In this document: in pieces, positions 1 through 64,000 of the stretch | How positions within the stretch are numbered: the first letter of the stretch is position 1 | How the letters are laid out: the number at the start of each line of letters is the position of its first letter | IMG/VR virus record: IMGVR_UViG_2571042445_000002 | Source of the DNA: a virus | Taxonomy: Duplodnaviria > Heunggongvirae > Uroviricota > Caudoviricetes | Reading direction: 5' to 3' (one strand) | DNA: 64,000 nucleotides | Program-made: the position numbers and the translations under genes | Notes under the pieces: generated by a model | Databases searched by the model: none | Told to the model about the DNA's origin: nothing | What the model saw: only the letters and a program-made list of their open reading frames with translations

Positions 1-41
1 GTGAGGACAGGGGCTTCTTTGGCTCGCTATTTGATTCAACT

Positions 42-593
42 GTGTCAGGGCTTAACCAGGTAGGCTCCGCCGTCCTCCCCGCCGTTGGAGATAACCTCTC
101 GCGACTTGTGGGCGGTATTGATAGCACCGGAATGTTAAATGACTTTGTATTGCAGTCCTCTGGACAGAATACCGATGTTGCTCGCGCTATTAGTCCGTTA
201 ACAAGGAGTGTTGGCGGTTGGCTGAATGGTGGCATACAGAAAACGGCGGATACGATCAGGGACACAACTGGCGCAATCAATCAAAGCCTGTTTGCTTCGG
301 GCGTGGCTGCTAAAGAACCGTTCCTTGCAATGCCTCCGCAGCTACCAATCGTCACGGACCTCGCACGAAGCGGAATAAGGCAGATGCTAACAACAGATAC
401 CGCAAATAACGATCCGGCTATGTTGAAAGCACTGGAGAACGTTTATTCCGTTCTTAAAGAGATTCTTGGCGTAAGCAAAGACAACCGCAAAGGCGATCAG
501 GACAAAGTTGTGAACACATCACAACCACAACCTCGTCAGCGTGCCAGCACGACTATCAATGACCCATCTCTTGACAAATTACTGGAGGATTAA
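42..593 (+). CDS. tail/baseplate-associated hypothetical protein; frame is open to the window edge so the gene may start upstream
   Basis: GTG-initiated 183-aa ORF, no in-frame stop between position 3 and 42; first gene of a co-oriented baseplate/tail-fibre block. Confidence 0.3.
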   Translation: MSGLNQVGSAVLPAVGDNLSRLVGGIDSTGMLNDFVLQSSGQNTDVARAISPLTRSVGGWLNGGIQKTADTIRDTTGAINQSLFASGVAAKEPFLAMPPQLPIVTDLARSGIRQMLTTDTANNDPAMLKALENVYSVLKEILGVSKDNRKGDQDKVVNTSQPQPRQRASTTINDPSLDKLLED

Positions 594-598
594 GACCG

Positions 599-973
599 AT
601 GCTTTATGAGATTGATGCCCGCCTTCAGACAAACGAGAGCGGGGTGGTGATCGCTGAAGGCGACACAAACGCCTGGATAGCCCGACTCGATGAATGGCTA
701 CGGACACCAAATGGCAGCGTTTACGGATTGCCGTCATGGGGGAATCCGATGGAGGAGTTCAAACACGAACCCTTCGGTTCTGATACGTCACACATTGTTG
801 AAGTGGCGATTGAAGCGCGAATGATGACGAAGCTACAGCAGGACTTACCAGGGCTTGGACTCCAGGCGATCCGCTGCGCGACTGTCTCTGAAGACCAGTT
901 ACTAATTAGCTTCCAGGCAAAAGGAGGCACCGTGAATGTTGTTATGCAGAAAGATAGCGGAGATACAGCGTGA
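599..973 (+). CDS. putative baseplate wedge protein (gp25/W-like size class)
   Basis: 124 aa, tightly packed before a baseplate J-like gene; assignment by size and synteny. Confidence 0.3.
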   Translation: MLYEIDARLQTNESGVVIAEGDTNAWIARLDEWLRTPNGSVYGLPSWGNPMEEFKHEPFGSDTSHIVEVAIEARMMTKLQQDLPGLGLQAIRCATVSEDQLLISFQAKGGTVNVVMQKDSGDTA

Positions 974-2400
974 GTATTACCGAATTACTGGACAAGTTTA
1001 ATGCCAAGCTGAACGAAAACCCCTGGTGGGCGCGATTTGTAAACAGCCAGTTTATTCAAATGCAGTCCGTTTTGGGCGCGCAGATTGTTTATATTGCGCG
1101 TACATTTGCAAGCCGTGCACTTACAGAAGGATTCATTTCCACCGCGACGCGTAGAGCAAGTATTCTCGCGGCAGCGGAAGACCGTGGCTATGTCGGTCGT
1201 TTGGTCGATGCGTCATACGGCACTGTTTCCATCACCAACAAAACCGACAGGGATATTACTCTACCCGGAGGGGCTGAATTACTGACAAGTGACCAGACAC
1301 CAATTGCAACCAGCAGTAGTGTTGTTATCCCTGCTGGTGAAACAGTACCCGGCATAGAAGTAAAACAGCATGAAGCAGTCAGCGTAACGTTCGACGTGGT
1401 GCAAGAAACACCATTCTTGACGCTGTTACTTTCCCGTGAGTTAACAGCAGAAGTCGCCAGCCTGGAAGTTGTCGTGATAACTAATGGTGTCGAGGAAAAA
1501 TGGACACATAACCCCCTGTTCCGCATGTCCAGGGATAACAGTAAACATTATGTGTTGGTTTATAAGCCGACAGAACAGATCGGCGTGCGCTTCGGTGATG
1601 GATCAATGGGGATGATGCCAGCGGCAGGGAGTCAGGTACGCATTGATATTATGGCAAGCCTCGGTGATTACACGCTGGCTGAAGGCCAGAAACTTGAACC
1701 AGCAGGGAACATCTCCGGGTATGTCGAATCACTGGAAGTAAAAACCGATTCGATCATTTCTGGCGGTGGTGGCATGGAAACTACCGAGGAAACCCGAAAC
1801 AGGGCGCAGTATTATGTGGCCTACGATGAGCAGGTTGTTTGGGGCGGTGATTACCGCCAGTTCATTCAGAACGTGGTCAGTGGCACGTCATGGCTTAACG
1901 TGTGGGGGGAGGCGCTACAGGAGAAAATCACGGGCTTTGATGTGCGTAATATCAACAAAATTTTCTTTTGTGGGCACAAGCCCGGCGTAACACAGGAAGC
2001 TCTGAAAACAGAGATATTATCAGCCCTTGAGAGTATCCCTAATGAGCTGAATAAGAAGTTCGAATACGTCGCCACCAATGAACAGCCGTTCAACATCAAA
2101 TTTACCGGTATCGTAAAAAAGAGTGTGCTGGTGGATGACGCGCTAACTGCAATTAAAGCGGCACTGGAGGAGAACTTCGGTAAAGACTCCATGTCATTTA
2201 GCCAGCTATTGCAGAGTGATGACGATTCACAGCAATGTTATGCACAGGTCAAAGTAAAAGATATCTGGCGAGTAATCGAATCGCTGGATATGTTCCTGTC
2301 TTATGACGTGGCTACGCAGAACATGAAAGAAGCTGTGTACTTTAATGATTTTGTTTATCTGGACGTGGAATCATCAACGTTCAGCATAACCTATCCGTAA
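970..2400 (+). CDS. baseplate J-like protein
   Basis: 476 aa; overlapping stop/start with flanking genes; position and size typical of J/gp47-type baseplate component. Confidence 0.4.
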   Translation: MSITELLDKFNAKLNENPWWARFVNSQFIQMQSVLGAQIVYIARTFASRALTEGFISTATRRASILAAAEDRGYVGRLVDASYGTVSITNKTDRDITLPGGAELLTSDQTPIATSSSVVIPAGETVPGIEVKQHEAVSVTFDVVQETPFLTLLLSRELTAEVASLEVVVITNGVEEKWTHNPLFRMSRDNSKHYVLVYKPTEQIGVRFGDGSMGMMPAAGSQVRIDIMASLGDYTLAEGQKLEPAGNISGYVESLEVKTDSIISGGGGMETTEETRNRAQYYVAYDEQVVWGGDYRQFIQNVVSGTSWLNVWGEALQEKITGFDVRNINKIFFCGHKPGVTQEALKTEILSALESIPNELNKKFEYVATNEQPFNIKFTGIVKKSVLVDDALTAIKAALEENFGKDSMSFSQLLQSDDDSQQCYAQVKVKDIWRVIESLDMFLSYDVATQNMKEAVYFNDFVYLDVESSTFSITYP

Positions 2401-2409
2401 GAGGTCACA

Positions 2410-3252
2410 ATGCAGAATAACTGGCTAAAAGAGCGTCTGACGCAATTTAAACAGGATTCTAAATTGTGGGCCGCCTTTGTTGATACGATTCAGGACGTGT
2501 GGAATGAATCGGTTGAACCTATTCTCACGCGAATAAGCAACCGTAAATCGTTTTTCACAATGGCAAGGGAGGATATGGACACTCGCATTGCTGAATATGG
2601 TCGTTTCTTTGTTATCACAGAAACGGACAAAACACGCAGGCCAATGCTATTAGCTCAACGACTGGATGAGGTGCACTTCAAAGGAACAGTAAGGCCGATA
2701 GAGCAAACGTTCTGGCGTGAATTTGGCACAATCCCCGTCTCATGGGAACCTTTGTATGCGCCTGTCGATACAGAAAAACATCCCTATGGTTCATTCTTCG
2801 CGACTGCAAATGAAATACCGACTGCTCAGGCACAATATGGTGAGTTTTTCCTGACATCCAGAGGGCTGGTTGTCGTCAACCAAAATAAGCTGTATCGAGC
2901 TTATGATAGCGATGACAGAGACGTTGCTGTACAGAAGCTACTTGCTGATTTTGATACGGTTATAGCGCCGCTATTGCCATTGCATATCGTGTTTGATGGT
3001 GTTTCTTTCCAGTTGAGCGCAACATTGCCGGAAATGGCGGAGATCCTGAATTGCTTATCTGCGGAAGTGTCCTTTATTGAGGGGGTGTACACGACGCAAG
3101 AGATGGTCGATGAACTATCTATTAGCGATACGATCATTCAATTAGACGGCATCCAGTTCGCAGGAAGGCCAGACCGGACGACGGAAAGAGTGCTTCATCT
3201 CGATGAACTCCCGCTCGACGCCTGGGCGCTGGATTATAATTTTGCACCTTAG
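2410..3252 (+). CDS. putative tail/baseplate protein
   Basis: 280 aa, follows baseplate J-like gene, followed by strong hairpin. Confidence 0.3.
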   Translation: MQNNWLKERLTQFKQDSKLWAAFVDTIQDVWNESVEPILTRISNRKSFFTMAREDMDTRIAEYGRFFVITETDKTRRPMLLAQRLDEVHFKGTVRPIEQTFWREFGTIPVSWEPLYAPVDTEKHPYGSFFATANEIPTAQAQYGEFFLTSRGLVVVNQNKLYRAYDSDDRDVAVQKLLADFDTVIAPLLPLHIVFDGVSFQLSATLPEMAEILNCLSAEVSFIEGVYTTQEMVDELSISDTIIQLDGIQFAGRPDRTTERVLHLDELPLDAWALDYNFAP

Positions 3253-3259
3253 CAAACCA

Positions 3260-3290
3260 GGCCCCACCAACCTGGGTGGGGCCATTTCTC
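3260..3290 (+). terminator. hairpin terminator candidate after baseplate genes
   Basis: 9-bp GC stem ggccccacc/ggtggggcc with 6-nt loop, then T-rich tract. Confidence 0.4.
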
Positions 3291-3308
3291 AAAACAAAAG
3301 ACCACTGG

Positions 3309-3324
3309 AAATCACAAACTGAAC
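3309..3324 (+). promoter_or_regulatory. candidate late-promoter element (AAATCACAAACTGAAC)
   Basis: one of four copies of a conserved 16-bp motif, 45 bp upstream of the tail-fibre operon start. Confidence 0.4.
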
Positions 3325-3368
3325 ATACTGCCCTTCGATTTATTGCTTGTTAAAGGGGCTATGTTCGT

Positions 3369-3815
3369 ATGGCTGAAACTTTAAAATCCCAAAGCGATTC
3401 AAGTATTTACAAGGCGCAACTCCTTTCTTACTACTACTCTCGCCGTGCAGAGTCTGCAATCGGCAGGGGTGAGCGTTTTGTTATGACAAAGGCTTATTGG
3501 TGCAAGTCCGATCTTGTGACGGTAAATAGTGCTGGTGGCTGGACTATTTCTGATATTCCGCTCGACTTCAAGTTAAGTGATGCACAGCATTTTGCTGAAT
3601 CCAATCTCATTCTTTCCAGCCTCGATGGTGTCATTACGATTAATGCCGCTTTTCCACAAGAAACGATGCCGGACGATACACCTTACGATTTCAATACGCT
3701 GGTTCTCGTAGATGCAGAGGATCAGGCTTTTGGGGTTGTTTGTACTCAACAGGACACCTTATTCAAAGGTAAGCGATACAGCTTGCTCATGACCATTGAA
3801 CAGGTCGAGGGATAA
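3369..3815 (+). CDS. tail-fibre operon protein (position equivalent to P1 R)
   Basis: 148 aa, immediately upstream of tail fibre gene. Confidence 0.3.
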   Translation: MAETLKSQSDSSIYKAQLLSYYYSRRAESAIGRGERFVMTKAYWCKSDLVTVNSAGGWTISDIPLDFKLSDAQHFAESNLILSSLDGVITINAAFPQETMPDDTPYDFNTLVLVDAEDQAFGVVCTQQDTLFKGKRYSLLMTIEQVEG

Positions 3816-3817
3816 TT

Positions 3818-6800
3818 ATGTGCGCAGATAAAGTAAAGAATATTGTCACCTTATCTTCGGACATTTCCGCTCCACTAATTGCAGACATGCAATACTTTGA
3901 GCTGTATAGCACCGAAGCTCTAAACAGGAAGATGAAAAATATCGTTCTGCCCGGAGTGTACTGTGGGTTTGAACCGGTGCCAGGGGATGGTCTGTTTGTG
4001 CGTATTACATCCGAGAAAACAGAGGGAAGAGGGGCGGCTTCAATTGACGTGGGTAAATGTCAGATATCCGTGCAGCAAGTCAGTGATGTTCTTGTTCCTG
4101 TAGAAGCTGGTGTAACGACAATCATCGTTCTTGAAGCTAATTACGAACATGGAGTGAAAACCAGCCAGGTAGATAGCTCATCGGATATTAGCGCAGCGAG
4201 AATTATTGCTCTCGTTGATGAGGAAATAGCATCTAACCAGATTGAGCTATGCCGCGTGATCGTGCCTGACAATGCTCAAGCCGTTACCGCAGATATGATT
4301 AGCACTGAATATCGTGCTAATCGTGCTGTTGGTGTTGAGTTTTCCAGTGCTTTGGATAGTGACGAAGAATATAAAGCCGCAACACCTCTTGCTATCAGCA
4401 CGTTAAACAAACTAAAAGCTCCGGTTGATAGCCCGGAGTTTATTGGTATACCTAAATCTCCAACTCCGGAACAAGGTACAAACAGTACACAAATCGCAAA
4501 CACTGCCTTTGTTCAGGCCGCAATAACCGCCCTTATTGATGGTTCTCCTTCGGCGTTGGATACGCTGAAAAAAATTGCAGATGCAATTAACAATGATCCT
4601 CAGTTTAGCCAGACGATTAATGCTGCTTTAGCTCTTAAAGCACCGTTATTAAGCCCGGCATTTACAGGGGTGCCAACAGCGCCTACAGCGTCACAAGGTA
4701 CGAACAACACTCAGATTGCAACAACCGCTTATGTTCGTGCCGCTATTTCTGCATTGGTCGGCTCATCACCAGAAGCTCTTGATACTCTTAATGAGCTTGC
4801 TGCGGCGCTGGGCAATGACCCGAACTTTGCGGCTACAATGACAAATGCCCTGGCAGGTAAGCAGCCTCTCGACGCAACCTTAACCGCGCTCGCTGACCTG
4901 GCGACGGGGGCAAATAAATTACCGTACTTTACCGGAACAGACACTGTAGCCCAGACTGATTTAACGTCAGTCGGTCGCGATATTCTTGCTAAAACAAGCA
5001 CACTGGCTGTTATCCAATACCTTGGTTTAAGAGAACTCGGAACCAGCGGAGAAAAGCTCCCCCTGTTGAGCACAGCTAATACCTGGAGTGCACGCCAGAC
5101 TTTCAGCGCGGGGATCACTGGTACGCTGACCGGGAACGCCGATACTGCGACGAAATTAAAAACAGCCAGAAAGATTAACGGTGTGGCATTTGATGGGTCG
5201 GCAGATATTACTCTGACCCCTGAAGATCTTGGCTTAACGGATATTGCTTCTCAAGCTGGTAACGCAGTTCAGCGTTCTGGCGACACAATGGGGGGGCAGC
5301 TAAAAATTGGCACAATAAATGCCCTTCGAATATTTAACCAGGACTTTGGCCTTATCTTCAGGAGATCCGAGGAATATCTTCATCTTATCCCGACAAATGA
5401 AGGGGAGGGTGAAAATGGTGACATCGGGCCATTAAGACCATTTTCTATAAACTTAAGAACTGGGTTGGTGTCCATCGGTAACGGCGTAAAAGTTGGCGGT
5501 GGTATTACTGGTAATTTGACGGGAAACGCAGATACTGCCACAAAGCTCAAGATAGCTCGAACGATCGGCGGAGTGTCATTTGATGGCAGCGCCAATATCG
5601 ACCTGCCTGGCGTGAATAAAACAGGTAATCAGAGCACTACCGGCAATGCTGCAACCGCAACGAAACTTCAGACGGCACGCACAATCGGCGGAGTGTCATT
5701 TGATGGCAGCGCCAATATCGACCTGCCTGGCGTGAATAAAACAGGTAATCAGAGCACTACCGGCAATGCTGCAACCGCAACGAAACTTCAGACGGCACGC
5801 ACAATCGGCGGAGTGTCATTTGATGGCAGCGCCAATATCGACCTGCCTGGCGTGAATAAAACGGGTAATCAGAGCACTACCGGCAATGCTGCAACCGCAA
5901 CGAAACTTCAGACGGCAAGAACAATCGGCGGGGTGGCATTTGATGGCACTGCCAATATCAACCTGCCGGGTGTGAACATTGCTGGTAACCAGAACACAAC
6001 AGGTAATGCTGCAACCGCTACAAAACTGCAAACAGCCCGCACAATCAACGGTGTTAAGTTTGATGGTTCTGCGAACATTTCGATACCAACAATTACGTCC
6101 AGAGGGCGTGTTACTGCGCTCACCAGTACAACGCAAGGTGCTACTACTGGATTGCAGATGTATGAGGCGTACAACAACGGCTATCCTTCTGCTTACGGGA
6201 ATGTGCTTCATCTTAAGGGCGCAACTGCCGCTGGTGAAGGCGAGTTGTTCATAGGTTGGAGCGGCACAAGTGGTGCTCATGCGCCTGTACATGTACGTTC
6301 GCGACGAGATACTGATACAGCCAGTTGGTCTGAGTGGGCGCAGGTCTACACATCGAAGGATTCCATCCCTGGTGTAAATACAACAGGCAACCAGAACACA
6401 ACCGGAAACGCGGCGTCTGCAACGAAATTACAAACGGCAAGAACTATTGGTGGTGTTTCATTTAATGGCACCGCAAACATCGACCTGCCGGGCGTGAATA
6501 AAACAGGTAATCAGAGCACTACCGGCAATGCTGCAACTGCAACGAAACTACAAACAGCGCGCACAATAGGCGGGGTTTCGTTTGATGGTACAGCAAACAT
6601 CAATCTTCCGGGCGTTAATATTGCCGGAAATCAAAATACAAGTGGTAATGCAGCTACAGCGACAAAGTTAAAAACTGCCAGAAAAATAAGTGGAGTGGCT
6701 TTTGATGGTTCTGCAGACATCACATTAACGGCAAGTCATGTTGGTGCGTTACCAACAACAGGTGGTACTGTTACCGGTGAAATTATATCCAGCAGCCAAA

Positions 6801-7327
6801 ATGCTATACGCCTAACTTATAATAATAACTATGGATTCCTAATAACTAATACTGGATATAGTTTCCAGATATCAACCACTGGGCAAAATGTTAATGGTGA
6901 TGTCGTTTACACTCCATTAAAGATAGATGGCGGTGATGGTCGCGTAGAATTAGGACGTGCTGATGGTCATGTAAGGGTTATGGGGAATTTATCTGCCGCT
7001 GGTCAGATTACCCCTGGTAACTATAGTAATTTCAACACGAAATATCAGGCTAAAAACACAGCATATGCCAACATTCATGGATGGCATAAGGATACATCAA
7101 CTAAGGTGATGATGCAGTGGGGGTTTATAACAAATTTAACTCCAGGAAGCGTGGTTAAATTTCCGACTACTTTTCCTGAGGCGTGTGCGGTAGTTGTGAT
7201 TTCGCCTCACAGCGGGAATGCTGTCAATTCAATTCTTTATACATACAACCACTCAGTCACTGGTTTTACAGTGAAAAGTAGCTCCACTGATAAAATATAT
7301 GCACAGTATGTTGCTTATGGTTATTAA
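3818..7327 (+). CDS. tail fibre protein with internal 40-aa shaft repeats
   Basis: 1169 aa; about 8 copies of the unit TGNQSTTGNAATATKLQTARTIGGVSFDGSANIDLPGVNK; followed directly by a Tfa gene. Confidence 0.8.
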   Translation: MCADKVKNIVTLSSDISAPLIADMQYFELYSTEALNRKMKNIVLPGVYCGFEPVPGDGLFVRITSEKTEGRGAASIDVGKCQISVQQVSDVLVPVEAGVTTIIVLEANYEHGVKTSQVDSSSDISAARIIALVDEEIASNQIELCRVIVPDNAQAVTADMISTEYRANRAVGVEFSSALDSDEEYKAATPLAISTLNKLKAPVDSPEFIGIPKSPTPEQGTNSTQIANTAFVQAAITALIDGSPSALDTLKKIADAINNDPQFSQTINAALALKAPLLSPAFTGVPTAPTASQGTNNTQIATTAYVRAAISALVGSSPEALDTLNELAAALGNDPNFAATMTNALAGKQPLDATLTALADLATGANKLPYFTGTDTVAQTDLTSVGRDILAKTSTLAVIQYLGLRELGTSGEKLPLLSTANTWSARQTFSAGITGTLTGNADTATKLKTARKINGVAFDGSADITLTPEDLGLTDIASQAGNAVQRSGDTMGGQLKIGTINALRIFNQDFGLIFRRSEEYLHLIPTNEGEGENGDIGPLRPFSINLRTGLVSIGNGVKVGGGITGNLTGNADTATKLKIARTIGGVSFDGSANIDLPGVNKTGNQSTTGNAATATKLQTARTIGGVSFDGSANIDLPGVNKTGNQSTTGNAATATKLQTARTIGGVSFDGSANIDLPGVNKTGNQSTTGNAATATKLQTARTIGGVAFDGTANINLPGVNIAGNQNTTGNAATATKLQTARTINGVKFDGSANISIPTITSRGRVTALTSTTQGATTGLQMYEAYNNGYPSAYGNVLHLKGATAAGEGELFIGWSGTSGAHAPVHVRSRRDTDTASWSEWAQVYTSKDSIPGVNTTGNQNTTGNAASATKLQTARTIGGVSFNGTANIDLPGVNKTGNQSTTGNAATATKLQTARTIGGVSFDGTANINLPGVNIAGNQNTSGNAATATKLKTARKISGVAFDGSADITLTASHVGALPTTGGTVTGEIISSSQNAIRLTYNNNYGFLITNTGYSFQISTTGQNVNGDVVYTPLKIDGGDGRVELGRADGHVRVMGNLSAAGQITPGNYSNFNTKYQAKNTAYANIHGWHKDTSTKVMMQWGFITNLTPGSVVKFPTTFPEACAVVVISPHSGNAVNSILYTYNHSVTGFTVKSSSTDKIYAQYVAYGY
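5564..5923 (+). repeat. three near-identical tandem 120-bp repeats inside the tail fibre gene
   Basis: period exactly 120 bp (5564, 5684, 5804); more diverged copies continue to about 6720. Confidence 0.9.
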
Positions 7328-7358
7328 AAATATAGTTAATTAGAATGAAGGTGCTTAA

Positions 7359-7781
7359 ATGGCAAAGTATTACAGCAAAGAGACTGGTGGTTTCTACGAC
7401 GACAGACTAAAAGAAGATTACGATAAAAACGGTTCATGGCCGTCCGATACTGTACATATACCTGATGACTTATATGATGAATTGTTATCAGGGTATGGCA
7501 ATGGGAAAATAATAATTGCAAATGGCGATGGTTATCCAATGTTATCTGACCCACAACCTATGAGCTTAGAGGATAGAGTCAGCATTGCTGAAAACACCAA
7601 AAGTAGTCTTATGAATGATGTGAGCATAAAAATATCAACGCTTCAGGATGCTGTTGATATGGATATTGCCACTGATGAGGAAATAGAAATGTTGACAAAG
7701 TTAAAGAGGTATAGAGTTCTTCTTAATAGAGTTGACACTTCTGTTGATGCAGATATCTCATGGCCTGAGATGCCTGTATAA
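7359..7781 (+). CDS. tfa: tail fibre assembly protein (Tfa / P1 U family)
   Basis: 140 aa; C-terminal RYRVLLNRVDTSVDADISWPEMP is the hallmark Tfa motif. Confidence 0.85.
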   Translation: MAKYYSKETGGFYDDRLKEDYDKNGSWPSDTVHIPDDLYDELLSGYGNGKIIIANGDGYPMLSDPQPMSLEDRVSIAENTKSSLMNDVSIKISTLQDAVDMDIATDEEIEMLTKLKRYRVLLNRVDTSVDADISWPEMPV

Positions 7782-8188
7782 ACAATCATAACAATCCAAT
7801 CAGCACTGCTTTTTTGATATTTCAAGCCCTCTTTTGTTGAGGGCTTTATTAGTGAGTGCTTTTGTGACCTTTTTTAGTAATACAATCCTTTGGTACAAAA
7901 AAGCCGCCGTCCAGTCAATGACGGCGGGCAAAATGAACACTCAGTTAGTGGTATCTGAGAGGGGGGCATTATATTCACTGAATGACGCTTGTGAAGACTC
8001 ACATGTCATCATTTTGTCCTCAAGAATCAGCTCACATCTTGCGCATTCAAGCGTATTTCTCTTTAAAGCCGTGTTTGGACCATTTTGTTGATACGCGAAT
8101 TTGGCATCCTCCACGCTCTGAGTGACGAGGTTTACGGACCACCGGGCCATCATATGCATCCATTTTGTGTGAATGGCATTTAGTCGGG

Positions 8189-8204
8189 AAATAACAAACT
8201 GGAT
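8189..8204 (+). promoter_or_regulatory. candidate late-promoter element (AAATAACAAACTGGAT)
   Basis: conserved 16-bp motif 38 bp upstream of the lysis/dar-like operon. Confidence 0.4.
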
Positions 8205-8241
8205 AAGTTGAAGCCGCGTTAAACGTCATTTCTGGAGGGGT

Positions 8242-8568
8242 ATGTTTGCAGATTATGAAAATCTGGCTGTAGCAGTCATAACATCCCTGCTGAGTGGAAC
8301 CGGCGTATTCCTTCTCGGAGTTAGAGACGGGCGCATTTCTGCGTCACTGCTCAACCTCGCGAGTGAATTGTTTACTGCGGTAACTGCCGGGCTTGCGGGG
8401 TTTTGGGTGGCTGATAGCTATGAATGGCCGGAAGGCATCATTTACTGCGTTGTTCTGATTGCCAGTAACAACGGAAGTGAAATTTTACAGGGCTTGAAGT
8501 CCAGAGCTAGTAACGTCTTGAATCTCTTAAGCGTAATAGCGAGTGGGGGAAAAGGTGGAGAGAAGTAA
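8242..8568 (+). CDS. holin-like small membrane protein (P1 LydA position)
   Basis: 108 aa with 2-3 hydrophobic helices and a charged C-terminus. Confidence 0.35.
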   Translation: MFADYENLAVAVITSLLSGTGVFLLGVRDGRISASLLNLASELFTAVTAGLAGFWVADSYEWPEGIIYCVVLIASNNGSEILQGLKSRASNVLNLLSVIASGGKGGEK

Positions 8569-9014
8569 TGGGTGACTTTGGAAATTATTTCATTTTTATC
8601 ATGGCATTTGTTGCCGTTATTGACCGTTTCTTATTTCGTCGCAAGAGTGTTGATATTTTGAGCATTGGCGAAGCTGTAGTGAAAGAGTCTGCTATAGCGT
8701 TTCCCGTGTCGCTTCGCGTTAAGCGAAGCTGGGTAAGCAATGCACAAATCGAATATTGGTTGCAGGACTTGAAAAATCCATCTGTGGTTATTTCGGGGAA
8801 AACAAGACCAGTTGACGCATCAAAACGCGGTGAGAGAGAAGAATATTTGCTCATCGACACGAAATATCTTGAGCCAGCGAAGTGGGATCTAAAGGTCACA
8901 TTGACTAACGGTAATTGCCGCCTGAATCCGCTTTATCGCATTTTCCCTATCAATGACTGCATAGAACGCCAGTTTATGATTGAAAAGTGTGAAGGAGACT
9001 GGAATGTCAAATAA
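8568..9014 (+). CDS. hypothetical protein (P1 LydB position, possible antiholin)
   Basis: 148 aa, stop/start coupled to the holin-like gene. Confidence 0.25.
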   Translation: MGDFGNYFIFIMAFVAVIDRFLFRRKSVDILSIGEAVVKESAIAFPVSLRVKRSWVSNAQIEYWLQDLKNPSVVISGKTRPVDASKRGEREEYLLIDTKYLEPAKWDLKVTLTNGNCRLNPLYRIFPINDCIERQFMIEKCEGDWNVK

Positions 9015-9621
9015 GTCTAATTATGTTCTTCTTAATTATGATGAGTTAAACGAAAAGGGGCTGGCAAAACTCGTCAAAGAAATCGGTAAAGGAGGCTACA
9101 AGATAGCGAGGGTGATCCCCGCCAGTAATGGCAGGAAGAAAGACGGGATCATGACGCGCACGTTTACCCTTATCGGAATCGATGAGCAGACGATGGACGT
9201 TCAGGTTAATGATACTGGTGATATTTCTGGTGTAAAACTGAACGGAAAAATTGTTCCTTTCAAGCCAGTTAAAACGCTGATGGCTTTAGGGCAATCACTG
9301 GCTGCTTTATTTAATAAAGGCGCATCATCATTTCAGAAATCATTGGCGCGTAAGTTAGCTCGTGCGGCGAAAGATATTGATGATGGGAATAAGAAAATAA
9401 AAGGCGTTAAGTCCAATGCGCAGAAACTAGCAGAGGCAAAGGAATCTCGCGATGCGATCCGCGAGGATATTGAAAGGGCCAAAGAAAAATTAAATCAGGT
9501 GCAAGGTAATTCAGACCGCGCAACAAGAGAAACTGAAATCATTAGAACCGAGATGGCGCAGGAACTGGCGAAAACTCGCGTATTGAAAGAAGAAATAGCG
9601 CGCCTGGAGGAAGATGCATGA
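9004..9621 (+). CDS. coiled-coil virion-associated protein (P1 Hdf-like position)
   Basis: ATG at 9004 six nt after AAGGAG; coiled-coil rich; overlaps next gene (ATGA). Confidence 0.3.
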   Translation: MSNKSNYVLLNYDELNEKGLAKLVKEIGKGGYKIARVIPASNGRKKDGIMTRTFTLIGIDEQTMDVQVNDTGDISGVKLNGKIVPFKPVKTLMALGQSLAALFNKGASSFQKSLARKLARAAKDIDDGNKKIKGVKSNAQKLAEAKESRDAIREDIERAKEKLNQVQGNSDRATRETEIIRTEMAQELAKTRVLKEEIARLEEDA

Positions 9622-11570
9622 TAAAGAAACCTATTCGAATAAATATCCAGTCCACTTTTGCAGATACGCTCACTGGATATACGCCTAATCGTTGGGTGGC
9701 GGAGGATATCACCGAGGATGATTTACTTATCGAGCCTGCGACGCTGGAAGATATCGAGCTGGCCTATATGGGCAACGAAATTTTGGTAACTACCAATGAG
9801 GCAATGTTCGAAGCTATAACCACAACAAAATTGCGGTTAGCGCAAACAATGCGAGCATTTGTCCGGGCGCTTAATCGCGGCCTGAATGGCACTGACATTG
9901 CTGCGGGTACGGATGAGGCAGGTGAATATGAAGACGGACGTAATAGTATCGGTGGGGCAATCATTGGGCGCGTGCGCCGGGTTGCTAATATCCCTGTTGT
10001 AACAGCACAAATACCTCTAACCGATGGACAAACGACAAGCATAATTTTCCATTCTCCAACCGCAGACGGCACAAGAATTAAAGGGGATGACGAGCTGGTT
10101 GCGTTTCAGTTTCTTCTTAACAAAAGAAACGTTACGCATGTTGTTGCGCCAATCGGTGGGCGTGATGTATCTCTGAGCCAGGTGTGTCAGGCGCTTTCTA
10201 ACCTCATTGAGCGTAACAGTGCAAAATTCAAAAAAGCAAAGGAGCGCCAGGACAAAATGAAGGCTGATATTGAGGGGTATCTCAATGAAGCCGACAAGCT
10301 GGCAGAAGAACGTTCTGTGCTGATTGAGCAGGTTGAAGACGCACAGCGGGGGCTGGCAGAGAAACGCTCAACACTCAATGATATGCAGAATAAATTAGAC
10401 GCACAAAAAGCCCTTAACGCGGAATTGCAGGCTAAGCGCGATAATTTATTGTCAGCTAAGAGCCAAGGAACTAAAGAGCGAGCCTTCAATGATCAACTGC
10501 GACACATAAAACATAATCTTGCTACAGAAGGCCAAACAACGCTGGATAATGGTGCTGTAGTTAAGTATGTCACGTCAGGCAGTGATAGCTTTGTCACGAT
10601 TGAGGCACCAGAAGGCAATTTCAGTATTGATGTCAGTGCTGTTAAAGGTGGGAGTTCAGCGGACGCTGCAACCAAATTACTTAAAGCCTATCGTGAACAT
10701 AATGCTGATCAATACAAAGTGGATGTGTTGCCGGGCCAGCCTGAGCCAACTGATCAGCCGCAGCCTGAACAGGAGCCACAACCAGCATCACATCCTGATC
10801 CCCTGGAGGTTGGTAAATATCGCTATGCGCTCCAATCTCGCCCGGCGGGTGTTGGTGCGGTTCCTGAAGGAAATAAAGCTGTACTTGACCGTCCTGATCA
10901 GGCTGATCCGTATTACGAATATGCTCGTCACGGAATCATTACGTATGACCGCAAACTGACAGATGAAGAAGTCAGTCAGTACGAGTTGCTATATCTCCCT
11001 GGTGACGATGAATTGAAAGAGATTGCAGGCGAATTGGTTGCGTCCAGTATGTCGAACCATATTGATGGCTACGTTGATCTGTTTGGAAGCGACTTGAAAA
11101 CCTTTAAGGCGCAGATAAAAATCCTCTTCCGCAAAGCATTTCCTAACGTCGCTTATCCACTTGGAGATGGGGAGAACCTTTTTATAATGGATATCTATAA
11201 CGCGCTTCAGAATCAATCAGAAGTAGTCGAAGCTGAACAGACATTAGATCAGGCGCCGGAAGCAGTACAAGAACCAGAACCTGAGTCTGAACCTGAATCC
11301 CCCCAAGAGTCTGATACAGGTTCAGATGGGCCAGTAGTTAGTGAGGCTGATCAGGAGGCGGACAGTGCGCTGGAATATCTGAAATCCGTGCCGTTGCAGT
11401 TTACGTCCCGTGATTTGACGGTGATTAGAGCGGAGTTTGATCGCATTCAGGAGGCAGCTAATGTTCTTATCAACGCAGGTCGATATGATGAGAACGAGTC
11501 ACTTGTTGGTGCGGCAGCCGATCACCTGATCAACATTCTGGCAGAGATACAACAAGGGGGCGTGTGGTGA
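9618..11570 (+). CDS. DarA-like head-associated antirestriction protein (putative)
   Basis: 650 aa (P1 DarA is about 639 aa as I recall) in the lysis-hdf-darA position; central coiled coil, acidic PEPE-rich linkers. Confidence 0.35.
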   Translation: MIKKPIRINIQSTFADTLTGYTPNRWVAEDITEDDLLIEPATLEDIELAYMGNEILVTTNEAMFEAITTTKLRLAQTMRAFVRALNRGLNGTDIAAGTDEAGEYEDGRNSIGGAIIGRVRRVANIPVVTAQIPLTDGQTTSIIFHSPTADGTRIKGDDELVAFQFLLNKRNVTHVVAPIGGRDVSLSQVCQALSNLIERNSAKFKKAKERQDKMKADIEGYLNEADKLAEERSVLIEQVEDAQRGLAEKRSTLNDMQNKLDAQKALNAELQAKRDNLLSAKSQGTKERAFNDQLRHIKHNLATEGQTTLDNGAVVKYVTSGSDSFVTIEAPEGNFSIDVSAVKGGSSADAATKLLKAYREHNADQYKVDVLPGQPEPTDQPQPEQEPQPASHPDPLEVGKYRYALQSRPAGVGAVPEGNKAVLDRPDQADPYYEYARHGIITYDRKLTDEEVSQYELLYLPGDDELKEIAGELVASSMSNHIDGYVDLFGSDLKTFKAQIKILFRKAFPNVAYPLGDGENLFIMDIYNALQNQSEVVEAEQTLDQAPEAVQEPEPESEPESPQESDTGSDGPVVSEADQEADSALEYLKSVPLQFTSRDLTVIRAEFDRIQEAANVLINAGRYDENESLVGAAADHLINILAEIQQGGVW

Positions 11571-11935
11571 AAATATCAGTAACGGAGCGCCTTAGCTTAG
11601 GCAAAGAACTGTCTGAGCTGATGTCTGCGCAAAAAAGCGCGACTGCGGTACAACGTGTCACTATTGGCGTGCGGATAGTTGAAGTGATGATGAAGCTGGG
11701 GCTTGGTTCATCGAATAATCCAGCACAACAGCAAGAAGAGGAAGTGCAACCGGCGGCACAAGAAACGCCTAAAATTGTTGCTGACTTCCTTAGTGGTGCA
11801 TTTACTAAATCATCACAAATGGAGTTCATCGATGCTTTGAGAGGCATATCTCAATATGTTGGTGAATTTTTGACACTCGACCAGGCCAAAGAACAGACCG
11901 TAAACTGGGTTTCAGCTAACGGGTATGCAGCGTAA
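11564..11935 (+). CDS. hypothetical protein (DdrA-like position)
   Basis: 123-aa ORF overlapping the upstream gene end. Confidence 0.25.
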   Translation: MVKISVTERLSLGKELSELMSAQKSATAVQRVTIGVRIVEVMMKLGLGSSNNPAQQQEEEVQPAAQETPKIVADFLSGAFTKSSQMEFIDALRGISQYVGEFLTLDQAKEQTVNWVSANGYAA

Positions 11936-12026
11936 AAGAGAGGGGCAGAATGCCCCTTTCTTCTTAAAATAGTCACCGAAATAACACACTTTTTACACTG
12001 CCTTTTTTACAGAAAGGTGGTTAATT

Positions 12027-13412
12027 GTGACTCAAAACGTAACATCAGCACTTCTGGCCGCAGCGAACATTGAGGGGGTTATCGCTGTGGTGTCATCTCT
12101 TGAAAAGCAAGAGACGAAGTTGGGGCGTAGCAGCTATGTCGTCACCAGCAAAGGCGACGAAGTTAAAACAGCGTTCAAGGTTATTGATGCCAAAAAGCTC
12201 ATCATTTCTAACAACCTGGACGGAAGTATAAATCCGTCATTTCCGGAGGAACTCCAGCCTCGCGATCGCACCCGACTGTCAAGTAAGCTCCAGGTTAACC
12301 GTATCGCCGCCAATTTACGCCCGGCACAACTCACTGATTCGGGTATGAGTAGTCATGGTTCCCCGATTGTTGGTCCGGATAATGTCGTTGAGTCTGGTAA
12401 TGGTCGAAGCATGGGAATCTGGCGTGCTTATGAACAAGGGCAGGCTGAAGATTACCGACAATATCTTATCGATCACGCTAAAGAGTTTGGCCTTAATCCC
12501 GAAGACGTCAGGGCAATGGTGATGCCTGTACTGGTTCGCGAGCGCCTCACTGACGTTGATCGTGCTCAATTTGCACGCGACTCAAACATCAGCGATCTGC
12601 AAGAGATGGCTGCAAGTGAGAAAGCGTATGCGGATGCGCAATTTCTCACTGAGAGCGTCATGGCGCTATTTAATCCTTCAGATGATGGAAATCTACTGGC
12701 GCGGTCCAATGATGCGTTTATTCGTGCGTTTTTGCACGAAATAGGTGATACCGCGACGGCAGGTTTGCTTACAGCCGATGGACGTCCAACGAAACAGCTT
12801 ATCGATCGCATTCAGAATGCGATTTTTGCCAAAGCCTATAAGGATGAGCGACTTGTTCGGCTTGTGGCGGAAGAACCGGATCCGGAAATGCGCAATATCC
12901 TGACCGCGCTTAATACAGCGGCCAGTGACTTTGCGCAAATGCAGTCGATTTCTGGCGATGCACATCATGATGCTGTAACTGGTCTGGTTGATGGTATAGA
13001 GCAGGTGAACGGTCTGGATAAACAGGCTATAGCAGCACTCCAGGACGCGATTAACCTTGTTCGTGAAGCCAAAGACAACGGTCAGGCAGTGGAAGAGGTG
13101 ATAGCCCAGCGCGGACTCTTCGGTGATAGCACGCCGGAAGCTGAGGCGTTGGCGCTATTCATCGTGGCAAATAATCGAAGCGCGAAGCGCATGGGGGCTG
13201 CATTCAAAAAAATGGCACAAAAAATCAACGACGAACTGATTCATAAACAGCAGGCGTTGGGCGATATGTTCGGCGGTGGAGATGTCGATCTACGTAGTAT
13301 TTTGACCGCTGTTTCTAATGAGATTGAACTGGAACATGGAGAGGGGAAAGGGCTTAACTTCACGATGTTCGAAGCCAAAACAGAACAAAGCGATTTTGGG
13401 CTGGAAACCTGA
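12027..13412 (+). CDS. hypothetical protein (DdrB-like position)
   Basis: 461 aa, GTG start with AAAGGTGG RBS; last gene of the operon before a terminator. Confidence 0.3.
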   Translation: MTQNVTSALLAAANIEGVIAVVSSLEKQETKLGRSSYVVTSKGDEVKTAFKVIDAKKLIISNNLDGSINPSFPEELQPRDRTRLSSKLQVNRIAANLRPAQLTDSGMSSHGSPIVGPDNVVESGNGRSMGIWRAYEQGQAEDYRQYLIDHAKEFGLNPEDVRAMVMPVLVRERLTDVDRAQFARDSNISDLQEMAASEKAYADAQFLTESVMALFNPSDDGNLLARSNDAFIRAFLHEIGDTATAGLLTADGRPTKQLIDRIQNAIFAKAYKDERLVRLVAEEPDPEMRNILTALNTAASDFAQMQSISGDAHHDAVTGLVDGIEQVNGLDKQAIAALQDAINLVREAKDNGQAVEEVIAQRGLFGDSTPEAEALALFIVANNRSAKRMGAAFKKMAQKINDELIHKQQALGDMFGGGDVDLRSILTAVSNEIELEHGEGKGLNFTMFEAKTEQSDFGLET

Positions 13413-13427
13413 CCTGGCGACCGGACA

Positions 13428-13465
13428 CCCCGGATAACCTCCGGGGGATTCGGTATTTCTTCTTT
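13428..13465 (+). terminator. terminator candidate after the dar-like operon
   Basis: ccccgga/tccgggg stem followed by T-rich tract. Confidence 0.4.
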
Positions 13466-13523
13466 GAATAGAGCGTTTTTAACAAATACCCCGTAAATCC
13501 TCGCCCAGCAGGGCGGGGAGCAG

Positions 13524-13955
13524 TCACCGCATTGGTGTGACAGATACGACGATATTTTTATTCAGTTGATGCAGTGCCAGCTCGACAGTTTCAACTTTCG
13601 ATGAATGTTCGACGTCGAGAAGCCGATCAATCTGAGTTCCATTTTTTCCGAGTTTGCGCGCCAACTCTGCTTTGCGTGTGCCGGTTTCTATCATCGCGTT
13701 GTGGAGTGCAGCCTTCATTGCTGGTAGCACTGGCAAAGAGACAACGTACTCACCTTCTTTTGGCTCGCTACCAGTGGGAACAGGTCGGCGTTCTTCAATC
13801 TCAATCGCAACCGCTGCGACCAATCCATAACCAGCCTCAAGCAACGCTTCTTCAACTGAGTCACCCACGGAATTAAACAATGGTAGGTCGCGGCATGATA
13901 CGACATACGCGCCGGTTTTGTCGTCGCGCTCCAGTTTTACCGGATAGTTAAACAT
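13524..13955 (-). CDS. hicB: HicB-family antitoxin
   Basis: 143 aa, N-terminal HicB fold-like region plus C-terminal HTH; directly downstream of hicA. Confidence 0.8.
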   Translation of the reverse strand: MFNYPVKLERDDKTGAYVVSCRDLPLFNSVGDSVEEALLEAGYGLVAAVAIEIEERRPVPTGSEPKEGEYVVSLPVLPAMKAALHNAMIETGTRKAELARKLGKNGTQIDRLLDVEHSSKVETVELALHQLNKNIVVSVTPMR

Positions 13956-13985
13956 AGAGAAGCTCCTAGTGAAAAAGGCTGGGGC

Positions 13986-14168
13986 TTAAAGCCCCAGGTC
14001 CTTCATTATTTTCTTGCGTAGCGGTTCAGGCATTTCCTTTGAACCGTGGTCCGGGAAAACCGACCGCTTTCCGTTCAGGTTCACTTTCTGATGACTGCCG
14101 CCACCAGGCGCTTTCCTGAACTCTGCCCCTTGCTGGATTAACCAGCGTTTGAACTCTGAATACTTCAC
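13986..14168 (-). CDS. hicA: HicA-family mRNA interferase toxin
   Basis: 60 aa, GGGSHQK motif typical of HicA. Confidence 0.8.
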   Translation of the reverse strand: MKYSEFKRWLIQQGAEFRKAPGGGSHQKVNLNGKRSVFPDHGSKEMPEPLRKKIMKDLGL

Positions 14169-14347
14169 AAGTTTCCTTATGCAATTTATCCATCATGGGC
14201 GATAAGAATAGTAACACAAAAGATATAAAACACAACAAAAATGTTTATAAACATAACTTCCTTGTTTGGTGGTTGCGTTTTTGGAAAAGCATTTCCGCAT
14301 ATGGAAAAACATCAGCATATGGTGAAAACAACGAAAAATTACTGATG

Positions 14348-14363
14348 AAATCACACACTGGAT
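14348..14363 (+). promoter_or_regulatory. candidate late-promoter element (AAATCACACACTGGAT)
   Basis: conserved 16-bp motif 38 bp upstream of the portal-like gene. Confidence 0.4.
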
Positions 14364-14400
14364 AAGCTGCCACGAAATCGGAAACCTTTTGCGGTGAATC

Positions 14401-16086
14401 ATGGCAACGAAAGACAAAAACAAGGGCTTTCTGTCGGCATTGAAGAAAGCCTTCAGCGGTGGTGATGTTACGCCTGCCGATCCGGTCGTATTTGCGAGCG
14501 GGCATAGCGTCGTTGCTCGTTCTGGCCTGTCCGCCTTGCGTCCTGGCATCCTGGGGAGCAATAGCGATGGCATGACAAGCGCGGCGGATACTGTATCTAT
14601 ATCGGCAGAATTACCGAGTGACCGCCTGCAAAAATACAACATACTGGAGACGATGGCGAAAAGTCCGACTATCTCCACAGCATTAAACATTCACATTGCG
14701 CATTCTCTGGCTCCATCAAAAAAAACAGGCCTCGCATTTATTCTCTCTCCGAAAAATGGGGCGGATAAGGAGGCTGTAAGTCGATGTGAGGAATTGACCG
14801 CTGATTTAAGCTCAATGATTAATGATGGCCTGCCATCGTGGGCCATGATCATGGCTATTTTCGGTGTGTCGTATATCCGTCCATATGCAGAGCAAGGGAA
14901 GGGGATAACTGGAATTGAGTCGAGCTATTACACGCTCCCTCATTTCGTTCAGGAGTTTTATCGCGGTAGCCAACTTGTCGGATTCAGCGGTGATTATATT
15001 CTGGATACGCATACTTTGCGCAGAGTTATAACCGAACCGTGGAATCTGGTTTCCATGAAAAACCCGTACTGGACGCCTCAGCATAAAGTAATGCCAGTAA
15101 CTTACGGCACTAAAGGCTATTCCTTGCTTAGTGAACAGCAGGACAAGCCGTTAATGGAGACGCAGAACTACGGTACGTCGTTTCTTGAATACAGTTATGA
15201 ACCCTACCTGAATTTATGTGCCGCGCTTGCTGCGCTGAAAGCAACGCGAAACAACGCTGCAAAAATTGATCGCCTGATTGCACTCACAACGAACACGATA
15301 GATCCGGTAAACGCGGCGAATTATACGCGCGGGATCAGCCAGGCACTGAAGCGTCATAGCGACCTCGTAGCGCAACGGTCGATTAATTCTAATGCTCTCC
15401 CATCTGTACTTAACCATCTGATACCCGTCATGGGGGATGGGAAGAACGGGATCACCATTGATACGCAATCTATACCCGCAGATATCAGTGGTATCGAAGA
15501 CGTTATGTTTCATCTCCGACAGCTCGCGGCAAGCCTCGGTATTGACGCAACAATGCTTGGCTGGGCTGATCAGATGAGTGGTGGACTTGGAGAAGGCGGT
15601 TGGCAGCAAACAGCTATCCAGGCCGCCTTACGCGCGAACTGGATCAGGCAGGCCGCCCAGCGGACTATTTATCGGCTTCATGACATTCACCTCGCTTATA
15701 AATACGGGAAGGTTTACACCGAAAAAAACCGTCCTTATGACGTGCAATTCAACTCAATGAACACAGCTATCCAGGAAGAGGAAAACCGAGAGCTGGATGC
15801 GCGCGCCAACTTCGTAGCTGTCATCTCGCAAATAATGGACCAGATCCAGAACAACCCGAAACTGGCGGGTAGCGACGCGTTTATGCGTTATCTGTTCACC
15901 GAACAGCTTCGTATCGACGATGACACTCTCAACGTAATGATCCAAGAGTTTAAGGCGAATGAATCAGAGCAAAACAACGAGCATGGTATGTACGAATCCG
16001 CGCCGTTGTCGTCCGGTGACGATCCGGAAAACTGGACGCAAGAACAATTAATCAACTTTGCAAAATTTGTGATGAGCAATAATTAA
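14401..16086 (+). CDS. portal-like head protein (putative)
   Basis: 561 aa acidic protein heading a late operon, followed by a protease/scaffold-like gene. Confidence 0.35.
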   Translation: MATKDKNKGFLSALKKAFSGGDVTPADPVVFASGHSVVARSGLSALRPGILGSNSDGMTSAADTVSISAELPSDRLQKYNILETMAKSPTISTALNIHIAHSLAPSKKTGLAFILSPKNGADKEAVSRCEELTADLSSMINDGLPSWAMIMAIFGVSYIRPYAEQGKGITGIESSYYTLPHFVQEFYRGSQLVGFSGDYILDTHTLRRVITEPWNLVSMKNPYWTPQHKVMPVTYGTKGYSLLSEQQDKPLMETQNYGTSFLEYSYEPYLNLCAALAALKATRNNAAKIDRLIALTTNTIDPVNAANYTRGISQALKRHSDLVAQRSINSNALPSVLNHLIPVMGDGKNGITIDTQSIPADISGIEDVMFHLRQLAASLGIDATMLGWADQMSGGLGEGGWQQTAIQAALRANWIRQAAQRTIYRLHDIHLAYKYGKVYTEKNRPYDVQFNSMNTAIQEEENRELDARANFVAVISQIMDQIQNNPKLAGSDAFMRYLFTEQLRIDDDTLNVMIQEFKANESEQNNEHGMYESAPLSSGDDPENWTQEQLINFAKFVMSNN

Positions 16087-16099
16087 CCGGAGGGAAATA

Positions 16100-17098
16100 A
16101 TGCAATCACTGAATACCGTTACGGATCGCTTCTCCCTGGTAGAGAAAATCCGCAAACACACACCTCAGAACAATCGCAATTACGTTATCCAGTCGGTACG
16201 AGACACATTCAACTCGCCAGAAACAAAAGAGCGTATCGCACTGGGTGAGATGTATGGTTATTACGGTCATGGTCGCCGGGCGATGCACTATAACAAAACG
16301 AAAAGCCTGGACTTGCCGGAAGTCTCTGTTGTGATGGTAGATGGGAAGCCTGTTGTATTGGAGAACGTGCCGTCAAACAGGACTATCGACATTTCAATTG
16401 ACGACAACGGCATTGTTACCCATACACAGGAAATACTGGATACGGACACCGGACGTATTGTTCAGGGTATGATTAATTCTGGCGCAGGTGGTTGGTCATG
16501 GGCTACATCTGGTCCAGATTACTCTGTATCCCTGGTAAAGTCTTTTCACGGTTTTGATTACGTAACTGTGCCTAACTATATCAGCCTCGACAAGAAAAGC
16601 CTGATGCTTGAATCAGCAGAAGAACGCGACGCGGCGATTCATGCGGCACTTATCGAACAAGGTTTTACCGATAATGCTGCTACGGATCTGGTTCACCACT
16701 TTTCAGCAATGAAGAGTCAGCAAGCCATATTCGAATCAGCACAACGTGAAGTTCTGGAGTCGGAACTGATACATCTTGAAGTGGAAAATATGCAGCTTCG
16801 CGACAAACTACGCGACCAGGCCGCGATGATGGAAAGCCAGGGGGAGAACGCGAAGAAATGCCGCCGTATTTTGCGTGATGCTATCCAGGAAATGCCTGTT
16901 TTTATCAGCGCAGAACAGCGCCGGGCGCTCTGCCGTATGCAGTCAGAGGATGATGCACGCATTGTCGCAGCGATGCTTGAATCCCTGGGGGCTAATGCCA
17001 CTTATGGTCTGCCAATATCAGCCAATAAACAACAAGAAATACCGGTGAAAGAGAACAAGACGGTGACTCCGCTGATCTTTGTGTCTAAGAGGATGTGA
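16100..17098 (+). CDS. head maturation protease/scaffold-like protein (putative)
   Basis: 332 aa, globular N-terminal part plus C-terminal coiled coil (Mu I-like architecture). Confidence 0.3.
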   Translation: MQSLNTVTDRFSLVEKIRKHTPQNNRNYVIQSVRDTFNSPETKERIALGEMYGYYGHGRRAMHYNKTKSLDLPEVSVVMVDGKPVVLENVPSNRTIDISIDDNGIVTHTQEILDTDTGRIVQGMINSGAGGWSWATSGPDYSVSLVKSFHGFDYVTVPNYISLDKKSLMLESAEERDAAIHAALIEQGFTDNAATDLVHHFSAMKSQQAIFESAQREVLESELIHLEVENMQLRDKLRDQAAMMESQGENAKKCRRILRDAIQEMPVFISAEQRRALCRMQSEDDARIVAAMLESLGANATYGLPISANKQQEIPVKENKTVTPLIFVSKRM

Positions 17099-17111
17099 GC
17101 TAAAAGCTAGC

Positions 17112-17128
17112 TTAATTTTCTAACACAG
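17112..17128. promoter_or_regulatory. operator-like motif TTAATTTTCTAACA
   Basis: member of the dispersed 14-bp motif family. Confidence 0.5.
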
Positions 17129-17215
17129 TGTGTTTTTATACACTGTTGATCCGACGGCACGTGATCGAGTAGGATCGCGGTCACTGCTCCGGTAGCGACT
17201 GCCAAAAAAAGCAAA

Positions 17216-17237
17216 AGCCGCTGAGTAGCGGCTTTTG
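17216..17237 (+). terminator. rho-independent terminator candidate
   Basis: agccgct-gagt-agcggct then TTTTGGG. Confidence 0.5.
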
Positions 17238-17297
17238 GGTGTATAAATCCACTGGCATAGATTTATACGGTAGATAGATTTTTCACGGAACTATCTG

Positions 17298-17930
17298 GTG
17301 AGTATTTTAAATTCAGTTTCAGTTACTTTCAACACTTCTGAGTATAAAAACAACACTGAATACCACAAAAAAATCAAAGGTCATCAGTTGAGTTTTTTTG
17401 CTCGTCATAGCGGTTTTCTTTCCCCTTCACATAGCGCCATTATTGCCGAGTTCGCCAACCTGGCAGGAGCTACCGATGAATACATGATCCGTCGCTCATA
17501 TGCGGATATGTCCGAGATTACAGGACGCAGTATTTCTACTGTGCGCCGGGCATTTGCCGAAGCGACGAAGTGCGGAATGCTTGTTAAGCAGCATCAGGTA
17601 GCGAATAACAATGCTCAGGTGTGTAACGTGTACCGGTTTACAACACAATTTCTCCACTTCATTCATGTAGCAATGGAGATAGGGAGTAAGCAGGGCATCA
17701 AATTTGCCAACGCCACAAAACTGGTTAAGCAGTTGATTTCAAAGGTTCGTTATTTTTTTGAAACTGGGAACCCCCTGTTCAAATTGAACAAGTCCCCCCA
17801 TGTTCAAAATGAACAGCCAATAGAAAATAAGAGTCACTCTATAGCCAAAAGAAGAGAAAGATCATGCGCGGTTCAGCCAAAGGCTTCACCAGCAGATAGT
17901 TCTCAAGCGGATAATGGGGGGGCTGGATAA
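17298..17930 (+). CDS. HTH protein, possible RepL-like lytic replication protein
   Basis: 210 aa, GTG start; winged-helix-like segment ITGRSISTVRRAFAEATKCGML; downstream of an operator motif as P1 kilA-repL is. Confidence 0.3.
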   Translation: MSILNSVSVTFNTSEYKNNTEYHKKIKGHQLSFFARHSGFLSPSHSAIIAEFANLAGATDEYMIRRSYADMSEITGRSISTVRRAFAEATKCGMLVKQHQVANNNAQVCNVYRFTTQFLHFIHVAMEIGSKQGIKFANATKLVKQLISKVRYFFETGNPLFKLNKSPHVQNEQPIENKSHSIAKRRERSCAVQPKASPADSSQADNGGAG

Positions 17931-18261
17931 AAAACCAGTAATCAGGGAAGAACATACCAACCACTGCCTGGCGGCGGCAAAAGCGAGAGCTGCAAAGCGT
18001 CGTTCAGATGAGGGGCACGCAAAACGGCAGGCTCTGTATCGTACCGCTGAAAAGCTGGCAAAAAAATTTGCATGGATACGTAGTGCCGCTACAGCAGTGA
18101 ATAAGCCTAAACAATCCAGTGCCCTGGATTTCTCAATGGATTATTCTGGCTCCCAGGGGTGTGCAACCATTGGTGAAGCCTTTGACCTGATGAAACAGCG
18201 TGGCTATCGGTCTGAATTTGACCGGGAAGACTGGTCAATTCCGGAGGGCTTTCGGGGATGA
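17914..18261 (+). CDS. basic hypothetical protein
   Basis: 115 aa, overlaps upstream gene. Confidence 0.25.
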   Translation: MGGLDKKPVIREEHTNHCLAAAKARAAKRRSDEGHAKRQALYRTAEKLAKKFAWIRSAATAVNKPKQSSALDFSMDYSGSQGCATIGEAFDLMKQRGYRSEFDREDWSIPEGFRG

Positions 18262-18317
18262 TGTTGCGATTGACTGTACAATAACCGTGCGGCGGGAATT
18301 TCATCGCTCGAAAATGT

Positions 18318-18350
18318 ATGTTAGAAAATTAAATTGATGTTTCTAATCAA
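18318..18350. promoter_or_regulatory. operator-like motif pair
   Basis: ATGTTAGAAAATTAAA plus partial inverted copy TTTCTAA. Confidence 0.45.
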
Positions 18351-18539
18351 GAATGTATGATTTATATCGTCACTAAAAAACAGCATCTGATAAAAATTCT
18401 GTTGATCTTTCTAATGTTCAGGCTTATATTCATGCCGTCGTAGCAAATTCTGCGACCGGGTTTAGCAGCCTGAATGTTAGTGCGGACAACCGCAGATATC
18501 CGATATTGCGGTATTTTTGTGTCCGTAAAACCGCGTTAC

Positions 18540-18677
18540 GCCCAAATTATGGTGGGGCGTGATGGGGAGGCTTCGGCCTGCTGGTTTCACTAACGCCAGT
18601 CTGCTAACCCCGTCACGTCCTGCCACCTGTTTAGCAGCGGGTAGCAGGTTGTTAAACCTGTTAGTGAGGCCGTAACT
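18540..18677 (+). ncRNA. candidate c4-like antisense RNA / structured leader
   Basis: hairpins (e.g. gaggc-UUCG-gcctg) in the leader just upstream of icd-like gene. Confidence 0.25.
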
Positions 18678-18902
18678 ATGGTTAATGCCAATCCTTGCTC
18701 ACGTCCAGAATTCATCTGGCGTTTTCACTCCCTGCAAAAACACTGCGATCACTTCGCAATTGCCGCAACTGAAAAAGAAGCCCGTTCTCTGATCCCTGAT
18801 CAGTATGGCGTTCTCACTGGTCGTTTCTCTACTTCCCCACAACCAAACACCAATCCCTGGTATCGCAATATTACCAATCCCGGCATTGCGGAGGCTCACT
18901 GA
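18678..18902 (+). CDS. Icd-like small protein
   Basis: 74 aa, stop overlaps the ant start (TGATG); paralogue at 59521. Confidence 0.4.
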   Translation: MVNANPCSRPEFIWRFHSLQKHCDHFAIAATEKEARSLIPDQYGVLTGRFSTSPQPNTNPWYRNITNPGIAEAH

Positions 18903-19609
18903 TGGATATCTGCATTCTCGAAAAGCCATCAATGACCAGCATTGAGATCGCGGAGCTGGTGGGAAAACGTCATGACAATGTGAAACGCACTATTGAGACA
19001 TTAGACAAAGGTGGCGTTATTGTTCGTCCTCAAATTGAGGTTTTCGAAAAAATCAATAACTTAGGACTACGACGTAGTGTTGAGGCTTACGTCTTCGAAG
19101 GCGAGCAAGGCAAGCGCGATAGCATTATCGTCGTCGCGCAGCTCTCTCCCGAATTCACCGCCCGGCTGGTGGACCGCTGGCGCGAACTGGAAGAACAAGT
19201 ACGCCAGCCGTTGACCGAAATAGAGATGATCGCTGCAATGGCTGCAAATGCAGTTCAGCAGCAAAAGCGGCTTCATGTTGTTGAGTCAAAGGTTAGCCAG
19301 GTTGCTGAAACCGTCGAGCAGATCAAGAAGGGCAACATGCCAGAAGGTTACATTGGCTATCGTCAGTTAGCGGCGAAATGTGGCCTGACTGAAGCCAAAT
19401 GCCGTAACCTGGTCAACGCTAACCGGATTCCCACAGATACGCATGAGTTTTTGACGCCAGAGGGGGTATTGTCGCGTCGTACTATTGTGGCCTTATCTCC
19501 CTTCATGAATGCCTTTACCCTGATGATGTCGGAGGCTGAACACCGAGGAAAACGCTGGTATCACCCAAGGATGGGACAATTCCAGGTGATCGGTTGGGGA
19601 GGCGAGTGA
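18902..19609 (+). CDS. ant: antirepressor, Rha-family N-terminal domain protein (split form)
   Basis: MTSIEIAELVGKRHDNVKRTIE matches the Rha/antirepressor N-terminal signature. Confidence 0.55.
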   Translation: MDICILEKPSMTSIEIAELVGKRHDNVKRTIETLDKGGVIVRPQIEVFEKINNLGLRRSVEAYVFEGEQGKRDSIIVVAQLSPEFTARLVDRWRELEEQVRQPLTEIEMIAAMAANAVQQQKRLHVVESKVSQVAETVEQIKKGNMPEGYIGYRQLAAKCGLTEAKCRNLVNANRIPTDTHEFLTPEGVLSRRTIVALSPFMNAFTLMMSEAEHRGKRWYHPRMGQFQVIGWGGE

Positions 19610-19806
19610 TGGACATCATGCAGGCGGTAAAAAAAATCAGGGAAGGACAGGCTGAAGTGTGCCGCCGTAAAGCATGGAGTGTTGGTATATGGATCTGGCC
19701 TGATAATTGCTCTACTACCGGATGGTTTTGTATTAATGGATGCCAGATCCGGGAAGTCGATTTATCGACGGCGGATGCAGTCGGTAATGATTGGATCGTA
19801 ACTTGA
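19609..19806 (+). CDS. antirepressor C-terminal domain as a separate coupled ORF
   Basis: ATG at 19609 overlaps upstream stop (TGATG), GGAGG seven nt upstream; product aligns to the C-terminus of the fused Ant at 59736-60662. Confidence 0.4.
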   Translation: MDIMQAVKKIREGQAEVCRRKAWSVGIWIWPDNCSTTGWFCINGCQIREVDLSTADAVGNDWIVT

Positions 19807-19814
19807 AGTGTGAT

Positions 19815-19840
19815 GCCCCGGCCTGGCCGGGGCTTTTTCA
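19815..19840. terminator. bidirectional terminator candidate
   Basis: gccccgg-cctgg-ccggggc followed by TTTTT, between convergent genes. Confidence 0.55.
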
Positions 19841-20329
19841 TGCCTCATTAGTTGAGGTTGCTGCGTCGCCGACAGGTAACAGAACTGTATTGCGTGGTTC
19901 GCCAGCAGGCCAGCGATAGCCAGACACTCTTGATGTTGGGAATGCGCGAATATTAACAGCATCCCCCTGGTTCCCACCCAAGACAAGCAGATCGCCATTG
20001 GCGCGGCGTCCGACAACAAAGCCTACATGCCCACCGCCTGCGCGAGTAAATACAACGATACATCCGTATGCCGGTGTATCTAATTTCTCGCCCCAATCCA
20101 GATAGGATTTTGCCGACTCAAATCTTGTTGAGCGGATGCCTACACGTTCCAGCATTGCACCGACAAATGCTGCGCACCACGGCGTTTCATCGTCTTTAAT
20201 TCCACCGCGCTTAATATCCCGCCAGAACTGGACGATCTCAGGATTGTGTTTCGCTCCTTTTATTTCGGTGACTCCAATATTTTTACGGGCTTCAATAAGC
20301 CAGCGAGGTTCATTATTGATCATAATCAT
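19838..20329 (-). CDS. NlpC/P60- or CHAP-like cell-wall peptidase family protein (TIGR02594-like)
   Basis: 163 aa with conserved Cys (PWCAAFV) and His (GGHVGFV) spaced as in papain-like amidases. Confidence 0.45.
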   Translation of the reverse strand: MIMINNEPRWLIEARKNIGVTEIKGAKHNPEIVQFWRDIKRGGIKDDETPWCAAFVGAMLERVGIRSTRFESAKSYLDWGEKLDTPAYGCIVVFTRAGGGHVGFVVGRRANGDLLVLGGNQGDAVNIRAFPTSRVSGYRWPAGEPRNTVLLPVGDAATSTNEA

Positions 20330-20516
20330 GCTCCGAATGAAAAAAGAGCAATAACTATGTTGAGAATGTGATTTCTATTACACCAAACATTATTAAACGG
20401 CATTCATCTTTAACTTTATTCAATGTATTATCTAACAGAAAAGTTAAGTTGCGCTAAGTTAATGATAACACTGGTTATTATTGGTTTGCGTTATTTATTT
20501 GAGAAAAGAGAAAGTT

Positions 20517-21014
20517 ATGAAAAAAGCAATATTAGCGACTATTGTTTGTGCATTTGCATTATCAGGATGCGCTCCGGTTCAGACATACAACAAGCCTCAG
20601 CAAGTAAAACAGTTTGTTAAACGCCCAGCATTCCCTGTAGAGGAATATCAGGCATTGCCGAAAAAAGGCACAGGTAAGGTTAAGGGGGAATTATTTGGAG
20701 TAACTCGCGGAGGGGATGTGAAGATTGGTGCTGGCTCCAATATCATACTGCGTCCGTATACTTCATATATCAAAAATACCCCCAAAATTGATTACGACAC
20801 TCAGACCTTAGAAATAATCGACGGCAGGGTTGCGGAATATGACAGAACTGTCCTGACTGATGCTCAAGGCAAATTTGAGTTCGAAAACGTACCACCAGGC
20901 CAGTATGAAGTGATTGGTTCGTTCAGTTGGTATGCTGGAAATTTCCCGCAAATCGTTCTTCTGAACAAAATCATTACCGTTAAGAACGGTGATGTTATCC
21001 AGGTTCAACCATGA
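20517..21014 (+). CDS. lipoprotein with carboxypeptidase-regulatory-like beta domain
   Basis: MKKAILATIVCAFALSGC signal peptide and lipobox; DAQGKFEFENVPPGQYEV motif. Confidence 0.55.
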   Translation: MKKAILATIVCAFALSGCAPVQTYNKPQQVKQFVKRPAFPVEEYQALPKKGTGKVKGELFGVTRGGDVKIGAGSNIILRPYTSYIKNTPKIDYDTQTLEIIDGRVAEYDRTVLTDAQGKFEFENVPPGQYEVIGSFSWYAGNFPQIVLLNKIITVKNGDVIQVQP

Positions 21015-21126
21015 TCCCCTTTTGAGTAAGAACCTTCGGGGTGTGATTCTGCGAAATTAACACACTCCATACCCTCTCAAACCGTACCGCTTAAGGCGGA
21101 TTTAACGGTTTTGAGGGGGGCTTCCT

Positions 21127-24100
21127 TTGGACAAAATAATTGATTCAATTAGCCAGGCCACCAGCATTGGGGCGCTGATTGAAATTGTTAGTCGGTTGCA
21201 TAAACCGCGAGCTGTAGTGACCTTTGGCGTTAAGAAAGTCGATGGCGTCAGTATTCAGAAAACACGCCGGGCAGCAAACAACGCCGCAGTAAATCTTCTT
21301 AATTCCCTTCCGCCTGGCTTCGATGGGGCGAAATTAACTGACGAACAGCGCCAGATTCTTGCCGGGTATACCGGTGAAGGCGGCCTGACAGATGGTGAGG
21401 GCAGCCAATACGAATACTATACGCCACAGTTTATGGCAGAAGGTATATGGGATCTCTTCGGCGACTACGGTATTGATAGCGGTCACGTACTGGAACCGTC
21501 AGCAGGCACAGGTATTTTCCAGGAGACAAAACGGCAGGGCATGATAATGACCAGTGCCGAACTGTCTCCGATCTCCGGTCGAATAAACCAGCTTTTGCAC
21601 CCGGAAGATGATGTGAATATCGGGGCGTTTGAGGCGCTGGCGGCGAAAGATGCAATGTATGACCACGCAGTTGGTAACGTACCGTTTGGCGAAGGGCGTT
21701 CCGGCGTCGCCGGGCTTGATCCGGCATATGCAAACGAGAAGAACGTTGGCAATTATTTTGTGCTGCGCACGATCGACAAGGTTAAGCCTGGTGGACTAAT
21801 TGTATTGGTGGTGCCGAATGGCATGACCGATGGTACGAAATACAAAAAATTGCGCGATAAAGTCAGCCGTAAAGCGGAATTTTTGGGCGCGCATCGTATG
21901 CCTTCTGGTACGTTCAGCGAATCCGGTACAGATACCGTGGTGGACGTATGGGTATTGCGTAAACACCCGGAAACCTTCCTGGAGATGATCCCCGACACGG
22001 ATGATGCAACGCTCAAATCGGCAAACGTCCTTTGGGATACCTTCCTCAAAGGGAAATGGTTTACAACCGAAGGGAAGCGATTTGTTTACGGCGACATGGA
22101 ACGCACCAGCTTCCGCAATACCCTGGTGGTGAAAAAGGACGGTCGTGTATCCAATGAGTCGATGAAAACCGCGTTATCATGCCGCTTTGAAAGCCGTATT
22201 AATTGGGATTTGCTCGGAGTAACTACCCAGGCATGGCAGGGCGCAAAAGTAGGGGATAAGCGTCTTGTAGGCGGTATCTGGCATGAGTTTGATGGCCTGA
22301 AATGGGTTAAGGACACGACAACCAAATCCTCCGCGCTTGATGTAAGTCGATATGGTGTTTCGACGTTTGGCGATCTGCAGATCGCGTTCCAGTCAACAAA
22401 CGGGATTCTGGCTTTGTCATGGGACCAGATATCGGCGATCGCGTCCGACTATCCATCGGTTGTCAGTGATGAAGTGGCAGCAATGATTCGCTTTGCTGGC
22501 AAACAGCGAGAAAAAGACAGGGAGCGCGTTATGCGCGGTGCGTTGATAGGGCAGTTGATCAACAAGGCACTTGATTTGCGTAACCTGGGGGTGAACGTTG
22601 ATGACAAACTGGCAGATGCATCCCGCCTGGCGGCAGCAGAAGTTGCGAAGTATGGACCACCGCACGCGATTAAGCTGAATGGGCTTGCTGAAGCTGGCGC
22701 TAAAAACTGGATGACGTTCACTGGCAATGTGAAACAGGATGGTTCCACTTCTGACCTTCTGGCAGGGCGACTTGATGTAACGGATGGTGCTGCCGGTATT
22801 GACTTTACACGTCCGGAACAAGTGATAGCACATCTTTTCAGTGATGTAGCCCTTAATCCTATAACGCTGGGCGACTTTCGTGAGGCGTTTGCTGGTGAAC
22901 TGCCAGAGGACGACGACGCGGCCCTTGAATACCTGGCGAAATTTGATGATATCGCTATTGATGGGTATGGCTGCCTGCTGCCGATGGACCGCGCCACCAG
23001 CGGCGATATTGTAACCAAAACAGCATTGCTGGTGGGCTGGCGTGATGCATCAACAGGTGAGCAGAAAGCGAACTTTGAGCGTCAGTTGGCGAAAATCGAA
23101 GAGAAACGCATTTTCACGCCACTAAATAAAGTCACCGTTAATCTGAACGCCCGCTGGCTGGATCGCCGCTTGATAAAAGAGTTCCTGGCAGAGCAGGGCT
23201 ATGACGAGTTTAAGTACACTGAACCTGATCTGAAGGTCGTCGATGGCATTCTGGTATCTCCGGACGATTACGAAGGTAAGGACGGGGTATTTACCGGCTA
23301 TCAGCTACGAACCGTAAACGGCAAAAACGGGAATGAGTTCAAGAAGGCCAACAATAAAGACGGCTTCCTGAACCAGTTAGAAAACTACCTGAACGGTGTT
23401 AAACCGCGTGGGCAGAACGCTAACGAGTACCTGGATAAAATTGCTCAACTGGAAGTTAGCTTTAACGACTGGTTACGCACCCACCCGCAGGCGGATCAGA
23501 TAGCCCGTGACTATAACGACGCATTCAATGGCTTCATTCCGTTCACGCACTCTAACGCACCGCTTGGCCTGGAAGGGATTAGTGGAAAGCGCATTCCTCT
23601 GACTTATCAGAATGAAGAAGTTCGTCGCTTGTCAGAAGATGGGCGCGGCATCATGGGATTTGGTACCGGGCTGGGTAAAACCACGACCGCGCTTGCGCTT
23701 GAGGCGTATAACTTCGAAACAGGTCGTACTAAACGCACGTGTATTGTTGTTCCGAAGGCGGTTTATCAGAACTGGTATCACGAGGCACAGAGCTTCTACA
23801 GTGCTGATGCCTTCGCCAATATGATGTTTATCGGTCTGGATGAAGTTCGTGATGACAGCGGAAATATTCTGACCGCTCCGGTGCTTGATGAAAATGGCGA
23901 ACCCCGCCTCGACAGTAACGGGCAGCCTCTTACCAGAAATGTTGTGAAAGAGTCCGCCAGCGCCGTTATCGTTCAGCGCATGAACATGATCCCGTCGTCA
24001 AATTGGCGAACGGTCATCATGACAAAAGAACAATTCGCGTCTATCCCGCTACGAGAAAAAACCATCGAGGAGAACTCACAGCAAGCTGTCTTTAATGCTG

Positions 24101-27100
24101 TGGAAATGGGGCGTCTTGACCTGGCGTCTGGTAAACACCGTGATGCGCAGAAGAAGAACAAGATTAAGGATCAGGCCGCGAATACCGGTACAACGAAGAA
24201 GCAGAATATCCCGTACTTTGAGGATATGAACTTCGATAGCGTGATAGCCGACGAGGGGCATAACTACCGCAACTCCTTTAATGCCGGGCGTGAAGCGGGA
24301 CAACTGGCATATTTGCCTAACCCGGCAGTATCCAAGATGGCCCGCGACATGGCTGTAAAAGCTGCGTACATGATGAAACGCAACAACGGGCGTGGTGTAG
24401 TCATGCTGACGGCAACACCGCTGGTGAACAGTCCGATTGATGCCTTCAACATGCTGTCTACTGTCATTCCGCAGGAAGAGTGGATGCGCATGGGCATCAT
24501 TACGCCTGATGATTTCGTTCGTGTGTTTGGTAAAACAGCCACAGTTCAGGTCCAGAAAATTTCCGGGGAAGTGGAAGAGAAGCAGGGGCTGGTTGGCTTC
24601 CAGAACCTTGATGGCCTGCGTGGTATTTTCCATCGCTGGACTACTCTGAAGACTGCTGCGGACGTCGGGGCGACGGTTAAAATCCCTGATATTGTCGAGA
24701 ATACCTTGCAGATCCCGATGACAGGGGAGCAGGAGGCTGCTTATGAAGAGCTTCGTAAGCGTGCACAGGAGTTAAGTAGTAAAGATGCGCTGACGGTTGA
24801 TGAAAACGGGCATATCACAAACGAAAAACCGGATGATTTCATCTTCTCCATCATCCGCGACATGGATAAGGTTGCTATAGATCCGGATCTGTATGCCAGT
24901 GCGATTACATTCCAGTTCCCCGTTGAGCTTGCAGACAAGGTAAAAGCTATTGCTGATGCCCTGCCAAAAGTAGCTGGCGGTAAAGTGGCAGATGATGCAG
25001 ACGAGGCCGAAGAAGACGGCGCTGGTGGGCTGGTTAGTACGCGCACCAGTAAGGTAGTGAAGACCACCTTTAGTGAACATCCGGCGCATGTTGAAATACG
25101 TGCCAGCATTGAACTGGAAGCTGAAATACTGAAGGCCATTGCTGCCGCCGGGATTGATATGCAGCAGGTATCACACCCAATCCCGCCGAAGTATGCCGCG
25201 CTGATCGAAAACCTTCGTGAAGGTCTGAAGAACGGTAAACAAATTGTCTTCATTGATGAAAAAGCCCAGCACCAGAAGCTGCGCCGTATTATCGCCAGTG
25301 CACTGCAAATGCCGGAGCAGGAGATAGGCATTATCAATGCGACGACCGTTAGCCAGGCTGGCGGCATCAAGCTGAAGAAGGTGAATAAGCCGACTGAACC
25401 TACTCCGAATAAAAATGGTGAATACAAAGAAGGGGCATGGGAAACCTACTACAGCAAACTTGCCCAATATGAGGATTATCTCTCAGCTAAAAATGATGCT
25501 GGCCTTGAGGGTATGGAAGGCATTGCCGCCGACTATAACGAAGGGCGCACGCGCATAATTATCTGTAACAAGAAGGCTGAAGTAGGTATTAACCTGCATA
25601 TCGGGACAACCGATATCCACCACCTGACACTACCCTGGACACCAGCCAGTATCGACCAACGAAATGGGCGCGGTGCGCGCGTAGGTTCACCGCAAGAGAA
25701 GGTCAATGTTCACTACTATTGTGGCAAAGGCACATTCGACGACTTCCGTCTGGATACGCTGAAACGTAAGAAAGACTGGATCAAGATGGTGATGACCTCC
25801 GACATGTCAGAGATCGCCAATGGTGATGCGGATGATGCTGATGAACGCGCCATTATGCTGGCGGCAAACCCGGAAGAACGCCGCGCAATCATGGCTCGCC
25901 AGGCGCAAGAGCGTGAAGAACGTCTGAAACTGAAAGCACAGCGCGAGGCCAACAATGCTCTCGATATCTACCTGAAAGCGGCAAACGCCGCTGGAAAAGA
26001 TATCGGCATGATGGAGACAGAACTGAAAAGCGCGATGGAACAGATAGAGTATTACCAGCGAAATCTTGACGACCTGATAAAAGCGGGTACGAACAGGAAT
26101 GGGCAAAAATTCGCGCTTGAGCAGTTGAGTAGCTACAGAAAACGTGCGCGGGTGCTGCGGTTTGCGATCACCAGGGCAAAAGACGCGGATACCATAATGA
26201 AACGCTCTCGTGGTGATGTGGAGCGCGCTATTAAGTCTGGTGTGCTGGATATCAGTATCGATGTTATTCAGAACCCACAGGAATATATGCGCACTGACAA
26301 GAATATCCTGTTGCATAAAGGTAGTTATTACCGTGCAGTCATTGATGATCGCGAAACAACAGCGATTGTCCGGGTGGAAAAAATTGACGGTGAAAAAGCA
26401 CAATACCTCTGCCGTATCGCCTGGCTGGATAGAGCAAGTCGTTACGCTCGAGCACCGGGGTCAATCGTTACATTGCCGTTTGACTCTGTGATTGAAGCGG
26501 TAACTTTTGAAGAGGGGGTAGCTGAATCGCGCGCAACGGCTGCGCGTGGTGTTCAGTGCCACCAGCTATCAACAATACTTACTCGCGATCAGTTCTATGA
26601 TGCTATTCGCAATGGGGTAATGAATGTTATTGCTGGTAAACCTGGTAATGCATGGGGCGGTGGGTCAGCTATTAAATACTGGGCATATCGCACAGATGAT
26701 GGTCAGATCGCGCTGTCATCGGCCTATGATGGCGTGATAGGCCAAAAAATCGGGCGAGCATCGGATATAGCACCTGAACGATGGATATATCCAGATGGCA
26801 ACGATGAGGCGCTGAAGCGTGAAGTGGCAAAAATACAAGCCAGTGATAACCCGCTGAATATCGTGGACGGCGAGGGATTCCTCCAGGCATTGTATGGGTA
26901 TGATTACATCCAGGGAATGCAGGCATGGGGCGCACAGGCAACGATGGATGATGTTGTCCAGGAGTTCGAAAACTGGATGGCTGGGCGTGGTCTGTCAGGT
27001 CGTTCGCTTAATAAAGTCACTTCTGAAGATATTCTTAGCTTGTTCCGCAAACCGTCCGGAGAAGGTCTGGAATCATTCTGGAGGACCGTGCTGGCATACC

Positions 27101-27963
27101 GTTTATTCAAGGGCAGAATGAAAGCCTTTAGCAATATCGATGATATTGAACGGATGTTTAATCAGGTCAAGATCGCCAAAATTAAGACGAAGATCGAAAA
27201 AACACGTTCTGCGCTGGTGGCCTGGCGCGATGCATTGTTTGAGCAATATAAATCACTCAGTGATGCAGATGGATGGGCGGCATTGGAACAGTTGGCGAAT
27301 AATGGGGTAGATGGAGCGAAACTCGCCATAGTCCAGGCTGATAACCCCCTGGAATCACCGGCAGCACAGTGGATTAAGGTGGGGGCTGTCATCAATGCAT
27401 TTGATGAAAAACACATTAGTAAGGACGATTTTGCTGATGCTGTTTCTGTTAATCGCCTGGTAGAAATGGCTACCCGCCGCGCCCGTGAGTTGAAAGACGG
27501 TGACTATGTGAATGAGTTGCCGGATGCGCTCAAATCAGCAACGTGGCAAGACTATGTATCGCTGAAAAACGGCGGGGCCACCGAATCAGAGATCGCGGAA
27601 AGGCTTGAACAGGCTGAAAGCAAAAGAGAAGAGCAGGCGGCAGTGGCTGAAGCCAGAGCTGATGAAGCGGCGAATGATGACTATATCATTGTGGTTAATG
27701 ATAAGCCGATTCGCGCTAAGGCGCGTGTTCGCGGGCGCTGGTGGAGTGTCAGCGAGGACGTCGGTGCGGTTTATCTCATTGCCGACCAACCAGGTTCCTC
27801 GACAATACGGAACGCCAAAGACGCGATTAAGAAGATTGGCGGGCGTTTCTGGAATTTTGAAGCAAACCCGGTTGCTGATGTGAACTTTGACCGTCCTGCA
27901 TGGATGGTATCTACGCGTTACTCGGTAGATGAACTGCGTAAAATAATCGCCGATGCGGCCTAA
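21127..27963 (+). CDS. darB: DarB-like giant methyltransferase-helicase, putative antirestriction protein
   Basis: 2278 aa, TTG start after GAGGGGGG; MTase-like motifs LEPSAGTGIF and VGNVPFG; SF2 helicase motifs GFGTGLGKTTT, DEGHNYRN, QRNGRGARVG; size near P1 DarB. Confidence 0.65.
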   Translation: MDKIIDSISQATSIGALIEIVSRLHKPRAVVTFGVKKVDGVSIQKTRRAANNAAVNLLNSLPPGFDGAKLTDEQRQILAGYTGEGGLTDGEGSQYEYYTPQFMAEGIWDLFGDYGIDSGHVLEPSAGTGIFQETKRQGMIMTSAELSPISGRINQLLHPEDDVNIGAFEALAAKDAMYDHAVGNVPFGEGRSGVAGLDPAYANEKNVGNYFVLRTIDKVKPGGLIVLVVPNGMTDGTKYKKLRDKVSRKAEFLGAHRMPSGTFSESGTDTVVDVWVLRKHPETFLEMIPDTDDATLKSANVLWDTFLKGKWFTTEGKRFVYGDMERTSFRNTLVVKKDGRVSNESMKTALSCRFESRINWDLLGVTTQAWQGAKVGDKRLVGGIWHEFDGLKWVKDTTTKSSALDVSRYGVSTFGDLQIAFQSTNGILALSWDQISAIASDYPSVVSDEVAAMIRFAGKQREKDRERVMRGALIGQLINKALDLRNLGVNVDDKLADASRLAAAEVAKYGPPHAIKLNGLAEAGAKNWMTFTGNVKQDGSTSDLLAGRLDVTDGAAGIDFTRPEQVIAHLFSDVALNPITLGDFREAFAGELPEDDDAALEYLAKFDDIAIDGYGCLLPMDRATSGDIVTKTALLVGWRDASTGEQKANFERQLAKIEEKRIFTPLNKVTVNLNARWLDRRLIKEFLAEQGYDEFKYTEPDLKVVDGILVSPDDYEGKDGVFTGYQLRTVNGKNGNEFKKANNKDGFLNQLENYLNGVKPRGQNANEYLDKIAQLEVSFNDWLRTHPQADQIARDYNDAFNGFIPFTHSNAPLGLEGISGKRIPLTYQNEEVRRLSEDGRGIMGFGTGLGKTTTALALEAYNFETGRTKRTCIVVPKAVYQNWYHEAQSFYSADAFANMMFIGLDEVRDDSGNILTAPVLDENGEPRLDSNGQPLTRNVVKESASAVIVQRMNMIPSSNWRTVIMTKEQFASIPLREKTIEENSQQAVFNAVEMGRLDLASGKHRDAQKKNKIKDQAANTGTTKKQNIPYFEDMNFDSVIADEGHNYRNSFNAGREAGQLAYLPNPAVSKMARDMAVKAAYMMKRNNGRGVVMLTATPLVNSPIDAFNMLSTVIPQEEWMRMGIITPDDFVRVFGKTATVQVQKISGEVEEKQGLVGFQNLDGLRGIFHRWTTLKTAADVGATVKIPDIVENTLQIPMTGEQEAAYEELRKRAQELSSKDALTVDENGHITNEKPDDFIFSIIRDMDKVAIDPDLYASAITFQFPVELADKVKAIADALPKVAGGKVADDADEAEEDGAGGLVSTRTSKVVKTTFSEHPAHVEIRASIELEAEILKAIAAAGIDMQQVSHPIPPKYAALIENLREGLKNGKQIVFIDEKAQHQKLRRIIASALQMPEQEIGIINATTVSQAGGIKLKKVNKPTEPTPNKNGEYKEGAWETYYSKLAQYEDYLSAKNDAGLEGMEGIAADYNEGRTRIIICNKKAEVGINLHIGTTDIHHLTLPWTPASIDQRNGRGARVGSPQEKVNVHYYCGKGTFDDFRLDTLKRKKDWIKMVMTSDMSEIANGDADDADERAIMLAANPEERRAIMARQAQEREERLKLKAQREANNALDIYLKAANAAGKDIGMMETELKSAMEQIEYYQRNLDDLIKAGTNRNGQKFALEQLSSYRKRARVLRFAITRAKDADTIMKRSRGDVERAIKSGVLDISIDVIQNPQEYMRTDKNILLHKGSYYRAVIDDRETTAIVRVEKIDGEKAQYLCRIAWLDRASRYARAPGSIVTLPFDSVIEAVTFEEGVAESRATAARGVQCHQLSTILTRDQFYDAIRNGVMNVIAGKPGNAWGGGSAIKYWAYRTDDGQIALSSAYDGVIGQKIGRASDIAPERWIYPDGNDEALKREVAKIQASDNPLNIVDGEGFLQALYGYDYIQGMQAWGAQATMDDVVQEFENWMAGRGLSGRSLNKVTSEDILSLFRKPSGEGLESFWRTVLAYRLFKGRMKAFSNIDDIERMFNQVKIAKIKTKIEKTRSALVAWRDALFEQYKSLSDADGWAALEQLANNGVDGAKLAIVQADNPLESPAAQWIKVGAVINAFDEKHISKDDFADAVSVNRLVEMATRRARELKDGDYVNELPDALKSATWQDYVSLKNGGATESEIAERLEQAESKREEQAAVAEARADEAANDDYIIVVNDKPIRAKARVRGRWWSVSEDVGAVYLIADQPGSSTIRNAKDAIKKIGGRFWNFEANPVADVNFDRPAWMVSTRYSVDELRKIIADAA

Positions 27964-27999
27964 CAGATAAGGAGCGGCCCCAACCGGGGCCGAATTTGA

Positions 28000-28434
28000 A
28001 TGACGACATTAATTGACACTGTAAAACCGACGGAATCCTACCTTGAGGACATTTTGCCGCAGGCGCTCAATGGCAGGAGTGAAGAGGCGTTTCTGGATGC
28101 ATATCTGGATGGCATGGCGGAAAGGCTGAAAAGAGATCCACAGCTTTATCATCTTTATGGGCCGTGGTGGCCTGCGCTTAAAACGTTATTGCTGGAGCGT
28201 GGCGACATATCATTTGGACAAGTTGTAGATAGTGATGTGGCAGAAATCTACAAAATGAGTCGCCCGGCGCTTACGGTTTTAGCCGGGCATCTGTATTCGA
28301 GCGATCGCCTGGAAAATGACGCGGTATACAATCCCGTTCATGCTCTGGAAGTCGCGCCTTATGCTGATGATACAGAGCCATACGTATACACAAGTTACGA
28401 CGAGTCTATAGAGAAATATCGAATCGTGGGGTAG
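28000..28434 (+). CDS. hypothetical protein
   Basis: 144-aa ORF 36 bp after darB-like stop. Confidence 0.35.
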   Translation: MTTLIDTVKPTESYLEDILPQALNGRSEEAFLDAYLDGMAERLKRDPQLYHLYGPWWPALKTLLLERGDISFGQVVDSDVAEIYKMSRPALTVLAGHLYSSDRLENDAVYNPVHALEVAPYADDTEPYVYTSYDESIEKYRIVG

Positions 28435-28436
28435 CC

Positions 28437-28697
28437 ATGCGGAAGAATCGTAGGTTTACGATCGACGACTTAAAAGCGTACTCACAAGGGAAGGGATACG
28501 CCCTTGAATACCACCGTTATAAGCGGGTATTTACCCTGCGGCATATAGAAAACCCTTCGAAATGGGGATGGATTTATTTTCCGCACACTGACGATAAGCT
28601 GGTGGGACTTGTTGATGATTTATCCTATGAAGGATGGATGATTGCTATCGACAAGGCGGTTACGGAAATTAACGAACCTGATAAAATAAACCATTAA
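28437..28697 (+). CDS. hypothetical protein
   Basis: 86 aa, 2-bp spacing from upstream ORF. Confidence 0.3.
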   Translation: MRKNRRFTIDDLKAYSQGKGYALEYHRYKRVFTLRHIENPSKWGWIYFPHTDDKLVGLVDDLSYEGWMIAIDKAVTEINEPDKINH

Positions 28698-28872
28698 AAA
28701 TAACAAGTTGGGTAAATGACATACAATTTACCCGGCTTGTTGACCCGCATCACCATTTACTCTAAAAACAAGTCCGACCTGTTGCATCCGCCTATCTCTT
28801 CAGTAGTATTCCCCTCGGTTTTGATAAAACTAACGCTCTTGTTATTATCGTGTTCATGATTTCAGGAAGTTT

Positions 28873-28888
28873 GTGTTAGAAATTTGAT
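28873..28888. promoter_or_regulatory. operator-like motif TGTGTTAGAAATTTGA overlapping a start codon
   Basis: motif family member overlapping the VRR-NUC gene start. Confidence 0.5.
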
Positions 28889-29330
28889 GCGAAGACGCAG
28901 GCATCATAGTGCGTATTCTGAAATATCCCCGCACGCTGCTGCACTGAGAGAGTTAGAAAGAAATCCTGACTTATTAAAACGGAATTACGAACATTACGAA
29001 CAGGTTCGCGTTCTGGATTGGCTGTATCGCAACATGCGATACGTGTATGAGCACACACACTCAACACCGAACGGCGGCCTGAGAGGCAAAAGGACAGCCA
29101 TTAAGATGGTGGCAGAAGGTCAGAAGAAGGGCTATCCGGACCTTTCTATTGACCTTGCTCGTGGTGGGTATCACGGAATGCGCATTGAGATGAAGCACGG
29201 GAGAAACCGTCTGACTCCCGAACAGCTCGTCTGGATGACTCGCCTCACGGAAGCAGGCTATTACTGCTTTGAGGCGCGCAGTGCCGATGAAGCCATAAAA
29301 GCTATCACTGAATATGTAAATCTTGATTAA
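28887..29330 (+). CDS. VRR-NUC domain nuclease
   Basis: TPNGGLRGKR...GYPDLSIDL...RIEMKHGRNRLTPEQLVWMTRLTEAGYYC fits the VRR-NUC pattern. Confidence 0.5.
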   Translation: MRRRRHHSAYSEISPHAAALRELERNPDLLKRNYEHYEQVRVLDWLYRNMRYVYEHTHSTPNGGLRGKRTAIKMVAEGQKKGYPDLSIDLARGGYHGMRIEMKHGRNRLTPEQLVWMTRLTEAGYYCFEARSADEAIKAITEYVNLD

Positions 29331-29344
29331 ACGGAGAAATCGTT

Positions 29345-29545
29345 TTGCGTTTACTTAACGTGGCTGAACTTATCCCTGCCAGTGCTAACGTTGTTGCTCG
29401 TCGCTGCTCATGGCCTCATTCTTTCTGTATAGAGCTTAAAAAGATGGATGATGGGGCATTAGAAGCCCGAAACATAGTTACCGGCGACAAGGTATGCATT
29501 ACCCCGGAAAGCGCGAAAGCCAATGATTGGGAGTTTGTTCATTGA
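29345..29545 (+). CDS. hypothetical small protein
   Basis: 66-aa ORF within the same operon. Confidence 0.25.
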   Translation: MRLLNVAELIPASANVVARRCSWPHSFCIELKKMDDGALEARNIVTGDKVCITPESAKANDWEFVH

Positions 29546-29853
29546 GCAGAAAACACCACGTAAATCTGACGTTTGCTGATGACGCCGGAAGAACCAGAAG
29601 CATAACCATGAAAGTTGCTTCCAGGAAAGTAACCGCGCCACTTATACGAGAGGCCGTAAGTGAACTTGATATGAGTGAGAATGCAGCTCTGTTATCGGTA
29701 AGCTGGCTGGGGAAAATGACGGATCAGGAATACTCGGATGGTATACCCCACGGTGAGCGGCAGATAGTAAAGCGCGCGTTTAGAATTTCAGAGGTAGTTG
29801 TCGTACTGATAGCTTTGATTTATATGGCATACATGCTACTCCAACACGTCTAA
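29527..29853 (+). CDS. membrane-anchored hypothetical protein
   Basis: 108 aa with C-terminal hydrophobic helix VVVLIALIYMAYMLL; followed by strong terminator. Confidence 0.3.
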   Translation: MGVCSLSRKHHVNLTFADDAGRTRSITMKVASRKVTAPLIREAVSELDMSENAALLSVSWLGKMTDQEYSDGIPHGERQIVKRAFRISEVVVVLIALIYMAYMLLQHV

Positions 29854-29862
29854 ACGGTCATA

Positions 29863-29888
29863 AACCCGCCAGTTGGCGGGTTTTTTGT
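29863..29888 (+). terminator. rho-independent terminator
   Basis: aacccgcc-agtt-ggcgggtt followed by TTTTTTG. Confidence 0.7.
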
Positions 29889-29926
29889 TGCCTGAGTCTT
29901 TTTATTGAAATTGCATACTAATAAAA

Positions 29927-29942
29927 TATGTTAGAAAACTAA
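29927..29942. promoter_or_regulatory. operator-like motif TATGTTAGAAAACTAA
   Basis: motif family member about 20 bp upstream of the 402-aa gene. Confidence 0.5.
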
Positions 29943-29962
29943 TTTCAAGAAAGGGAACAAAC

Positions 29963-31171
29963 ATGAGTCAGCAAGTAGAATCATCAAGCCTGGAGATCAT
30001 CTCAACCGCAATTGAAACGCTGCGGACACAAATCGCGCTTATACAGAAACGAAATCCGGGCGATGACCTGTCAAAGCGACTGCATGAGAGCGTCATTGCC
30101 ACTACAGATAACCTGGTGGCGGAAATCAACCAGCTCCTTGATGATGGGGCAGTTGATTACAATAAGCTGGTGGATCAGTTTGAGGAATATCAGCAAGCCG
30201 TTAATGATGGCTTGATCCGTTTTTCTCAAGTCACTGGTGTATCAGCGACAGTTGAAAGCCTGGGGGATGCAGTTAATCAATTTGCCGCGAATATGCGTAA
30301 TGAGATCGGCAATCTGGAGGCGCGTCTTGAGCAGGCAAATACACTGCGCAAATCTGCTGAAGTCGATTTGAGTCGTTACAAAAAAGACTATCCGCCAAGC
30401 CTGACAAAACGACTGGATGTTGCGGAGAAAGATAACCGCACGCTGAAAAGAGAGCGTCGGGAACTAAAAGAGCGTTTAACCAAGCTAAATCAGCAATGCG
30501 TTGAGTATCAAGGCGAACTCGTCACACTGCGTAAAAAGTTAGCAGCGGCGCAGAGCATTATTGAAACATTGAAACGAGAGTGCTCAGAGCTTGGTCATGA
30601 TCTGAATCGCGCCTGTGGCATGGGGCAAAGGCCAGAGACATTCCCGCTAATGTATGACGGAAGAGAAGCTATTGCCTATATCCATGAGTTTCCGCATGGT
30701 CTGGTCGCGGAGACTGGGCAACGTGGCGAAGCGTTGCTGACGGCAAATTACCATCAGCAAATCAGAACCAGCCGCCTGCTGACGATGGATGTGATCCCGT
30801 CAGTATGGGGAACGCCGCTTTACTACCGAATTCCTGGCTTCGAAACTGACTGGAATACCGACATAGACGAATGTCTGGCAGATAAAATTATGGCGTACCT
30901 TGAAACGGATTTTCCACGCTTGCATCGCCGGATTATGGACTCTAAGGATGCACCGATCGACGAATTGAAAATGCGTCCAGAGACGTTGGAGGCAATCAAG
31001 CAGACTGAGTTTGATACAGTGTTCAGTGTGGCCTGCATTCCAAGCAGCTTTCATGAAAGCATTCCGTTCATGCAGGGCGATCGCCGTCAGGAAATAATTG
31101 ATGCTTGCCGGGTATGGGCGAACGAGTGGGATAAGAAGAACGGTGGAGTTGAAAATCTTTACGGGAAATAA
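29963..31171 (+). CDS. coiled-coil hypothetical protein
   Basis: 402 aa; N-terminal half strongly coiled-coil; good RBS AAGGGAAC. Confidence 0.45.
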   Translation: MSQQVESSSLEIISTAIETLRTQIALIQKRNPGDDLSKRLHESVIATTDNLVAEINQLLDDGAVDYNKLVDQFEEYQQAVNDGLIRFSQVTGVSATVESLGDAVNQFAANMRNEIGNLEARLEQANTLRKSAEVDLSRYKKDYPPSLTKRLDVAEKDNRTLKRERRELKERLTKLNQQCVEYQGELVTLRKKLAAAQSIIETLKRECSELGHDLNRACGMGQRPETFPLMYDGREAIAYIHEFPHGLVAETGQRGEALLTANYHQQIRTSRLLTMDVIPSVWGTPLYYRIPGFETDWNTDIDECLADKIMAYLETDFPRLHRRIMDSKDAPIDELKMRPETLEAIKQTEFDTVFSVACIPSSFHESIPFMQGDRRQEIIDACRVWANEWDKKNGGVENLYGK

Positions 31172-31172
31172 T

Positions 31173-31206
31173 GTATTAGAAAATTAAAATTGTTTTTCTA
31201 ACATAT
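31173..31206. promoter_or_regulatory. operator-like inverted pair
   Basis: TGTATTAGAAAATTAA and inverted TTTTTCTAACATA at the entry to the ncRNA/tRNA island. Confidence 0.5.
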
Positions 31207-31322
31207 TGATTATGTAGTTAACTTAACATAGAATTTTTCGTGCTGGTGGGGAGCTTCCCATGTCGCTTGCGGGTTTGATAGTCACTTCATTGTCTTTCCC
31301 CACCAGCATCAAACAATTTTAA

Positions 31323-31336
31323 GTGTTAGAAAGTAA
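31323..31336. promoter_or_regulatory. operator-like motif GTGTTAGAAAGTAA
   Basis: motif family member. Confidence 0.4.
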
Positions 31337-32515
31337 ATTTTAAGGTAAGGGAAAGCTCCGGCACCGTGCAAATACATGCCCGGCAGGTTTAGTGCGTAAA
31401 GTGGTTTCAGCGAGAGCATTTTACGGAGTAAACGACAGTGACTTGAGCCACGGAAGGTCTTTTTATGGTGTTCATTGATGATGATCTGGCAGTGAGTATG
31501 TTAAGTGGGCCAGGCTGCATCGGGTCATCATCAGTGCACATCCTCAACGTTAAGGAGGCGCAGAGTTGGGTTTTCCTCTTATTTTGCTGACTCTGAGTCT
31601 CCTTAACGTTGCGGTAATGCACCTATGCGGATGTGGCCTTGCATTGTGTCTTGAAAGAATGGGGTAAGGCCGGGGATATCCTCAGGGGGAGGCACCCCCG
31701 CTGCAACGAACAGCCACAGACGGCAGTCGAGTGATGGAAACGTGCAAAGACTTTAAACCTCGTTACGGCTGGCGTGGCAAACGCGACAACCGAGACAGAG
31801 CGGTGACGGGCGGAGAGAGAGCCGCTTCAAGATAAAAGCCGACTATGGATTCCTTTCTGCGGGCCTTTGAAAGTGAATCTTGCTCAGGCAGTCGGCTTTT
31901 ATGTTGATACGTAGCGATAACCGCGACAGGCGCGGCGGTAAGTATGGCGGGGTTATTCCTTCCCCGTTGAGGACACCGAGTTGCCAGGTTGACCATACGC
32001 CTAAGTGGCAATACCGCGAGTGGGATATTTGCCCACCTTCGGGTGGGTGTTTTTTCAGTGTTTTCGTCATGGTTAGCGACTTTGCGGCGGTTTAGAACCC
32101 GACCATTAAAGTAAATGCAAACGATGATCTGATGATGGTAGCGGCCTAAGAAGCCTGACGCCACGGGGTATGAGTCGTCCCCCGTCAAAAAATCGACCGC
32201 AGAGTGTCCCCGTCTGTGTATTAGGGAACGGGGAGGCATAACAGGCAAGGGCGCTGGTGTGATTAACCAGATGAATGAGAAGGGTCAGGTCTTTCTGGTC
32301 AGCGCCCTTACCTGTTACGTCCCTCCCGCGTAACAGCCATTGGTTAATGGCTTTCTGGGATAATGTCTTGTAACGGGTATATCCCGTCATGCTGAAGGCG
32401 CTAATCACGCTGGAAGCCAGGGTTATGCATCCCCTGTTACCGAATTGCAGCCAGGGCGCGGTGCGCCGAAAAGCATACGGAGGTGGAAGCCCTCGCCGGA
32501 GACGTACCCGGCAAG

Positions 32516-32591
32516 TGATGGTGTAGCTCAGTGGTAGAGCAGTTGGCTGTTAACCAACTGGTCGGTGGTTCGAATCCACTCACCATCGCCA
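32516..32591 (+). tRNA. tRNA-Asn (anticodon GTT)
   Basis: 76 nt; acceptor gatggtg/caccatc, anticodon loop CTGTTAA, T-loop TTCGAAT, 3' CCA encoded. Confidence 0.85.
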
Positions 32592-32593
32592 AT

Positions 32594-32669
32594 GCCGGTT
32601 TAGCTCAGTTGGTAGAGCGCCTGCCTTGTAAGCAGGATGTCAGCGGTTCGAGTCCGTTAACCGGCACCA
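32594..32669 (+). tRNA. tRNA-Thr (anticodon TGT)
   Basis: 76 nt, 2 nt after tRNA-Asn; anticodon loop CTTGTAA; T-loop TTCGAGT; CCA encoded. Confidence 0.85.
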
Positions 32670-32671
32670 AC

Positions 32672-32760
32672 ACAACAGGTAAGGGTATTTTGCGACGTCG
32701 GAGATCGCCGAGCTTGGCAGAGGGTTCGAATCCCTACGAAGTACCCTTACCGTTGTGATG
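32672..32760 (+). ncRNA. tRNA-like hairpin element or pseudo-tRNA
   Basis: 15-bp stem acaacaggtaagggta/tacccttaccgttgt enclosing a T-arm-like GGTTCGAATCC; no full cloverleaf. Confidence 0.3.
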
Positions 32761-32857
32761 AATGCACAGGCTGATGTGCCGCAACTACAGTAGTGCGCGC
32801 TTTGCGGGGCTTGCTACAACCCTGTGTCGGAGTTCAGCACCGACCATCACAATCACT

Positions 32858-32944
32858 GGAGAGTAGGGAGCATGGTGCTCAAGCGGTCTTGAAAACCGTC
32901 CCATTGCGCAAGCGATGATGGTTCGATTCCATTACTCTCCGCCA
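32858..32944 (+). tRNA. tRNA-Ser-like (anticodon TGA), long variable arm, atypical D-arm
   Basis: acceptor ggagagt/actctcc, anticodon loop CTTGAAA, long variable arm, T-loop TTCGATT, CCA encoded. Confidence 0.5.
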
Positions 32945-33200
32945 GCGCAACGTTAAGAGTATTTGGCTAATTAAGCGAATGCCGGAAGCAGAACCGGATC
33001 ACCAAATGCTCTTACCATTGCGGTGAATGCGGCTAAGCGCACGCGGAACAGTTAAAACAGTAAAGGTGGTCTTTTTACTGGCGTAACGAGAATCCATAAG
33101 TGATCCGGCGTTAATTGTTAACTGGTTAACGTCACCGGGAGGCACCCGGCACCGCAACCTAACAGCAATGGCGTTTTGTCTTAAAAGGTGGCTGCAAGTG

Positions 33201-33329
33201 ATGGATTTTTGGGCGTTTGCCGATAAAAACCCGGAGTGGACATTATTGTTTCTGCTGGTGGTTGCATACGGGGTAGAGCAAGCGGCAAAAGCCTTACGCG
33301 GTTCTGGCAAAAAGCGTAAGCGTAATTAA
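33201..33329 (+). CDS. small membrane peptide (42 aa)
   Basis: ATG ORF MDFWAFADKNPEWTLLFLLVVAYGVEQAAKALRGSGKKRKRN, one TM helix plus basic tail; below the ORF-track size cutoff. Confidence 0.25.
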   Translation: MDFWAFADKNPEWTLLFLLVVAYGVEQAAKALRGSGKKRKRN

Positions 33330-33338
33330 CAGTAATCT

Positions 33339-33414
33339 GGCCCTTTAGCTCAGTGGTTAGAGCGGGCGACTCATAATCGCACGGTCACCGGTTCAAGTCC
33401 GGTAGGGGCCACCA
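33339..33414 (+). tRNA. tRNA-Ile2 (anticodon CAT, lysidine type)
   Basis: 76 nt, nearly identical over D-arm and anticodon arm to E. coli tRNA-Ile2 as I recall it; CCA encoded. Confidence 0.8.
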
Positions 33415-33866
33415 CATTTGGTTGTAACACGGCGTATGGCACATGCGTCGTTAGCGGTCTGGTGTAGCTGTTAGGTACCTTTTACTAACACTGCATGGGC
33501 ACACCAGGTAGCCGGAATGTGCAAGCCCCGTTCATAGCGTCGGACTGCGGATTCACCATCCTGGCGATTCGGTGTGACAGCCGGAAGAGCACGGCGTACA
33601 ACAGGAAAAGGCGTTTAATTAGCGTGAGCGCCGTTTCCGTTGTGGTAATTGCGGCTATGCGCTCGTGACGAAGCCATTTTCATTCACTACGTTCTGATAA
33701 GTGTCGTCGCCGGGCGTGGCTAACCTGGCAGGTGGAGGCACCACCGCCACAACTCCTTTCAATTCATCATATAGCCGCTCAGGCTGTAACCCTTAATTAA
33801 TACGAAGTTACGACGTCACTACCGGTTCAGCCGGGGGATAGTCGCGCGTGTAAAAAAGGAGACGTT

Positions 33867-34442
33867 ATGTTAACGGCGAACGATAACGCGTATTCAGAAG
33901 ATGATCTCGTTTTGAGTGACTTTATAGGGCGACGAGAATGCTGGACGCAAAAGCGCGAGGAGCTTTATGCAGCGTTAGTTCGTAAAGGCGTCAACATCGA
34001 AACCGCACAGAACGGTGATATGACAGTGGTAAGTGTTGGACTGCACGGCGTAAGTGTGTCAGCAATCAATCATGAGCCGTACATTGCGTTATCCGAGTCG
34101 ATGGTAAGGTTAGTTAAGTTCCTGAAGTACACAGAAGCGAATAACGTGATCATCGCCAAAAAGAACATCCCGTTCTCATCGGCCTTTTACTGGATGATGA
34201 AGGGGCTTGATGCCCGGCGAACATCATGGCCTAAAGGGAGCTATATATCGATGCTCCGTGGCAGTGTTGGTAGCAAAGAAAAGCTCGTCGAATTCCTGCC
34301 GGAAGAGGCATTCGATATTGTTGAAGGTTGTGATGTGATGGTTATGCCTCGCCTGGTAATGATGAATGGGGATTTACAGGCGCAGACAGACTGGTTTGCA
34401 ACTGGAGTTGATATTATCGCTACTGACTGGGAGGTTTTTTGA
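33867..34442 (+). CDS. DUF2829 (Tad2-like) domain protein with N-terminal extension
   Basis: 191 aa; C-terminal region has the W-x3-G-x3-RR-x2-W-x-G signature (FYWMMKGLDARRTSWPKG) and the DIIATDWEVF end. Confidence 0.4.
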   Translation: MLTANDNAYSEDDLVLSDFIGRRECWTQKREELYAALVRKGVNIETAQNGDMTVVSVGLHGVSVSAINHEPYIALSESMVRLVKFLKYTEANNVIIAKKNIPFSSAFYWMMKGLDARRTSWPKGSYISMLRGSVGSKEKLVEFLPEEAFDIVEGCDVMVMPRLVMMNGDLQAQTDWFATGVDIIATDWEVF

Positions 34443-34822
34443 TGTACGAGGCTACTAAATTACGCACTGAGGATGCGATGCACATTGGTTGGGACATCAT
34501 CACCTGCAAGATAACATCATGCAAGGCTACACGCACAGACGCCGGACACAAGAGCACAATATCAGGTTATGTCGTGATGTCAGTCAGGAGTGTGCGCATA
34601 CGCTTCAGATGGAAAGCCTGCCAGGTTACATCATCAATGCCGCTTACCGTCGAGCAGGATTATTTATGCTTACCCGAAATAGACGGAGCGTTGCTGGTGG
34701 GCAATAGTGGTCGAAAAGCCGATTTTGAAGCCAGTCTGAAGATGGCGCAGGCGGTGATCAACAAACATAAAGGGAAGTGGGAGGCAAAAGTTAAGCATGT
34801 TGTTCGTTTATCCCGCTGGTAG
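34439..34822 (+). CDS. hypothetical protein
   Basis: 127-aa ORF coupled to the upstream gene; an alternative-frame ORF overlaps it. Confidence 0.3.
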   Translation: MMYEATKLRTEDAMHIGWDIITCKITSCKATRTDAGHKSTISGYVVMSVRSVRIRFRWKACQVTSSMPLTVEQDYLCLPEIDGALLVGNSGRKADFEASLKMAQAVINKHKGKWEAKVKHVVRLSRW

Positions 34823-34855
34823 TGTTAGCAAATTGATATTAATTTTCTAATACAT
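34823..34855. promoter_or_regulatory. operator-like inverted pair upstream of the Lpa-like gene
   Basis: GTGTTAGCAAATTG and inverted TAATTTTCTAATACA. Confidence 0.5.
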
Positions 34856-34929
34856 CATGTTTTTGACAGTCTTCTCAGTATTAACAAGCTGATTATCATC
34901 CCCTCGGTCTTTTTCTATCCGGGGGATAA

Positions 34930-35322
34930 ATGGAGCAAATCAGTAGCGCCGAAATAGCGGATATCATGATCAGGGCTAACTGCTATCTGACGGTCACCGA
35001 AATCACCAGCCGTGCAAAAGCACAATATCCTCACCTTCATGTGTCGCGCGTAAACGTAAATAACATCATACGTTTTTTTGTTCGTTCCAGTCGTGCCATT
35101 TGCGAAATAGACGACCGCGTATACCCCCGGAAATATTGGTTACATGGCCTGAATGGATACCAGTTCAAGGTGCGCGGGCGCACTCCTGAATTCGGTCGGC
35201 TGTTGGTGAAAAACACCAACCGAAAGATAGAAGCTCAATTACGAAAGGAGCAGCGTCAGTTGGTGGCGATGACTAACCAGCTATGGAACGCCGCTGTGAA
35301 AAAACGTGAGGCTTCCCTATGA
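34930..35322 (+). CDS. Lpa-like late promoter activator (putative)
   Basis: 130 aa basic protein upstream of pacA-pacB (P1 order lpa-pacA-pacB-c1) and preceded by an operator pair. Confidence 0.4.
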   Translation: MEQISSAEIADIMIRANCYLTVTEITSRAKAQYPHLHVSRVNVNNIIRFFVRSSRAICEIDDRVYPRKYWLHGLNGYQFKVRGRTPEFGRLLVKNTNRKIEAQLRKEQRQLVAMTNQLWNAAVKKREASL

Positions 35323-36683
35323 CGTTAATTAACTGGGAAGCGCATCGAGCTAAGTTCCTGGAGTTAAGAGAAGAAACCGGGATCACCATAAAAGAATATT
35401 GCGAGCAGCATGACCTCAGCTTTAACACCGCCAGAAAGCATCTCAATATGAAAAAAAATGAGGTTAAGGCGAAAGCTAAGGCTACCGGGAAAAGTACAAA
35501 ACAGCGCGCAAAAAGCAGTGCCACCGGCTCAAAAAAAGAGCAAAAAAAGGCTAATAAAAGCACAGAATTTACAAAAACTGACAAATCGTTGGCTGGTGGA
35601 CGGTTCCGCGCCATGCCGCAAAAACAAAATGCGGATCACAAAGAAAAGCCAAGTAATAACAACAAGATACACAAGGATGTGAAGGGATCATTTTGTGATG
35701 AAATGGGAGAAATGATCCCTAAAAGCAGCGATAAAGCCCAACGAAACAAGGGATCATTGCAAATGATCCCTGATTCATCAGCTCAAAGCACCACTTTGCC
35801 TGCCACCAACGTCGCCCGTGAGATGATGAAGAACGGCGCGACTGAACATTTACGACTTGCGATACAGATGGCGCAGGAACGAGCAATTCAGTATCAGGCT
35901 ATCGTTGACCAGGAAGCGGAGCGACTACAGGAAGAGATTGACGCTCTCGGTGATACACAGCCAGAGGGGATGCACCCAGGGCAGCGTCTTCTCGGACTGA
36001 TCAGCGATGCGGCCTACTACATGAATGACTTTATCACCAGGCTGGCAGCCATCTATCAGAACGAGCAGAAGCTACGCCAGGGGGATGAAAAACTTGCGCA
36101 GGGCGCGCGTCAGCAGGCATTCAGGGAGGCTGAGGCCAGAGAAAAACTGGCGATTGCCCGCCTACAAGCCGAGCAGCGTGGCAAGGAGATTGAGTATCGC
36201 ATTGGCGCTGACGCACGCGCCGCCAGGGTTATCGCCGCCGCTATACGTATGCGTGAGCGCGAGGAGCTGGATGATATAGGTGTTGCTGAATATATCGAGC
36301 GGCAGGGCGTCAGTGTCCCGGCTATCCTGGCGGCACGAGCGGCAAAAGCGATCTCACTTCTGGAGCCTCCGGTTTCTGACGTTAACGATGTTGATGATGA
36401 GCAACTGGATAAAGAGGCGAAGCAGTTTGCCGAGCAACAAGCTGGACTCCCACAATGGCTTGCACAACGCCGGGCTGAAGTAGCGAAAATCGTTGATAGG
36501 CTTGGGATGGGGGATTACGACCGGAACGGAGAACGTAAAGCCGGTGAATTTGAGGCCAATGATGAAGACCTGAATATAGACCCTTCCGCCACGGCTGATA
36601 TCTACGGTGATTATGACGCGGGGGATACCGGTTTTGATGCTGTAGATGACGAGATTGCGATAGACCAGCCGGAGGATGACTAA
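35319..36683 (+). CDS. pacA: PacA-like terminase small subunit
   Basis: 454 aa; basic Lys-rich N-terminal region, acidic C-terminus; contains the GATC-rich candidate pac site; precedes the terminase ATPase. Confidence 0.5.
   Translation: MTLINWEAHRAKFLELREETGITIKEYCEQHDLSFNTARKHLNMKKNEVKAKAKATGKSTKQRAKSSATGSKKEQKKANKSTEFTKTDKSLAGGRFRAMPQKQNADHKEKPSNNNKIHKDVKGSFCDEMGEMIPKSSDKAQRNKGSLQMIPDSSAQSTTLPATNVAREMMKNGATEHLRLAIQMAQERAIQYQAIVDQEAERLQEEIDALGDTQPEGMHPGQRLLGLISDAAYYMNDFITRLAAIYQNEQKLRQGDEKLAQGARQQAFREAEAREKLAIARLQAEQRGKEIEYRIGADARAARVIAAAIRMREREELDDIGVAEYIERQGVSVPAILAARAAKAISLLEPPVSDVNDVDDEQLDKEAKQFAEQQAGLPQWLAQRRAEVAKIVDRLGMGDYDRNGERKAGEFEANDEDLNIDPSATADIYGDYDAGDTGFDAVDDEIAIDQPEDD
35680..35772. 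promoter_or_regulatory. candidate pac packaging site (four AGGGATCATT elements)
   Basis: GATC at 35686, 35714, 35752, 35765 as two inverted pairs within pacA; P1 pac is a cluster of Dam-site hexamers inside pacA. Confidence 0.4.
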
Positions 36684-38191
36684 TGGCTGGTGGTCGTAAG
36701 ATTAAGTGCGTCACCAGTGATCCACGTTGGCGCGATATGGTTATCAGGTATCGATACAACTTTACCCAGGCGGTTGTCGATATTTTTGGGATGTTCCCCT
36801 CCCACCAGCAGCAGCAGATCATTCAGTCAGTGCAGGAGACGGGGAGCAGGACGACCGTTACGTCCGGACACGGAACGGGTAAGTCGTCCCTTACCGCGAT
36901 GTTGCTACTAATTTTCATGATCCTGTTCCCCGACGCCCGCGTCATTATTGTTGCGAACAAAATAGGCCAGGTAAAAACAGGCGTATTCAAATACGTGAAA
37001 CAGTTTTGGGCGAATGCTGTTAAGCGTCACGGCTGGTTACAGACCTATTTTGTCCTGTCTGACACCATGTTTTATGAGCGTTCCCGTAAAGGGATATGGG
37101 AAGTGCTCTGTAAAGGTTATCGACTCGGTAACGAAGAGGCACTGGCGGGGGAGCACGCTGAGCATTTACTGCTAATCCTTGATGAAGCATCGGGCATATC
37201 CGATAAGGCGATTAACGTCATGACGGGGGCGTTAACGCAGAAAGATAACCGTATGCTCATGCTTTCCCAGCCTACGCGTCCAAGCGGTTACTTTTATGAA
37301 TCTCACCATTCAAGGGCAAAGGCAGAAGGCAATCCGGAAGGTGTCTGGACGGCAATAGTCCTTAACTCTGAAGAATCACCATTCGTTGAACCGAGCTTTA
37401 TTCGTGAGAAATTGCTGGAGTACGGCGGCAGGGATTCGCTGGAGTACATGGTTAAGGTGCTGGGCCAGTTCCCGCGTGCAATTAACGGGTATTTGCTTGG
37501 TCGTGATGAGTGCGACCGCGCCGCACGGCGTAAAGTGTTGCTGGAGAAAGATTGGGGCTGGGTAGCGACCGCTGACGTCGGTAATGGTCGCGACAAATCG
37601 GTGCTCAATATATGCAAAGTATCCGGTTATCGTGAGAAACGACGCGTTGTGAACTTTAAGATACTGGAGATGCCAGGCACTATGGACCCGTTGGCTTTTG
37701 CCGACTTTATCTATAACGAATGCACTCCTGATAAATACCCGAACATCACCATTGCTGTGGATGCTGATGGCTTTGGTTCAGATACGTGTGCGCAGCTTGT
37801 CCGCCGTGGTGCTAATCCCGTTCGCATCCGTTGGGGTAAGCCTATGTTTGCGCTGAGAGACAGAGAACGCTTTGTCAATCAGCGTGCTTACGCCAATATT
37901 ATGGCAGGGGATGCCATTAAATCCGGGCGTATGCGTATCGATAGTGACCCCAAAACCGCAGATCAGGCATCAAAAATCCCGTATATGCTTAACGAAGAAG
38001 GGAAGGTAGCGATGATGCGCAAGGAGCACATGCGGCAGAAGTTAAACATCAAGTCACCGGACAGATGGGATACCTACTGCTTCACTATGCTGGTGGATTA
38101 CGTGCCTGCTAATGAAGACATTGGCGCAGAACTCGCAACATTCCGCGATCAGGTGTTGGCAGAAGTGGATATTCCTGATATTGACATTTAA
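36683..38191 (+). CDS. pacB: PacB-like terminase large subunit
   Basis: 502 aa; Walker A-like SGHGTGKSSL; ATGA overlap with pacA. Confidence 0.55.
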   Translation: MAGGRKIKCVTSDPRWRDMVIRYRYNFTQAVVDIFGMFPSHQQQQIIQSVQETGSRTTVTSGHGTGKSSLTAMLLLIFMILFPDARVIIVANKIGQVKTGVFKYVKQFWANAVKRHGWLQTYFVLSDTMFYERSRKGIWEVLCKGYRLGNEEALAGEHAEHLLLILDEASGISDKAINVMTGALTQKDNRMLMLSQPTRPSGYFYESHHSRAKAEGNPEGVWTAIVLNSEESPFVEPSFIREKLLEYGGRDSLEYMVKVLGQFPRAINGYLLGRDECDRAARRKVLLEKDWGWVATADVGNGRDKSVLNICKVSGYREKRRVVNFKILEMPGTMDPLAFADFIYNECTPDKYPNITIAVDADGFGSDTCAQLVRRGANPVRIRWGKPMFALRDRERFVNQRAYANIMAGDAIKSGRMRIDSDPKTADQASKIPYMLNEEGKVAMMRKEHMRQKLNIKSPDRWDTYCFTMLVDYVPANEDIGAELATFRDQVLAEVDIPDIDI

Positions 38192-38192
38192 A

Positions 38193-38212
38193 AGCCCCGG
38201 CGATTCGGGGCT
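38193..38212. terminator. bidirectional hairpin between convergent genes
   Basis: agcccc-ggcgattc-ggggct. Confidence 0.4.
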
Positions 38213-38228
38213 TGTGGGTGGCTTGCGA

Positions 38229-39266
38229 TTACCAGAGTTTTGCCGCGTACATCGTTTGTGTGAATGTGTACCCATAGCGTTCTTCAACGCTTTTACCGTA
38301 TTTTTTCCTGGCTTCAGTAAGGCGGATGCCTGTCAGGTCATCGCCGGAGGCAATCATAACTTCCAGTAGTTCCAGGTCCATTTTATCCAGCCTTGCCATT
38401 GCATCTTTAGCCTCTTGAATTTTCCGGCTAACGATCTGGTGTATGGCTGGATCGGCTTCGGCCAGCATTTTATCTGATTTGTTTTTTAAACTCTGATTGC
38501 GGATATCAATGTTTCTCAGGATATATGACTTCACGACGTAGCTTGGCTGCTGCTTTTCCAGATCACGAACCCGATAAAGGTCAAATTCGCCGAGAAGTCC
38601 GCACGGAAGCGGTTTAATGCCAGTGTAAATGGTAAGGGTGCGGCGCTCACCAACGTTGTTAACAACGGGAATCTCTGTGTTTGCTTTTTTTGCAAAGATC
38701 AGCGCACCGTGCGTACCCACTCTGAAGCGTGAAAGTCCATTGTTGCCCTCAATATTGGTGGTAATCACCACATCGGTATAACCTTCTTTTCTTGCGCGGT
38801 ATACCTCGCCCTCACGTTCAGCGGCGAAGAATCTGCGTTCTTCTTCAAGCGCACCGACAACCTGTGAAAATATCCTGTTTTTCATGCTTTTCTTTATAGT
38901 TTTATCGTATTTTTTCAACAGGTCTTCGCGCGTAAATGTTCTCGTTGTGGTTGCGCTTTGCATAACGATATGCGTACTCTGATTAGTATCCTCAACAATG
39001 AATGGGATCGGTAAATAAACCGACTCAACAATGTTTGAGGCTTTGTCATCATCCTTGCGACACAGATCAACAAAGGCTTTCCATTCGGCTATGCATTTTT
39101 CAGCTTCTTCTAATACAGCCGGATCATGTGTTAATGCAACATGGCGAAATTCCTCGCCAACATAACTGGTATCATGGAAAACAGAGTTTGCGACCACCAG
39201 CTCTTTCCACCGTTCAGCGGTTTGCAGGAACCGTTTGTACTCATTCTCGATCGACTTCTTACTCAT
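38229..39266 (-). CDS. candidate master repressor (C1 position); function unproven
   Basis: 345 aa from the internal Met (MSKKSIENEY); convergent with pacB as P1 c1 is; operator motifs in its own 5' region. Confidence 0.3.
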   Translation of the reverse strand: MSKKSIENEYKRFLQTAERWKELVVANSVFHDTSYVGEEFRHVALTHDPAVLEEAEKCIAEWKAFVDLCRKDDDKASNIVESVYLPIPFIVEDTNQSTHIVMQSATTTRTFTREDLLKKYDKTIKKSMKNRIFSQVVGALEEERRFFAAEREGEVYRARKEGYTDVVITTNIEGNNGLSRFRVGTHGALIFAKKANTEIPVVNNVGERRTLTIYTGIKPLPCGLLGEFDLYRVRDLEKQQPSYVVKSYILRNIDIRNQSLKNKSDKMLAEADPAIHQIVSRKIQEAKDAMARLDKMDLELLEVMIASGDDLTGIRLTEARKKYGKSVEERYGYTFTQTMYAAKLW

Positions 39267-39279
39267 TATTCCTACTCGA

Positions 39280-39296
39280 TTTAGTTTTCTAACATA
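39280..39296. promoter_or_regulatory. operator-like motif in the candidate repressor promoter
   Basis: TTTAGTTTTCTAACATA about 15 bp upstream of the proposed start. Confidence 0.5.
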
Positions 39297-39366
39297 AAAG
39301 TCCTGTGACAAATTTATGCCGAATAACAAGGTGAGTAAAGGATAAAACCGCTTTTTTTTGATTGTT

Positions 39367-39383
39367 CCTATTAGAAAATGTAA
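39367..39383. promoter_or_regulatory. operator-like motif
   Basis: CCTATTAGAAAATGTAA. Confidence 0.45.
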
Positions 39384-39462
39384 CCAGGAGCGGCTACCGC
39401 ATGGCTGACGGATTTGCGAAGTGATCTGGTCGGTGTTTTTTTTTGGGAAAAAGTCCCGATTT

Positions 39463-39496
39463 CTAACTTTAAATAATTGGCATTATTTAAAGTTAG
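39463..39496. other. lox-like recombination site (13-8-13)
   Basis: CTAACTTTAAATA-ATTGGCAT-TATTTAAAGTTAG; perfect 13-bp inverted arms, asymmetric 8-bp spacer, 150 bp upstream of the Cre-like gene. Confidence 0.65.
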
Positions 39497-39647
39497 GCTA
39501 TAATCTCCAGTAAACAGGCAGTATTGACAAGGATGAAAAATCATGCCTCGAATCAAAGGCTTGAATTTTGAAAATTAACTTATAACTACCCTGTCAGTTT
39601 TCTATTTTTCACGTAGCGTTATCTGTATATAGAGGTTTAATAGTTTC

Positions 39648-40676
39648 ATGGGTGAACTAGTTATCTCCGGCGGTTCTGGTGGTTTTCTGCGCGATATTGG
39701 CACCGAATACCAGGAAGCTGCAAAAAACTTTATGCAGTTCATGAACGACCAGGGAGCTTATGCCCCAAATACACTTCGTGATCTCCGTCTGGTGTTTCAT
39801 TCCTGGGCGCGGTGGTGTAACTCGCGCCAGCGCCCCTGGTTCCCGATTACGCCGGAAATGGCCCGCGAGTATCTTCTCCAGTTGCATGAGGCCGATCTGG
39901 CTTCGACCACCATTGATAAGCACTATGCCATGCTTAACATGCTGCTTTCGCAATGTGGCCTCCCGCCGCTGTCGGACGATAAAAGTGTGTCTCTGGCCAT
40001 GCGGCGCATCCGGCGCGAAGCGGCAACGGAAAAAGGCGAGCGAACAGGCCAGGCTATACCGTTGCGGTGGGATGATCTGAAATTGCTCGACGTGTTGCTG
40101 TCCCGTTCCGAGCGGCTGGTGGACCTGCGCAATCGGGCGTTTCTCTTCGTGGCATACAATACCCTGATGCGTATGTCAGAAATCTCGCGCATCCGCGTCG
40201 GAGATCTGGACCAAACAGGTGACACTGTAACGCTGCATATTTCACACACGAAGACCATCACGACCGCCGCCGGACTTGATAAGGTGCTTTCTCGTTACAC
40301 TACCGCCGTACTGAACGACTGGCTGGAGGTGTCCGGACTTCGAGAACATCCGGACGCGGTGCTATTCCCGCCAATACACCGCAGTAATAAGGCCAGAATC
40401 ACGACAACGCCCCTTACTGCACCTGCAATGGAGAAAATATTCAGCGATGCCTGGGGGTTGCTGAACAAACGAGATGCCACGCCGAACAAGGGAAGATACC
40501 GGACGTGGACAGGCCATAGTGCGCGTGTTGGTGCGGCAATTGATATGGCTGAGAAACAGGTGTCAATGGTCGAGATCATGCAGGAAGGCACATGGAAAAA
40601 GCCCGAAACACTTATGCGATATTTGCGCCGTAGCGGGGCATCCGTTGGTGCAAATAGTCGCCTGATGGATTCATAA
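39648..40676 (+). CDS. cre: Cre-family tyrosine recombinase
   Basis: 342 aa; aligns along its length to P1 Cre as I recall it, including NTLMRMSEISRIRVGDL, WTGHSARVGAAIDMA, GTW and MRYLR (catalytic Arg, His-x-x-Arg, Trp, Tyr). Confidence 0.8.
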   Translation: MGELVISGGSGGFLRDIGTEYQEAAKNFMQFMNDQGAYAPNTLRDLRLVFHSWARWCNSRQRPWFPITPEMAREYLLQLHEADLASTTIDKHYAMLNMLLSQCGLPPLSDDKSVSLAMRRIRREAATEKGERTGQAIPLRWDDLKLLDVLLSRSERLVDLRNRAFLFVAYNTLMRMSEISRIRVGDLDQTGDTVTLHISHTKTITTAAGLDKVLSRYTTAVLNDWLEVSGLREHPDAVLFPPIHRSNKARITTTPLTAPAMEKIFSDAWGLLNKRDATPNKGRYRTWTGHSARVGAAIDMAEKQVSMVEIMQEGTWKKPETLMRYLRRSGASVGANSRLMDS

Positions 40677-40694
40677 ATTAATTTTCTAACAATC
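40675..40694. promoter_or_regulatory. operator-like motif
   Basis: AAATTAATTTTCTAACAATC after cre, upstream of the next operon. Confidence 0.5.
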
Positions 40695-40748
40695 TTTTTA
40701 GACAGTGCATTTTAATGTAAAGTACCCTCGCCTATTGCGGAGGGTACT

Positions 40749-41093
40749 TTGCACAATCGTATTACGGAATCAAAACGCTTCACTGTTGACGGTTACACCA
40801 TAACCTTCACTGCGGGCGTTAAGCGCGACCAGGCGGTCGTGGTGTTCGGTGTTATGACCGGACTTGATGCCGTTCCCGTATTTACCCTCGAAAAAAACTG
40901 GCGAAATCTGGAGGAAGCTGAACGCTACGTCCGGAAAGTAACCGTCATTGCTGCTGAAAAACTCCTGGCCCACTATCAGGAAAATTATCGCGCTATGACC
41001 GAGAAAATTAACCATGTTTTCACTCGCCCCACCAGCGGCTTCATTGCCCCTGATGCGAATGCCGGGCGCTATCCGGCAAGGGGGCGCAAATGA
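40749..41093 (+). CDS. hypothetical protein
   Basis: 114-aa ORF, first of an operator-controlled operon. Confidence 0.3.
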   Translation: MHNRITESKRFTVDGYTITFTAGVKRDQAVVVFGVMTGLDAVPVFTLEKNWRNLEEAERYVRKVTVIAAEKLLAHYQENYRAMTEKINHVFTRPTSGFIAPDANAGRYPARGRK

Positions 41094-41578
41094 AAACTTA
41101 CTACCCATCCCTGAACTGTTATCCAACCACTAATCCTGAGCTGTCAGGGAAACTTCTGTCCCTCCTGGCTGATAGTCCTGATGAATGGCATAAGCCTGGT
41201 GATATCAACACACAGTTCCCTGAGTACGGGTGTATCCGCACCAGAAATGAGCTGAAGAACCTCATTGCTCACGGTTTTGTTCGTCACCGTAGCGGGAAAG
41301 GCTATCAGTTGGCTATCCCACAAGGAGAGGCAAGAGAACTCTTTGGCTATCGAGAAAGCCAGACGCAAGCGCGGGTGATCGCAGAAATTATCCGTAATGG
41401 CAGCGTCTATGCCCGCAAATTCTGGCTGTCTGGCGGTGGTGATGCATCACAGTTCTTGCGTGCTGTGCGATCGCTGGAGGAACAAGGTGTTATCGAGAAT
41501 ACCTGCGTCTCCGTTCCGACCGCTCCGCATATCAAACGCCGGATTTATACATTTACCCGGAGAGCTAAAAAGCAATGA
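41090..41578 (+). CDS. hypothetical protein
   Basis: 162 aa, ATGA overlap on both sides. Confidence 0.3.
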   Translation: MKTYYPSLNCYPTTNPELSGKLLSLLADSPDEWHKPGDINTQFPEYGCIRTRNELKNLIAHGFVRHRSGKGYQLAIPQGEARELFGYRESQTQARVIAEIIRNGSVYARKFWLSGGGDASQFLRAVRSLEEQGVIENTCVSVPTAPHIKRRIYTFTRRAKKQ

Positions 41579-42069
41579 TTAACGTGAAAGTGAAACGCCT
41601 TCATCCGGCGGCAAAACTCCCCGTTTACGCCACCGCCGGATCGGCGGCGATGGATTTTGTTGCTGTTGAAATAACGCCGGGTATCGATAGCAACGGCGCT
41701 ATTTCCTCAAGCTGGTGGGTGCATACCGGCCTCGCTATGGCGATCCCTCCTGGCTGGTGTCTGAAACTTTATCCTCGTTCCGGATTGGGCTGTAAAAAGC
41801 ATACGCGCCTGGCTAACTGCGTAGGAATTATCGACTCCGATTATCGCGGTGAAATCATGGCAAAACTGATTACAGATCCCGGTGGTGAAGGCGTTTGCCT
41901 CAAGCCAGGAATGGCGGTCATGCAAGGCATTTTTGAGCGTGTTGAACCGGTATCGCTGGTAGAAGTTGATGAACTCGATGAAACAGAGCGAGGCGCTGGT
42001 GGCTTTGGTAGCACATCGGAAGACCGCGTTGAAATCAAGCGTACACCGCTTCAGTACGCAAAGTTTTAA
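41575..42069 (+). CDS. dut: dUTP diphosphatase (dUTPase)
   Basis: 164 aa; motifs AGSAAMDF, RSGLG, GIIDSDYRGE, C-terminal FGSTS. Confidence 0.7.
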   Translation: MINVKVKRLHPAAKLPVYATAGSAAMDFVAVEITPGIDSNGAISSSWWVHTGLAMAIPPGWCLKLYPRSGLGCKKHTRLANCVGIIDSDYRGEIMAKLITDPGGEGVCLKPGMAVMQGIFERVEPVSLVEVDELDETERGAGGFGSTSEDRVEIKRTPLQYAKF

Positions 42070-42083
42070 GTAGAGGAAGGATT

Positions 42084-42746
42084 ATGGTCAGCACTTTTCA
42101 GGTGTTCCCCAAATACAAATGCCACAGCATCATTCGGGCATCGAAAATCAAAGATATTGTTATTGTCGGCGAAGCTTATGCGCCCATTTTTGGCAGTATC
42201 GAAGTCGTTGAGCCAAAAGGAATGACGCTTCGTGTTGATGGTGTGTTCTTGGAAAAATTCCGACCGCAAATAGGAGGATATCTCGTCACTGCTGAAAATG
42301 GCTATCTGGTCTATGTGCCAGAGAAAGCATTTGAAAAATGCTATAGCCGGGTTAACGACGCCTCCGAAAATGGGGTATCGCTCAGCATTGAAGGTCACAA
42401 TGGGGTGACATTCATTACAGCCAGGGACGTAACTATTTCTGCTGGCGGTATCGCTACTCTACAAGAAGAAATCGACCTTGAAGCAGCCGACTTTTCTGAC
42501 GCGCTGATGTGGCTGAAGGATGGCAAGAAAGTTGCCCGACGTGGGTGGAACGGCGAAAACCAATTCTGCTGGCTGGTTCCTGAAGGACAGTACCCGGCAC
42601 GAATGGAAGCCATTAAGGGATATTTTCCCGGCGACCTCGTTCCGTATGGTGCTTATTTCGCCTTAAAAAATGCACAAGGTGTAGTTGTTCCGTGGGTGCC
42701 TTCAGTTGGCGACCTGCTGGCCTGTGACTGGTTTGTTGTGGAGTGA
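42084..42746 (+). CDS. DUF2829 (Tad2-like) domain protein with N-terminal extension
   Basis: 220 aa; C-terminal ALMWLKDGKKVARRGWNGENQFCWLVPEG...VVPWVPSVGDLLACDWFVVE matches the DUF2829 signature. Confidence 0.5.
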   Translation: MVSTFQVFPKYKCHSIIRASKIKDIVIVGEAYAPIFGSIEVVEPKGMTLRVDGVFLEKFRPQIGGYLVTAENGYLVYVPEKAFEKCYSRVNDASENGVSLSIEGHNGVTFITARDVTISAGGIATLQEEIDLEAADFSDALMWLKDGKKVARRGWNGENQFCWLVPEGQYPARMEAIKGYFPGDLVPYGAYFALKNAQGVVVPWVPSVGDLLACDWFVVE

Positions 42747-42752
42747 TTTAAC

Positions 42753-43550
42753 GTGGAAAATACCAAGAACATTCAATATCGCCTGCGTAACGGCCTGCTG
42801 GTGGATGTAAACGATGATATGTCCCTGCCCTTTGCCACCATTGAGCGAACCATCCTTACATACCTGGGTTTAGACGAAGAGTTAGATAGTGAGAATGGCA
42901 TTGCTATCTGGCGTGACGGAAAAACGGGAGTCAGACGTTTTATTACGGCAAGAGGCATTCAGTGCACACAGGAAGAATTGTTTGAACTGGCGCAGTCTTA
43001 TGGATGCATCGCGTTAGATCCCCTGCATGACCCAGCCATAGCGCAACAACTCATTCGAGAGCTGTCGCTTTCGGTCACGCCAATAATCTTCCGCCAGGGA
43101 ACCTTAACCGGCACATGGCGTGTAGAACGCATCTCTAAATATCAGCCATATAATATCCATTTGAACGGCACTATTACTGGTGTGGATCAACCAGTAGCAG
43201 GTGAAAACAAAGACCTGGAACTTGCAGTAATGATGGCTGCTTGTCGCGTGCTTGGCCTGGGCAAGCAGATGTTTATCCATTTCCCAAACGGCGCGGAAGG
43301 CGAAGTAGAGCTGATTTCCTGCGACTTTTCCTTAACCTGGATGCTTGATGAATTCCTGGACAAAACAGTATTCCGTGCTGAAGAACTGGATATGTATGTC
43401 ACCTCAAGTATTCCTAATGACGTGAAAGTTGAGGCCATCGCTACAGCCAGGGCGAAATGCCGTGCGGCGATTGCAGAACAGGCCAAAGAAGAACAGTCCG
43501 ATGAAGTCGCGGCAGATGTGGAAGCAGAGGATGCTGATGCTGACGCCTAA
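42753..43550 (+). CDS. hypothetical protein with acidic tail
   Basis: 265 aa, C-terminus EEQSDEVAADVEAEDADADA. Confidence 0.35.
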   Translation: MENTKNIQYRLRNGLLVDVNDDMSLPFATIERTILTYLGLDEELDSENGIAIWRDGKTGVRRFITARGIQCTQEELFELAQSYGCIALDPLHDPAIAQQLIRELSLSVTPIIFRQGTLTGTWRVERISKYQPYNIHLNGTITGVDQPVAGENKDLELAVMMAACRVLGLGKQMFIHFPNGAEGEVELISCDFSLTWMLDEFLDKTVFRAEELDMYVTSSIPNDVKVEAIATARAKCRAAIAEQAKEEQSDEVAADVEAEDADADA

Positions 43551-43630
43551 AAGCAAGAAATTAGCTGGCTGACAGCAGAAAAAATCATTGAGTGATAGTA
43601 GGAAGGCCGCTTGGTTGAGCGGGCTTCTTT

Positions 43631-44011
43631 TCAAATATTGGAACCATATAGTTCACGTAGTTTTTCCGCTACTGAAGATACGGGGATTTCACCAGTTGCA
43701 GCCCCCACCGCAAGTTCCACCAGCACGGGAGAATCATATACCTGTATACCGTTACGGCGTAGAAATAGCAGCGCACTGTTTAGCGCGGTACGCTTATTGG
43801 CATCATTGAATATATGCCCTCTCGCTGTAGCCACCAGGTAGGTGGCGGAGACTTCGAAAAGGTCGGTGATCTCTTCGTAGGCAACTCTGGCCTGAACTCT
43901 CCCGATAATGGCCTCTGCCCTACCCGGATCTGACATTCCCGGCAGGCCGCCGTAGCGGTTTATATTCGCATCATGAAGCGCAATAAGTTCTTCCGGTGAT
44001 ATATGCCTCAT
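43631..44011 (-). CDS. doc: Doc toxin (Fic-family)
   Basis: 126 aa, near-identical to P1 Doc as I recall it ([17 protein letters not shown]...[19 protein letters not shown]). Confidence 0.9.
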
Positions 44012-44232
44012 TATCGGTTAACCAGTTCCTTGTTGGTGGAGTCCAGGGTGTCAAACAGGGATGCAAATTCAGCATCCAGCGCCGCTTTTTTGTAGGCTTC
44101 GAAAGTAGCCTTGCTGACAATTACTGCTGGCTCACGGCCTCTGCGGGTGATTTCAACCTCTTCCCCAGCTTCAACATTGTTGAGCACTTCAGAAAGGTTG
44201 CCGCGCGCGGTACGGAAGTTAATGGATTGCAT
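44011..44232 (-). CDS. phd: Phd antitoxin
   Basis: 73 aa from [41 protein letters not shown]; overlaps doc by 1 nt. Confidence 0.9.
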
Positions 44233-44408
44233 AAACACCTCGTGTACTCGTTATGTGTACACAATTATAAACCTCACAGGCATAAAGCACCAGCACTTTG
44301 CGGCTTAACAAACCTCTAGGCAGGTCATTCGTTGCCTAATGTCCGAACTGCTAAAGCATCCAAGTTGCTGTAGAATCACCGCCAATTACTTAAACCTGAA
44401 ATAAGTGG

Positions 44409-45971
44409 ATGAAAATGACAAGTATTCAACAACGTGCAGAGCTTCATCGCCAGATCTGGCAAATTGCTAACGATGTCAGGGGGTCAGTCGATGGATGGGA
44501 TTTTAAGCAATACGTTCTGGGCGCACTTTTCTACCGTTTTATCAGCGAAAATTTTTCCAGCTATATTGAAGCCGGTGATGACAGTATCTGTTATGCGAAA
44601 CTGGATGACAGCGTAATTACTGATGACATTAAAGACGATGCCATCAAAACTAAAGGCTACTTCATCTACCCCAGTCAGCTTTTCTGCAACGTAGCTGCGA
44701 AAGCAAATACCAATGACAGACTGAATGCGGATTTAAACAGCATCTTCGTTGCTATCGAAAGTTCTGCTTACGGTTACCCTTCAGAAGCTGACATCAAAGG
44801 TTTGTTTGCTGATTTCGATACTACCAGTAACCGCCTGGGTAACACCGTTAAAGATAAAAATGCCCGCCTGGCTGCGGTTCTGAAAGGGGTTGAAGGGCTA
44901 AAACTTGGTGACTTCCACGAACATCAGATTGACCTGTTCGGTGACGCCTATGAGTTCCTGATTTCTAACTATGCGGCGAATGCTGGTAAGTCAGGCGGCG
45001 AGTTCTTTACACCGCAGCACGTCTCTAAGCTGATTGCACAACTGGCTATGCACGGGCAGACCCACGTTAACAAAATCTACGACCCGGCAGCAGGTTCCGG
45101 TTCGCTGTTGTTGCAAGCTAAAAAACAGTTTGATGACCATATCATCGAAGAAGGTTTTTTTGGTCAGGAAATCAACCATACGACCTATAACCTGGCGCGT
45201 ATGAACATGTTTTTGCACAACATCAACTACGACAAGTTTGATATCAAGCTGGGCAATACGCTGACTGAACCGCACTTCAGAGATGAAAAACCGTTTGATG
45301 CCATCGTTTCTAACCCGCCGTATTCGGTGAAATGGATTGGCAGCGATGACCCGACGCTGATTAACGATGAACGTTTTGCCCCGGCTGGCGTTCTGGCCCC
45401 CAAATCCAAAGCTGACTTTGCGTTTGTATTACATGCACTGAACTATCTTTCTGCCAAAGGTCGTGCTGCGATTGTCTGCTTCCCAGGCATTTTTTACCGT
45501 GGCGGCGCGGAGCAGAAAATCCGTCAGTATCTGGTTGATAATAACTATGTCGAAACCGTGATTTCACTGGCACCGAACCTGTTCTTTGGCACCACCATTG
45601 CCGTAAACATTCTGGTGTTGTCTAAACATAAAACAGATACAAAAGTTCAGTTTATTGATGCCAGCGAACTGTTCAAAAAAGAGACTAACAACAATATCCT
45701 GACCGATGCCCATATCGAACAGATTATGCAGGTATTTGCCAGCAAGGAAGATGTTGCTCATCTGGCGAAATCTGTTGCGTTTGAGACTGTTGTCGCGAAT
45801 GACTATAACCTGTCGGTGAGCAGCTATGTGGAAGCGAAAGATAATCGCGAAATTATCGATATCGCTGAGCTGAATGCGGAACTGAAAACCACGGTCAGCA
45901 AAATCGACCAGTTGCGCAAAGATATTGATGCGATTGTGGCTGAAATTGAAGGCTGCGAGGTGCAGAAATGA
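44409..45971 (+). CDS. hsdM: Type I restriction-modification methyltransferase subunit
   Basis: 520 aa; SAM motif [10 protein letters not shown] and catalytic SNPPYSVKW. Confidence 0.85.
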
Positions 45972-47254
45972 GCGAGTTGAGTTATCTGGAAAAATTGCTG
46001 GATGGGGTTGAGGTTAAGTGGTTGCCATTGGGGAACGTCGCTGAAATTTATGGTGGCCTAACAGGAAAGAGTAAATCTGATTTTGAGAACGGTAATGCCA
46101 GATATGTTTCATACAAAAAAATATTTGGTTATTTAGATGTGAATGATTACCCTACTGATTATGTATATATTAGTGAGGGAGAAAGACAAAATAAAGTAAG
46201 ATATGGGGATGTTTTATTTACTGGCTCATCTGAAATTGCTGATGAAGCAGGCATGTCCTCCGCCGTTACAGTACACTTCGATGAATCAGTGTATTTAAAC
46301 AGCTTTTCTTTTGGTATCAGATTCAGTAACAGCATAAAAATCAAACCGGAGTTCGCAAAATACCTTTTTCGAACCCATTTCATGCGCTCTGAAATAGCAA
46401 AAACAGCTAGTGGTGTAACACGCTTTAATATTTCAAAATCAAGATTTAAAAAAATACTGGTTCCTATCATTTGTCCTAATGATCCAGAAAAATCCCTTGC
46501 CATCCAGTCTGAAATCGTTCGGATTCTGGATAAATTTACTGAGCTTACAGCTGAGCTTACAGCTGAGCTTACAGCTGAGCTTACCATGCGTAAAAAACAG
46601 TACAACTACTATCTTGACCAGTCGCTAAGTTTTAAAGAGGGTGAGGTCGAGTTGAAAACGTTGGGAGAGATGGGGACACTTATAAGAGGCAAACGCTTTG
46701 TGAAATCCGACATAATTCCCAAGGGAGTACCGTGTATTCACTACGGTGAAATGTATACCCATTACCGCATCTGGGCGGATAAAGCAAAATCGTATATCTC
46801 TGTTGAATTAGCGTCCAAGTTAAGAAAAGCCTCATGCGGAGATGTTGTTTTTGTCTCTGCGGGTGAAACAATTGCAGATATTGGTCGTGGAACAGCCTGG
46901 TTAGGCGATGAAGATGTTGTTATTCATGACGCATGTTTTTTCTATAAAAGTTCATTGAACCCCAAGTATGTGGCCTACTTCTCAAGAACAAATTTCTTCC
47001 ACGATCAGATTAAAAAATCGATCTCTTCGGGGAAAATTTCTGCCATCAATGCCAAAGGCTTTGAAAAAGTGATTATTCCAGTTCCTTCACCAGAAGAACA
47101 AGCACGCATCGTTGCTTTCTTGGACAAATTCGACACATTGACAAGCTCCATCACCGAAGGCTTACCCCGTGAAATAGAACTACGCCAGAAGCAGTACGAG
47201 TACTATCGTGATTTACTGTTCAGTTTCCCAAAACCTGAAACTGTCAGTAATTAA
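45968..47254 (+). CDS. hsdS: Type I restriction-modification specificity subunit
   Basis: 428 aa; two AT-rich target-recognition domains around a central conserved region with TAEL repeats; ATGA overlap with hsdM. Confidence 0.8.
46541..46585 (+). repeat. 12-bp tandem repeat (gagcttacagct, 3.75 copies) encoding (TAEL)n in HsdS
   Basis: direct read of the sequence; protein [22 protein letters not shown]. Confidence 0.9.
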
Positions 47255-47375
47255 TTGACCATTGCTACCGACCGGGCCACCTTAACACCCGGTCAGTATA
47301 TAGACTATTTTTTACACGCTGGAAGTCACCATTAACGCCCTTCCGGCCCTTGCCAGACGGCACAAAGGATGCGCT

Positions 47376-50300
47376 ATGACTCATCAAACACACACCATTG
47401 CTGAATCCAATAACTTTATCGTTCTTGATAAATACATCAAAGCTGAGCAAACAGGCGACAGCTATCAGAGCGAATCGGACCTGGAACGTGAACTGATTCA
47501 GGACCTGCAAAATCAGGGCTATGAATTTATATCCGTAAAATCACAGTCAGCGATGCTGGCCAACGTTCGGGAACAGCTTCAGAGCCTCAATGGTGTGATG
47601 TTTAATGACAGAGAGTGGCGGCGTTTCACGGAGCAGTATCTGGACAACCCGAGCGATGGCATTCTGGATAAGACCCGTAAAATCCATATCGACTATATTT
47701 GCGACTTTATTTTTGATGACGGGCGTCTTGAAAATATCTATCTGATAGATAAAAAGAATCTCATGCGCAATAAGGTGCAGATTATCCAGCAGTTTGAACA
47801 GACGGGTTCTCATGCTAACCGTTATGACGTCACGATCCTGGTTAATGGTTTACCGCTGGTGCAAATCGAACTAAAAAAACGCGGGGTGGCGATTCGTGAG
47901 GCTTTCAACCAGATACATCGTTACAGTAAAGAGAGTTTTAACAGCGAAAATTCCCTGTTTAAGTATCTGCAACTGTTTGTCATTTCTAACGGCACCGATA
48001 CCCGTTACTTTGCCAACACCACAAAGCGCGATAAAAACAGTTTTGACTTCACAATGAACTGGGCGAAATCAGACAACACGCTGATTAAAGACCTCAAAGA
48101 CTTTACCGCTACCTTTTTCCAGAAACATACTCTGCTGAATGTTCTGGTGAACTACAGCGTTTTTGACAGTAGTCAGACGCTACTGGTGATGCGACCGTAC
48201 CAGATTGCAGCTACCGAACGAATTTTATGGAAAATCAACAGTTCCTATAAAGCGAAAAACTGGTCCACTCCCGAAAGTGGTGGCTTTATCTGGCACACCA
48301 CCGGTTCCGGTAAAACACTGACCAGCTTTAAAGCCGCGCGTCTGGCAACAGAACTGGACTTTATTGATAAAGTCTTCTTCGTGGTCGACAGAAAAGACCT
48401 CGATTACCAGACGATGAAGGAATATCAGCGTTTTTCGCCAGACAGCGTCAACGGCTCGGAAAATACCGCAGGACTTAAACGAAATCTGGATAAGGACGAT
48501 AACAAAATTATCGTCACCACTATTCAGAAACTTAATAACCTGATGAAAGCAGAAAGCGACCTGCCTGTATACAATCAGCAAGTGGTGTTTATATTTGATG
48601 AATGTCACCGCAGCCAGTTTGGAGAAGCACAGAAAAACCTGAAGAAGAAATTCAAACGCTATTATCAGTTTGGTTTTACCGGCACACCTATTTTCCCGGA
48701 AAACGCCTTAGGCTCAGAAACAACCGCCAGCGTATTTGGCCGTGAATTGCATTCATATGTTATTACCGATGCGATTCGTGACGAAAAAGTGCTCAAATTC
48801 AAGGTGGACTACAACGATGTGCGGCCACAGTTTAAGTCTTTAGAGACAGAAACTGACGAGAAAAAACTGAGTGCGGCTGAAAATCAGCAGGCGTTTCTTC
48901 ATCCCATGCGTATTCAGGAAATCACGCAATATATCCTGAACAACTTCCGCCAGAAAACCCACCGTACTTTCCCTGGTTCCAAAGGTTTTAATGCCATGCT
49001 GGCAGTAAGCAGCGTGGATGCTGCAAAAGCCTATTATGCGACGTTTAAACGGTTACAAGAGGAAGCCGCTAATAAATCGGCTACCTATAAACCGCTGCGT
49101 ATTGCGACAATCTTCTCCTTTGCCGCCAATGAAGAACAAAATGCCATTGGTGAAATTTCCGATGAAACTTTTGATACCAGCGCAATGGACAGCAGTGCTA
49201 AAGAGTTTCTGGACGCTGCAATTCGTGAATATAACAGCCATTTTAAAACTAACTTTAGCACCGACAGTAACGGTTTTCAGAACTACTATCGTGATTTAGC
49301 CCAGCGGGTTAAAAATCAGGATATCGATCTGCTAATTGTCGTGGGGATGTTCTTAACCGGCTTCGATGCTCCAACATTGAACACGCTATTCGTCGATAAA
49401 AACTTACGTTATCACGGCCTGATGCAGGCATTTTCCCGCACTAACCGCATTTATGACGCCACTAAAACCTTCGGTAATATCGTCACTTTCCGGGATCTGG
49501 AACGCTCAACTATTGATGCCATAACGCTGTTTGGTGACAAAAACACCAAAAATGTGGTGTTAGAAAAGAGTTATACAGAGTATATGGAAGGCTTTACTGA
49601 TGCTGCTACAGGTGAAGCTAAACGCGGCTTCATGACAGTAGTTTCAGAACTGGAACAACGGTTCCCTGACCCTACCAGTATTGAAAGTGAAAAAGAGAAG
49701 AAAGACTTCGTTAAACTGTTTGGCGAATACCTGCGTGCCGAGAACATCCTGCAAAACTATGATGAATTTGCCACGCTAAAAGCCCTGCAACAAATCGATC
49801 TTAGCGATCCTGTTGCGGTAGAAAAATTCAAAGCAGAACATTATGTGGATGATGAAAAGTTCGCTGAATTGCAAACAATTCGTCTCCCTGCTGATCGCAA
49901 GATTCAGGATTATCGTTCTGCCTATAACGATATTCGCGACTGGCAGCGCCGTGAGAAAGAAGCTGAGAAAAAAGAGAAATCAACCACTGACTGGGATGAC
50001 GTAGTTTTTGAGGTCGATTTGCTGAAGTCTCAGGAAATAAACCTGGATTATATCCTTGGACTGATTTTCGAACACAACAGACAAAATAAAGGCAAGGGCG
50101 AAATGATCGAAGAGGTCAAACGCTTAATTCGTTCAAGTCTAGGGAACCGTGCTAAAGAGGGCCTGGTGGTCGATTTTATTCAGCAAACGAACCTGGATGA
50201 TTTACCGGACAAAGCCAGCATCATTGACGCATTCTTTACGTTTGCTCAACGCGAACAGAAACGTGAAGCAGAAGCATTGATAAAAGAAGAAAATCTCAAT

Positions 50301-50492
50301 GAAGAGGCGGCGAAACGCTATATTCGCACATCTTTAAAACGCGAATACGCCACCGAAAATGGTACAGGATTAAATGATACATTACCAAAACTTAGTCCGT
50401 TAAATCCGCAATATAAAACGAAAAAACAGACGGTTTTCCAGAAAATCGTCTCGTTTATTGAGAAGTTTAAAGGCGTAGGCGGAAAAATATAG
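47376..50492 (+). CDS. hsdR: Type I restriction-modification endonuclease subunit
   Basis: 1038 aa; Walker [15 protein letters not shown]-box [12 protein letters not shown]2 helicase layout. Confidence 0.85.
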
Positions 50493-50523
50493 CCCAATTC
50501 GTGTTTTTCTTGCGGGTTCTTAA

Positions 50524-50907
50524 TTAAACCCGCAAGAGATCGTGGGATTCTAAATAGCTAATATACTCCCCTTCCCCATCCGAGATAACACCTTCGTAAT
50601 ACTCGCGCTGCTCGTTGAGTCTGGATTTTGCAGCTTCCAGTTGTTTTGTTAGCTCTGCAATACGGCAAACATCGTTGATACGCCTTTCCTCTAATGCGTT
50701 GTTCTCATTCAGTAGTGCCAAAGCAACCTTTGGATTAAAGGCAGCAATAAATTCAGCGTTGTTTTTCAGAACGTGTTGCGCAATGGCCTGACTACTTAGT
50801 CGGACCTCATAACCACGTGCGCCACGGTGTGGTTTATATGAGTCCCAGTCTCCCCACGTTGCTTTCACTGCCGCCTCACGCAGTACCTGATAGTCAATCT
50901 TGCTCAC
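50524..50907 (-). CDS. Ead/Ea22-like prophage early protein (paralogue family)
   Basis: 127 aa; N-terminal 65 aa near-identical to the gene at 55782-56273; GTG start after GGAGGCAACCA. Confidence 0.4.
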   Translation of the reverse strand: MSKIDYQVLREAAVKATWGDWDSYKPHRGARGYEVRLSSQAIAQHVLKNNAEFIAAFNPKVALALLNENNALEERRINDVCRIAELTKQLEAAKSRLNEQREYYEGVISDGEGEYISYLESHDLLRV

Positions 50908-51352
50908 TGGTTGCCTCCTTATTAATCAGTTTATACAGGTGCACCACAGTCACAGAGAGTGCATCCATCGCTCGTTTATCCAGGCGCGGGGCCAGAGCAA
51001 CCAGTTCATTTATTGCAATCTGAATACGCTGCTCCGCCGCCAGCGTCGCGCGATTGCTCTCCAGTTCTGCAATTCGGCACATGGCATCAATATTTGTGTC
51101 TTCCAGGCGCTTAATTTCGCCCAGGAGTGCCAGCGCAACTTTTGGTGGGATAGCCGCGATATAACGGGCATTAGCACCAGCATTCCTTTGCCCATCAATG
51201 CCAGGCCAGTCAATAAAGTATCCGCAATGCCTACCCTCAGACGTGCGCGCAGGATAAATGCCGTTATGACCCGGCAAAATATATGCTACCCATTCATCTT
51301 GCGTTGCCTGTTCCGCCGCCTCGCGCAGTTCTTGATAGTTAATTTTGCTCAC
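50894..51352 (-). CDS. Ead/Ea22-like prophage early protein (paralogue family)
   Basis: 152 aa; MSKINYQELREAAE N-terminus related to neighbours. Confidence 0.4.
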   Translation of the reverse strand: MSKINYQELREAAEQATQDEWVAYILPGHNGIYPARTSEGRHCGYFIDWPGIDGQRNAGANARYIAAIPPKVALALLGEIKRLEDTNIDAMCRIAELESNRATLAAEQRIQIAINELVALAPRLDKRAMDALSVTVVHLYKLINKEATSEQD

Positions 51353-51605
51353 TGGTTGCCTCCGCTTCCCACGTTTTCAGACTTTCACCACAGAACGGGC
51401 AAAATGAAACTCGAATAGGCGATTTAGAAAATTCACCAGACCGCAGCATGATCAGGTCTTGTGAATTAATTAATGCATGGTTATAAATTCTGTATTTCAG
51501 AAGCCCTTTTCGCGTCGTGTATTCAGCGTCATACTCCAGCGATTGTGCCAAAGCCGCGCACGGTTCTATCTTGTTGCCATTAATTTGGCATTTTGACTCA
51601 CTCAC
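51339..51605 (-). CDS. hypothetical protein with C-terminal Cys motif
   Basis: 88 aa, CPFCG motif; same conserved initiation region. Confidence 0.3.
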   Translation of the reverse strand: MSESKCQINGNKIEPCAALAQSLEYDAEYTTRKGLLKYRIYNHALINSQDLIMLRSGEFSKSPIRVSFCPFCGESLKTWEAEATSEQN

Positions 51606-52188
51606 TGGTTGCCCCCTGAATACGCTTAAACTCGATTACCCATACCCACGGGTTAGATAGCCAGTTATCCTGCCCGTAAATACTGCGCCAGATATCACCA
51701 AAACCAACGCGATAAACAGCTTCAGGTGGCGTAATCTTGTACGTCGCCGGAGTTGCGCCTTCTGCTTTAGCATCTGCCTCGCTCATGTCATGCAGCCGTT
51801 CCACACGCACGTCGGTAATTTCCAGAAGAATGCGCGATGCCCAGCGCGGCATGTGAATTGATGGCGTCCACTTTTCTGATACTGGTTTATTACAAACATC
51901 GACCGGAACCCGGTGCGTTTGTTCTGTCCAGGAGTTACGCACGCTTGCGCGATAAACCAGCGTTGCGACGTCCGTCGCTTTGCCATGTACCCGGTAGGTT
52001 TCGCGAACCCAAATACGATCGCCCGGTTGACCATATGGACAATGCTTGGCAAGCAACTCTGCGGCAACTGCTCGTCCATAGAATTTTTCTTCAACAATCC
52101 TGCGAGTCTGTGTTTTATTCCCGCCAAGAATTGCCCGGACCATCTCATCGTTAAAAATCATCCCGCGTTCTTTCATTTTTTGATCCAC
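51598..52188 (-). CDS. ASCH-like domain prophage protein (putative)
   Basis: 196 aa; N-terminal MIFNDEMVRAILGGNKTQTRR...GDRIWVRE resembles ASCH/PUA-like domains. Confidence 0.35.
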   Translation of the reverse strand: MDQKMKERGMIFNDEMVRAILGGNKTQTRRIVEEKFYGRAVAAELLAKHCPYGQPGDRIWVRETYRVHGKATDVATLVYRASVRNSWTEQTHRVPVDVCNKPVSEKWTPSIHMPRWASRILLEITDVRVERLHDMSEADAKAEGATPATYKITPPEAVYRVGFGDIWRSIYGQDNWLSNPWVWVIEFKRIQGATSE

Positions 52189-52192
52189 TCCA

Positions 52193-53188
52193 TCAGTTAT
52201 TGAACGTGATCACTCCGCGCTCGATGGCGAAGTCGAAAAGCTGGTTGGCGGCTACGTAAAGGCGTATGCCATGTGCTTTTTCCCATGCCCGGACATCGTT
52301 TTCTGCGCTTCTGGCGCATTCATCGCAAAGAGGAACGGCCCAGCGATCGTGTTCGTTTAACGAGCGGGCGCGGTACATGAACGGGTGATTAACTTTGCCT
52401 CCGCATCCGATGCACGGACGAGAAATCACAAACCGGAGATAAGCCGGGCTTTTACCGAGAACCGCTTTTGGTCGGCGCATATACAGCAGGCCGGAATCCT
52501 CATCTACAGACAGGTTGACGATCTGCTCTGCGGTTATGTCCACCAGCTCACGGGTGCTGTGCTCCCAGGTGATATCCGATTCTTTCAGTGTGCCGGTAGG
52601 GATTTCCTGTTTTGGCTGACAAAATGCAATGCGACCGGCTTCATCTGGCAGCTCGTCTTTCAGATTCCGGCGAATGGCCCAAAAAGTGAGTTCAACCATG
52701 CTCAGATCGCGTTCTGGCGGTAGTTTTAACTCGCTCGCAGCCCAGTTCATAACCCAGTTGGCACGATTCAGGGATAACTGGTCGTCCAGCTTGCTGTACC
52801 CCTTCATCATGTATTCCGCATCATGCTTCCAGCACAGGCGAACGGCAGAGCCGTTATAGAAATGAGTGGTTAGCTGGTGGCTGCAATCGCGCTTATCGTG
52901 CGCCTGGCAATCGTGGATATTGGAACTTACCCAATGAACAAGCGAATCTTCACCGCCTAATGCGTTAAATACGCGCTCGCTTTGAAAAAATGCTTTCAGA
53001 GACTGGTTGGCAACCAGCGAATAGTTCAGATCCACTACGCCATCTGGCGTGTTTTCAGCCTGTTCGCGCGGAAGTGGAGAGATAATGAAACGGCGACCTG
53101 CGCCAATGTAGTTGCTGGTGGGCTTGTCTACCGGAAAGACAGCCACACCAGCTCCGTTTACGAAATGAGGTGTGATTATTGCACTCAT
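52193..53188 (-). CDS. DUF968-like Cys-rich prophage protein (putative)
   Basis: 331 aa; paired Cys motifs CIGCGG...CDECA near the C-terminus. Confidence 0.35.
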   Translation of the reverse strand: MSAIITPHFVNGAGVAVFPVDKPTSNYIGAGRRFIISPLPREQAENTPDGVVDLNYSLVANQSLKAFFQSERVFNALGGEDSLVHWVSSNIHDCQAHDKRDCSHQLTTHFYNGSAVRLCWKHDAEYMMKGYSKLDDQLSLNRANWVMNWAASELKLPPERDLSMVELTFWAIRRNLKDELPDEAGRIAFCQPKQEIPTGTLKESDITWEHSTRELVDITAEQIVNLSVDEDSGLLYMRRPKAVLGKSPAYLRFVISRPCIGCGGKVNHPFMYRARSLNEHDRWAVPLCDECARSAENDVRAWEKAHGIRLYVAANQLFDFAIERGVITFNN

Positions 53189-53230
53189 AATGTATACCGA
53201 CTCTGTTTTGTTCCGAGCGGTAAAATAATC

Positions 53231-53263
53231 TGTTAGAAAATTAAAATCAATATTCTAATATCA
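53231..53263. promoter_or_regulatory. operator-like inverted pair
   Basis: TGTTAGAAAATTAAAA and TATTCTAATATCA upstream of the minus-strand DUF968 gene. Confidence 0.5.
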
Positions 53264-53292
53264 TTTTGAGTGCATAAACGATGTGTTCAGGA

Positions 53293-54009
53293 TTACGACT
53301 GCCCTCCCTTCACCTGCTTTAGCGTCAGATTTCCGCAAAAAACCGCACCAGTGTCTATGTAGTGCTGGTTCCAGAAAGATTTCGGGCTGCTTACTGGCGT
53401 ATGCCCGAAAATAAAGCTATCTGCACCAGTGATCATTCCACCAACACCATCAACCGCGTCATAAAATCGCTCACGCCGCCAGGTAACATTGAGATCGCTA
53501 ACAGGTTTACCAAACTGGTATTCGTTATCAGGATAGTCGGCATGGGCTATAACGATAGTTTCATGCCCGGTGTTCAACTCAATGATATAGGGCAAACGTC
53601 TTACCAGCTCCACCAGCGCCCTGGCTAATATTTCCCGATCAGCGTCCAGCATGAAGAACCATTGACCACCATTCATTAGCCAGTTATTCACGTTGCCTGC
53701 GGGACTTAACGCATCGATCATTAATCGCTCGTGGTTTCCCATAACCGACCGAAACCAGGGCATCTGCAATAGCTCCAGGCATTCAACATTTTCGGTGCCG
53801 CGATCGATAAGGTCGCCAACCGATATCAGTAAATCCTGTGTCGGGTCAAAGTCCACACGATGAAGTTCAGACATCAATCTGGTGTAGCAACCATGCAGAT
53901 CACCAACAACCCATATGTTTCTGTAGCCTGAACCATCAATACGGGTATATAAATTCACTTCATGCAGCGCCTGGGTCATGCGGCAACCTTCTCCCGCAGC
54001 CAGATACAA
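53293..54009 (-). CDS. Ser/Thr protein phosphatase (PPP-family metallophosphatase)
   Basis: 238 aa; motifs [20 protein letters not shown]. Confidence 0.7.
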
Positions 54010-54287
54010 ACCGGGCCATCTTCAGTGTCATGAATAGAGCCAACAAACCATCCTTCGCCCTCTGGTCGCTCTGGTTCCCAGGCGGCAATATCGGGACCAT
54101 CTGCGTCCAGATTAAAATGATCTTCATCCATACTGCGAATAGTCCACTGAAGATTATTTTCCTTCATCCAGGCGTCAAATTCCTCAGTGGATATATATTC
54201 ACGACCTGCGCAAAACTTTTCATACTCCGGATGTGTCCAGCAGCCATATTCATCACGTTCTACCGGCATTTCTTTAATGATGCTCAC
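53976..54287 (-). CDS. hypothetical protein
   Basis: 103-aa acidic ORF. Confidence 0.3.
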
Positions 54288-54508
54288 TCTTCATCCTCCA
54301 AGTCGGCAACGGCCTCCATCACATCAGAACCGCGAATAACCTCAAAAGCACGGCAGGCCATTTCAAACACCTGTTGTTCTTGCGGATGCGGTGACTCCCA
54401 ATACTTAAAACCAGGTCGATGCTCGTAACCCAACATGGAATAAAAATCGCCAGCAAGTTCAATCGCGGCATCAACAAGTTCGCGATTTGTCATCGTCTGT
54501 TCTGTCAT
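54284..54508 (-). CDS. hypothetical protein
   Basis: 74-aa acidic ORF, coupled. Confidence 0.3.
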   Translation of the reverse strand: MTEQTMTNRELVDAAIELAGDFYSMLGYEHRPGFKYWESPHPQEQQVFEMACRAFEVIRGSDVMEAVADLEDEE

Positions 54509-54780
54509 TTTGTTTTCTCCTGTCTGAACATCACTATCATCAGGTCGCCTTTTGTCGCTATCCTGGCTGTTGTACCTGGTTCAATGCGGCTAAGCTCAAA
54601 TGCGTCATAGAACGCTTCTAATGCCTTCTGGCGTAGTTCCTGTTTGCGCCGTTTTTTCCACTGTTTCAGGAAAATGGAACCCAGCCAACGCCATGTACGG
54701 GACATGATGTAAAGCCAACCGAGAAGTGCCAGACCGGTATTTAGGAGCGTATCGATCGTTATTGTCGTGTCGATATTCAC
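54505..54780 (-). CDS. small membrane protein
   Basis: 91 aa, N-terminal TM helix then basic region. Confidence 0.3.
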   Translation of the reverse strand: MNIDTTITIDTLLNTGLALLGWLYIMSRTWRWLGSIFLKQWKKRRKQELRQKALEAFYDAFELSRIEPGTTARIATKGDLMIVMFRQEKTK

Positions 54781-55460
54781 TGGCTGCCTCCTTTGCGAAG
54801 CTGTTCAGCAATACTTACGCATATCTCTGCGCCTCTAATCAGCCCCGGAACGTTCTTGTTTGGCCCAACTTCACCATCGACAAAATCAATCATCGCGTTA
54901 CGAGCCATATCCACGCCCTGCGCACGTACTTCAGCCAGGAAAGCATCGGTGGCTGGCGTTTCCCGTGAACGGTAAGACCAAACAATGTCGTCTGTTTCAC
55001 TGGGTTCTTCATGAGAGCAATTTGGGCAGACAGCAGTACAACCAGCATGATCTTCTATGAGCATCTTCAGCCACGAGTTCTCCTCCGCCAGCGTCACGCG
55101 ACTGGCCTCCAGTTCTGCTACGCGCTGTTTTGCAGCATCCAGTTCAATCGACAATTTTTCCAACTGCTCTTTATGCTTTTTATATTCCTGATATGCGTGC
55201 CAAGACTGACCTTTGCGCACACTATCCGTGATATCAGTAATCTGTTCTGGTGTTAGCGTGGTCAGTGGCTGTGCTGGGAAAATCAGCACTTTCCCGGCAT
55301 CCCAATCAAAACCCACCTGAATTGACTGAACCTCAACTGATGGTGTTGAACCGATGCGACCAGGCGAATGAACAACGATCGTTACATCCATATCGCGACG
55401 ATGGCTGTGGTTGTTGGACAAAATACGATTCACCAACTCCGAGAATTTGGAAAATTTCAT
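54777..55460 (-). CDS. Ea22-like coiled-coil protein
   Basis: start at internal Met (MKFSKFSEL) overlapping upstream stop (ATGA); C-terminal half aligns with the paralogue at 56270-56944. Confidence 0.4.
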
Positions 55461-55813
55461 GCTGATTCCCTTTGCTCTTCCTGGATAATGTTGTTGCAAT
55501 CTTTCACGCACTCGTTGCAGATGAAAACGTTGTCCCCGGCAATTAACTTTTTAACGGTGTGCTGGGATTTGTTGCAGAAGCTGCAATAAAGCGTTGGACT
55601 GGCTGATACGGATGGTGCGCCAGATGTCAGCCGCGCGATGTCGTTCTTGCGACGCAATATCACACGGCTGCACTCGACCAGCATCTCCGGGGATATATCC
55701 TCCTCCGTGGCGAGCGCCTCCAGACGTTCGAGCAAGCGAAATACTTTTTCCTGGGTGATTGCAGAATGCGATGTGGTCATCTCACTCTCCTTTGAGGCGA
55801 ATGCCTGTTGCAA
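55457..55813 (-). CDS. small protein with C-terminal ClpX-type zinc-binding domain
   Basis: 118 aa; [39 protein letters not shown] closely matches the ClpX N-terminal C4 zinc-binding domain as I recall it. Confidence 0.55.
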
Positions 55814-56273
55814 TGCTGTTTATGATGCTGTCAGTGCATGGGGTAGAAAGCTGGGCATCTCCAGCAATTTTCATGACCTCAACATCTGCATATCGAATAC
55901 CGAGGTGTATCAGACCGGCTATGCCTGACTTAAGCCGAGCATTTTCCATAAATAGAACCTTTGCCCGCTGTTTTTCTGCTTCAAGCTCAACACGCAGTTT
56001 CCCTACCGTAAGCGCAATATCCTCGTTCTCCTGGTCGCGGCGTTTTATGTATTGCTGGTTTCTTTCCCGTTCATCCAGTAGTGCCAAAGCAACCTTTGGA
56101 TTAAAGGCAGCAATAAATTCAGCGTTGTTTTTCAGAACGTGTTGCGCAATGGCCTGACTACTTAGTCGGACCTCATAACCACGTGTGCCACGGTGTGGTT
56201 TATATGAGTCCCAGTCTCCCCACGTTGCTTTTTCTGCCGCTTCACGCAGTGCCTGATAGTCAATCTTGCTCAC
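55782..56273 (-). CDS. Ead/Ea22-like prophage early protein (paralogue family)
   Basis: 163 aa; 5' about 200 nt near-identical to 50700-50907. Confidence 0.4.
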
Positions 56274-56944
56274 TGGTTGCCTCCTTTGCGAAGCTGGGCA
56301 GCGAACCTATCAGCTGCATCCGCGCAAGCAGAAGCAACGGAATCAAAAAATGGATCATCTCCTGTATCGCGCATCGTCAAAGCGAATGCCTCCACCCCTT
56401 GTGCCTGTATTTCTACAAGGGATGCCTTAGATGTAGTGCTTTTCGCCTCGCCTAATTCGTTATGAGCGATGTTCGCTATACATGCGATGTCTATATCTGG
56501 ATGATTAATTGGGCAATGGCTAAGAATTGCCTCAAGTGCTGCTTTTTTGCTTTGGCATTCCGCCACCAGCGCCCCGCAATTGCTTTCCAGCTCTGCAATA
56601 CACTTTTTAGCGGCCTCCAGCTCAACACGCAGATTCTCAAGCGTTAGAGCCTTCTCCACGTTCTCGTCCAGCAGTTCAATCACATCAGGATCGCTACCAT
56701 CAACTACTGATATGCGCGAATTTTTGTAATGCTCGTCAGCATAAGTTCGTCCAGTTTTGAAGCATCCGTCATCCTCCATGCCGGAACAGGCATAAACAAC
56801 ATGTGATCCAGATATGCGCTGCATTGACATTTCCTCGCCACAAACAGGGCATTTAGGCGCTGGTTTCGGTGAATAACGTTCACGTAACGGATAGTAAAGC
56901 TCGATCTCCGCCAGTTGCTCTGGCGTTAAACCTTCAGACTTCAT
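56270..56944 (-). CDS. Ea22-like coiled-coil protein
   Basis: 224 aa; C-terminus ends with the same AEQLRKGG(S/N)Q motif as the 54777 gene. Confidence 0.4.
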   Translation of the reverse strand: MKSEGLTPEQLAEIELYYPLRERYSPKPAPKCPVCGEEMSMQRISGSHVVYACSGMEDDGCFKTGRTYADEHYKNSRISVVDGSDPDVIELLDENVEKALTLENLRVELEAAKKCIAELESNCGALVAECQSKKAALEAILSHCPINHPDIDIACIANIAHNELGEAKSTTSKASLVEIQAQGVEAFALTMRDTGDDPFFDSVASACADAADRFAAQLRKGGNQ

Positions 56945-57251
56945 GTACTCTCCTTTCGAAATAAACGTACTGATTAATCATTCCCAGGGGCATTTCGAGT
57001 TTTTCTGCGATCTCACGGCGGGGAACACCACACTGATGAAGCTGCCGCGCCAGTTCTATATCGCTCTGCCGGTATTTGGCTGACTGGTGAAAGTCTCCTT
57101 TCAGAATCATGCTGATCCGCAGTTGCCGCGCTTTAGTCCTGACAGCACCACCGGTACGCCCGATCAGTCTCCCAATACCCTCGACTGTCATAGTCCCGGC
57201 GCACTGGCGGAGTATCATGATTTCTGCCCTTCCCCATCCCCGCCAGCTCAC
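56934..57251 (-). CDS. HTH-containing small regulatory protein (putative)
   Basis: 105 aa with HTH-like segment GVPRREIAEKLEMP. Confidence 0.3.
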   Translation of the reverse strand: MSWRGWGRAEIMILRQCAGTMTVEGIGRLIGRTGGAVRTKARQLRISMILKGDFHQSAKYRQSDIELARQLHQCGVPRREIAEKLEMPLGMINQYVYFERRVHEV

Positions 57252-57886
57252 GCAGAACTCCTTCTAACCAAAAGAACGCCATCTTCAGAAACAATGTTGC
57301 AGGACTTCAGGTAATTCATTGCCACTTTCGGTAATGGATTCTTTGGATCGGCGTTTGCCAGGGATTTCGATAACCTCAAGATAAATTTGATCATTACCTT
57401 CTGACGGAGCTTGTGCTCATGAGATGCAGACAGGTAATAGGAAATGGTATGGGCTAAACGCTCACGAAGCTGTTCTGTGCCGTGATATACAGCAGCGATA
57501 TCACGCAGTGCATTGACCAGTTCCCGGTAAATATGCGGAGCAACCTGGCATTCAATGTTGGTTGGTGACTCATAAATTACATTCAGCCCCAGCTTTTGAG
57601 CCAGCTCGTGCTCTGCACGAGCGCCAACTGATTCCTCCCACCCCTTGAGCAAATAGACCGCATTAGCCGAACGCAACATTGCAAGGCAAATATCCATGTA
57701 TTCACTCTGGCAGAGGCCAGCAGGTAACAGCGCCGGATTCAGAACAATATGCCCTACCTCCATCAGCTCTTTTGCTTTCGAAAAAAACGCTGTGCGGTTG
57801 TAGTCGGGATAACCAGTCATCGGACCCGCGATGTAAATTTTCATAATGCGTTTTGACATCAAAGTTTCCCCAGGAACGTTACGCAA
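57248..57886 (-). CDS. DUF4406-like (nucleoside deoxyribosyltransferase-fold) protein
   Basis: 212 aa; N-terminal YIAGPMTG...VLNP...LKGWEESVGARAEHE matches the DUF4406 pattern. Confidence 0.4.
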   Translation of the reverse strand: MRNVPGETLMSKRIMKIYIAGPMTGYPDYNRTAFFSKAKELMEVGHIVLNPALLPAGLCQSEYMDICLAMLRSANAVYLLKGWEESVGARAEHELAQKLGLNVIYESPTNIECQVAPHIYRELVNALRDIAAVYHGTEQLRERLAHTISYYLSASHEHKLRQKVMIKFILRLSKSLANADPKNPLPKVAMNYLKSCNIVSEDGVLLVRRSSA

Positions 57887-58053
57887 AAGTTGATGAGAGC
57901 AAAGAGTTCAATGCCCAGCTCAAACAACGCCAGGACAGTGAAAAACAGGGCATATAGCAACCCAATTTCTGTACCGGATTGCTGGTGGATTGCACTTATT
58001 GCGACAAGCATCATGACCTCCTGATATAGCGTCTGAAAAAAAAGTATCTTCAT
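57859..58053 (-). CDS. small membrane protein
   Basis: 64 aa, two hydrophobic helices. Confidence 0.25.
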   Translation of the reverse strand: MKILFFQTLYQEVMMLVAISAIHQQSGTEIGLLYALFFTVLALFELGIELFALINFCVTFLGKL

Positions 58054-58055
58054 TT

Positions 58056-58089
58056 TGTGTTAGAAAATCAATTTTGATTTTCTAACACA
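58056..58089. promoter_or_regulatory. perfect palindromic operator
   Basis: TGTGTTAGAAAATCAATTTTGATTTTCTAACACA between divergent genes. Confidence 0.6.
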
Positions 58090-58132
58090 TTTGATCAACC
58101 ATAGCGGCGATGTAGACAAACCGGGTATTTCT

Positions 58133-58708
58133 ATGAAGCAAAGCTATTGGGAGAAACAGACACAAAAAGCCCTGCAAAAACTGGCTGATCCGAAATGGCG
58201 GGAGGAACAAAGGGCAAAGCGTCTTCAGCAAGCTCAACGCCAGCAGCAGCGTGCGCGAGAAAAAGCCGCATCGCCTGAATATCGGCAAAAGAAAATTGAA
58301 AAAGCGAAGCAATATGAACAGCGAAGAAAAGAGAAGGCCGCTTCTGCTCCTGTCAAAAAAACTCGCGCGTCACGCGGCCTGAAAGGCAGAACACTCACAG
58401 CAGATGAGCGCCGGATACAAACTGCCATCGGTGCTCTCCCCTGCATTGCCTGCCATATGCACGGACAGCATAGCCCTGTGGTATCCCTGCACCACATCTT
58501 CGGGAGAACAGCAGAGAACGCGCATAAATACGTCCTCCCTTTGTGTAAATGGCACCATCAACACGCAGCGCCAGCAGAGATCCGCGAGCAATACCCCTGG
58601 TTGGTTCCTGTTCATGCTGATGGAAAAATAGGCGGCAAAGCAGATTTCAGGCGGCACAATGCTGATGAAATGACGTTGTATCAGATGGTGACTGAATTAA
58701 TAAATTAA
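58133..58708 (+). CDS. HNH-type nuclease, Ref-like (putative)
   Basis: basic Q/R/K-rich N-terminus then Cys/His core LPCIACHMHG...LHHIFGR...CKWHHQH; ATG at 58133 chosen because the upstream TTG abuts the operator. Confidence 0.4.
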   Translation: MKQSYWEKQTQKALQKLADPKWREEQRAKRLQQAQRQQQRAREKAASPEYRQKKIEKAKQYEQRRKEKAASAPVKKTRASRGLKGRTLTADERRIQTAIGALPCIACHMHGQHSPVVSLHHIFGRTAENAHKYVLPLCKWHHQHAAPAEIREQYPWLVPVHADGKIGGKADFRRHNADEMTLYQMVTELIN

Positions 58709-58720
58709 TTTTCTAACATT
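58703..58720. promoter_or_regulatory. operator-like motif
   Basis: AATTAATTTTCTAACATT overlapping the ref-like stop. Confidence 0.5.
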
Positions 58721-59369
58721 TTAAGTTGAATTGTGAGATTCGCCGTTGTACATTCACAACCGATTGGTACACCGGTCAACTTTTTGAGACAAACCGTTTG
58801 GTTTTTCGTATGATTGCCGCCGCCATACCAATGGCGGTGCAATATAGGTGGCTGAAAAGCCCCCGTTGACTCACGGTGTTCCAACCTTTATTGCGCCGCC
58901 ACCAGACCGTGGAACAGTCGATGGCGGCTCCGAAAGCAAGGAGTCACTACACTATGAACAGCTACTGTCTTTTCCCATCACTCGTTGTCCGCCACTCACG
59001 CGATAATCTGCATTCTTTACTCGCGCTGGGGGTGTCAAAATGACCGTTCGCTACCTCAACTTTCAAATCCAGAACATCACTGGCGGTTGCTATGACTGGT
59101 TTGTCACTCTCGGAAAAGAAGTGATCACCGGAAAGCTGGATGAAGTGAAAGCTAAAGCAATGGCCTACGCCTGCAAGCAAGCCCAAAAGAAGAAAAGAAA
59201 AGCATAAGAAAACACACAGTTGCGCCCTGGCATTATCGTGGGGTATATTTCTACGGCACCTTAGAAAAACGGGTGCCGGGATTGGAACCCCGGATAATGT
59301 CAAAGGCGACACAGACGCCGAACGCGTCTTTTTTTGTGTCATGCCATCGCACAGCCATACTTAGCGTTT

Positions 59370-59520
59370 AGCTCAGAGATCAATGGTAGTGCTGGCTGGG
59401 CTGCCGAAAGGCAGGCCGGTTCCCTTTGACGCCGGTAGTTCCAACCCAGTCAGTGCTACCGCCATTGAGATTGGAACCTCACGCGGTAGCTCCTTAACTT
59501 AGTCAAAGGAGGCTGCCAAT
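59370..59520 (+). ncRNA. candidate c4-like antisense RNA / structured leader (copy 2)
   Basis: hairpins (ctgcc-GAAA-ggcag) upstream of the second icd-like gene. Confidence 0.25.
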
Positions 59521-59736
59521 ATGGCTACTATCCCTACCCCAACTCATTCTGAATTTATCTGGCGTTTCTATTCCTGCCAAAAACACCTGTATATCTGCGT
59601 CATGGCTGCAACCGAAGCAGAAGCGCGCTCATACCTTCCCGAAGAACCCTGCATTTTTGCTGCTCGCTTCACTCTTGATGCGATGGAGATCCTCAATTAC
59701 TGGAATCTGCCAATGAACTGCGTGGAGGTGCACTGA
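59521..59736 (+). CDS. Icd-like small protein (copy 2)
   Basis: 71 aa, shares SEFIWRF...CQKH...AATEAEAR with the copy at 18678; stop overlaps ant start. Confidence 0.4.
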   Translation: MATIPTPTHSEFIWRFYSCQKHLYICVMAATEAEARSYLPEEPCIFAARFTLDAMEILNYWNLPMNCVEVH

Positions 59737-60662
59737 TGAATCTGTCCATCTCTCAAAAAGCGACAATGACCAGTATTGAGATCGCGGAGCTGGTGGGTAA
59801 GCGTCCTGACAACGTTAAACGCACCATTGAACACCTGGCGGAACGGGGCGTAATAACTTTTCCTCAAATTGAGGAAAAGCCCACTGCAGGCCGCCCGGCG
59901 AGCTATTACGTCTTCGAAGGCGAACAAGGCAAGCGCGATAGTATTATCGTCGTCGCGCAGCTCTCTCCCGAATTCACCGCCCGGCTGGTGGACCGCTGGC
60001 GCGAACTGGAGAATGCCAGAGGACCGTTAAAATCAAAAGCCGAAATTCTGGCCGAAATGGCGCAAATGCATCTTGAGCATGAACGCCGGATCAACGCCGT
60101 TAATACCCAGGTAGCCGAAGTATCGGCACAAGTGACCAAAGTCGCTGAAACCGTCGAGCAAATAAAGAAAGGCAATATTCCGGAAGGCTACATTGGCTAT
60201 CGCCAGTTAGCGGCGAAATGCGGCCTGACTGAAGCCAAATGCCGCAACCTGGTCAACGCTTACCGGATCCCCACAGATACGCATGAGTTTTTAACTCCCG
60301 ATGGTTTGCTTGCGAGACGCTCCATTGTGGCCCTGGCCCCCTTCCGGAAAGCCTTTAAGCAGGTTATGTCGGAGGCTGAACCACGCAACAAACGCTGGTA
60401 TCATCCCAGGATGGGGCTATTTCAGGCCATTCACCATCCTGTGCCTGAAAGTCCAAAGGCAAACCTGTCGTTGCATACCGCCAGAGAGAAGATTAAAACA
60501 GGGTATGCAACCGTATGCCGTCGAGCATCCTGGCCTGAAAGTGTCTGGGTATGGCCCGAAAGAGGCTCACGGAAAAACTGGCGCACCTTTCGCGACGGCA
60601 AGATCTGTGCGATTGATTTACAGCCAGAAGATGTAGCAGCGACCGACTGGATTGTTAGTTAA
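59736..60662 (+). CDS. ant: antirepressor, Rha-family (fused form)
   Basis: 308 aa; N-terminal MTSIEIAELVGKRPDNVKRTIE; about 100-bp stretches identical to copy 1. Confidence 0.6.
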   Translation: MNLSISQKATMTSIEIAELVGKRPDNVKRTIEHLAERGVITFPQIEEKPTAGRPASYYVFEGEQGKRDSIIVVAQLSPEFTARLVDRWRELENARGPLKSKAEILAEMAQMHLEHERRINAVNTQVAEVSAQVTKVAETVEQIKKGNIPEGYIGYRQLAAKCGLTEAKCRNLVNAYRIPTDTHEFLTPDGLLARRSIVALAPFRKAFKQVMSEAEPRNKRWYHPRMGLFQAIHHPVPESPKANLSLHTAREKIKTGYATVCRRASWPESVWVWPERGSRKNWRTFRDGKICAIDLQPEDVAATDWIVS

Positions 60663-60669
60663 TAGATTT

Positions 60670-60692
60670 GCCCCGGTCATGCCGGGGCTTTA
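60670..60692 (+). terminator. terminator candidate after ant
   Basis: ccccgg-tcatg-ccgggg followed by CTTT. Confidence 0.4.
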
Positions 60693-60700
60693 ACTACTAA

Positions 60701-61039
60701 GTGACCGGACACAGCAAAATGTATGTCACGAAAAAAATTGATTTCACTTATTCTTCCGCCACAATTGAGCGGCGCTTCACCCTCATTAGAGAGTTGGAAC
60801 TGTCAAAAGTCTGGTATCAAATTCTACTGGATGAAGAGTTCTCACTGATGATAATGGCTGAAAAAGAAGCAATGCCGAATGACCGGCATAAAGTCATTGC
60901 CAGCCTTGACCTGGTGACAAACAGATACTGGGAGACAGAGGAACTGCGTGAAGCGGGAGTAATTCGTGACCTGATGGAGAGTTCCGTTCCCCGCCGCTAT
61001 CGTGCGGGAAACGAAATCTCCGTGATTAAAGGGGCTTAA
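60701..61039 (+). CDS. hypothetical protein
   Basis: 112-aa ORF. Confidence 0.3.
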   Translation: MTGHSKMYVTKKIDFTYSSATIERRFTLIRELELSKVWYQILLDEEFSLMIMAEKEAMPNDRHKVIASLDLVTNRYWETEELREAGVIRDLMESSVPRRYRAGNEISVIKGA

Positions 61040-61515
61040 AGCTCACCAGCACGCTGTTTTTCAAGCGTAGATTTAACATTGGGCGCTTTCCCTTTAAAAG
61101 AATGGAAAGTGCCACATTTTTCTGTTTTAACCTCGCGCAGAGCTTCGCCATCGGCGTTCTGCCATTGATGAGATAACGTCATATCACCGCGAGAAGGAAC
61201 ATCCAGCGAGTACAACGTGTAAGTTCCCCCCATCTCGGCATACTCCTGGAACACATAGCTCATTACGTCAGATTCAGTTTTCCGGTGCGCGTTATCAACC
61301 TTATTCCCATTCAGAAATATGGCGTTCGGATAGATTTTTATATCAAACCTACCGCACTTTACCTGCAAATTCCCAGCATTAGCAATCAAAGGAAAAAACA
61401 TTAATGCCGCTATAGCCAGCTTATTCAAGTTTGATGTCTTTGTTGAAGAAAATGGTTTCTCTTTTTTTATGCGTATCATTTCATTAACTCCAGACATTGT
61501 TGTCTTTTCATCCAA
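61036..61515 (-). CDS. secreted/periplasmic hypothetical protein
   Basis: 159 aa with internal signal-peptide-like segment KLAIAALMFFPLIANA. Confidence 0.35.
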   Translation of the reverse strand: MDEKTTMSGVNEMIRIKKEKPFSSTKTSNLNKLAIAALMFFPLIANAGNLQVKCGRFDIKIYPNAIFLNGNKVDNAHRKTESDVMSYVFQEYAEMGGTYTLYSLDVPSRGDMTLSHQWQNADGEALREVKTEKCGTFHSFKGKAPNVKSTLEKQRAGEL

Positions 61516-61522
61516 TTTGAGG

Positions 61523-62152
61523 TTAATTAGTACAATTCATTTTTGCAGCGACTTCGGCTACCCCACGATCAATGTAAGGCTGCTCACTTAATATCTTTTG
61601 GATCTCACTACGAATGCATTCCGCTGTAGGTTGCTTAGGTGCTTGTTTTTGCTTCGCGGATCGTTCAAGTTCCATCATGTTATTGAATCCTGCCACATCA
61701 CTTTGCCGAAGCATCCCTTTCCGGATAAGAAACTGCTGCCCTTCAGGCACCCAAGCCAGCATATACAAAGGCTGCAATAGATCTCCCATTCCTTGCTGAC
61801 GATAAAGCTCAAACTGCAACACGCCGTTACTTAACACCGACATTGTGTCTTTGGTGGAATACCCTGTCTTTTGTATGGCTTTGCCTGTTTCATCTGCTGC
61901 ATATGCAAATACACAGAACTCAATGTTGCTTTTAAAGAATGGCTCTACAGGTTTCAGCGGGATATTTTCTTTCTGGCAATAGTTTGAAACTTCATCAGGC
62001 GTATAGTTTGTTTTGGCGTTTCGCAACACCTTCAGCCCAGCCTCATACTTTGCAGGTAACGCGCCTGCATAGGCAGCATTAAGAGAAACTCCCCCCAATA
62101 TAACCGCGAGCACTGCTCCCAAAACCCTTAACTTCACAAAACCATCCTTCAT
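61523..62152 (-). CDS. secreted hypothetical protein
   Basis: start at internal Met giving signal peptide MKDGFVKLRVLGAVLAVILGGVSLNAAYAG. Confidence 0.35.
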   Translation of the reverse strand: MKDGFVKLRVLGAVLAVILGGVSLNAAYAGALPAKYEAGLKVLRNAKTNYTPDEVSNYCQKENIPLKPVEPFFKSNIEFCVFAYAADETGKAIQKTGYSTKDTMSVLSNGVLQFELYRQQGMGDLLQPLYMLAWVPEGQQFLIRKGMLRQSDVAGFNNMMELERSAKQKQAPKQPTAECIRSEIQKILSEQPYIDRGVAEVAAKMNCTN

Positions 62153-62260
62153 GTAAAAAAACTGAAGTTTTATGTTACAAAAGCAAACATCTACGCCAAA
62201 ATGACCTAGGCCAAATTCAGCGCGAATAAAAAATTCAAAAAAATTGTTGACACTATTCTG

Positions 62261-62276
62261 GAAATCACAATCTGGA
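62261..62276 (+). promoter_or_regulatory. candidate late-promoter element (AAATCACAATCTGGAC)
   Basis: conserved 16-bp motif next to a TTGACA hexamer. Confidence 0.35.
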
Positions 62277-62366
62277 CAAAATCCATTGCGCAAACGGCTC
62301 CCGTTGAAGGTTCTTTTGACGACTAACTTTCAGCCGATGCGCGGTAGGGAGTCATAACGCCAAAGC

Positions 62367-62392
62367 AGGCCGCCATGTGCGGCCTTTTTTTG
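62367..62392 (+). terminator. rho-independent terminator or attenuator candidate
   Basis: aggccgc-catgt-gcggcct followed by TTTTTTT, in the leader of the 62418 gene. Confidence 0.5.
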
Positions 62393-62417
62393 TGCCTGCT
62401 ATCGTGGAGTAAAAGCC

Positions 62418-63071
62418 ATGCAAAAGATCGCAATATTCAGTCTTTCTACTAACAAGCCGCTGATGGCTACGGCAGTCCTGAAAGACGGCGCGCTTGTAAT
62501 TGACAAAGTAAAGCCGCTCCCTGCATCTGCTATTGAACAAAAACGAAAAATTCCACCAGCAATTGCCGAGCTGCGTAAAAGTGAATTTAAGGTGCTGGTT
62601 GACGAAATCACGCCAACCATTTCAGCCGGTACAGGTGCCAGCCAGGTAACATTAAAAACACGGCACGCCGACGGCAGAGCAGCGATCATTGTCGGCATGG
62701 AGAGATACCGGGAGCTGAAACTACAAAGGCTGCTATCCCTGCCTGACAAGAACAAAGGGGCATTTGAGATCCCCGACTCTATCGTCGATACCGAATACAA
62801 CGGCAACGGTGAAGAGGTTTATCGAGTTAACTGGCAAGATATCCGACCAGAGCACATCCTGATGATTCTGTGCTGCTATGCAACGGTATACCATAATGTT
62901 GCCAGCGCGGATTACCTGAAACAAATGACAGGAGCGGTAGAGAAAGAAAACAAAGCAGGGATAATGGCCTCGTTCCTGTCCATTATCAGCGATCAAAAAG
63001 CTAAAGCAGGAAATACCCAACCAAAATCGCTGGCCGGGCAAGTAATTGATGAAGATACGGTGATACTTTAA
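62418..63071 (+). CDS. hypothetical protein
   Basis: 217-aa ORF. Confidence 0.35.
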   Translation: MQKIAIFSLSTNKPLMATAVLKDGALVIDKVKPLPASAIEQKRKIPPAIAELRKSEFKVLVDEITPTISAGTGASQVTLKTRHADGRAAIIVGMERYRELKLQRLLSLPDKNKGAFEIPDSIVDTEYNGNGEEVYRVNWQDIRPEHILMILCCYATVYHNVASADYLKQMTGAVEKENKAGIMASFLSIISDQKAKAGNTQPKSLAGQVIDEDTVIL

Positions 63072-63402
63072 TCAACTCAGTAGTTTTGTTAACTCCCTTA
63101 ATACCAGGTAGAAGAGTAACAAAAATACTAACGCCAGTATTTGCGTGGTCAACGAGGCGTTCATAAACAGAACAATTAGCTTTAACAATTCGAGAATAAC
63201 GTCCATGTCATTCACACTATTTAATTTTTAATCTACAGCCAGCAAACAATGAAGCTGGCCCCCGCATAAAGATTAATGAAAGTCACTTGTCACCAGTGAG
63301 GGGATTTATGAACCACATCCCCCTGAACTGGTGGCCTGTCTGTTTCTCGCATTTCACACCCTGCATACAGTTCCCCCCAGGTTATGACTGTGAGGAACTG
63401 TT

Positions 63403-63732
63403 ATGAGTTACAGCAGGCTCGACGATCGATGCATTGAAGACGATGTGCTGCGCGCACTATTCCATCAGGAGATGATCAAGCGGGTATCGGAGTATCACTC
63501 CGATAATTTCCAGTACACGATAAAAATTGATGAGGTTTATCGCTCAGACCTGGCGGCCTATCGCGCCTATGGCAACGCTGATTTGCGCTGGGTATTTCGC
63601 GTGCTGGTGGGCCATGAGTCAGAAATGGAAGAAATGCCGGTAGGGACAACGTTAACTCTTCCTGACGCAGCATGGCTAAGAAACAAGATTCGCGATTACG
63701 CTGGCTCGGCACCGGAGATAGAAAATGCCTGA
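63403..63732 (+). CDS. hypothetical protein
   Basis: 109-aa ORF. Confidence 0.3.
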   Translation: MSYSRLDDRCIEDDVLRALFHQEMIKRVSEYHSDNFQYTIKIDEVYRSDLAAYRAYGNADLRWVFRVLVGHESEMEEMPVGTTLTLPDAAWLRNKIRDYAGSAPEIENA

Positions 63733-64000
63733 CTTCCTGAAAAATCAGGACGGGCGATATATCACTGACGGCCTGTCCTCTAAGGATTTCACACGCGTAT
63801 TTGAACTCATCAGGAAAGAGCAAAACCGCAAACGCCGCCAGGCGAACAGGACACTCACGCCGGGCAGGCTTAGGAATAAATCAGCCGAAGACATTCTTAA
63901 GCTGGGGAAAAAGAAAGGCGGCACGTTCTTTACGCGTGACGATCTGAAAGGCTTCGAAAAGCTGCGAAGCAAAGCTCGCGAAAAATACGACAGCAAGACG
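63725..64000 (+). CDS. hypothetical basic protein, 3'-truncated at window end
   Basis: ATG at 63725 overlapping the upstream stop; frame open for 92 codons to the window edge. Confidence 0.3.
   Translation, partial: MPDFLKNQDGRYITDGLSSKDFTRVFELIRKEQNRKRRQANRTLTPGRLRNKSAEDILKLGKKKGGTFFTRDDLKGFEKLRSKAREKYDSKT

Follow-up and report, generated by a model that had tools for sequence, protein, structure and literature searches.

A diverged Tad2-family (DUF2829) protein with a fused dsRBD-like N-terminal domain at a conserved site in D6-like phage-plasmids

Does a phage-plasmid that carries two different DUF2829 fusion proteins encode two sponges for different signals? The question was raised by an earlier note on the window, by which we mean the whole 64,000-nt stretch of DNA analyzed here, a D6-like phage-plasmid of the P1 family. 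The note had described a 191-aa ORF as a second, diverged DUF2829-like protein next to a tRNA island, with a C-terminal region that repeats the family pattern and an unrelated N-terminal domain. The ORF list gives a well-formed frame at this place (Table 1); both strings on which the description was based lie within it (FYWMMKGLDARRTSWPKG at residues 107-124 and DIIATDWEVF at residues 182-191), and its start is 453 bp past the last of four tRNA genes, beside the island as described. DNA of the region is 85% identical to that of phage D6, in which the counterpart is orf6, annotated 'hypothetical protein' (92.7% amino acid identity). Between the two genes dN/dS is 0.07 overall, 0.10 in the N-terminal and 0.04 in the C-terminal domain, so the gene is real and purifying selection acts on both of its halves. 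We count this strong selection and the strong ribosome-binding site in favor of the integrity of the gene, which PHROG 7362 matches over its full length (E=1e-131). Upstream of the gene, a scan for sigma-70 promoters and terminators gave nothing above shuffled sequences and no repeats were found in the spacer; as a test for early expression we searched the window for the P1 C1 operator consensus and found no site.

Table 1. Positions in the window of the locus, its neighbors and the second Tad2-domain gene.
Feature	Position	Strand	Remarks
tRNA cluster: Asn-GTT, Thr-TGT, Ser-TGA, Met-CAT	32517..33414	+	ARAGORN
Shine-Dalgarno sequence AAGGAG, strong	33856..33861	+	5 nt before ATG; read from sequence
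CDS of the two-domain Tad2-like protein, D6 orf6 homolog	33867..34442	+	191 aa
N-terminal domain, residues 1-98, predicted dsRBD-like fold, without Pfam family	33867..34160	+	
C-terminal Tad2-like domain (DUF2829, PF11195), residues 103-190, 'W-P-x-G' subclade	34173..34436	+	
Downstream ORF	34442..34822	+	126 aa; ATG overlaps the stop of the preceding CDS (TGATG)
lpa (late promoter activator), pacA and pacB, conserved downstream neighbors	34930..38191	+	D6 annotation
Canonical Tad2-domain fusion protein	42084..42746	+	220 aa; PF11195 E=1.6e-22

The Tad2-like family PF11195 matched the C-terminal domain with E=4.4e-10 and 40.4 bits, against a curated gathering cutoff of 25 bits, and the match covered profile positions 3-72 of 73. 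An AlphaFold2 model of the protein, made with 39 family sequences as input (mean pLDDT 89.7), predicts the Tad2 fold, in which a helix at the N-terminus precedes an antiparallel sheet that has loops inserted. Using Foldseek against the PDB, we found that the top seven matches were all Tad2 structures: ModTad2 (9eib), SPO1 Tad2 (8wje and 8smf), HgmTad2/AcrIIA7 (8kbi, 8kbk and 8kbj) and SptTad2 (8wjd), with TM scores of 0.62-0.77 normalized to the length of the query. The DUF2829/Tad2 relationship that the note had claimed is therefore borne out by profile and structure searches alike, and the protein is a diverged member of the Tad2 (DUF2829) family. In a sequence search of the PDB the sole relative was SptTad2, matched over its full length at a weak E=0.53, which shows how strongly the Tad2 domain has diverged; a scan of the protein against NCBIfam found no relevant model. 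The family assignment itself had already been made by Pfam and RefSeq. 'Thoeris anti-defense Tad2 family protein' is the name given to the Pantoea homologs, and the E. coli plasmid copy WP_016262431.1 is named 'MW1434 family type I TA system toxin'. Because one Pantoea protein entry bears both names, Tad2 at NCBI and 'MW1434 family...' in UniRef, we take 'MW1434' to be an older label for the PF11195 domain.

We mapped the protein onto the published ligand contacts of HgmTad2 (10.1101/2023.11.15.567273) and SPO1 Tad2 (10.1101/2023.05.01.538930). Three residues of the gcADPR pocket of HgmTad2 are retained, W21 as W121, W87 as W176 and D93 as D182. In the diphosphate-binding loop, P122 takes the place of N22 and G23 has no counterpart, and the polar contacts S90 and T92 correspond to T179 and V181. 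None of the four side chains that contact cGG is kept (R31 is L130, S47 is F143, F70 is V159 and N85 is T174), although the alignment of these contacts is less certain within the insertion. Across the aligned fusion family W121 and W176 are invariant; the equivalent pair, W25/W73 in SPO1 Tad2 and W21/W87 in HgmTad2, stacks on the ligand (10.1101/2023.05.01.538930, 10.1101/2023.11.15.567273). The other invariant residues are A106, W109, G113, R118, G132, P145, D187 and W188, and those that follow W121 vary. Asp182 is kept in 10 of 13 sequences (the protein and 12 relatives) and replaced in three, S90 and T92 are not conserved, and the W-N-G loop with its Asn22/Gly23 is absent from every member of the fusion family, the position after the Trp varying among P, R, D, M, G, N and H. 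In HgmTad2, a W21A/N22A double mutant, in which N22 is one of two changed residues, showed markedly reduced gcADPR binding. We count the loss of the Asn-Gly loop, of S90/T92 and of all cGG contacts against the protein acting as a sponge.

As tetramers, Tad2 proteins act as sponges for 3'cADPR (10.1101/2023.05.01.538930); in some of them a second pocket takes up cyclic dinucleotides as well (10.1101/2023.11.15.567273), and the ligands of ModTad2 include His-ADPR and cUMP. When 18 Tad2 homologs were screened, inhibition by the family extended to CBASS, Pycsar and Thoeris I, II and IV, and its specificity proved very plastic (10.1101/2025.08.24.671296). The closest relatives of the 191-aa protein in that screen are the 'WP' homologs Tad2_69, Tad2_72 and Tad2_80, with 31%, 27% and 33% identity (E=8e-10 to 2e-5). 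According to its Table S2 (10.1101/2025.08.24.671296), Tad2_69 was negative on all seven systems, Tad2_72, which has the sequence WPKN, scored positive only in the plaque-assay column, against type I Thoeris, Tad2_80 had no positive in any assay run, and Tad2_79, which has a W-S-K-D loop, inhibited Thoeris I and IV. The results for Tad2_69 and Tad2_80 again count against a sponge function. Tad2_79 and Tad2_72 are without WNG and yet scored positive, so loss of WNG alone does not abolish sponge activity.

The other DUF2829 protein of the window, at 42084..42746, carries R-G-W-N-G (the GWNG loop) and D-L-L-A-x-D-W motifs and matches ModTad2 (9eib) with E=5.8e-20. [quoted passage not shown] The element thus does contain two proteins with a PF11195 domain, and their N-terminal regions, as the note had it, show no sequence relationship (BLASTP E=0.56 over 11 aa; different PHROGs matched). 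Even the Tad2 domains are only weakly alike (BLASTP E=0.002, 25% identity), and the two proteins belong to clearly different Tad2 subclades. The W-P-K-G loop, the lost cGG contacts and the screen results for relatives, set against the canonical 220-aa protein, all fit a different specificity, so that, as far as sequences can tell, two sponges with different ligand specificities are plausible. The pairing is not special to this element: both genes are widespread, and several D6/P1-like accessions occur in both match lists. The gene at 42084 adjoins a dUTPase gene (41575..42069), and the N-terminal region of its product, of about 130 aa, matches phrog_11049 and phrog_9467 and weakly the Dec protein of phage L (6e3c, E=0.002). 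This region may be another candidate for 'guilt by fusion'.

We modeled residues 1-100 of the 191-aa protein separately (pLDDT 90.3). The predicted fold is alpha-beta-beta-beta-alpha with a dsRBD-like core, which, on this model, is the fold class of the sponge Acb4. Pairwise BLASTP against SPO1 Acb4 gave E=0.002 for that single comparison, with 24% identity over 78 aa in the right topological register. Profile methods gave weaker values: a scan of the N-terminal domains of 16 family members with PF13876 (Acb4) found no match at E<=10, a custom Acb4 HMM from 87 sequences scored the family at about 3 bits, the best match of the reverse HMM in an Acb4 set of 91 sequences was not significant (E=0.022), and profile-profile alignment of the domain to Acb4 with hhalign, local and global, returned probabilities of 0.8-2.7% (P=0.017-0.07). 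Sequence comparison therefore lends statistical support neither to homology with Acb4 nor to membership in that family. The nucleobase-pocket motif NFNxEIG, which in Acb4 lies in an extended beta3-alpha4 loop, is absent from the protein, whose loop is about 9 residues shorter. The RNA-binding features of dsRBDs, a basic K-K-x-A-K at the start of helix 2 and a G-P-x-H loop, are absent too; helix 2 starts with HEPYIALSES, and the domain is net acidic (10 K+R versus 13 D+E).

A structure search of BFVD with the N-terminal domain found no match at E<=0.001; geometrically, it came closest to a 1r7l-type 'phage ABA sandwich' protein and to an uncharacterized protein of a Bacillus phage. Searches for the domain alone or in other architectures turned up only frameshifted or truncated copies of the same family. 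Fusions of Tad2 to other sponge domains are common and functional, as in the Acb4-Tad2 protein of Pm86 (10.1101/2025.07.12.664507). Among 91 sampled ORFs of the Acb4 family we found five Acb4-Tad2 fusions of 185-223 aa, all with a GWNGKG loop, in agreement with the published report that such fusions are frequent. In Alcaligenes phage vB_Af_QDWS595 (record positions 1940-3055), a DUF2829 gene, gp05, lies directly upstream of the Acb4-family gene gp06, which has a C-terminal extension; this unfused Tad2 and Acb4 pair stands just before the small terminase.

An exhaustive phmmer search of 1.8 billion representatives returned only 19 clusters at E<=0.001, and all matches that covered the N-terminal domain covered the Tad2-like domain as well. 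Standalone proteins of 108-130 aa with the same R-R-x-x-W-P-x-G motif exist (P0023, P0025 and P0027). One apparent match, P0012, a plant-like protein of 4941 aa made of near-identical tandem repeats (E=1e-23), was rejected as an artefact in which 16 weak stretches had been summed; it advises caution when summed HMMER scores are read. By tblastn the gene occurs in 127 plasmids, 125 of them non-mobilizable, and the plasmids listed with it measure 75 to 97 kb, with one exception. Their hosts are Escherichia, Salmonella, Shigella, Enterobacter, Pantoea and Acinetobacter. In the E. coli plasmid pMUB-MIN14-1 the region is 99.9% identical in nucleotides and the protein copy, WP_016262431.1, is 99.5% identical, differing by about one residue. 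The gene is absent from P1 and from all phage records except D6. Surveys based on DefenseFinder have reported 'Tad2' in 93% of D6-group and 56% of P1-group phage-plasmids (10.1101/2025.09.12.675607).

In D6, orf6 stands between the tRNA/tciAB region and lpa-pacA-pacB-c1, and the conserved genes downstream, lpa-pacA-pacB, define its syntenic site. This site is constant: in the Enterobacter, Pantoea and Acinetobacter elements the gene again lies past pmgS and the tRNAs and ahead of lpa-pacA-pacB, encoding proteins of 46%, 24% and 20% identity, respectively. Compared with the Pantoea element, Lpa is 39% identical, PacA 26%, PmgS 26% and the Tad2-like protein 24%. Divergence in step with Lpa, PacA and PmgS implies that the gene diverged with the backbone and was not recently swapped in. 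A fixed syntenic site and co-divergence resemble a backbone gene more than swappable anti-defense cargo, and we count this pattern, too, against a sponge function.

The sequence around the gene differs among elements. D6 carries tciA and tciB between tRNA-Ser and orf6 (D6 11221-11819). The window is without tciA there and has instead a 53-aa ORF (33168..33329) and tRNA-Met(CAT) (33339..33414); P1 and P7 resemble the window in having at that place a related tRNA, annotated trnI/tRNA-Ile. In the interval from the Tad2-like gene to lpa, or immediately upstream, the cargo differs by lineage, with a gene for a PemK-like toxin at 7402-7869 of the Pantoea plasmid and one for an SPFH/Band 7 protein at 2499-3338 of the Acinetobacter plasmid. 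P1 has the phd-doc addiction module in the equivalent region. Such lineage-specific cargo suggests a variable accessory slot beside a conserved gene.

Overlapping the stop codon of the Tad2-like gene is the start of the downstream ORF, which matched PHROG 7004 only, with no match in PDB, Pfam or NCBIfam, and so has no known family. It was found in 119 plasmids and adjoins the Tad2-like gene wherever coordinates were compared; a P1-like plasmid of Acinetobacter has a homolog of 32% identity in the same overlapping position. It is missing in the Enterobacter element and other genes take its place in the Pantoea element. The product of the downstream ORF is probably a co-translated partner of the Tad2-like protein. 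It is about 68% identical to the D6-group copy, versus 92.7% for the Tad2-like protein, and in pMUB-MIN14-1 RefSeq annotates only a 61-aa piece of it. The spacer between this ORF and lpa is flanked by an imperfect 16-nt inverted repeat (34807..34930; 81% complementary, 92 nt apart), inside which is a weak sigma-70-like site (34872-34899).

From the fold, the retained pocket tryptophans and the precedent of the family, we consider it most likely, at about even chances, that the protein is an oligomeric signal sponge with altered specificity. The C-terminal domain would assemble into an oligomer, like known Tad2 proteins, and trap an immune signal of the host, a nucleotide derivative, in a pocket at the interface, with the retained Trp121, Trp176 and Asp182 as its lining. 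Its beta1-beta2 loop, rebuilt as W-P-K-G and one residue shorter without the Asn-Gly, would give it a ligand preference unlike that of the canonical Tad2 at 42084..42746. By analogy with known Acb4-Tad2 and Sequestin-Tad2 fusions, the dsRBD-like N-terminal domain may be a fused accessory module, providing a second binding or oligomerization function or tethering the sponge. The overlapping downstream ORF would probably be made together with it, and the gene is inherited vertically in D6-like phage-plasmids as well as in more distant P1-like ones.

The main rival, which we hold to be possible but clearly less probable, is that the Tad2 fold has been re-purposed for a regulatory or structural function of the phage-plasmid, tied to the downstream ORF, lpa and pacAB, and that no immune signal is sequestered. 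Much of what we counted against a sponge favors it: the site ahead of lpa-pacAB is conserved in Escherichia, Enterobacter, Pantoea and Acinetobacter elements, divergence equals that of backbone proteins, the Asn-Gly loop and all cGG contacts are lost family-wide, the nearest tested homolog was inactive on seven systems, and conservation of the translationally coupled ORF extends to Acinetobacter. However, the gene is missing from P1 and from phage records other than D6, and absence from P1 means that it is not essential to a P1-type life cycle. The pocket tryptophans are still invariant, the cited Tad2 literature documents no DUF2829 protein that is not a sponge, and seven defense systems are a small sample of known signals. 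A double sponge, in which the N-terminal part would be a new sponge domain or an Acb4-type one (dsRBD fold) that has diverged greatly and the protein would block two signaling pathways like the Acb4-Tad2 fusion of Pm86, appears unlikely. The predicted alpha-beta-beta-beta-alpha fold, the single BLASTP value against SPO1 Acb4, purifying selection on the domain and natural Acb4-Tad2 fusions of the same domain order and size (10.1101/2025.07.12.664507) point toward it, but PF13876 matches none of the 16 members, the Acb4 HMM and hhalign results are as poor as given above, and the NFNxEIG loop of the Acb4 adenine pocket is deleted.

Two further readings have far lower standing. Type I toxins are short hydrophobic peptides. 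That the protein is such a toxin, as the RefSeq product name of WP_016262431.1 and its relatives would have it, is close to refuted: the name survives from older labeling of PF11195, none of the toxin models in NCBIfam matches, and the 191-aa protein is net acidic and, in the model, globular with two domains. Besides the name, what speaks for a toxin are the PemK-like gene nearby in Pantoea and the phd-doc module in the equivalent region of P1. Still more improbable is an AcrIIA7-like anti-CRISPR, a reading that derives from HgmTad2 (AcrIIA7), a DUF2829 protein once reported to inhibit Cas9 (10.1101/2023.11.15.567273). A mechanism of Cas9 inhibition was never shown, the family has been reinterpreted as sponges, and the HgmTad2/AcrIIA7 chain was not reached at E=10 in our PDB sequence search. 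Type II CRISPR-Cas is not known to be common in the Enterobacterales hosts. Returning to the signal sponge with altered specificity, a more elaborate form of it is conceivable, if improbable: a new or extremely diverged Acb4-like N-terminal domain and a Tad2 domain retuned to a ligand other than gcADPR, perhaps with the downstream ORF, would together give D6/P1-like phage-plasmids a sponge for several signals, inherited vertically and aimed at defense signals beyond those of the canonical Tad2.

Clinical E. coli, Shigella and Salmonella commonly carry phage-plasmids of the P1/D6 type. With its rebuilt pocket and the fused domain that has no annotation, the protein is a ready test case for whether the 'W-P-x-G' subclade binds a signal that current panels miss, and for whether 'guilt by fusion' reveals another sponge domain. 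If its function proves to be a different one, this would be the first documented case of the DUF2829 fold serving as anything but a sponge, and a warning against automatic "anti-Thoeris" labels.

The protein shares with the solved Tad2 proteins (8smf, 8kbi, 8wjd and 9eib) the alpha1 helix, the R-x-x-W motif, the second pocket Trp and the conserved C-terminal D-(I/L)-(I/L)-A-x-D-W motif, and it resembles the Hgm and Spt types in its long beta2-beta5 insertion with an (F/V)-(L/P)-P motif. It differs from them in having W-P-K-G, one residue shorter, where they have W-N-G-K, in its 98-aa N-terminal domain and in its marginal sequence similarity (E=0.53). Tad2_69, Tad2_72 and Tad2_80 have the R-R-x-x-W-P motif in common with it but are single-domain proteins of 73-108 aa, whereas the protein described here has two domains in 191 aa. 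Its companion at 42084 on the same phage-plasmid is likewise an N-terminal extension followed by a C-terminal Tad2 domain, although canonical with a GWNG loop where the 191-aa protein belongs to the 'W-P-x-G' subclade. With PDB 1r7l, a 'phage ABA sandwich' protein encoded by a Bacillus cereus prophage, the protein has no significant sequence relationship (profile E=0.58). Its general layout and size are shared by the Acb4-Tad2 fusions of Pasteurella phages Pm86 and Pmp13 (10.1101/2025.07.12.664507), in which a dsRBD-fold N-terminal domain likewise precedes Tad2 in fusions of 185-223 aa; those proteins combine a true PF13876 domain with the NFNxEIG loop and a canonical GWNGKG Tad2, and the protein of the D6-like element has neither.

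Follow-up and report, generated by a model that had tools for sequence, protein, structure and literature searches.

What is the role of a tight cluster of short inverted repeats, each carrying a GATC, inside a terminase gene? The cluster lies in the pacA-like gene of a 64-kb stretch of viral DNA, which was analysed as a whole and which we call the window, and an earlier note on this DNA had read it as a candidate pac site. Our results support this reading: the gene encodes a PacA homologue in the order lpa-pacA-pacB-c1-rox, the GATCs are conserved as DNA, and an array of GATCs is found in 21 of 21 PacA lineages. We consider it likely that the cluster, made up of elements E0 to E4, is the packaging initiation site (pac) of a D6-like phage-plasmid, or at least the recognition arm of that site. 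The site is a compact variant of P1 pac and not a new kind of element, and the basic conclusion is one that a P1 specialist would expect; what differs is that the word is altered, that the elements form inverted pairs and that one arm has been lost.

The repeat AGGGATCATT is present in four exact copies, at 35683-35692 (+), 35711-35720 (-), 35749-35758 (+) and 35762-35771 (-), and there are no further exact copies elsewhere in the 64-kb window. Four copies with one mismatch lie outside the cluster, which is at chance level (8 in total against 4.0 +/- 2.1 expected). The repeat units are in fact 11-mers, two of AAGGGATCATT and two of AAATGATCCCT, which are arranged as two inverted pairs, one spaced by 16 nt and the other by 3 nt. 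When the window was simulated 300 times with a first-order Markov model, the non-overlapping copies of any 10-mer within 100 bp never exceeded two, compared to four in the real sequence. The exact-match scan and the simulations agree with the original description of four copies within 90 bp, arranged as two inverted pairs inside a PacA-like coding sequence. GATC is not enriched over the window as a whole (220 observed, 248 expected), and the cluster is its densest accumulation, with four in 90 bp and five in 140 bp (Poisson P for at least five in 140 bp of 1.4e-4); no other GATC cluster of comparable density was found in the 64 kb. Upstream of a repL-like gene, there is another GATC cluster of smaller size. 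One coincidence with a contig end was also noted, and it carries no evidential weight.

The four main elements fall within 89 bp (pacA nt 365-453). E1 (AGGGATCATTT, 35683..35693, plus strand, pacA nt 365-375) encodes Gly-Ser-Phe and E3 (AGGGATCATT, 35749..35758, plus strand, pacA nt 431-440) encodes Gly-Ser-Leu, while their respective inverted copies E2 (35710..35720) and E4 (35761..35771), both assigned to the minus strand and reading AAATGATCCCT on the plus strand, each encode Met-Ile-Pro. All four are exact repeats. The fifth GATC-containing element, E0 (CGGATCA, 35632..35638, plus strand, pacA nt 314-320, GATC at 35634), encodes Asp-His and lies 52 bp upstream of the rest, which is the largest gap between elements; it falls beyond the coordinates of the earlier note and belongs to the same conserved set. 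The whole cluster from E0 to E4 occupies 35632-35771, about 140 bp (pacA nt 314-453). All five words are GGATCA/TGATCC, extended to GGGATCATT, and only the GATCA core is common with P1. Between E0 and E1 there is a weak and speculative IHF-like box (TAACAACAAGATA, 35657..35669, plus strand) with two mismatches to WATCAANNNNTTR; the cluster region has no consensus IHF site. All D6-like clades have the box at this point of the gene (nt 339-351), and it resembles the P1 site AAACAAAGAGTTA, but about 10 such weak matches per kb are expected by chance. In the cluster region, no promoter or terminator match rose above chance. The palindrome of the second pair scores as terminator-like on the antisense strand only.

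Judged by its sequence, the window is a D6-like phage-plasmid of the P1 supergroup. The gene order lpa-pacA-pacB-c1-rox-recombinase, with a c1-like repressor on the minus strand, is syntenic with D6 and P1. The late promoter activator gene lpa (34930..35322, plus strand; Pfam BPP1_LPA, E=2.5e-50) has a stop codon that overlaps the pacA start by 4 nt. The gene that contains the cluster, pacA (35319..36683, plus strand), encodes a small terminase (pacase) subunit of 454 aa that matches the phrog_1711 terminase (E=2e-167) and, more weakly, small-terminase PHROGs. It is followed by pacB (36683..38191, plus strand), named so in D6, which encodes a large terminase of 502 aa with matches to phrog_5902 (E=7e-147) and to the phrog_2 terminase large subunit (E=4e-41). 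A rox-type recombination site with perfect 15-nt inverted arms, CTAACTTTAAATAAT, and a 4-nt spacer (39463..39496, no strand assigned) precedes a tyrosine recombinase gene (39648-40676); it lies 3.7 kb downstream of the cluster along the direction of pacA transcription, and in D6, rox is annotated between c1 and dre, which is the syntenic position. The distance from pac to lox in P1 is about 4.0 kb, which is the same layout.

The 3.3 kb surrounding the cluster shares 79% identity with phage D6 and 98-99.8% with seven plasmids of about 90 kb from E. coli and E. marmotae. This variant of the pac region was found in 17 of 5,426 complete E. coli genomes, each time on a plasmid, and 130 plasmid records from E. 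coli, Salmonella and Shigella matched D6-like phage-plasmids. These elements are thus common in the three hosts and, like P1, are able to transduce host and resistance genes. Neither of the D6 GenBank records has a pac feature, and our literature search found no paper with a mapped D6-type pac; an earlier mention of a D6 candidate may exist in print.

The PacA protein of the window is 74% identical to that of D6 and 23-24% identical to that of P1. A tblastn search of a phage collection with the window PacA at E<=1e-5 missed P1, and the P1 gene was compared through the P1 record NC_005856, taken by accession. PacA has no Pfam match, its matches to small-terminase PHROGs are weak, and no solved structure matched it in sequence. 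A single-sequence AlphaFold2 model has a three-helix N-terminal domain, a disordered segment from residue 59 to 162 and then long helices; pLDDT is below 50 throughout the disordered segment, which is 74% polar. The GATC cluster lies in the part of pacA that encodes this predicted disordered linker. Foldseek with the same model returned nothing significant (best E of about 4), and since the weak matches were mostly to helix-turn-helix (HTH) domains, the N-terminal domain might be of that type.

The pac site of P1 comprises 161 bp within pacA and contains seven TGATCA/G hexamers that bear Dam sites; binding is believed to involve the hemimethylated form and cleavage the fully methylated form, with IHF/HU bending the DNA (PMC10028697). 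Packaging of P1 requires Dam methylation at pac, and the phage's own dmt is essential in Dam- hosts (PMC12707154). Both papers and record NC_005856 are in agreement with how P1 pac had been described in the earlier note, as Dam-methylatable hexamers within pacA under methylation control. In the P1 record, four TGATCA lie at pacA nt 194-234 and three TGATCA/G at nt 324-353, with the IHF site AAACAAAGAGTTA at nt 256-268 and the cleavage points at nt ~276-285.

The cluster in the window resembles P1 pac in several respects. It lies within a homologous pacA gene next to pacB, in a phage of the P1 supergroup, and in the variable-linker segment that follows the N-terminal domain; it consists of several short elements, each with a Dam GATC and a GATCA core; it is of similar size (about 140 bp compared to 161 bp); and it has lpa upstream and pacB, c1 and a lox/rox site about 4 kb downstream. 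Neither the TGATCA/G hexamer nor the bipartite 4 + 3 layout is present. The word is GGATCA/TGATCC, extended to GGGATCATT, there are five elements and not seven, and four of these form two inverted pairs, whereas the P1 elements form arms of 4 + 3 that flank a cleavage region of about 90 bp. The window also differs from P1 in having no upstream periodic array, only a weak IHF match and the low PacA identity given above. The cluster is centred at pacA nt ~408, about 125 nt downstream of where P1 is cut in its own pacA (nt ~276-285), and the claim that the cluster occupies the analogous position holds for the linker-coding segment but not for the exact place.

A pac site inside the small-terminase gene, recognised by the product of that gene and followed by headful packaging downstream, is also found in headful phages in general, for example P22, SPP1 and Sf6. 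To our knowledge, pac sites of this type are not made of Dam sites and methylation gating is not known for them, and the small terminases of these phages showed no detectable homology to PacA here.

We compared 92 pacA genes from plasmids, genomes and viral contigs, which fell into 21 lineages including P1. A GATC array is present in the same pacA segment in all 21, with a density of 19.4 GATCs per kb in nt 140-480 and 3.8 per kb in the remainder of pacA. The non-D6 lineages (P1-like, Pantoea, Citrobacter, Xenorhabdus, Rosenbergiella, Enterobacter and others) are all bipartite: an upstream arm of 3-7 TGATCA with a period of about 12 bp, encoded as Asp-His repeats, is followed 80-200 bp downstream by 2-5 further elements. 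For the Pantoea, Citrobacter, Xenorhabdus, Rosenbergiella and Enterobacter lineages, our literature search found no experimental characterisation of the site. The D6-like group shares the GATC enrichment in this segment but has only the downstream cluster and E0; the upstream array with the ~12-bp period is lacking, and pacA nt 140-310 contains no GATC. In the E. hormaechei lineage, whose PacA is 54% identical to that of the window, three upstream and five downstream elements are found; they use the words of the window, GGGATCATT and AATGATCCCC, in part at homologous positions and in part in other reading frames, and the downstream elements align with E1, E2 and E4. From these alignments, the D6-like group looks like a derivative in which the downstream arm was kept and the upstream array was lost, and which has the single E0 52 bp upstream.

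The type of word follows the putative recognition helix of PacA, GGATCA/TGATCC being found with NTARKHL, also in the E. hormaechei lineage, and TGATCA/G with NTARR[Y/E]L. The NTARKHL lineages form one clade, so this match represents a single event and not a statistical correlation. The map of the 21 lineages is a natural experiment on how a small terminase and a methylation-gated site within one and the same gene co-evolve, in which a change of two residues in the putative recognition helix accompanies the switch of word type, and the D6-like group has lost one arm.

Regions that bind SeqA or that regulate in response to methylation typically contain GATC clusters, and the present one could be a binding site for SeqA or another regulatory protein with a role other than packaging, for example one that couples pacA/pacB expression or a replication-linked process to Dam methylation. 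The smaller cluster upstream of the repL-like gene would be in line with such a role, as would the overlap between lpa and pacA, which may lead to early transcription of pacA and call for additional control. However, the cluster has no promoter-like signal, it lies in the very segment of pacA that contains the experimentally mapped pac of P1, the arrays track pacA in 21 of 21 lineages, and the word co-varies with the PacA helix. We find a regulatory site of this kind unlikely.

A different possibility is that the cluster is a remnant or an accessory arm, similar to the right-hand hexamers of P1, and that the site where recognition or cleavage really occurs in D6-type phages is another one or requires further sequences. 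This would fit with the bipartite structure of all non-D6 lineages, the absence from the D6-like group of the upstream array of 3-7 GATCs, the alignment of E1, E2 and E4 with the E. hormaechei downstream arm, the presence of a further conserved GGGATCAC at pacA nt 60-67 and the lack of a strong IHF site. On the other hand, the exact 10-mer is unique to the cluster in 64 kb, the window has no other comparable GATC cluster, and all five GATCs are strictly conserved in three clades, which speaks for a current function. We judge this explanation slightly less probable than a regulatory site, and our preferred reading remains that the cluster is itself pac or its recognition arm, with the reservation that a one-armed site may not suffice and that further parts of it may lie elsewhere.

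The conservation of the cluster was examined among the D6-like pacA genes, which form three deep clades (that of the window, that of D6, RL465 and L031, and that from E. fergusonii and S. dysenteriae), and the test rests on these three only. Over pacA nt 1-600, the clades are 66-67% identical. The GATCs at pacA nt 316, 368, 396, 434 and 447 are invariant among the clade representatives and present in 23 of 25 distinct D6-like sequences. Two natural variants of the D6 clade lack one GATC each, which means either that no single element is indispensable or that those copies are impaired. Within the linker-coding part (nt 130-560), 14.8% of the tetramer positions are invariant, giving a probability of 7e-5 (p^5) for all five GATCs, and GATC is the only tetramer that is kept at every occurrence in the three-clade comparison. 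Among the invariant runs of the linker, four of the longest six belong to the elements: AAATGATCCC in E2, which is the longest (10 nt), AATGATCCC in E4 (9 nt), CGGATCA in E0 (7 nt) and GATCATT in E1 (7 nt). In E3, the GATC is invariant and its flanks are variable (GGGATCTTC in D6 and AGAGATCATC in the E. fergusonii clade). The four identical 10-mers are confined to the clade of the window, and the other clades have slightly degenerate versions with the consensus RRGATCWT / AATGATCCC. A GATC-containing GGGATCAC at pacA nt 60-67 (GATC at nt 63) is conserved as well, but it lies in the constrained part of the gene that codes for the putative HTH and is for that reason uninformative.

Conservation at the protein level would give another account, in which selection acts on the linker peptides Gly-Ser and Met-Ile-Pro, each present twice, with the DNA repeats and GATCs as a by-product. 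Ser and Met-Ile-Pro, for which the elements code, are indeed the best-conserved linker residues in the D6-like clades, and Met-Ile-Pro recurs in the E. hormaechei lineage. A test of synonymous codons restricted to the motif codons, which are too few to give it power, found 5/7, 6/7 and 5/6 identical compared to about 55% elsewhere in the gene. However, E0 (Asp-His) has its GATC in codon phase 1, E1 and E3 (Gly/Arg-Ser) have theirs in phase 2, and E2 and E4 (Met-Ile-Pro) in phase 3, so the same DNA word, in three phases and on both strands, encodes the unrelated peptides DH, GS and MIP, and also DP and GI in L005. The first codon of E1 and E3 switches between Gly and Arg (GGA and AGA; D6 has AGA in E1), which alters the protein and retains the GATC. 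Ile is always encoded by ATC, and the common denominator is GATC and no single peptide. The GATC arrays of other PacA lineages are encoded by different peptides, such as DH repeats, and the segment is predicted to be disordered. Taken together, the codon phases, the Gly/Arg exchanges and the disordered linker make it more likely that the DNA word is selected than the peptide, and we regard the latter as improbable, slightly below the accessory arm.

Very little credence can be given to the idea that selection acts on hairpins formed by the inverted repeats in RNA or DNA, which might for instance affect how the pacA-pacB mRNA is translated or how stable it is: the mRNA segment does fold into two hairpins (-35.5 kcal/mol, z = -3.3) and RNAalifold draws a nested structure, but among 21 pairs over six sequences from the three clades, 14 are invariant, 6 have only one-sided changes that leave the bases unpaired and one has a double change, which is no better than in shuffled alignments (97-248 of 500), the covariation term is -0.39 kcal/mol, and E0 has no partner. 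The one-sided changes and the lack of covariation indicate that the elements are conserved singly and not as pairs, and a structured RNA element was rejected since its base pairs are not maintained by compensatory changes. The comparison of the clades points to a constraint that acts on DNA, as opposed to the protein or an RNA fold.

For the cluster as pac, we infer PacA binding, the cut position, the direction of packaging and the methylation dependence by analogy with P1. The three-helix N-terminal domain of PacA would bind the GATCA words in its own gene, and PacA would assemble on the cluster together with PacB (nuclease/ATPase) and, probably, IHF/HU as a bending protein of the host. The DNA would then be cut within or adjoining the cluster, for which the gap between E0 and E1 and that between E2 and E3 are candidate positions, and headful packaging would run toward pacB, c1 and rox. 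With packaging in this direction, the terminal redundancy would include rox, allowing the recombinase to recircularise the DNA after injection.

A knowledge of the packaging signal could be used in the design of phagemids or transducing vectors for the D6-like group and to predict which DNA is packaged, and it would make it possible to test whether terminases of the P1 and the D6 type tell each other's sites apart. We tentatively propose, while holding it to be somewhat more doubtful than probable, that the D6-type pac is distinct in function, a signal with one arm and a defined orientation, such that a PacA with the NTARKHL helix reads inverted pairs of GGGATCATT and ignores TGATCA arrays of the P1 type. 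If this is true, D6-like and P1-like phage-plasmids in one cell would package DNA orthogonally, and the 140-bp segment together with pacAB would constitute a second, independent Dam-gated packaging system for phagemids.

Since each element carries a Dam site, methylation gating of the packaging cut is probable. Adenine methylation, by the host Dam or by a Dam-family enzyme of the phage, would allow fully methylated sites to be cut and spare those that are freshly hemimethylated. A tblastn search found no Dam gene in the window, where the sole methylase is a type I HsdM. The lineage of the window does encode a Dam-family methylase of its own, as P1 does with Dmt: a sister plasmid that is 99.8% identical across the pac region carries a gene, outside the part that corresponds to the window, for a D12-class (Dam-family) N6-adenine methylase (PF02086, E=2e-53). 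This methylase gene is preceded by an ORF, without a Pfam match, that contains PC and ENPV motifs.

Natural variation touches two of the GATC elements of the proposed pac region. In the D6-clade viral contig L049, the GATC of E1 (35683-35693; pacA nucleotide 368) is lost through a T-to-C change that converts GATC to GACC, and in a second D6-clade contig, L054, the same change removes the GATC of E2 (35710-35720; pacA nucleotide 396). Since one GATC is missing in each contig, either each single element is dispensable or the L049 and L054 copies are impaired. An additional motif-like word, GGGATCAC, lies at 35378-35385 (pacA nucleotides 60 to 67) and is conserved in all D6-like clades. It encodes Gly-Ile-Thr in the N-terminal domain of PacA, and the same residues are encoded by different codons in other lineages. 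This word could be a distal sixth element, although it lies within strongly constrained coding sequence. The end of contig L064 and the start of contig L053, both from a D6-clade element in IMG assembly 2537562191, fall within pacA at nucleotides 320 to 329 and overlap by only 10 nucleotides (ATGAAAATAA), immediately past E0 (35632-35638) and ahead of E1. This contig break at the proposed pac region is a single coincidence and carries no evidential weight.

The junction between lpa and pacA follows the arrangement in D6 and not that in P1. The lpa stop codon and the pacA start overlap by 4 nucleotides (35319-35322), with the same overlap in D6, while in P1 the two genes are separated by an 85-nucleotide gap containing the late promoter LPpac. 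Because the overlap takes the place of this gap, pacA of D6-like phages may share a transcript with lpa or be coupled to it in translation, and either arrangement would alter the timing of pacase synthesis.

Upstream of the packaging operon is a cluster of four tRNA genes (32517-33414; Asn-GTT, Thr-TGT, Ser-TGA, and Met-CAT), a set that differs in part from the one annotated on the sister plasmid NZ_LR890273 (Arg, Tyr, Thr, Ser, and Ile). An open reading frame (ORF) two genes 5' of lpa (33867-34442) matches the Thoeris anti-defense Tad2-like domain (Pfam PF11195; 4e-10), and its homologues are named "MW1434 family type I TA system toxin" in some RefSeq records. On the other side, 3.7 kb 3' of the pac candidate, a rox-type site with perfect 15-nucleotide arms (CTAACTTTAAATAAT) and a 4-nucleotide spacer (39463-39496) matches the position of the annotated rox of D6 and precedes a Dre/Cre-like tyrosine recombinase gene (39648-40676); the lox site of P1 is placed likewise relative to its pac.

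The second-highest GATC density in the window is at 17074-17176, where three of the four sites fall within 30 bp. Adjoining an inverted repeat (ACACAGTGTGTTTTTATACACTGT) and situated immediately 5' of a repL-like gene for lytic replication, this cluster may control the lytic replicon in a methylation-sensitive manner. Outside the window, the sister plasmid carries an ORF for a Dam-family D12 methylase with FKWVGGK and DPPY motifs (NZ_LR890273 71561-73277; 21561-23277 in L101, a stretch of this plasmid), which PGAP flags as a partial pseudogene, yet an ORF of 344 amino acids is open. Before it, a 268-amino-acid ORF without a Pfam match has PC and ENPV motifs that resemble those of a C5 methylase, and the pair resembles the two-domain Dmt of P1.

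A full type IC (EcoR124-like) restriction-modification module occupies 44409-50492 and comprises hsdM (44409-45971; Pfam N6_Mtase, 4e-121), hsdS (45968-47254; Methylase_S, 9e-27), and hsdR (47376-50492; EcoR124_C, 3e-71). Because none of the three genes is annotated in NZ_LR890273, which is nearly identical elsewhere, the module looks like variable cargo. In hsdS, a 12-bp tandem repeat (CTGAGCTTACAG) is present in four copies (46539-46586) encoding 16 residues. In HsdS proteins of the EcoR124 family, the copy number of the TAEL repeat determines how long a spacer the recognition sequence contains, and by analogy, the repeat found here could be specificity switching.

Follow-up and report, generated by a model that had tools for sequence, protein, structure and literature searches.

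The 64-kb stretch of viral DNA analyzed here (the window) carries a compact recombination module at positions 39463-40676, consisting of a short inverted repeat followed by an intact gene for a Cre-family tyrosine recombinase. The genes that surround this module are those expected from a known relative, the phage D6. On its left are pacB (36683-38191, + strand), a 502-aa ORF for the terminase large subunit that is collinear with D6 pacB in both the immC and the genome records of D6, and the divergently oriented gene of a c1-type prophage repressor (38229-39266, − strand; 345 aa, 80% identical to D6 C1), which lies upstream of the inverted repeat. On its right are homologues of orf2 and orf3 (40749-41093 and 41090-41578, both + strand), situated downstream of the recombinase gene as they are in D6, and then dut (41575-42069, + strand), whose product has a Pfam dUTPase match. 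With the inverted repeat taken as rox and the recombinase gene as dre (see below), the resulting gene order, pacB – c1 – rox – dre – orf2 – orf3 – dut, is exactly that of the D6 immC record; the segment orf2 – orf3 – dut downstream of dre is likewise ordered in the plasmid NZ_CP085065.1. A megablast comparison of the region 39300-40800 to phage records gave a sole match, Escherichia phage D6 (~86% identity), with the annotation “dre: tyrosine recombinase” at this place.

The inverted repeat at 39463-39496 is perfect and 34 bp long (CTAACTTTAAATAATTGGCATTATTTAAAGTTAG), with 15-nt arms separated by 4 nt. Its inner 32 bp (39464-39495), when read on the minus strand, match TAACTTTAAATAATGCCAATTATTTAAAGTTA with 0 mismatches, and this is the sequence quoted as wild-type roxP, the target of Dre (PMC4777119). 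The same publication describes rox as a pair of inverted repeats, each of 14 bp, on either side of a 4-bp asymmetric spacer (14-4-14), and suggests that its functional crossover region perhaps has about the same length as in loxP. In the window the symmetry is one bp longer on each side (39463 C and 39496 G), giving a 15-4-15 arrangement, and just four bases at the center, TGGC, are asymmetric. An earlier reading made from the letters of the sequence only (the sequence-only reading) had attributed to this site the exact 13-8-13 layout of loxP; it can indeed be parsed in that manner, but the symmetry then runs two bases into the “8-bp spacer” from either side. In the GenBank record AY753669.1 (D6), the homologous place is annotated as the “region of crossover (rox) site for Dre recombinase”. 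The distance from rox to the ATG of dre is 152 bp in the window, both the orientation and this distance are the same as in D6, and the intervening DNA is conserved between the two. A search with the 32-bp core, allowing up to 3 mismatches, found no second match in the window (and none in any of 100 shuffled sequences); the sole other near half-site in the window, at 6813, has 2 mismatches and is approximately at the level expected by chance.

The dre gene (39648-40676 on the + strand, stop codon included) starts with ATG and has an uninterrupted reading frame of 342 codons for amino acids, in agreement with the initial description of a 342-aa recombinase adjoining a 34-bp site. Its product has the attributes of the broad class of Cre-like tyrosine recombinases: a C-terminal catalytic domain (Phage_integrase, PF00589, E=2.6e-17), an N-terminal SAM-like domain (PF02899, E=1.3e-5) and a nearly full-length alignment to Cre, with residues 22-341 matching the chains of Cre crystal structures in the PDB at E~4e-72. 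A search of NCBIfam, which has no dedicated model for either Cre or Dre, was uninformative, giving only Xer matches far below threshold. The closest characterized relative is the Dre protein of D6, to which the window protein is identical at 322 of 342 positions (94%), the two being of equal length and aligning without gaps. The next-best phage relatives are Cre proteins at ~42%; for P1 Cre itself the identity is 41% in a three-way alignment (139/338) and 42% by tblastn, so that the description of the protein as clearly diverged from Cre was accurate. All six catalytic residues are present in the alignment of the window protein with Dre and Cre, as the sequence-only reading had stated: R175, K202, H290, R293, W316 and Y325 correspond to R173, K201, H289, R292, W315 and Y324 of Cre, and R175, H290, R293, W316 and Y325 are listed as catalytic for Dre in PMC4777119. 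The protein is also 100% identical to WP_021551777.1, encoded by the plasmid NZ_CP085065.1; RefSeq names this entry just “tyrosine-type recombinase/integrase”, a label under which its identity as a Dre is easily missed.

The window protein departs from Dre by 20 substitutions, which affect Dre residues 2, 5, 9, 16, 19, 26, 30, 58, 59, 62, 63, 68, 76, 81, 102, 217, 227, 270, 329 and 331, and most of them are thus within the N-terminal ~100 residues. We compared them with the positions through which Cre is known to contact its DNA and discriminate between targets (e.g., 40-47, 86-94, 241-244, 257-266, 282 and 317-320). None of the 20 falls on an equivalent of the recognition positions checked, the window protein being identical to Dre at each of these.

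Beyond the module itself, a local BLASTN comparison of the whole window with the complete D6 genome, which was reportedly described by Gilcrease and Casjens in 2018, shows 49.3 of the 64 kb to be collinear with it, in reverse orientation and at 72-96% identity. Judged by this collinearity, the source of the window is a D6-like, P1-related plasmid prophage, D6 itself being excluded. Among P1-like phage-plasmids, D6 and its relatives have been placed in a group called “P1g2” (PMC10879196). The 1.5-kb region around rox and dre is 99.8% identical to ~94-kb circular E. coli plasmids, for example NZ_CP085065.1; with plasmids of E. marmotae it shares 99.0% identity. More generally, circular plasmids of ~90-95 kb that carry the rox–dre module occur in Salmonella and Shigella as well as in E. 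coli and E. marmotae. Of the 158 places that match this region in complete E. coli genomes, 153 are on plasmids and 5 are on chromosomes.

Several other features of the window deserve mention. A segment of ~7 kb (44270-51320) has no counterpart in D6, and most of it is taken up by a complete type I restriction-modification system (44409-50492, + strand) composed of hsdM (520 aa), hsdS (428 aa) and hsdR (1038 aa), the product of the latter having an EcoR124-type C-terminal domain. Just to the left is an ORF with a Fic/DOC domain (43631-44011, − strand); it overlaps a stretch (43641-44269) that is 93% identical to the phd/doc addiction module of D6 (87098-86470). There is also a cluster of tRNA genes for Asn(GTT), Thr(TGT), Ser(TGA) and Met(CAT) at 32517-33414 (+ strand). 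The Ser, Thr and Asn tRNAs of D6 are placed on the + strand in its GenBank record, but on the − strand by ARAGORN, which agrees with the orientation in the window; the D6 tRNA annotation looks like a strand slip.

When the window protein was compared with plasmid sequences by tblastn, its close relatives fell into three bands of identity: the window type itself (at least 99% identity; 7 plasmid records), the D6 type (90-95%; 100 records) and a third clade (80-90%; 85 records). The intact genes of this third clade encode proteins identical to the window protein at 301 of 342 positions (~88%) and to Dre at 308 of 342. Dre is represented in nature by at least three allelic clades, carried by common enterobacterial plasmid prophages. 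The dre alleles of the D6 type and of the window type each adjoin an unchanged rox, and this retention of the site by two clades whose proteins have diverged by ~6% provides a small natural tolerance map for the engineering of Dre. In the third clade the site itself varies. The S. Typhi plasmid pK91 (NZ_CP029912.1) and plasmid B of E. coli C9 (NZ_CP010131.1) have unchanged rox arms with TAGT replacing TGGC at the center, at ~152 bp upstream of the dre ATG. Plasmids of Shigella dysenteriae have a TAGT-type rox whose two arms also differ at one position each, and in one of them (CP026821.1) the dre gene is broken by frameshifts.

An exact 32-bp rox, a full-length Dre orthologue with its catalytic residues, and a site located between c1 and dre in a P1-related plasmid prophage are features of the Dre/rox system that the window shares. 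We consider it highly probable (roughly 95%) that 39463-40676 is the rox–dre module of a D6-like plasmid prophage and a natural allele of Dre/rox. The sequence-only reading was right in proposing a natural heterospecific pair of the Cre/lox kind, since the site is rox and its recombinase shares 94% identity with Dre; the novelty that it implied does not hold, as this pair is already known. The Dre/rox system of phage D6 is said to have been described in the original Dre paper by Sauer and McDermott in 2004. For intersectional genetics, Dre/rox is now a standard choice to combine with Cre/loxP, be it in bacteria, cell lines, zebrafish or mice. The suggested use as an orthogonal tool was correct for Dre/rox, for which an absence of cross-reaction with Cre/loxP has been published, but that use is already being exploited.

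What can be said about the specificity of the window allele follows from the comparisons above. D6 Dre is reported to recombine at rox, with no cross-reaction between Dre/rox and Cre/loxP (PMC3553980, PMC12331466). Because the window rox is identical and the substitutions in the protein avoid the recognition positions, the window allele would very probably have the same activity and specificity as D6 Dre, recombining rox with rox and sparing loxP, although the 20 amino-acid differences could alter its efficiency. The presence of both alleles beside one and the same rox further indicates that there has been no shift in specificity of either the site or the protein. One could nevertheless argue that the module is a new heterospecific pair, with a specificity of its own that is distinct from both Cre/loxP and Dre/rox and that arose through the differences at 20 of 342 positions or through the additional symmetric base pair of each arm (15 bp, as against 14 bp in D6). 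With the functional 32 bp of rox unchanged, the Cre recognition-equivalent positions untouched and D6-type and window-type alleles beside identical sites in nature, this seems to us very improbable.

The other two alternatives concern what kind of recombinase is involved. The sequence-only reading had itself named one case that would count against it, a protein so close to P1 Cre that the pair would simply be Cre with a misread site. The family is indeed common to both proteins, the element is related to P1 and the location, with c1 on one side and the recombinase gene on the other, is alike; however, a protein identity of 41%, a site that matches loxP at 21 of 34 positions and a differing central region rule out P1 Cre. 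The possibility that the module is an integrase with its att site, serving for chromosomal insertion instead of cyclization and dimer resolution, could be raised on account of the Pfam domain name (“phage integrase”) and of the 5 chromosomal places among the 158 matches in complete E. coli genomes. Against it are the 153 places on plasmids and the nature of the site, a simple symmetric lox-type core of 32 bp, minimal sites of this sort being what the closest characterized relatives, Dre and Cre, employ; we regard an integrase function as extremely improbable.

The location of rox may also have consequences for the expression of dre. A predicted sigma-70-like promoter, TTGGCA-16-TATAAT (39477-39504, + strand; 11 of 12 consensus positions), reads towards dre, with its −35 hexamer on the center of rox and its −10 hexamer starting 3 bp past the end of the 15-bp right arm (39496). 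The window and D6 have this sequence in identical form, and the third clade carries the related TTAGTA-16-TATAAT. The arrangement differs from that of P1 cre, whose annotated promoters are 100-400 bp downstream of lox. Because the −35 hexamer of the predicted promoter sits on the center of rox, it is tempting to speculate that dre transcription could be repressed by Dre occupying rox, and the overlap suggests an autoregulation of this type. A further idea is that the Dre elements found in nature may fall into “spacer types” (TGGC vs TAGT), which would restrict recombination between plasmid prophages resident in one cell. According to PMC4777119, when only the central 4 bp of rox are altered, compatibility with the wild-type site is affected only mildly. 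Spacer types and dre autoregulation at the rox promoter, taken jointly, are a tentative proposal that we think rather unlikely to be correct in full. Were it true, the TAGT spacer type would constitute a ready-made natural heterotypic rox.

The well-known functions of Cre/lox in P1 are to circularize the terminally redundant infecting DNA and to resolve dimers of the plasmid prophage. By analogy, Dre/rox would have two roles in the element studied here: circularization of terminally redundant DNA after infection and resolution of plasmid-prophage dimers, the latter allowing the low-copy plasmid to segregate. In the reaction that we envisage, each rox would be bound by two Dre monomers, one per inverted arm, and two such sites would be brought into synapsis within a tetramer. 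Tyr325, helped by R175, K202, H290, R293 and W316, would then cleave and exchange the strands around the asymmetric center, and strand exchange would presumably proceed via a Holliday-junction intermediate, as it does in Cre/loxP.

In comparison with the known systems, the window module shares with the Cre/loxP of P1 its protein family and catalytic residues, and also the placement of the site upstream of the recombinase gene, next to the immunity region. The mechanism is believed to be common to Dre/rox and Cre/loxP, with no cross-reaction reported between them (PMC4777119; for the latter point also PMC12331466). The arms of rox and loxP have more in common than the sequence-only reading had recognized: not AACTT only, but TAACTT plus ATA, or 9 of 13 positions per arm, although overall, in like orientation, the sites are identical at just the 21 of 34 positions given above and their central regions are different. 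The asymmetric center is 8 bp in loxP and 4 bp in rox, and the window site does not conform to the strict loxP definition (13-8-13, ATAACTTCGTATA-N8-TATACGAAGTTAT); similarly, at 41% identity the protein is neither Cre nor a near-identical allele of it. The Dre/rox of D6 is the closer counterpart, with an identical 32-bp rox, the same neighbors (pacB, c1, orf2, orf3 and dut) and a P1-related plasmid prophage as its carrier. It differs in having arms of 14 bp rather than the 15 bp of the window, and the D6 sequences (MF356679.1, AY753669.1) lack the type I restriction-modification insert and are only 72-96% identical to the window at the DNA level. Finally, the pairs VCre/VloxP, SCre/SloxP, Vika/vox, Nigri/nox and Panto/pox resemble the window module in combining a Cre-like recombinase with an inverted-repeat site of ~34 bp near its gene (PMC3553980). 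According to their published descriptions these five pairs are set apart as much more distant; Vika, for example, is 23% identical to Dre, and vox is 33% similar to rox (PMC3553980).

Follow-up and report, generated by a model that had tools for sequence, protein, structure and literature searches.

The locus raises the question of what is done by a 220-residue protein whose C-terminus was predicted from sequence to be a DUF2829 (Tad2-like) domain, and of what the N-terminal domain fused to it could contribute. The window, that is the whole stretch of 64,000 nucleotides that was analysed, belongs to the P1 family of Escherichia coli phage-plasmids and is D6-like. A 2.9-kb region around the gene shares 98.9% identity with an 89.7-kb E. 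coli plasmid and approximately 80% with phage D6. In near-identical plasmids the product carries the PGAP name 'DUF2829 domain-containing protein', and no NCBIfam model matches the 220-aa protein or its operon neighbours. The gene and the features around it are as follows.

39464-39495, upstream of the operon: rox site, found at the same place in the annotation of phage D6.
39648-40676, upstream of the operon: Cre/Dre-type recombinase gene.
40675-40691, + strand: operator-like 17-mer AAATTAATTTTCTAACA, 58 bp upstream of orf114, a probable D6-type C1 operator.
40722-40747, + strand: hairpin GTACCCTC-N10-GAGGGTAC, which includes the Shine-Dalgarno sequence of orf114 (direct sequence reading).
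40749-41093, + strand: orf114, the first operon gene (phrog_1968, unknown function), in the same order in phage D6.
41090-41578, + strand: orf162 (phrog_6669, unknown function), overlapping each neighbour by 4 nt.
41575-42069, + strand: dut, dUTPase (PF00692, E=3.5e-13; phrog_135, E=3.6e-61).
42073-42081, + strand: Shine-Dalgarno-like GAGGAAGGA, 2 nt 5' of the ATG of the Tad2 gene (direct sequence reading).
42084-42746, + strand: the gene in question, encoding an OB fold, a linker and a Tad2 domain; 220 aa, intact, with an ATG start and a TGA stop (ORF list).
42084-42359, + strand: OB-fold domain, residues 1-92, Dec-like and without a Pfam family.
42360-42476, + strand: acidic, strand-rich linker, residues 93-131, with pLDDT below 50 in the full-length model.
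42477-42743, + strand: Tad2-like (DUF2829) sponge domain, residues 132-220, assigned from PF11195, the ModTad2 match, the Foldseek match (E=1.5e-8, target-normalised TM-score 0.73-0.85) and the pocket residues W155/N156/G157/W204/S207/D210.
42753-43550, + strand: IsaA homologue, starting 6 nt 3' of the Tad2 gene.

The site at 39464-39495 is an exact rox sequence, which we take to be the reverse complement of the published Dre target. The IsaA homologue is 46% identical to IsaA of P1 and 72% identical to orf113 of D6. From orf114 through orf162, dut and the Tad2 gene to the isaA-like gene the successive spacings are -4, -4, 14 and 6 nt, and these genes are therefore regarded as one operon; the Shine-Dalgarno sequence of the Tad2 gene was graded good. 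Both strings that had been quoted as diagnostic, KDGKKVARRGWNG and DLLACDWFVVE, are found in the open reading frame, and the dUTPase that had been placed in the same operon does lie directly upstream.

It had also been proposed that this operon is an early one under operator control. The P1 C1 operator consensus ATTGCTCTAATAAATTT had no match in a scan at three or fewer mismatches, and the D6-type motif AAATTAATTTTCTAACA was found after this by a k-mer scan of the intergenic region. At up to three mismatches the motif has 15 sites in the window, against 0.38 expected, and none of 100 shuffles reached 15. Four of its occurrences form overlapping inverted pairs, an arrangement known from the bivalent C1 operators of P1. 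Sites are present 5' of lpa-, ref-, ant-, pmgS- and c1-like genes, which are homologues of genes controlled by C1 in P1, and the motif shares its 3' nine bases with the P1 operator Ossb. Given its copy number and its position before genes resembling the C1 regulon, we read AAATTAATTTTCTAACA as the operator bound by the C1-type repressor of the phage-plasmid itself. The proposal of an operator-controlled early operon is thus supported by analogy with P1, and the operon would be expressed early, being derepressed on induction. In the P1-like SJ46 the Tad2 gene comes after ssb, a gene that in P1 is under the annotated C1 operator Ossb. The C1-like protein of the window (38229-39329) scores 24 bits with the NCBIfam C1 model, a weak match given its cut-off of 500. 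A sigma-70 scan gave no clear promoter between the operator at 40675-40691 and orf114. P1-type late promoters (a -22 box AAGTGAnT plus a -10) have a single match in the window, on the minus strand at 63270, and none near the operon.

The C-terminal part of the protein may be identified with some assurance. PF11195 (Tad2-like) matches residues 136-219 across profile positions 2-73 of 73 (E=1.6e-22; 80.2 bits, the cut-off being 25), so that the original prediction of DUF2829 at the C-terminus holds far beyond chance. The predicted Tad2 fold, an alpha1 helix with an antiparallel sheet that bears inserts, was likewise recovered by structural comparison, with 24 Tad2 chains at the top of a Foldseek search of the AlphaFold2 model against the PDB (E 1.5e-8 to 5e-5, target-normalised TM-score 0.61-0.85); pLDDT within this domain is approximately 80. 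Among PDB sequences phmmer returned ModTad2 (9eib/8v3e), followed by HgmTad2/AcrIIA7, SPO1 Tad2 and SptTad2, the ModTad2 match having an E-value of about 6e-21 to 6e-20 and 46% identity across 87-89 residues. On this sequence and model evidence the last 89 residues form a genuine domain of the Tad2 family.

Residues W155/N156/W204/D210 align with W25/N26/W73/D79, which hold gcADPR in SPO1 Tad2, and W155/N156/G157/W204/S207/D210 align with the corresponding W21/N22/G23/W87/S90/D93 of HgmTad2. Across 39 full-length relatives four of these (W155, W204, S207 and D210) never vary, while position 209 is Gly here, Thr (T92) in HgmTad2 and Ser in ModTad2. The alpha1 helix stretch AADFSDALMWLKEGK is the most conserved part among relatives, and alpha1 mediates tetramerisation of Tad2. 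No match to PF21825 (Sequestin) was found in the 220-aa protein, although this family is present in its relatives P0061, P0071 and P0081, and the protein does not have the curved, all-beta, hexamer-forming protomer of a Lockin sponge.

ModTad2 (MoTad2, from a Myroides odoratus prophage; PDB 9EIB, 8V3E) is the best match in both sequence and fold. It shares the W-N-G ... W-x-P-S-x-x-D pocket motif and an insert between beta2 and beta3 of equal length, the alignment having one single-residue gap, but it stands alone at approximately 89 aa whereas the protein described here bears 131 extra N-terminal residues. SPO1 Tad2 (gp34.65; PDB 8SME/8SMF) and HgmTad2/AcrIIA7 (8KBI-8KBM) belong to the same Pfam family and share the fold and the gcADPR-pocket residues, but are only 33-36% identical to the Tad2 domain here. 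The insert is approximately 17 residues shorter than that of HgmTad2, which has a long insert and a cyclic-dinucleotide pocket formed by R31, D34, L36, S47, F70 and N85. In the alignment this pocket is not kept, R31 being replaced by V165, D34 by G168 and L36 by Y170, with N85 opposite a gap. Since these residues are lost, sequestration of the CBASS signals cGG and cGAMP in the manner of HgmTad2 seems unlikely.

It had been claimed that the domain sequesters gcADPR. The residues of the gcADPR pocket are indeed kept, but the claim is too narrow, as the closest characterised relative takes other ligands. ModTad2 sequesters His-ADPR of type II Thoeris and, in a second pocket, the cUMP and cCMP of Pycsar, and does not block type I Thoeris; collectively, Tad2 homologues inhibit Thoeris I, II and IV, Pycsar and CBASS in differing combinations (10.1101/2024.01.03.573942, 10.1101/2025.08.24.671296). 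In SPO1 Tad2 the second pocket is occluded by F44. Tad2 specificity varies so widely, and is so unpredictable at 46% identity, that the ligand cannot be called from sequence. We lean towards a TIR signal of the ADPR type, of which His-ADPR of type II Thoeris and/or 3'cADPR would be the most likely, and cyclic mononucleotides may possibly be bound in the second pocket.

The N-terminal part proved to be of more interest. As the original prediction had it, the first 130 residues or so are uncharacterised to the extent that they match nothing in Pfam or NCBIfam, and PHROGs place them in families without known function. A phmmer search against the PDB gave a marginal match to Dec, the decoration protein of phage L (E about 1e-3), and a BFVD fold search gave unnamed phage proteins only. 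A word-indexed homology search with the N-terminal domain alone returned just four near-identical proteins, and exhaustive HMMER was required to see the family: with residues 1-97 as query, 1,070 cluster representatives were collected at E <=1e-3, mostly of 85-230 aa. Their shared motif is LPxYxCHKxVxAxKI ... KHxPxxGGYxVxYEDGYxSYSPAxAFExGYT. A profile built from 143 OB representatives aligns across the entire OB domain of Dec with 93.9% probability and E=1.5e-7 (hhalign), and by this profile comparison residues 1-92 are an OB fold homologous to Dec. The 'novel OB fold' of phage L Dec is now placed in a large family.

The resemblance to Dec (PDB 6E3C) includes the KPxVGGYL and AFExxY motifs. 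Dec has, however, lost most of the family motif (CHK becomes DAD, and YEDGY becomes SQYGE), whereas the OB domain here keeps it. The two also differ in context: Dec is a capsid binder, encoded in a head assembly gene cluster and ending in a trimeric beta-helix tail, while the OB domain described here is encoded in what is probably an early operon, and after it come an apparently unrelated linker and the Tad2 domain. The linker sequence TARDVTISAGG does resemble TARTITLTGA of Dec, a resemblance without statistical support, and at least two linker alleles are found in relatives, VSLSIEGHNGVTFITARDVTISAGGI alternating with TTVIITDDNGVMINLTGSVTISAGGI. When the two family profiles were aligned with Dec by hhalign in search of its trimeric spike, the alignment stopped at residues 91-93; pLDDT in the strand-rich linker is below 50. 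Nucleic-acid binding, considered as another role for an OB fold, found no support, the domains of the family not being basic (median pI 6.3), which by itself does not exclude the idea. Two long proteins with 9-10 repeated matches each (P0124, 2,543 aa; P0171, 1,177 aa) were left out of the OB set as probably spurious; they resemble repetitive extracellular adhesin-type proteins and have short repeats similar to GGY..Y.DG..SY.P.

The partners to which the OB domain is joined are informative. The domain is N-terminal in 124 of 141 proteins and stands alone, with a tail of 15 residues or fewer, in 50 of the 141, about a third. A further third or so have C-terminal extensions of more than 60 residues, just 13 of which can be recognised as Tad2 or Sequestin, and approximately 90% of the family members are without a recognisable sponge. 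Only two Pfam families recur as partners among the 143 OB-containing representatives, PF21825 Sequestin (7) and PF11195 Tad2 (6); local HMM counts on the 149 matches of the unbiased search gave 7 OB-Tad2 and 6 OB-Sequestin proteins. By the local HMM count, relatives of the 220-aa protein include three OB-Tad2-Sequestin triple fusions and 18 Tad2-Sequestin fusions. Its homologues number 128, with identical architecture in 72.

Exchange of these modules could be seen at fixed positions. Three Klebsiella Lastavirus phages carry the same OB domain at one early locus, joined to Tad2 in SopranoGao, to Sequestin in ZX1, and to a barrel domain and Sequestin in LASTA. In a second family of approximately 90-kb elements, one locus encodes either Tad2-Sequestin or a different N-terminal region followed by Tad2. 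The OB domain can also be missing altogether: D6 orf114 has residues ~21-93 deleted with the linker and Tad2 domain retained, and P0053 (15 member sequences) is an in-frame fusion of dut to Tad2 without an OB domain. Because these natural variants delete the OB domain and keep Tad2, the OB domain appears to be separate, exchangeable and dispensable for retention of the sponge domain.

Joining of Tad2 to a small phage module in one polypeptide has a precedent in the Acb4-Tad2 and Tad2-Sequestin (PF21825) sponge-sponge fusions, and Sequestin was itself discovered through its fusion to Tad2 and Acb4 (PMC12265669). The partner here differs in being an OB fold, N-terminal, without a Pfam family and with at most a putative ligand. 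As that fusion survey was Pfam-based, it could not have detected a domain that has no Pfam family. We found no description in the literature consulted of the OB-sponge architecture or of its module swapping, which are considered new. It is the partner domain, one OB fold placed before two unrelated sponge families and swapped at a fixed locus, that is the useful part of these results, the Tad2 half adding one further annotated sponge. The same logic of 'guilt by fusion' that served for Sequestin (PMC12265669) could define a new anti-defence family.

Taken with the solved Tad2 proteins as analogues, these observations suggest a model in which four copies of the Tad2 domain would form a tetramer with pockets between subunits. 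The pockets would bind and sequester an ADP-ribose-type alarm molecule made by a TIR protein, so that the host effector is never activated. The gene would be co-transcribed with dut and isaA from the operon behind the C1-type operator, being kept off during the plasmid prophage state and turned on soon after infection or induction. We regard this core, a tetrameric sponge for a TIR-derived signal that is made early, as probable. The OB fold would then be a second binding module with a counter-defence role of its own, either through a second ligand or target or as a targeting platform. This part of the model was suggested because the only recurrent recognisable partners of the domain are two unrelated sponge families, and we put it forward as a tentative possibility. 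A broader reading, in which the Dec-like OB fold is a widespread new counter-defence module of more than 1,000 clusters, serving as a sponge for a further signal or as a capsid tether for interchangeable sponges, is rather doubtful. If this broader reading were true, the uncharacterised C-terminal extensions of the family would amount to a catalogue of undiscovered anti-defence domains. Dec, the sole experimentally characterised relative of the OB domain, binds capsids, an OB gene of Ralstonia phage GP4 lies among head genes, and most of the family (approximately 90%) has no recognisable sponge, all of which counts against a counter-defence role for the OB fold; a fused trimer-forming element, moreover, would clash with the fourfold assembly of Tad2, and this counts against the main explanation.

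Capsid binding by Dec is also the starting point of one rival explanation, in which the OB domain keeps a Dec-like affinity for capsids and anchors the Tad2 domain on procapsids or capsids. The sponge might in this way be sited where capsid-sensing TIR proteins signal, the capsid might be masked from sensors, or the protein might be loaded into virions. That phage capsid proteins can be sensed by Thoeris TIR proteins (PMC12578639) is in keeping with such a tether, as is the match of the full-length model to Dec in Foldseek, where the alignment spans 114 columns and so extends beyond the OB core. Gene positions elsewhere could be read in the same way. In Ralstonia phage GP4 a stand-alone OB gene lies in the head-gene cluster between the scaffold-like and major capsid genes, though its neighbour there is a CsrA-like gene, and non-structural genes are thus also found in that region. 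In the lambdoid phage Bas106 the OB gene comes after the lysis genes, near the end of the circular record, and in phage L dec is directly 5' of the small terminase gene, so that the two positions may correspond. The gene described here, however, has dut and isaA as its neighbours in an early, probably operator-controlled operon, outside any head or late module, and the scan for P1-type late promoter boxes gave none close to it. Furthermore, phages whose capsids are unrelated have conserved the OB motif CHK...GGYxVxYEDGYxSYSPAxAFExGY, most of which is lost in Dec, the one relative for which capsid binding is established, and the linker gave no significant alignment with the Dec trimeric spike. 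We consider a capsid tether to be quite unlikely.

It could otherwise be supposed that the OB domain is a mere structural helper, acting in solubility, stability or as an oligomerisation scaffold, and that the protein works as a stand-alone Tad2. The persistence of the OB-less variants D6 orf114 and P0053 would agree with this, and the Tad2 domain is complete and self-sufficient at 86-104 residues in the solved homologues. Conservation within the OB domain argues the other way: 20 of its residues are at least 90% conserved in the 143 diverged representatives, and the conserved residues of exposed polar and aromatic type include H14, K15, Y66, Y70, D72, Y74, S76, S78, E84 and Y87. Nor would OB proteins that stand alone be expected of a domain whose function is to help a partner. 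A helper role is for these reasons thought unlikely. The Tad2-like domain might, alternatively, sequester a housekeeping nucleotide such as c-di-GMP in order to reprogramme the host, or be an anti-CRISPR resembling AcrIIA7. HgmTad2 has an affinity for c-di-GMP in the picomolar range and the family was first reported as anti-CRISPR, but the shorter insert and the non-conserved cyclic-dinucleotide pocket residues noted above speak against the former role. Against the latter, the anti-Cas9 activity of Tad2 proteins has not been reproducible, and E. coli is not known to carry type II-A CRISPR. We regard either role as very improbable, and the early-expressed sponge for a TIR-derived signal is preferred.

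The distribution of the gene adds to this picture. It was found in 213 of 5,426 complete E. coli genomes, nearly always on plasmids of approximately 90-100 kb. An anti-defence scan of clinical isolates has placed Tad2 in 93% of the D6-like phage-plasmids and in 56% of the P1-like ones (10.1101/2025.09.12.675607). The same gene family as ours is concerned, and the accessible portion of that report gives presence only, without domain architecture, OB module or allele mosaic. The occurrence of Tad2 in D6 and P1 phage-plasmids is therefore already published, and the Tad2 half of the present protein is routine. P1 itself is without the gene, isaA following directly after ssb, whereas in SJ46 the gene lies between ssb and isaA. 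The gene occupies two different genomic positions, with isaA directly after it at each (D6, SJ46 and this window).

Segment-wise identity among relatives indicates that the parts of the protein recombine freely, with no fewer than two alleles each of the OB domain and the linker, and three or more of the Tad2 insert. The relatives P0010, P0012 and P0013 are 99-100% identical to the 220-aa protein in some segments and 39-54% identical in others. To judge from these sequence comparisons, the mosaic is of the kind to be expected when diversifying pressure acts on an accessory gene. Through such recombination, the phage-plasmids of clinical E. coli, Shigella and Salmonella provide natural combinations of OB, linker and Tad2-insert segments on which the ligand specificity of Tad2 could be mapped, and in one of the Tad2-insert alleles the Asn of the pocket is itself replaced by Lys (RREWKG).

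An IsaA homologue, for which there is no Pfam family, lies directly 3' of the Tad2 gene in the window, in phage D6 and in the P1-like SJ46, at two different genomic positions, and the two genes behave like a two-gene cassette.

IsaA homologues paired with the Tad2 gene
42753-43550, window
3041-3817, D6 locus (L001)
4643-5425, SJ46 locus (L002)

In P1 IsaA, the first 65 residues of the annotated protein match the N-terminus annotated for SJ46_0048. This match suggests either that the Tad2 gene was precisely lost or gained or that the annotated start is over-extended.

Relatives of the Tad2 protein with other domain arrangements were also found. One of 241 aa (P0053), represented by 15 member sequences on contigs of up to 88.6 kb, lacks the OB fold: dUTPase residues 1 to ~143 are naturally fused, in frame, to the end of the linker and the Tad2 domain. 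A Tad2 homologue also adjoins a dUTPase gene in the Bacillus phages JL and Shanette. In a second relative of 306 aa (P0023), an N-terminus of tail-fibre repeat (PF03406) is joined within the OB domain and is followed by Tad2; a single 10-kb contig carries this chimera, which may have arisen by rearrangement or by faulty assembly.

Three Lastavirus Klebsiella phages have the OB domain and an early locus in common but carry different fusion partners, and the Ralstonia phage GP4 has a stand-alone OB-family gene, located between the gene for an acidic, scaffold-like protein and that for the major capsid protein and adjoining a CsrA-like gene.

OB-family genes in other phages
3489-4085, SopranoGao (L007), OB and Tad2
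1489-2364, LASTA (L008), OB, barrel domain and Sequestin
1489-2013, ZX1 (L009), OB and Sequestin
2004-2279, GP4 (L010), stand-alone

A second small barrel-like module, with the motif GDWIIxxxxGxFxxxxxxxFExxY, also repeatedly stands immediately ahead of a Tad2 or Sequestin module, in the protein relatives P0059, P0068 and P0071 and in LASTA_52 (residues ~115-200; L008).

The 17-mer AAATTAATTTTCTAACA has 15 copies in the window, in a regulon-like distribution, and precedes lpa-, ref-, ant-, pmgS- and c1-like genes.

Copies of the 17-mer in the window
17109, 18319, 29929, 31324, 39278, 40675 and 58702, single copies
31174/31187, 34823/34836, 53231/53244 and 58058/58071, four overlapping inverted pairs

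By analogy with P1, this set is probably the heteroimmune D6-type C1 operator; the P1 operators share with it only its 3' nine bases. Two genes with PHROG family matches adjoin bivalent sites and may be further early-regulon genes of nucleotide metabolism or counter-defence.

57248-57886 (-), nucleoside 2-deoxyribosyltransferase / MazG-like
53293-54009 (-), NinI-like phosphatase

Upstream of the operon, TAACTTTAAATAATTGGCATTATTTAAAGTTA (39464-39495) is an exact rox site, equal to the Dre target read on the opposite strand. It is overlapped by a sigma-70-like promoter (TTGGCA-16-TATAAT, 39477-39504; 11/12 match), and a Cre/Dre-type tyrosine recombinase gene (39648-40676) lies 150 bp downstream. 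Directly 3' of this gene, a hairpin at 40722-40747 with an 8-bp stem (GTACCCTC...GAGGGTAC) encloses the Shine-Dalgarno of orf114, whose start codon is TTG, and might act as a weak terminator or gate translation.

Directly 3' of the operon lie a toxin-antitoxin pair and restriction-modification-like genes, the M and S subunits being assigned from the translations.

43631-44238 (-), phd/doc pair (PF02604, PF02661)
44409-47254 (+), type I restriction-modification-like M and S subunit genes

Follow-up and report, generated by a model that had tools for sequence, protein, structure and literature searches.

Divergent phd-doc and Type IC hsdMSR modules in a probable D6-like phage-plasmid

The phd-doc genes

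The window, meaning the whole 64,000-nucleotide stretch of viral DNA that was analyzed, carries doc and phd on the minus strand and an intact hsdM-hsdS-hsdR set (44409-50492) on the plus strand. An ORF check found no internal stops in any of the five genes, and the coordinates of the locus in the first-pass annotation proved exact. That annotation had placed hsdMSR downstream of phd-doc, which holds in plus-strand coordinates only; the two groups are transcribed divergently, and the start codons of phd and hsdM are 176 bp apart. Our analysis established the gene content, intactness, sequence-based family membership, composition, junctions and mosaic structure of the locus.

The doc gene (43631-44011, minus strand) is a 126-aa ORF that matches Pfam Fic/DOC, contains the motif HIFNDANKR at residues 66-74, and encodes the Fic-fold toxin of a P1-type addiction module. 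The antitoxin gene phd (44011-44232, minus strand) encodes 73 aa matching Pfam PhdYeFM_antitox, and its stop codon overlaps the start codon of doc. Both proteins had been described as near-identical to those of P1, which is exact for Phd (73/73 residues) and slightly generous for Doc (113/124, 91%), where every difference falls within the C-terminal third. The P1-type phd promoter/operator region (44233-44308, minus strand), corresponding to the annotated Pphd of P1, is identical to the P1 sequence but for one SNP at 44273.

The 3' third of doc (43631-43768) has about 40 differing sites compared with the P1, IncF and D6 alleles, and the same 3' allele is found in the hsd-free relatives LR890273 and CP056699. 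From these comparisons, it is a backbone-specific allele typical of one D6-like sublineage. The GC content of phd-doc is 0.505, which is backbone-like, and the module is kept in every relative examined, D6-like or P1-like, with or without hsd. The divergent transcription, the backbone GC and the doc 3' allele of hsd-free relatives indicate that phd-doc is a resident module and was not imported with hsd.

In P1, Doc acts on EF-Tu as a Fic-fold kinase and so blocks translation. Phd is a labile antitoxin that neutralizes Doc and autoregulates its promoter, and plasmid-free segregants are arrested or killed. The phd-doc pair of the window is a type II toxin-antitoxin module of the P1 family that belongs to the element itself, with a predicted role in plasmid stabilization.

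The Type IC hsd operon and its hybrid hsdS

The hsdM gene (44409-45971, plus strand) encodes an N6-adenine methyltransferase subunit of 520 aa (Pfam HsdM_N, N6_Mtase), which aligns over residues 1-520 to EcoR124 HsdM (PDB 7bst_D, 1160 bits) and contains the motifs DPAAGSG at 225 and NPPY at 302. The hsdR gene (47376-50492, plus strand) encodes a translocase/endonuclease subunit of 1038 aa (Pfam HSDR_N, SWI2_SNF2, T1R_D3-like, EcoR124_C), aligning over residues 1-1038 to EcoR124I HsdR (PDB 2w00, 2272 bits), with D151/E165/K167, TGSGKT at 309-314 and DECH at 408. It is separated from hsdS by 121 bp of intergenic DNA with a promoter-like site at 47282-47311. The Pfam and PADLOC domain matches concur on the identity of the parts. 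Directly 3' of the hsdR stop codon, a GC-rich hairpin (CTTGCGGGTT...AACCCGCAAG, 50509-50537) was read from the sequence; it is kept in all hsd-bearing elements aligned and is probably a terminator.

With three full-length ORFs and all catalytic motifs in place, the earlier identification of a complete Type I restriction-modification system was borne out, and hsdMSR is a complete Type IC (EcoR124 family) operon that is predicted to be active. The M2S methyltransferase would mark a bipartite target, with the two target-recognition domains (TRDs) of HsdS each reading one half-site, and on an unmodified target HsdR would join the complex, translocate DNA with ATP and cleave it.

The specificity gene hsdS (45968-47254, plus strand) is a hybrid allele consisting of TRD1 (about 46046-46447), a central conserved region (46448-46669) and TRD2 (about 46670-47083). 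In its conserved N-terminal, central and C-terminal parts it agrees with EcoR124 HsdS, but both TRDs differ, so the recognition half-sites are not the GAA and RTCG of EcoR124I. Neither TRD matches a characterized TRD in the sets searched. A 12-bp tandem repeat at 46539-46584 (plus strand) encodes (TAEL)x3 and sets the spacer length within the recognition site, a role described by Loenen et al. (2014, PMC3874165). The (TAEL)x3 helix would give the half-sites a spacing of the N7 type. Over 7.55 kb, independent public contigs match the window at 99.7-100% identity, and five of them differ by 0-14 mismatches and a single 12-bp TAEL unit (TAELx2 versus x3 in the window); slippage or unequal crossing-over in the repeat would produce such siblings.

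TRD1 is identical to that of CP085065 (134/134), and window positions 46479-50579, from the hsdS central region through TRD2 and the hsdS 3' end onward, are 99.8% identical in DNA to pET6.1-IncY. A three-way analysis of informative sites delimited a recombination tract (46487-50538) of pET6.1-IncY (P1-like) type DNA within a locus of CP085065 (D6-like) type, with crossover intervals at 46487-46538 and 50433-50538, no discordant sites, and identities of 99.8% to pET6.1-IncY and 99.3% to CP085065. Judged by these sites, the locus is cleanly recombinant, and one crossover falls in the central region of hsdS. The 4-kb tract, with the TAEL repeat, TRD2 and hsdR, would be the product of a later exchange, in which a Type IC locus on a P1-like IncY phage-plasmid recombined homologously with that of the element in the central conserved region of hsdS, giving the hybrid HsdS; the ancestor may have been either window-type or CP085065-type.

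Composition, junctions and origin of the hsd unit

The hsd unit with its short leader and trailer (44309-50567, plus strand) has a GC content of 0.432, compared with 0.483 for the rest of the window and 0.449 for the lowest equal-sized window elsewhere. In tetranucleotide L1 distance it stands at 0.231, whereas no equal-sized window elsewhere exceeds 0.165. The first-pass observation that the hsdS TRDs are AT-rich was confirmed: TRD1 has a GC content of 0.346 and TRD2 of 0.406, sliding windows of hsdM/hsdR average 0.443 and the backbone is at 0.483, and a scan found no 402-bp window outside the cassette as low in GC as TRD1. We also examined seven hsd-free D6-like relatives (D6, LR890273, CP069647, CP056699, CP021537, CP104667 and CP042620). 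In D6 and the six D6-like plasmids, the slot held by hsdMSR in the window is occupied by humD, hot and small lambdoid-type genes. Both checks proposed earlier, on composition and on relatives, thus set hsd apart: it is not backbone-like in GC or tetranucleotides and is not conserved in all relatives, so the combination proposed as evidence against an exchangeable cassette, backbone composition with conservation in all relatives, was not found. These data support hsdMSR as a compositionally distinct, horizontally acquired and exchanged defence unit.

The first-pass annotation had, however, included phd-doc in an exchangeable defence and addiction cassette, and this part did not hold for the window, given the backbone GC of phd-doc and its doc 3' allele. 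It is improbable that phd-doc and hsdMSR form one co-mobile block exchanged as a unit among P1-like phage-plasmids. The stretch 43641-50579 is common to 462 PLSDB plasmids at 83-94% coverage; in IncF plasmids such as pIP1206, phd-doc and hsd travel together as one P1-derived fragment between IS elements (in pIP1206, pdcA'-doc-phd-hsdMSR between IS5 and IS1), and the same block is retained in the NCTC9008 chromosome within an integrated IncF segment. Nevertheless, the window doc has the 3' allele of its backbone lineage, which is shared with hsd-free relatives, the two parts differ in GC (0.505 versus 0.432), and all D6-like and P1-like relatives examined keep phd-doc whether or not they have hsd. 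Chromosomal islands, too, contain Type IC hsd operons without phd-doc, whose homology to the window is limited to 44392-50493, and the block in the window is not flanked by IS elements or terminal repeats.

There is only a slim chance that hsdMSR has decayed or fallen silent and has lost restriction: although hsdM and hsdR are annotated in pieces in 673R5 and hsdS is interrupted by an IS element in phi456 and NZ_CP089136, the window ORFs are full length, match EcoR124I end to end and retain every catalytic motif, and independent contigs identical over 7.5 kb argue for maintenance. Least likely of all, and very unlikely, is a functional coupling of the two modules through shared control by the 176-bp divergent promoter region or with Doc as an abortive-infection back-up, for which the head-to-head order with a constant junction in hundreds of plasmids and, by analogy, EcoprrI-PrrC (a toxin coupled to a Type IC enzyme, as a back-up when the restriction-modification enzyme is inhibited) could speak, since phd-doc and hsd are each common without the other, P1, which is itself hsd-free, has the same Pphd region, the sequence gives no sign of interaction, and common descent from one P1-derived insertion fully accounts for the adjacency.

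The first-pass annotation had also recorded no operator motifs between 43550 and 50520. This is true but uninformative, because the P1 C1 operator consensus has no site in the whole 64-kb window with 3 mismatches allowed, and the element's own over-represented operator-like motif TTAATTTTCTAACAT (18 sites versus 2.6 expected) has no site from 40693 to 53229, a gap of 12.5 kb that far exceeds the cassette in width. By our own estimate, a cassette-sized gap would occur by chance in about 15-25% of cases at the observed density of the motif.

On its left, the hsd unit starts at the junction 44308/44309, next to a P1 humD stop codon that survives as a remnant (44305-44307) at the end of the phd promoter/operator region. 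The breakpoint corresponds to P1 coordinate 87969, given in the P1 RefSeq annotation as the end of homology upstream of the EcoDXXI hsd locus, and the same junction is present in pIP1206, phi456, 673R5 and pET6.1-IncY. By sequence, the left junction is canonical and the right is non-canonical. At the right junction (50568-50580), about 12 bp of P1-derived trailer (CCCCTTCCCCAT) run into an ea22-like gene, with the microhomology CCCAT at the join; the canonical right junction, from hsd to P1 pmgT-upstream DNA, was found in 538 PLSDB plasmids and the window type in 1. The last 17 codons of the truncated ea22-like ORF (50524-50907, minus strand; Pfam Ead_Ea22) are antisense sequence of the hsdR trailer, which makes the fusion an insertion scar. 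The hsd-free LR890273 has an intact 129-aa homologue, diverging after ...YEGVI(A/S)DG, and an index of public assemblies contains the exact fusion protein in 366 blocks.

The order of events suggested by these comparisons is that the hsd unit would derive from a canonical P1-type Type IC locus. A left crossover in or beside the conserved phd-doc/Pphd DNA would have preserved the canonical humD-stop junction; 43770-44160 is near-identical, so it may fall anywhere in that stretch. The hsd-free CP056699 is already P1-type up to 44308, so hsd could have entered such a backbone without a crossover inside phd-doc. The right join would be a microhomology-mediated illegitimate event inside the ea22-like gene, and with the insertion, small accessory genes totalling about 7 kb, among them humD, hot and DUF551, would have been deleted and replaced by hsd. 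Taken together, the window very probably represents a D6-like (P1 supercluster) phage-plasmid in which two independent, well-known modules, phd-doc and hsdMSR, stand head to head.

Comparison with known systems

The pairing of phd-doc with a Type IC hsd locus is real but ordinary and has been known since 1997, when Tyndall et al. (Mol Microbiol 23:729) reportedly described Type IC hsd loci with flanking P1 phd-doc DNA. The P1 RefSeq annotation (NC_005856) carries remarks on the EcoDXXI and R124/3 hsd flanks. The pairing is found in hundreds of public plasmids, and DNA identical to the window occurs in public assemblies.

The phd-doc module resembles that of P1 in its identical Phd, 91% identical Doc, conserved Pphd/operator DNA and phd stop/doc start overlap, and differs in the divergent allele of the Doc C-terminal third; pdcA follows doc in P1 and D6, whereas the window has no pdcA. 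With D6 and D6-like plasmid prophages (P1g2 group of phage-plasmids), the window shares syntenic flanks, with cre-like recombinase, dut, DUF2829/Tad2-like, isaA-like, doc and phd genes on one side and ea22-like genes, a DUF968 (pdcB-like) gene and a metallophosphatase gene on the other.

HsdR and HsdM align end to end and with very high scores to those of EcoR124I/EcoR124II (plasmids R124 and R124/3). The TAEL count of three matches EcoR124II, EcoDXXI and EcoprrI, and the TAELx2/x3 switch between R124 and R124/3 is like that among the window's sibling contigs. In the known Type IC loci flanked by P1 DNA (EcoR124I/II, EcoDXXI, EcoprrI), as in the window, a functional-looking phd-doc directly adjoins a divergent hsdM, the left breakpoint is P1 87969, and the order is hsdM-hsdS-hsdR with hsdR as a separate transcription unit. 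Their backbone is P1 or IncF, whereas that of the window is D6-like and other genes were displaced; they join pmgT-upstream DNA, of which the window keeps about 12 bp fused to the ea22-like gene. The same phd-doc/Type IC arrangement is found in pET6.1-IncY (NZ_CP043218.1), phi456 and vB_EcoM-673R5, but in these three elements the backbone is that of P1 and the right junction is canonical, with hsdR followed by pap and pmgS. The hsdM and TRD1 of pET6.1-IncY also differ from those of the window, with 95% DNA identity over doc-phd-hsdM and TRD1 unaligned.

Identity of the hsdMSR operon and the phd-doc module

The first-pass annotation placed phd-doc beside a complete Type I R-M system at this locus, and five intact genes were confirmed: doc (43631-44011) and phd (44011-44232) on the minus strand, and hsdM (44409-45971, 520 aa), hsdS (45968-47254) and hsdR (47376-50492, 1038 aa) on the plus strand. 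The hsd genes, which it described as downstream of phd-doc, are so in plus-strand coordinates only; the operons are transcribed away from each other, and 176 bp separate the start codons of phd and hsdM. Pfam and PADLOC both agreed with the hsd and phd-doc assignments, and the Rfam search returned no family within 43631-50579.

The Type IC family was first defined through cross-hybridisation and subunit complementation. Close full-length kinship with the EcoR124 family was found for both large subunits: HsdR residues 1-1038 align to the EcoR124I subunit PDB 2w00 with 2272 bits, HsdM residues 1-520 align to 7bst_D with 1160 bits, and a Pfam EcoR124_C domain is present. The gene order is also that of Type IC systems, hsdM-hsdS-hsdR, with the hsdM stop and hsdS start codons overlapping as ATGA at 45968-45971 and hsdR preceded by its own 121-bp gap, which carries a promoter-like site. 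The HsdR nuclease residues D151/E165/K167, the helicase motifs TGSGKT and DECH, and the methylase motifs are all present. Judged from sequence, the locus is a complete Type IC (EcoR124 family) R-M system. Type IC enzymes methylate a bipartite site and translocate and cleave unmodified DNA, and the enzyme of this element would be expected to do the same. Alignment of HsdS with EcoR124 HsdS showed the N-terminal, central and C-terminal conserved regions to be common to both and both target-recognition domains (TRDs) to differ. The Type IC architecture of HsdS includes three TAEL units (TAELx3) at residues 194-205, encoded by the 12-bp tandem repeat at 46539-46584; three such repeats correspond to an N7-type spacer, as in EcoR124II, EcoDXXI and EcoprrI (PMC3874165).

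The addiction module was said to be near-identical to that of P1, which holds fully for Phd (73/73 residues) and less so for Doc, where 113 of 124 residues are identical (91%) and every change falls in the C-terminal third. Doc keeps the Fic motif HIFNDANKR at residues 66-74 and has a Pfam Fic/DOC match, and Phd was assigned to PhdYeFM_antitox. The phd gene is encoded directly upstream of doc in the same operon, with stop and start codons overlapping at 44011, so fold, HxFx(D/N)(A/G)N(K/G)R motif and gene order are those of a Phd/Doc type II toxin-antitoxin of the P1 kind. The Pphd region (44233-44308) equals the annotated P1 Pphd save one spacer SNP at 44273, including its promoter/operator, and we infer that the pair would be autoregulated there. 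Phd/Doc stabilises the plasmid prophage through arrest of segregants, and by analogy the pair may stabilise this element in the same way.

Junctions, composition and relatives of the hsd unit

At the left junction (44308/44309), homology with P1 and with every hsd-bearing element spans phd, Pphd and the humD stop codon, and the P1 sequence departs from the window at 44309. The same breakpoint is common to pIP1206, phi456, 673R5 and pET6.1-IncY; it corresponds to P1 87969, where the P1 RefSeq record places the end of the sequence '98 pct identical to ... upstream of EcoDXXI hsd locus'. The conserved phd-doc/Pphd DNA is likely to have served as the left homology arm for hsd transfer.

The right junction is not of the canonical type. 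The canonical junction, in which the hsdR trailer leads into P1 DNA upstream of pmgT/pap, occurs in 538 PLSDB plasmids, compared with a single PLSDB plasmid (CP085065) for the window type. Of that P1 DNA the window retains no more than about 12 bp (50568-50579), followed through CCCAT microhomology by an ea22-like gene. The result is a fusion ORF (50524-50907, 127 aa) whose final 17 codons are read from the hsdR trailer in antisense, and the intact 129-aa homologue of the hsd-free plasmid LR890273 departs from it exactly at the right junction. An IS-bounded or transposon-borne cassette was rejected: the flanks hold no IS, terminal repeats or transposase ORFs, and the search for direct or inverted repeats around the unit gave only short matches at chance level.

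Composition also separates the hsd unit from its surroundings. Its GC content (44309-50567) is 0.432 vs 0.483 for the remainder of the window, where equal-sized windows never fall below 0.449, and its tetranucleotide distance from the remainder is 0.231 vs a maximum of 0.165 elsewhere. The AT-rich TRDs remarked on in the first-pass annotation are indeed the AT-richest parts of the unit (GC 0.346 for TRD1 and 0.406 for TRD2). The phd and doc genes together have a GC content of 0.505 and are not distinguishable from the backbone.

Comparison across relatives showed phd-doc present and hsd absent in all seven examined, phage D6 and the six D6-like plasmids LR890273, CP069647, CP056699, CP021537, CP104667 and CP042620. 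The hsd-free slot holds roughly 4-10 kb of small genes, about 7 kb in the closest relatives, with varying content: an orf109-like gene, humD, hot, DUF551 genes and ea22-like genes. In one D6-like plasmid (NZ_CP021537.1, 3944-5431; L010), a group II intron reverse transcriptase/maturase lies between humD and hot in this slot. The block 43641-50579 is common to 462 PLSDB plasmids at a coverage of at least 80%, and its carriers include IncF conjugative plasmids such as pIP1206 as well as the P1-like phage-plasmids and phages phi456, vB_EcoM-673R5 and pET6.1-IncY. Type IC operons of chromosomal islands (ETEC1732, 30EVA2) are without phd-doc, and their homology is limited to 44392-50493.

The 3' part of doc (43631-43768) has about 40 site differences from the P1, IncF and D6 alleles and is identical to that of the hsd-free D6-like plasmids LR890273 and CP056699. 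We interpret the addiction pair as resident backbone of this element and hsd as the incoming unit: phd-doc was apparently not imported with hsd, because its doc 3' allele is common to hsd-free relatives and because chromosomal Type IC operons free of phd-doc exist. The proposal of an exchangeable defence and addiction cassette is thus retained for hsd as an exchangeable defence unit and given up for phd-doc, which did not move with it in this element.

Variation also affects the interval between doc and the isaA-like gene. In the window this interval is a mere 80 bp (43551-43630), with a terminator-like hairpin at 43607-43622; pdcA occupies it in D6 (L002, 3850-4047), P1 and IncF plasmids, and CP056699 and CP104667 (L009/L011) carry an extra 1.1-kb gene.

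Mosaic hsdS and its distribution

Two relatives account for different parts of the locus. CP085065, the D6-like plasmid that shares the right junction, is 99.3% identical to the window over 43400-46640; its TRD2 is unrelated, its hsdR is 96.3% identical, and identity resumes across the right junction. The P1-like IncY phage-plasmid pET6.1-IncY is 95% identical in doc-phd-hsdM and 99.8% identical over 46479-50579 (8 mismatches in 4101 bp). Informative sites switch at 46487-46538, immediately 5' of the TAEL repeat within the central conserved region of hsdS, and again at 50433-50538, covering the hsdR 3' end and hairpin; no discordant informative sites were found. As the sites switch cleanly at these two places, HsdS reads as a hybrid with a TRD1 of the CP085065 type and a TRD2 of the pET6.1 type. 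An assembly chimera was rejected as the source of this mosaic, several independent public contigs being 99.7-100% identical over 7.55 kb with both crossover intervals included.

The EcoR124I N-terminal TRD recognises GAA. In the CP085065-type HsdS (L001, 8569-9858; also in sibling contigs L018 and L026), residues 226-387 are 100% identical to residues 5-166 of EcoR124I HsdS, which means that the C-terminal TRD position is occupied by this N-terminal TRD along with a portion of the N-terminal conserved region. The allele has two repeat units (TAELx2).

Among ten loci sampled, the window TAELx3 allele was found in three, TAELx2 in five and the CP085065 type in two. Over 7551 bp, AYOG01000020.1 (GCA_000498875.2) is 100% identical to the window, and five sibling phage-plasmid contigs (L017, L019, L020, L024 and L025) differ from it only in 0-14 mismatches and in lacking one 12-bp TAEL unit. 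On the evidence of these alleles, the TAELx2 and TAELx3 siblings are a natural EcoR124I/EcoR124II-type spacer switch inside one lineage.

The hybrid HsdS was absent by exact look-up in protein clusters, and no record in PLSDB reaches 80% coverage of the gene. The exact protein is indexed in 33 contig-index blocks of public assemblies, with a D6-like context in 6/6 places displayed, and the idea that it was unrecorded was dropped. Likewise, the combination of a D6-like element with hsd gave one PLSDB record and no match in GTDB representative genomes or IMG/VR, and the notion that it is very rare fails in draft assemblies, where the index lists the marker ea22 fusion ORF in 366 blocks.

Within natural populations of a single phage-plasmid lineage, Type IC specificity is seen to change by both classical routes: reassortment of TRDs in the central conserved region, and gain or loss of TAEL repeats. 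TRD hybrids are reportedly an experimentally shown route to new Type IC specificity (Gubler et al. 1992, cited in PMC12707154; see also PMC3874165).

The element's backbone and comparison with known systems

Synteny places the flanks with phage D6 and D6-like plasmid prophages, not with P1. One flank runs through a cre-like recombinase, dut, a DUF2829/Tad2-like gene and an isaA-like gene to doc and phd; the other holds ea22-like genes, a DUF968 (pdcB-like) gene and a metallophosphatase gene. The Tad2-like (Thoeris anti-defence 2-like, DUF2829) domain (E = 1.6e-22) belongs to a 220-aa protein encoded two genes from doc (42084-42746, plus strand).

The P1 C1 operator consensus ATTGCTCTAATAAATTT gave no match across the whole window at up to 3 mismatches. 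A subsequent de novo k-mer search found an asymmetric operator-like motif, TTAATTTTCTAACAT, with 18 sites (up to 3 mismatches) in the whole window vs 2.6 expected, often as closely spaced inverted pairs. The sites include 17112, 18318, 29928, 31173/31190, 34822/34839, 39281, 40678, 53230/53247, 58057/58074 and 58705, and are probably C1-type repressor operators of the element. No TTAATTTTCTAACAT site lies in 40693-53229. The first-pass annotation was correct that the locus is free of operator motifs, but the motif-free stretch of 12.5 kb is wider than the cassette and is statistically unremarkable.

Several other features of the window were recorded. Two C4 antisense RNA genes (Rfam RF01695, plus strand) lie at 18545-18630, just downstream of its own a1b1 target element (18424-18476), and at 59379-59466, preceded by an isrK-like sRNA (59256-59334); they suggest two immunity or antirepressor control regions. 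A four-tRNA cluster (Asn-GTT, Thr-TGT, Ser-TGA, Met-CAT) occupies 32517-33414 on the plus strand. In the plus-strand ORF 3818-7327, 12-13-mers recur with a 120-bp period at about 5577-6050, in four to five copies each, indicating 40-aa tandem repeats in a 1169-aa protein that is possibly tail-fibre-like. The plus-strand ORF 21127-27963 encodes 2278 aa with N6-adenine methylase and SNF2/helicase domains and presumably resembles the P1 anti-restriction protein DarB; if so, the element would hold an anti-restriction function alongside its R-M system.

The EcoprrI-PrrC system pairs a Type IC enzyme with an anticodon nuclease and offers a parallel for a functional basis, beyond shared ancestry, of the constant head-to-head pairing here, in which Doc would act as a toxin back-up or co-regulated partner released on inhibition or loss of the restriction complex. 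Each module is often found without the other, in D6-like relatives and in chromosomal islands respectively, and we regard such coupling as very improbable. Carriage of a Type IC system on a transmissible element is suited by control at the level of assembly, through which these systems settle safely in naive hosts (PMC12707154).

P1 phd-doc and Type IC hsd are already known as neighbours, and the locus is of small value as a discovery: the pairing has been in the literature since 1997, is annotated by standard pipelines, and occurs as identical DNA in public assemblies. The locus serves as a worked example of the movement of a defence operon among P1-like, D6-like and IncF replicons, with the left junction beside phd-doc constant wherever checked. 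Tyndall et al. reportedly described Type IC hsd loci flanked by P1 phd-doc DNA in 1997, and the P1 RefSeq annotation itself records the EcoDXXI hsd flank at phd-doc. In P1 proper, humD lies upstream of phd-doc and pdcA, pdcB, lpa and pacAB downstream, whereas the window has other flanks; with neither the P1 C1 operator consensus nor P1 gene order, the element differs from Bacteriophage P1 proper (Punavirus P1). In pIP1206 the block is flanked by IS5 and IS1, in contrast to the IS-free flanks of the window. Compared with the P1-flanked Type IC hsd locus in the sense of Tyndall et al., the window departs from it in its downstream flank and shares its upstream flank.
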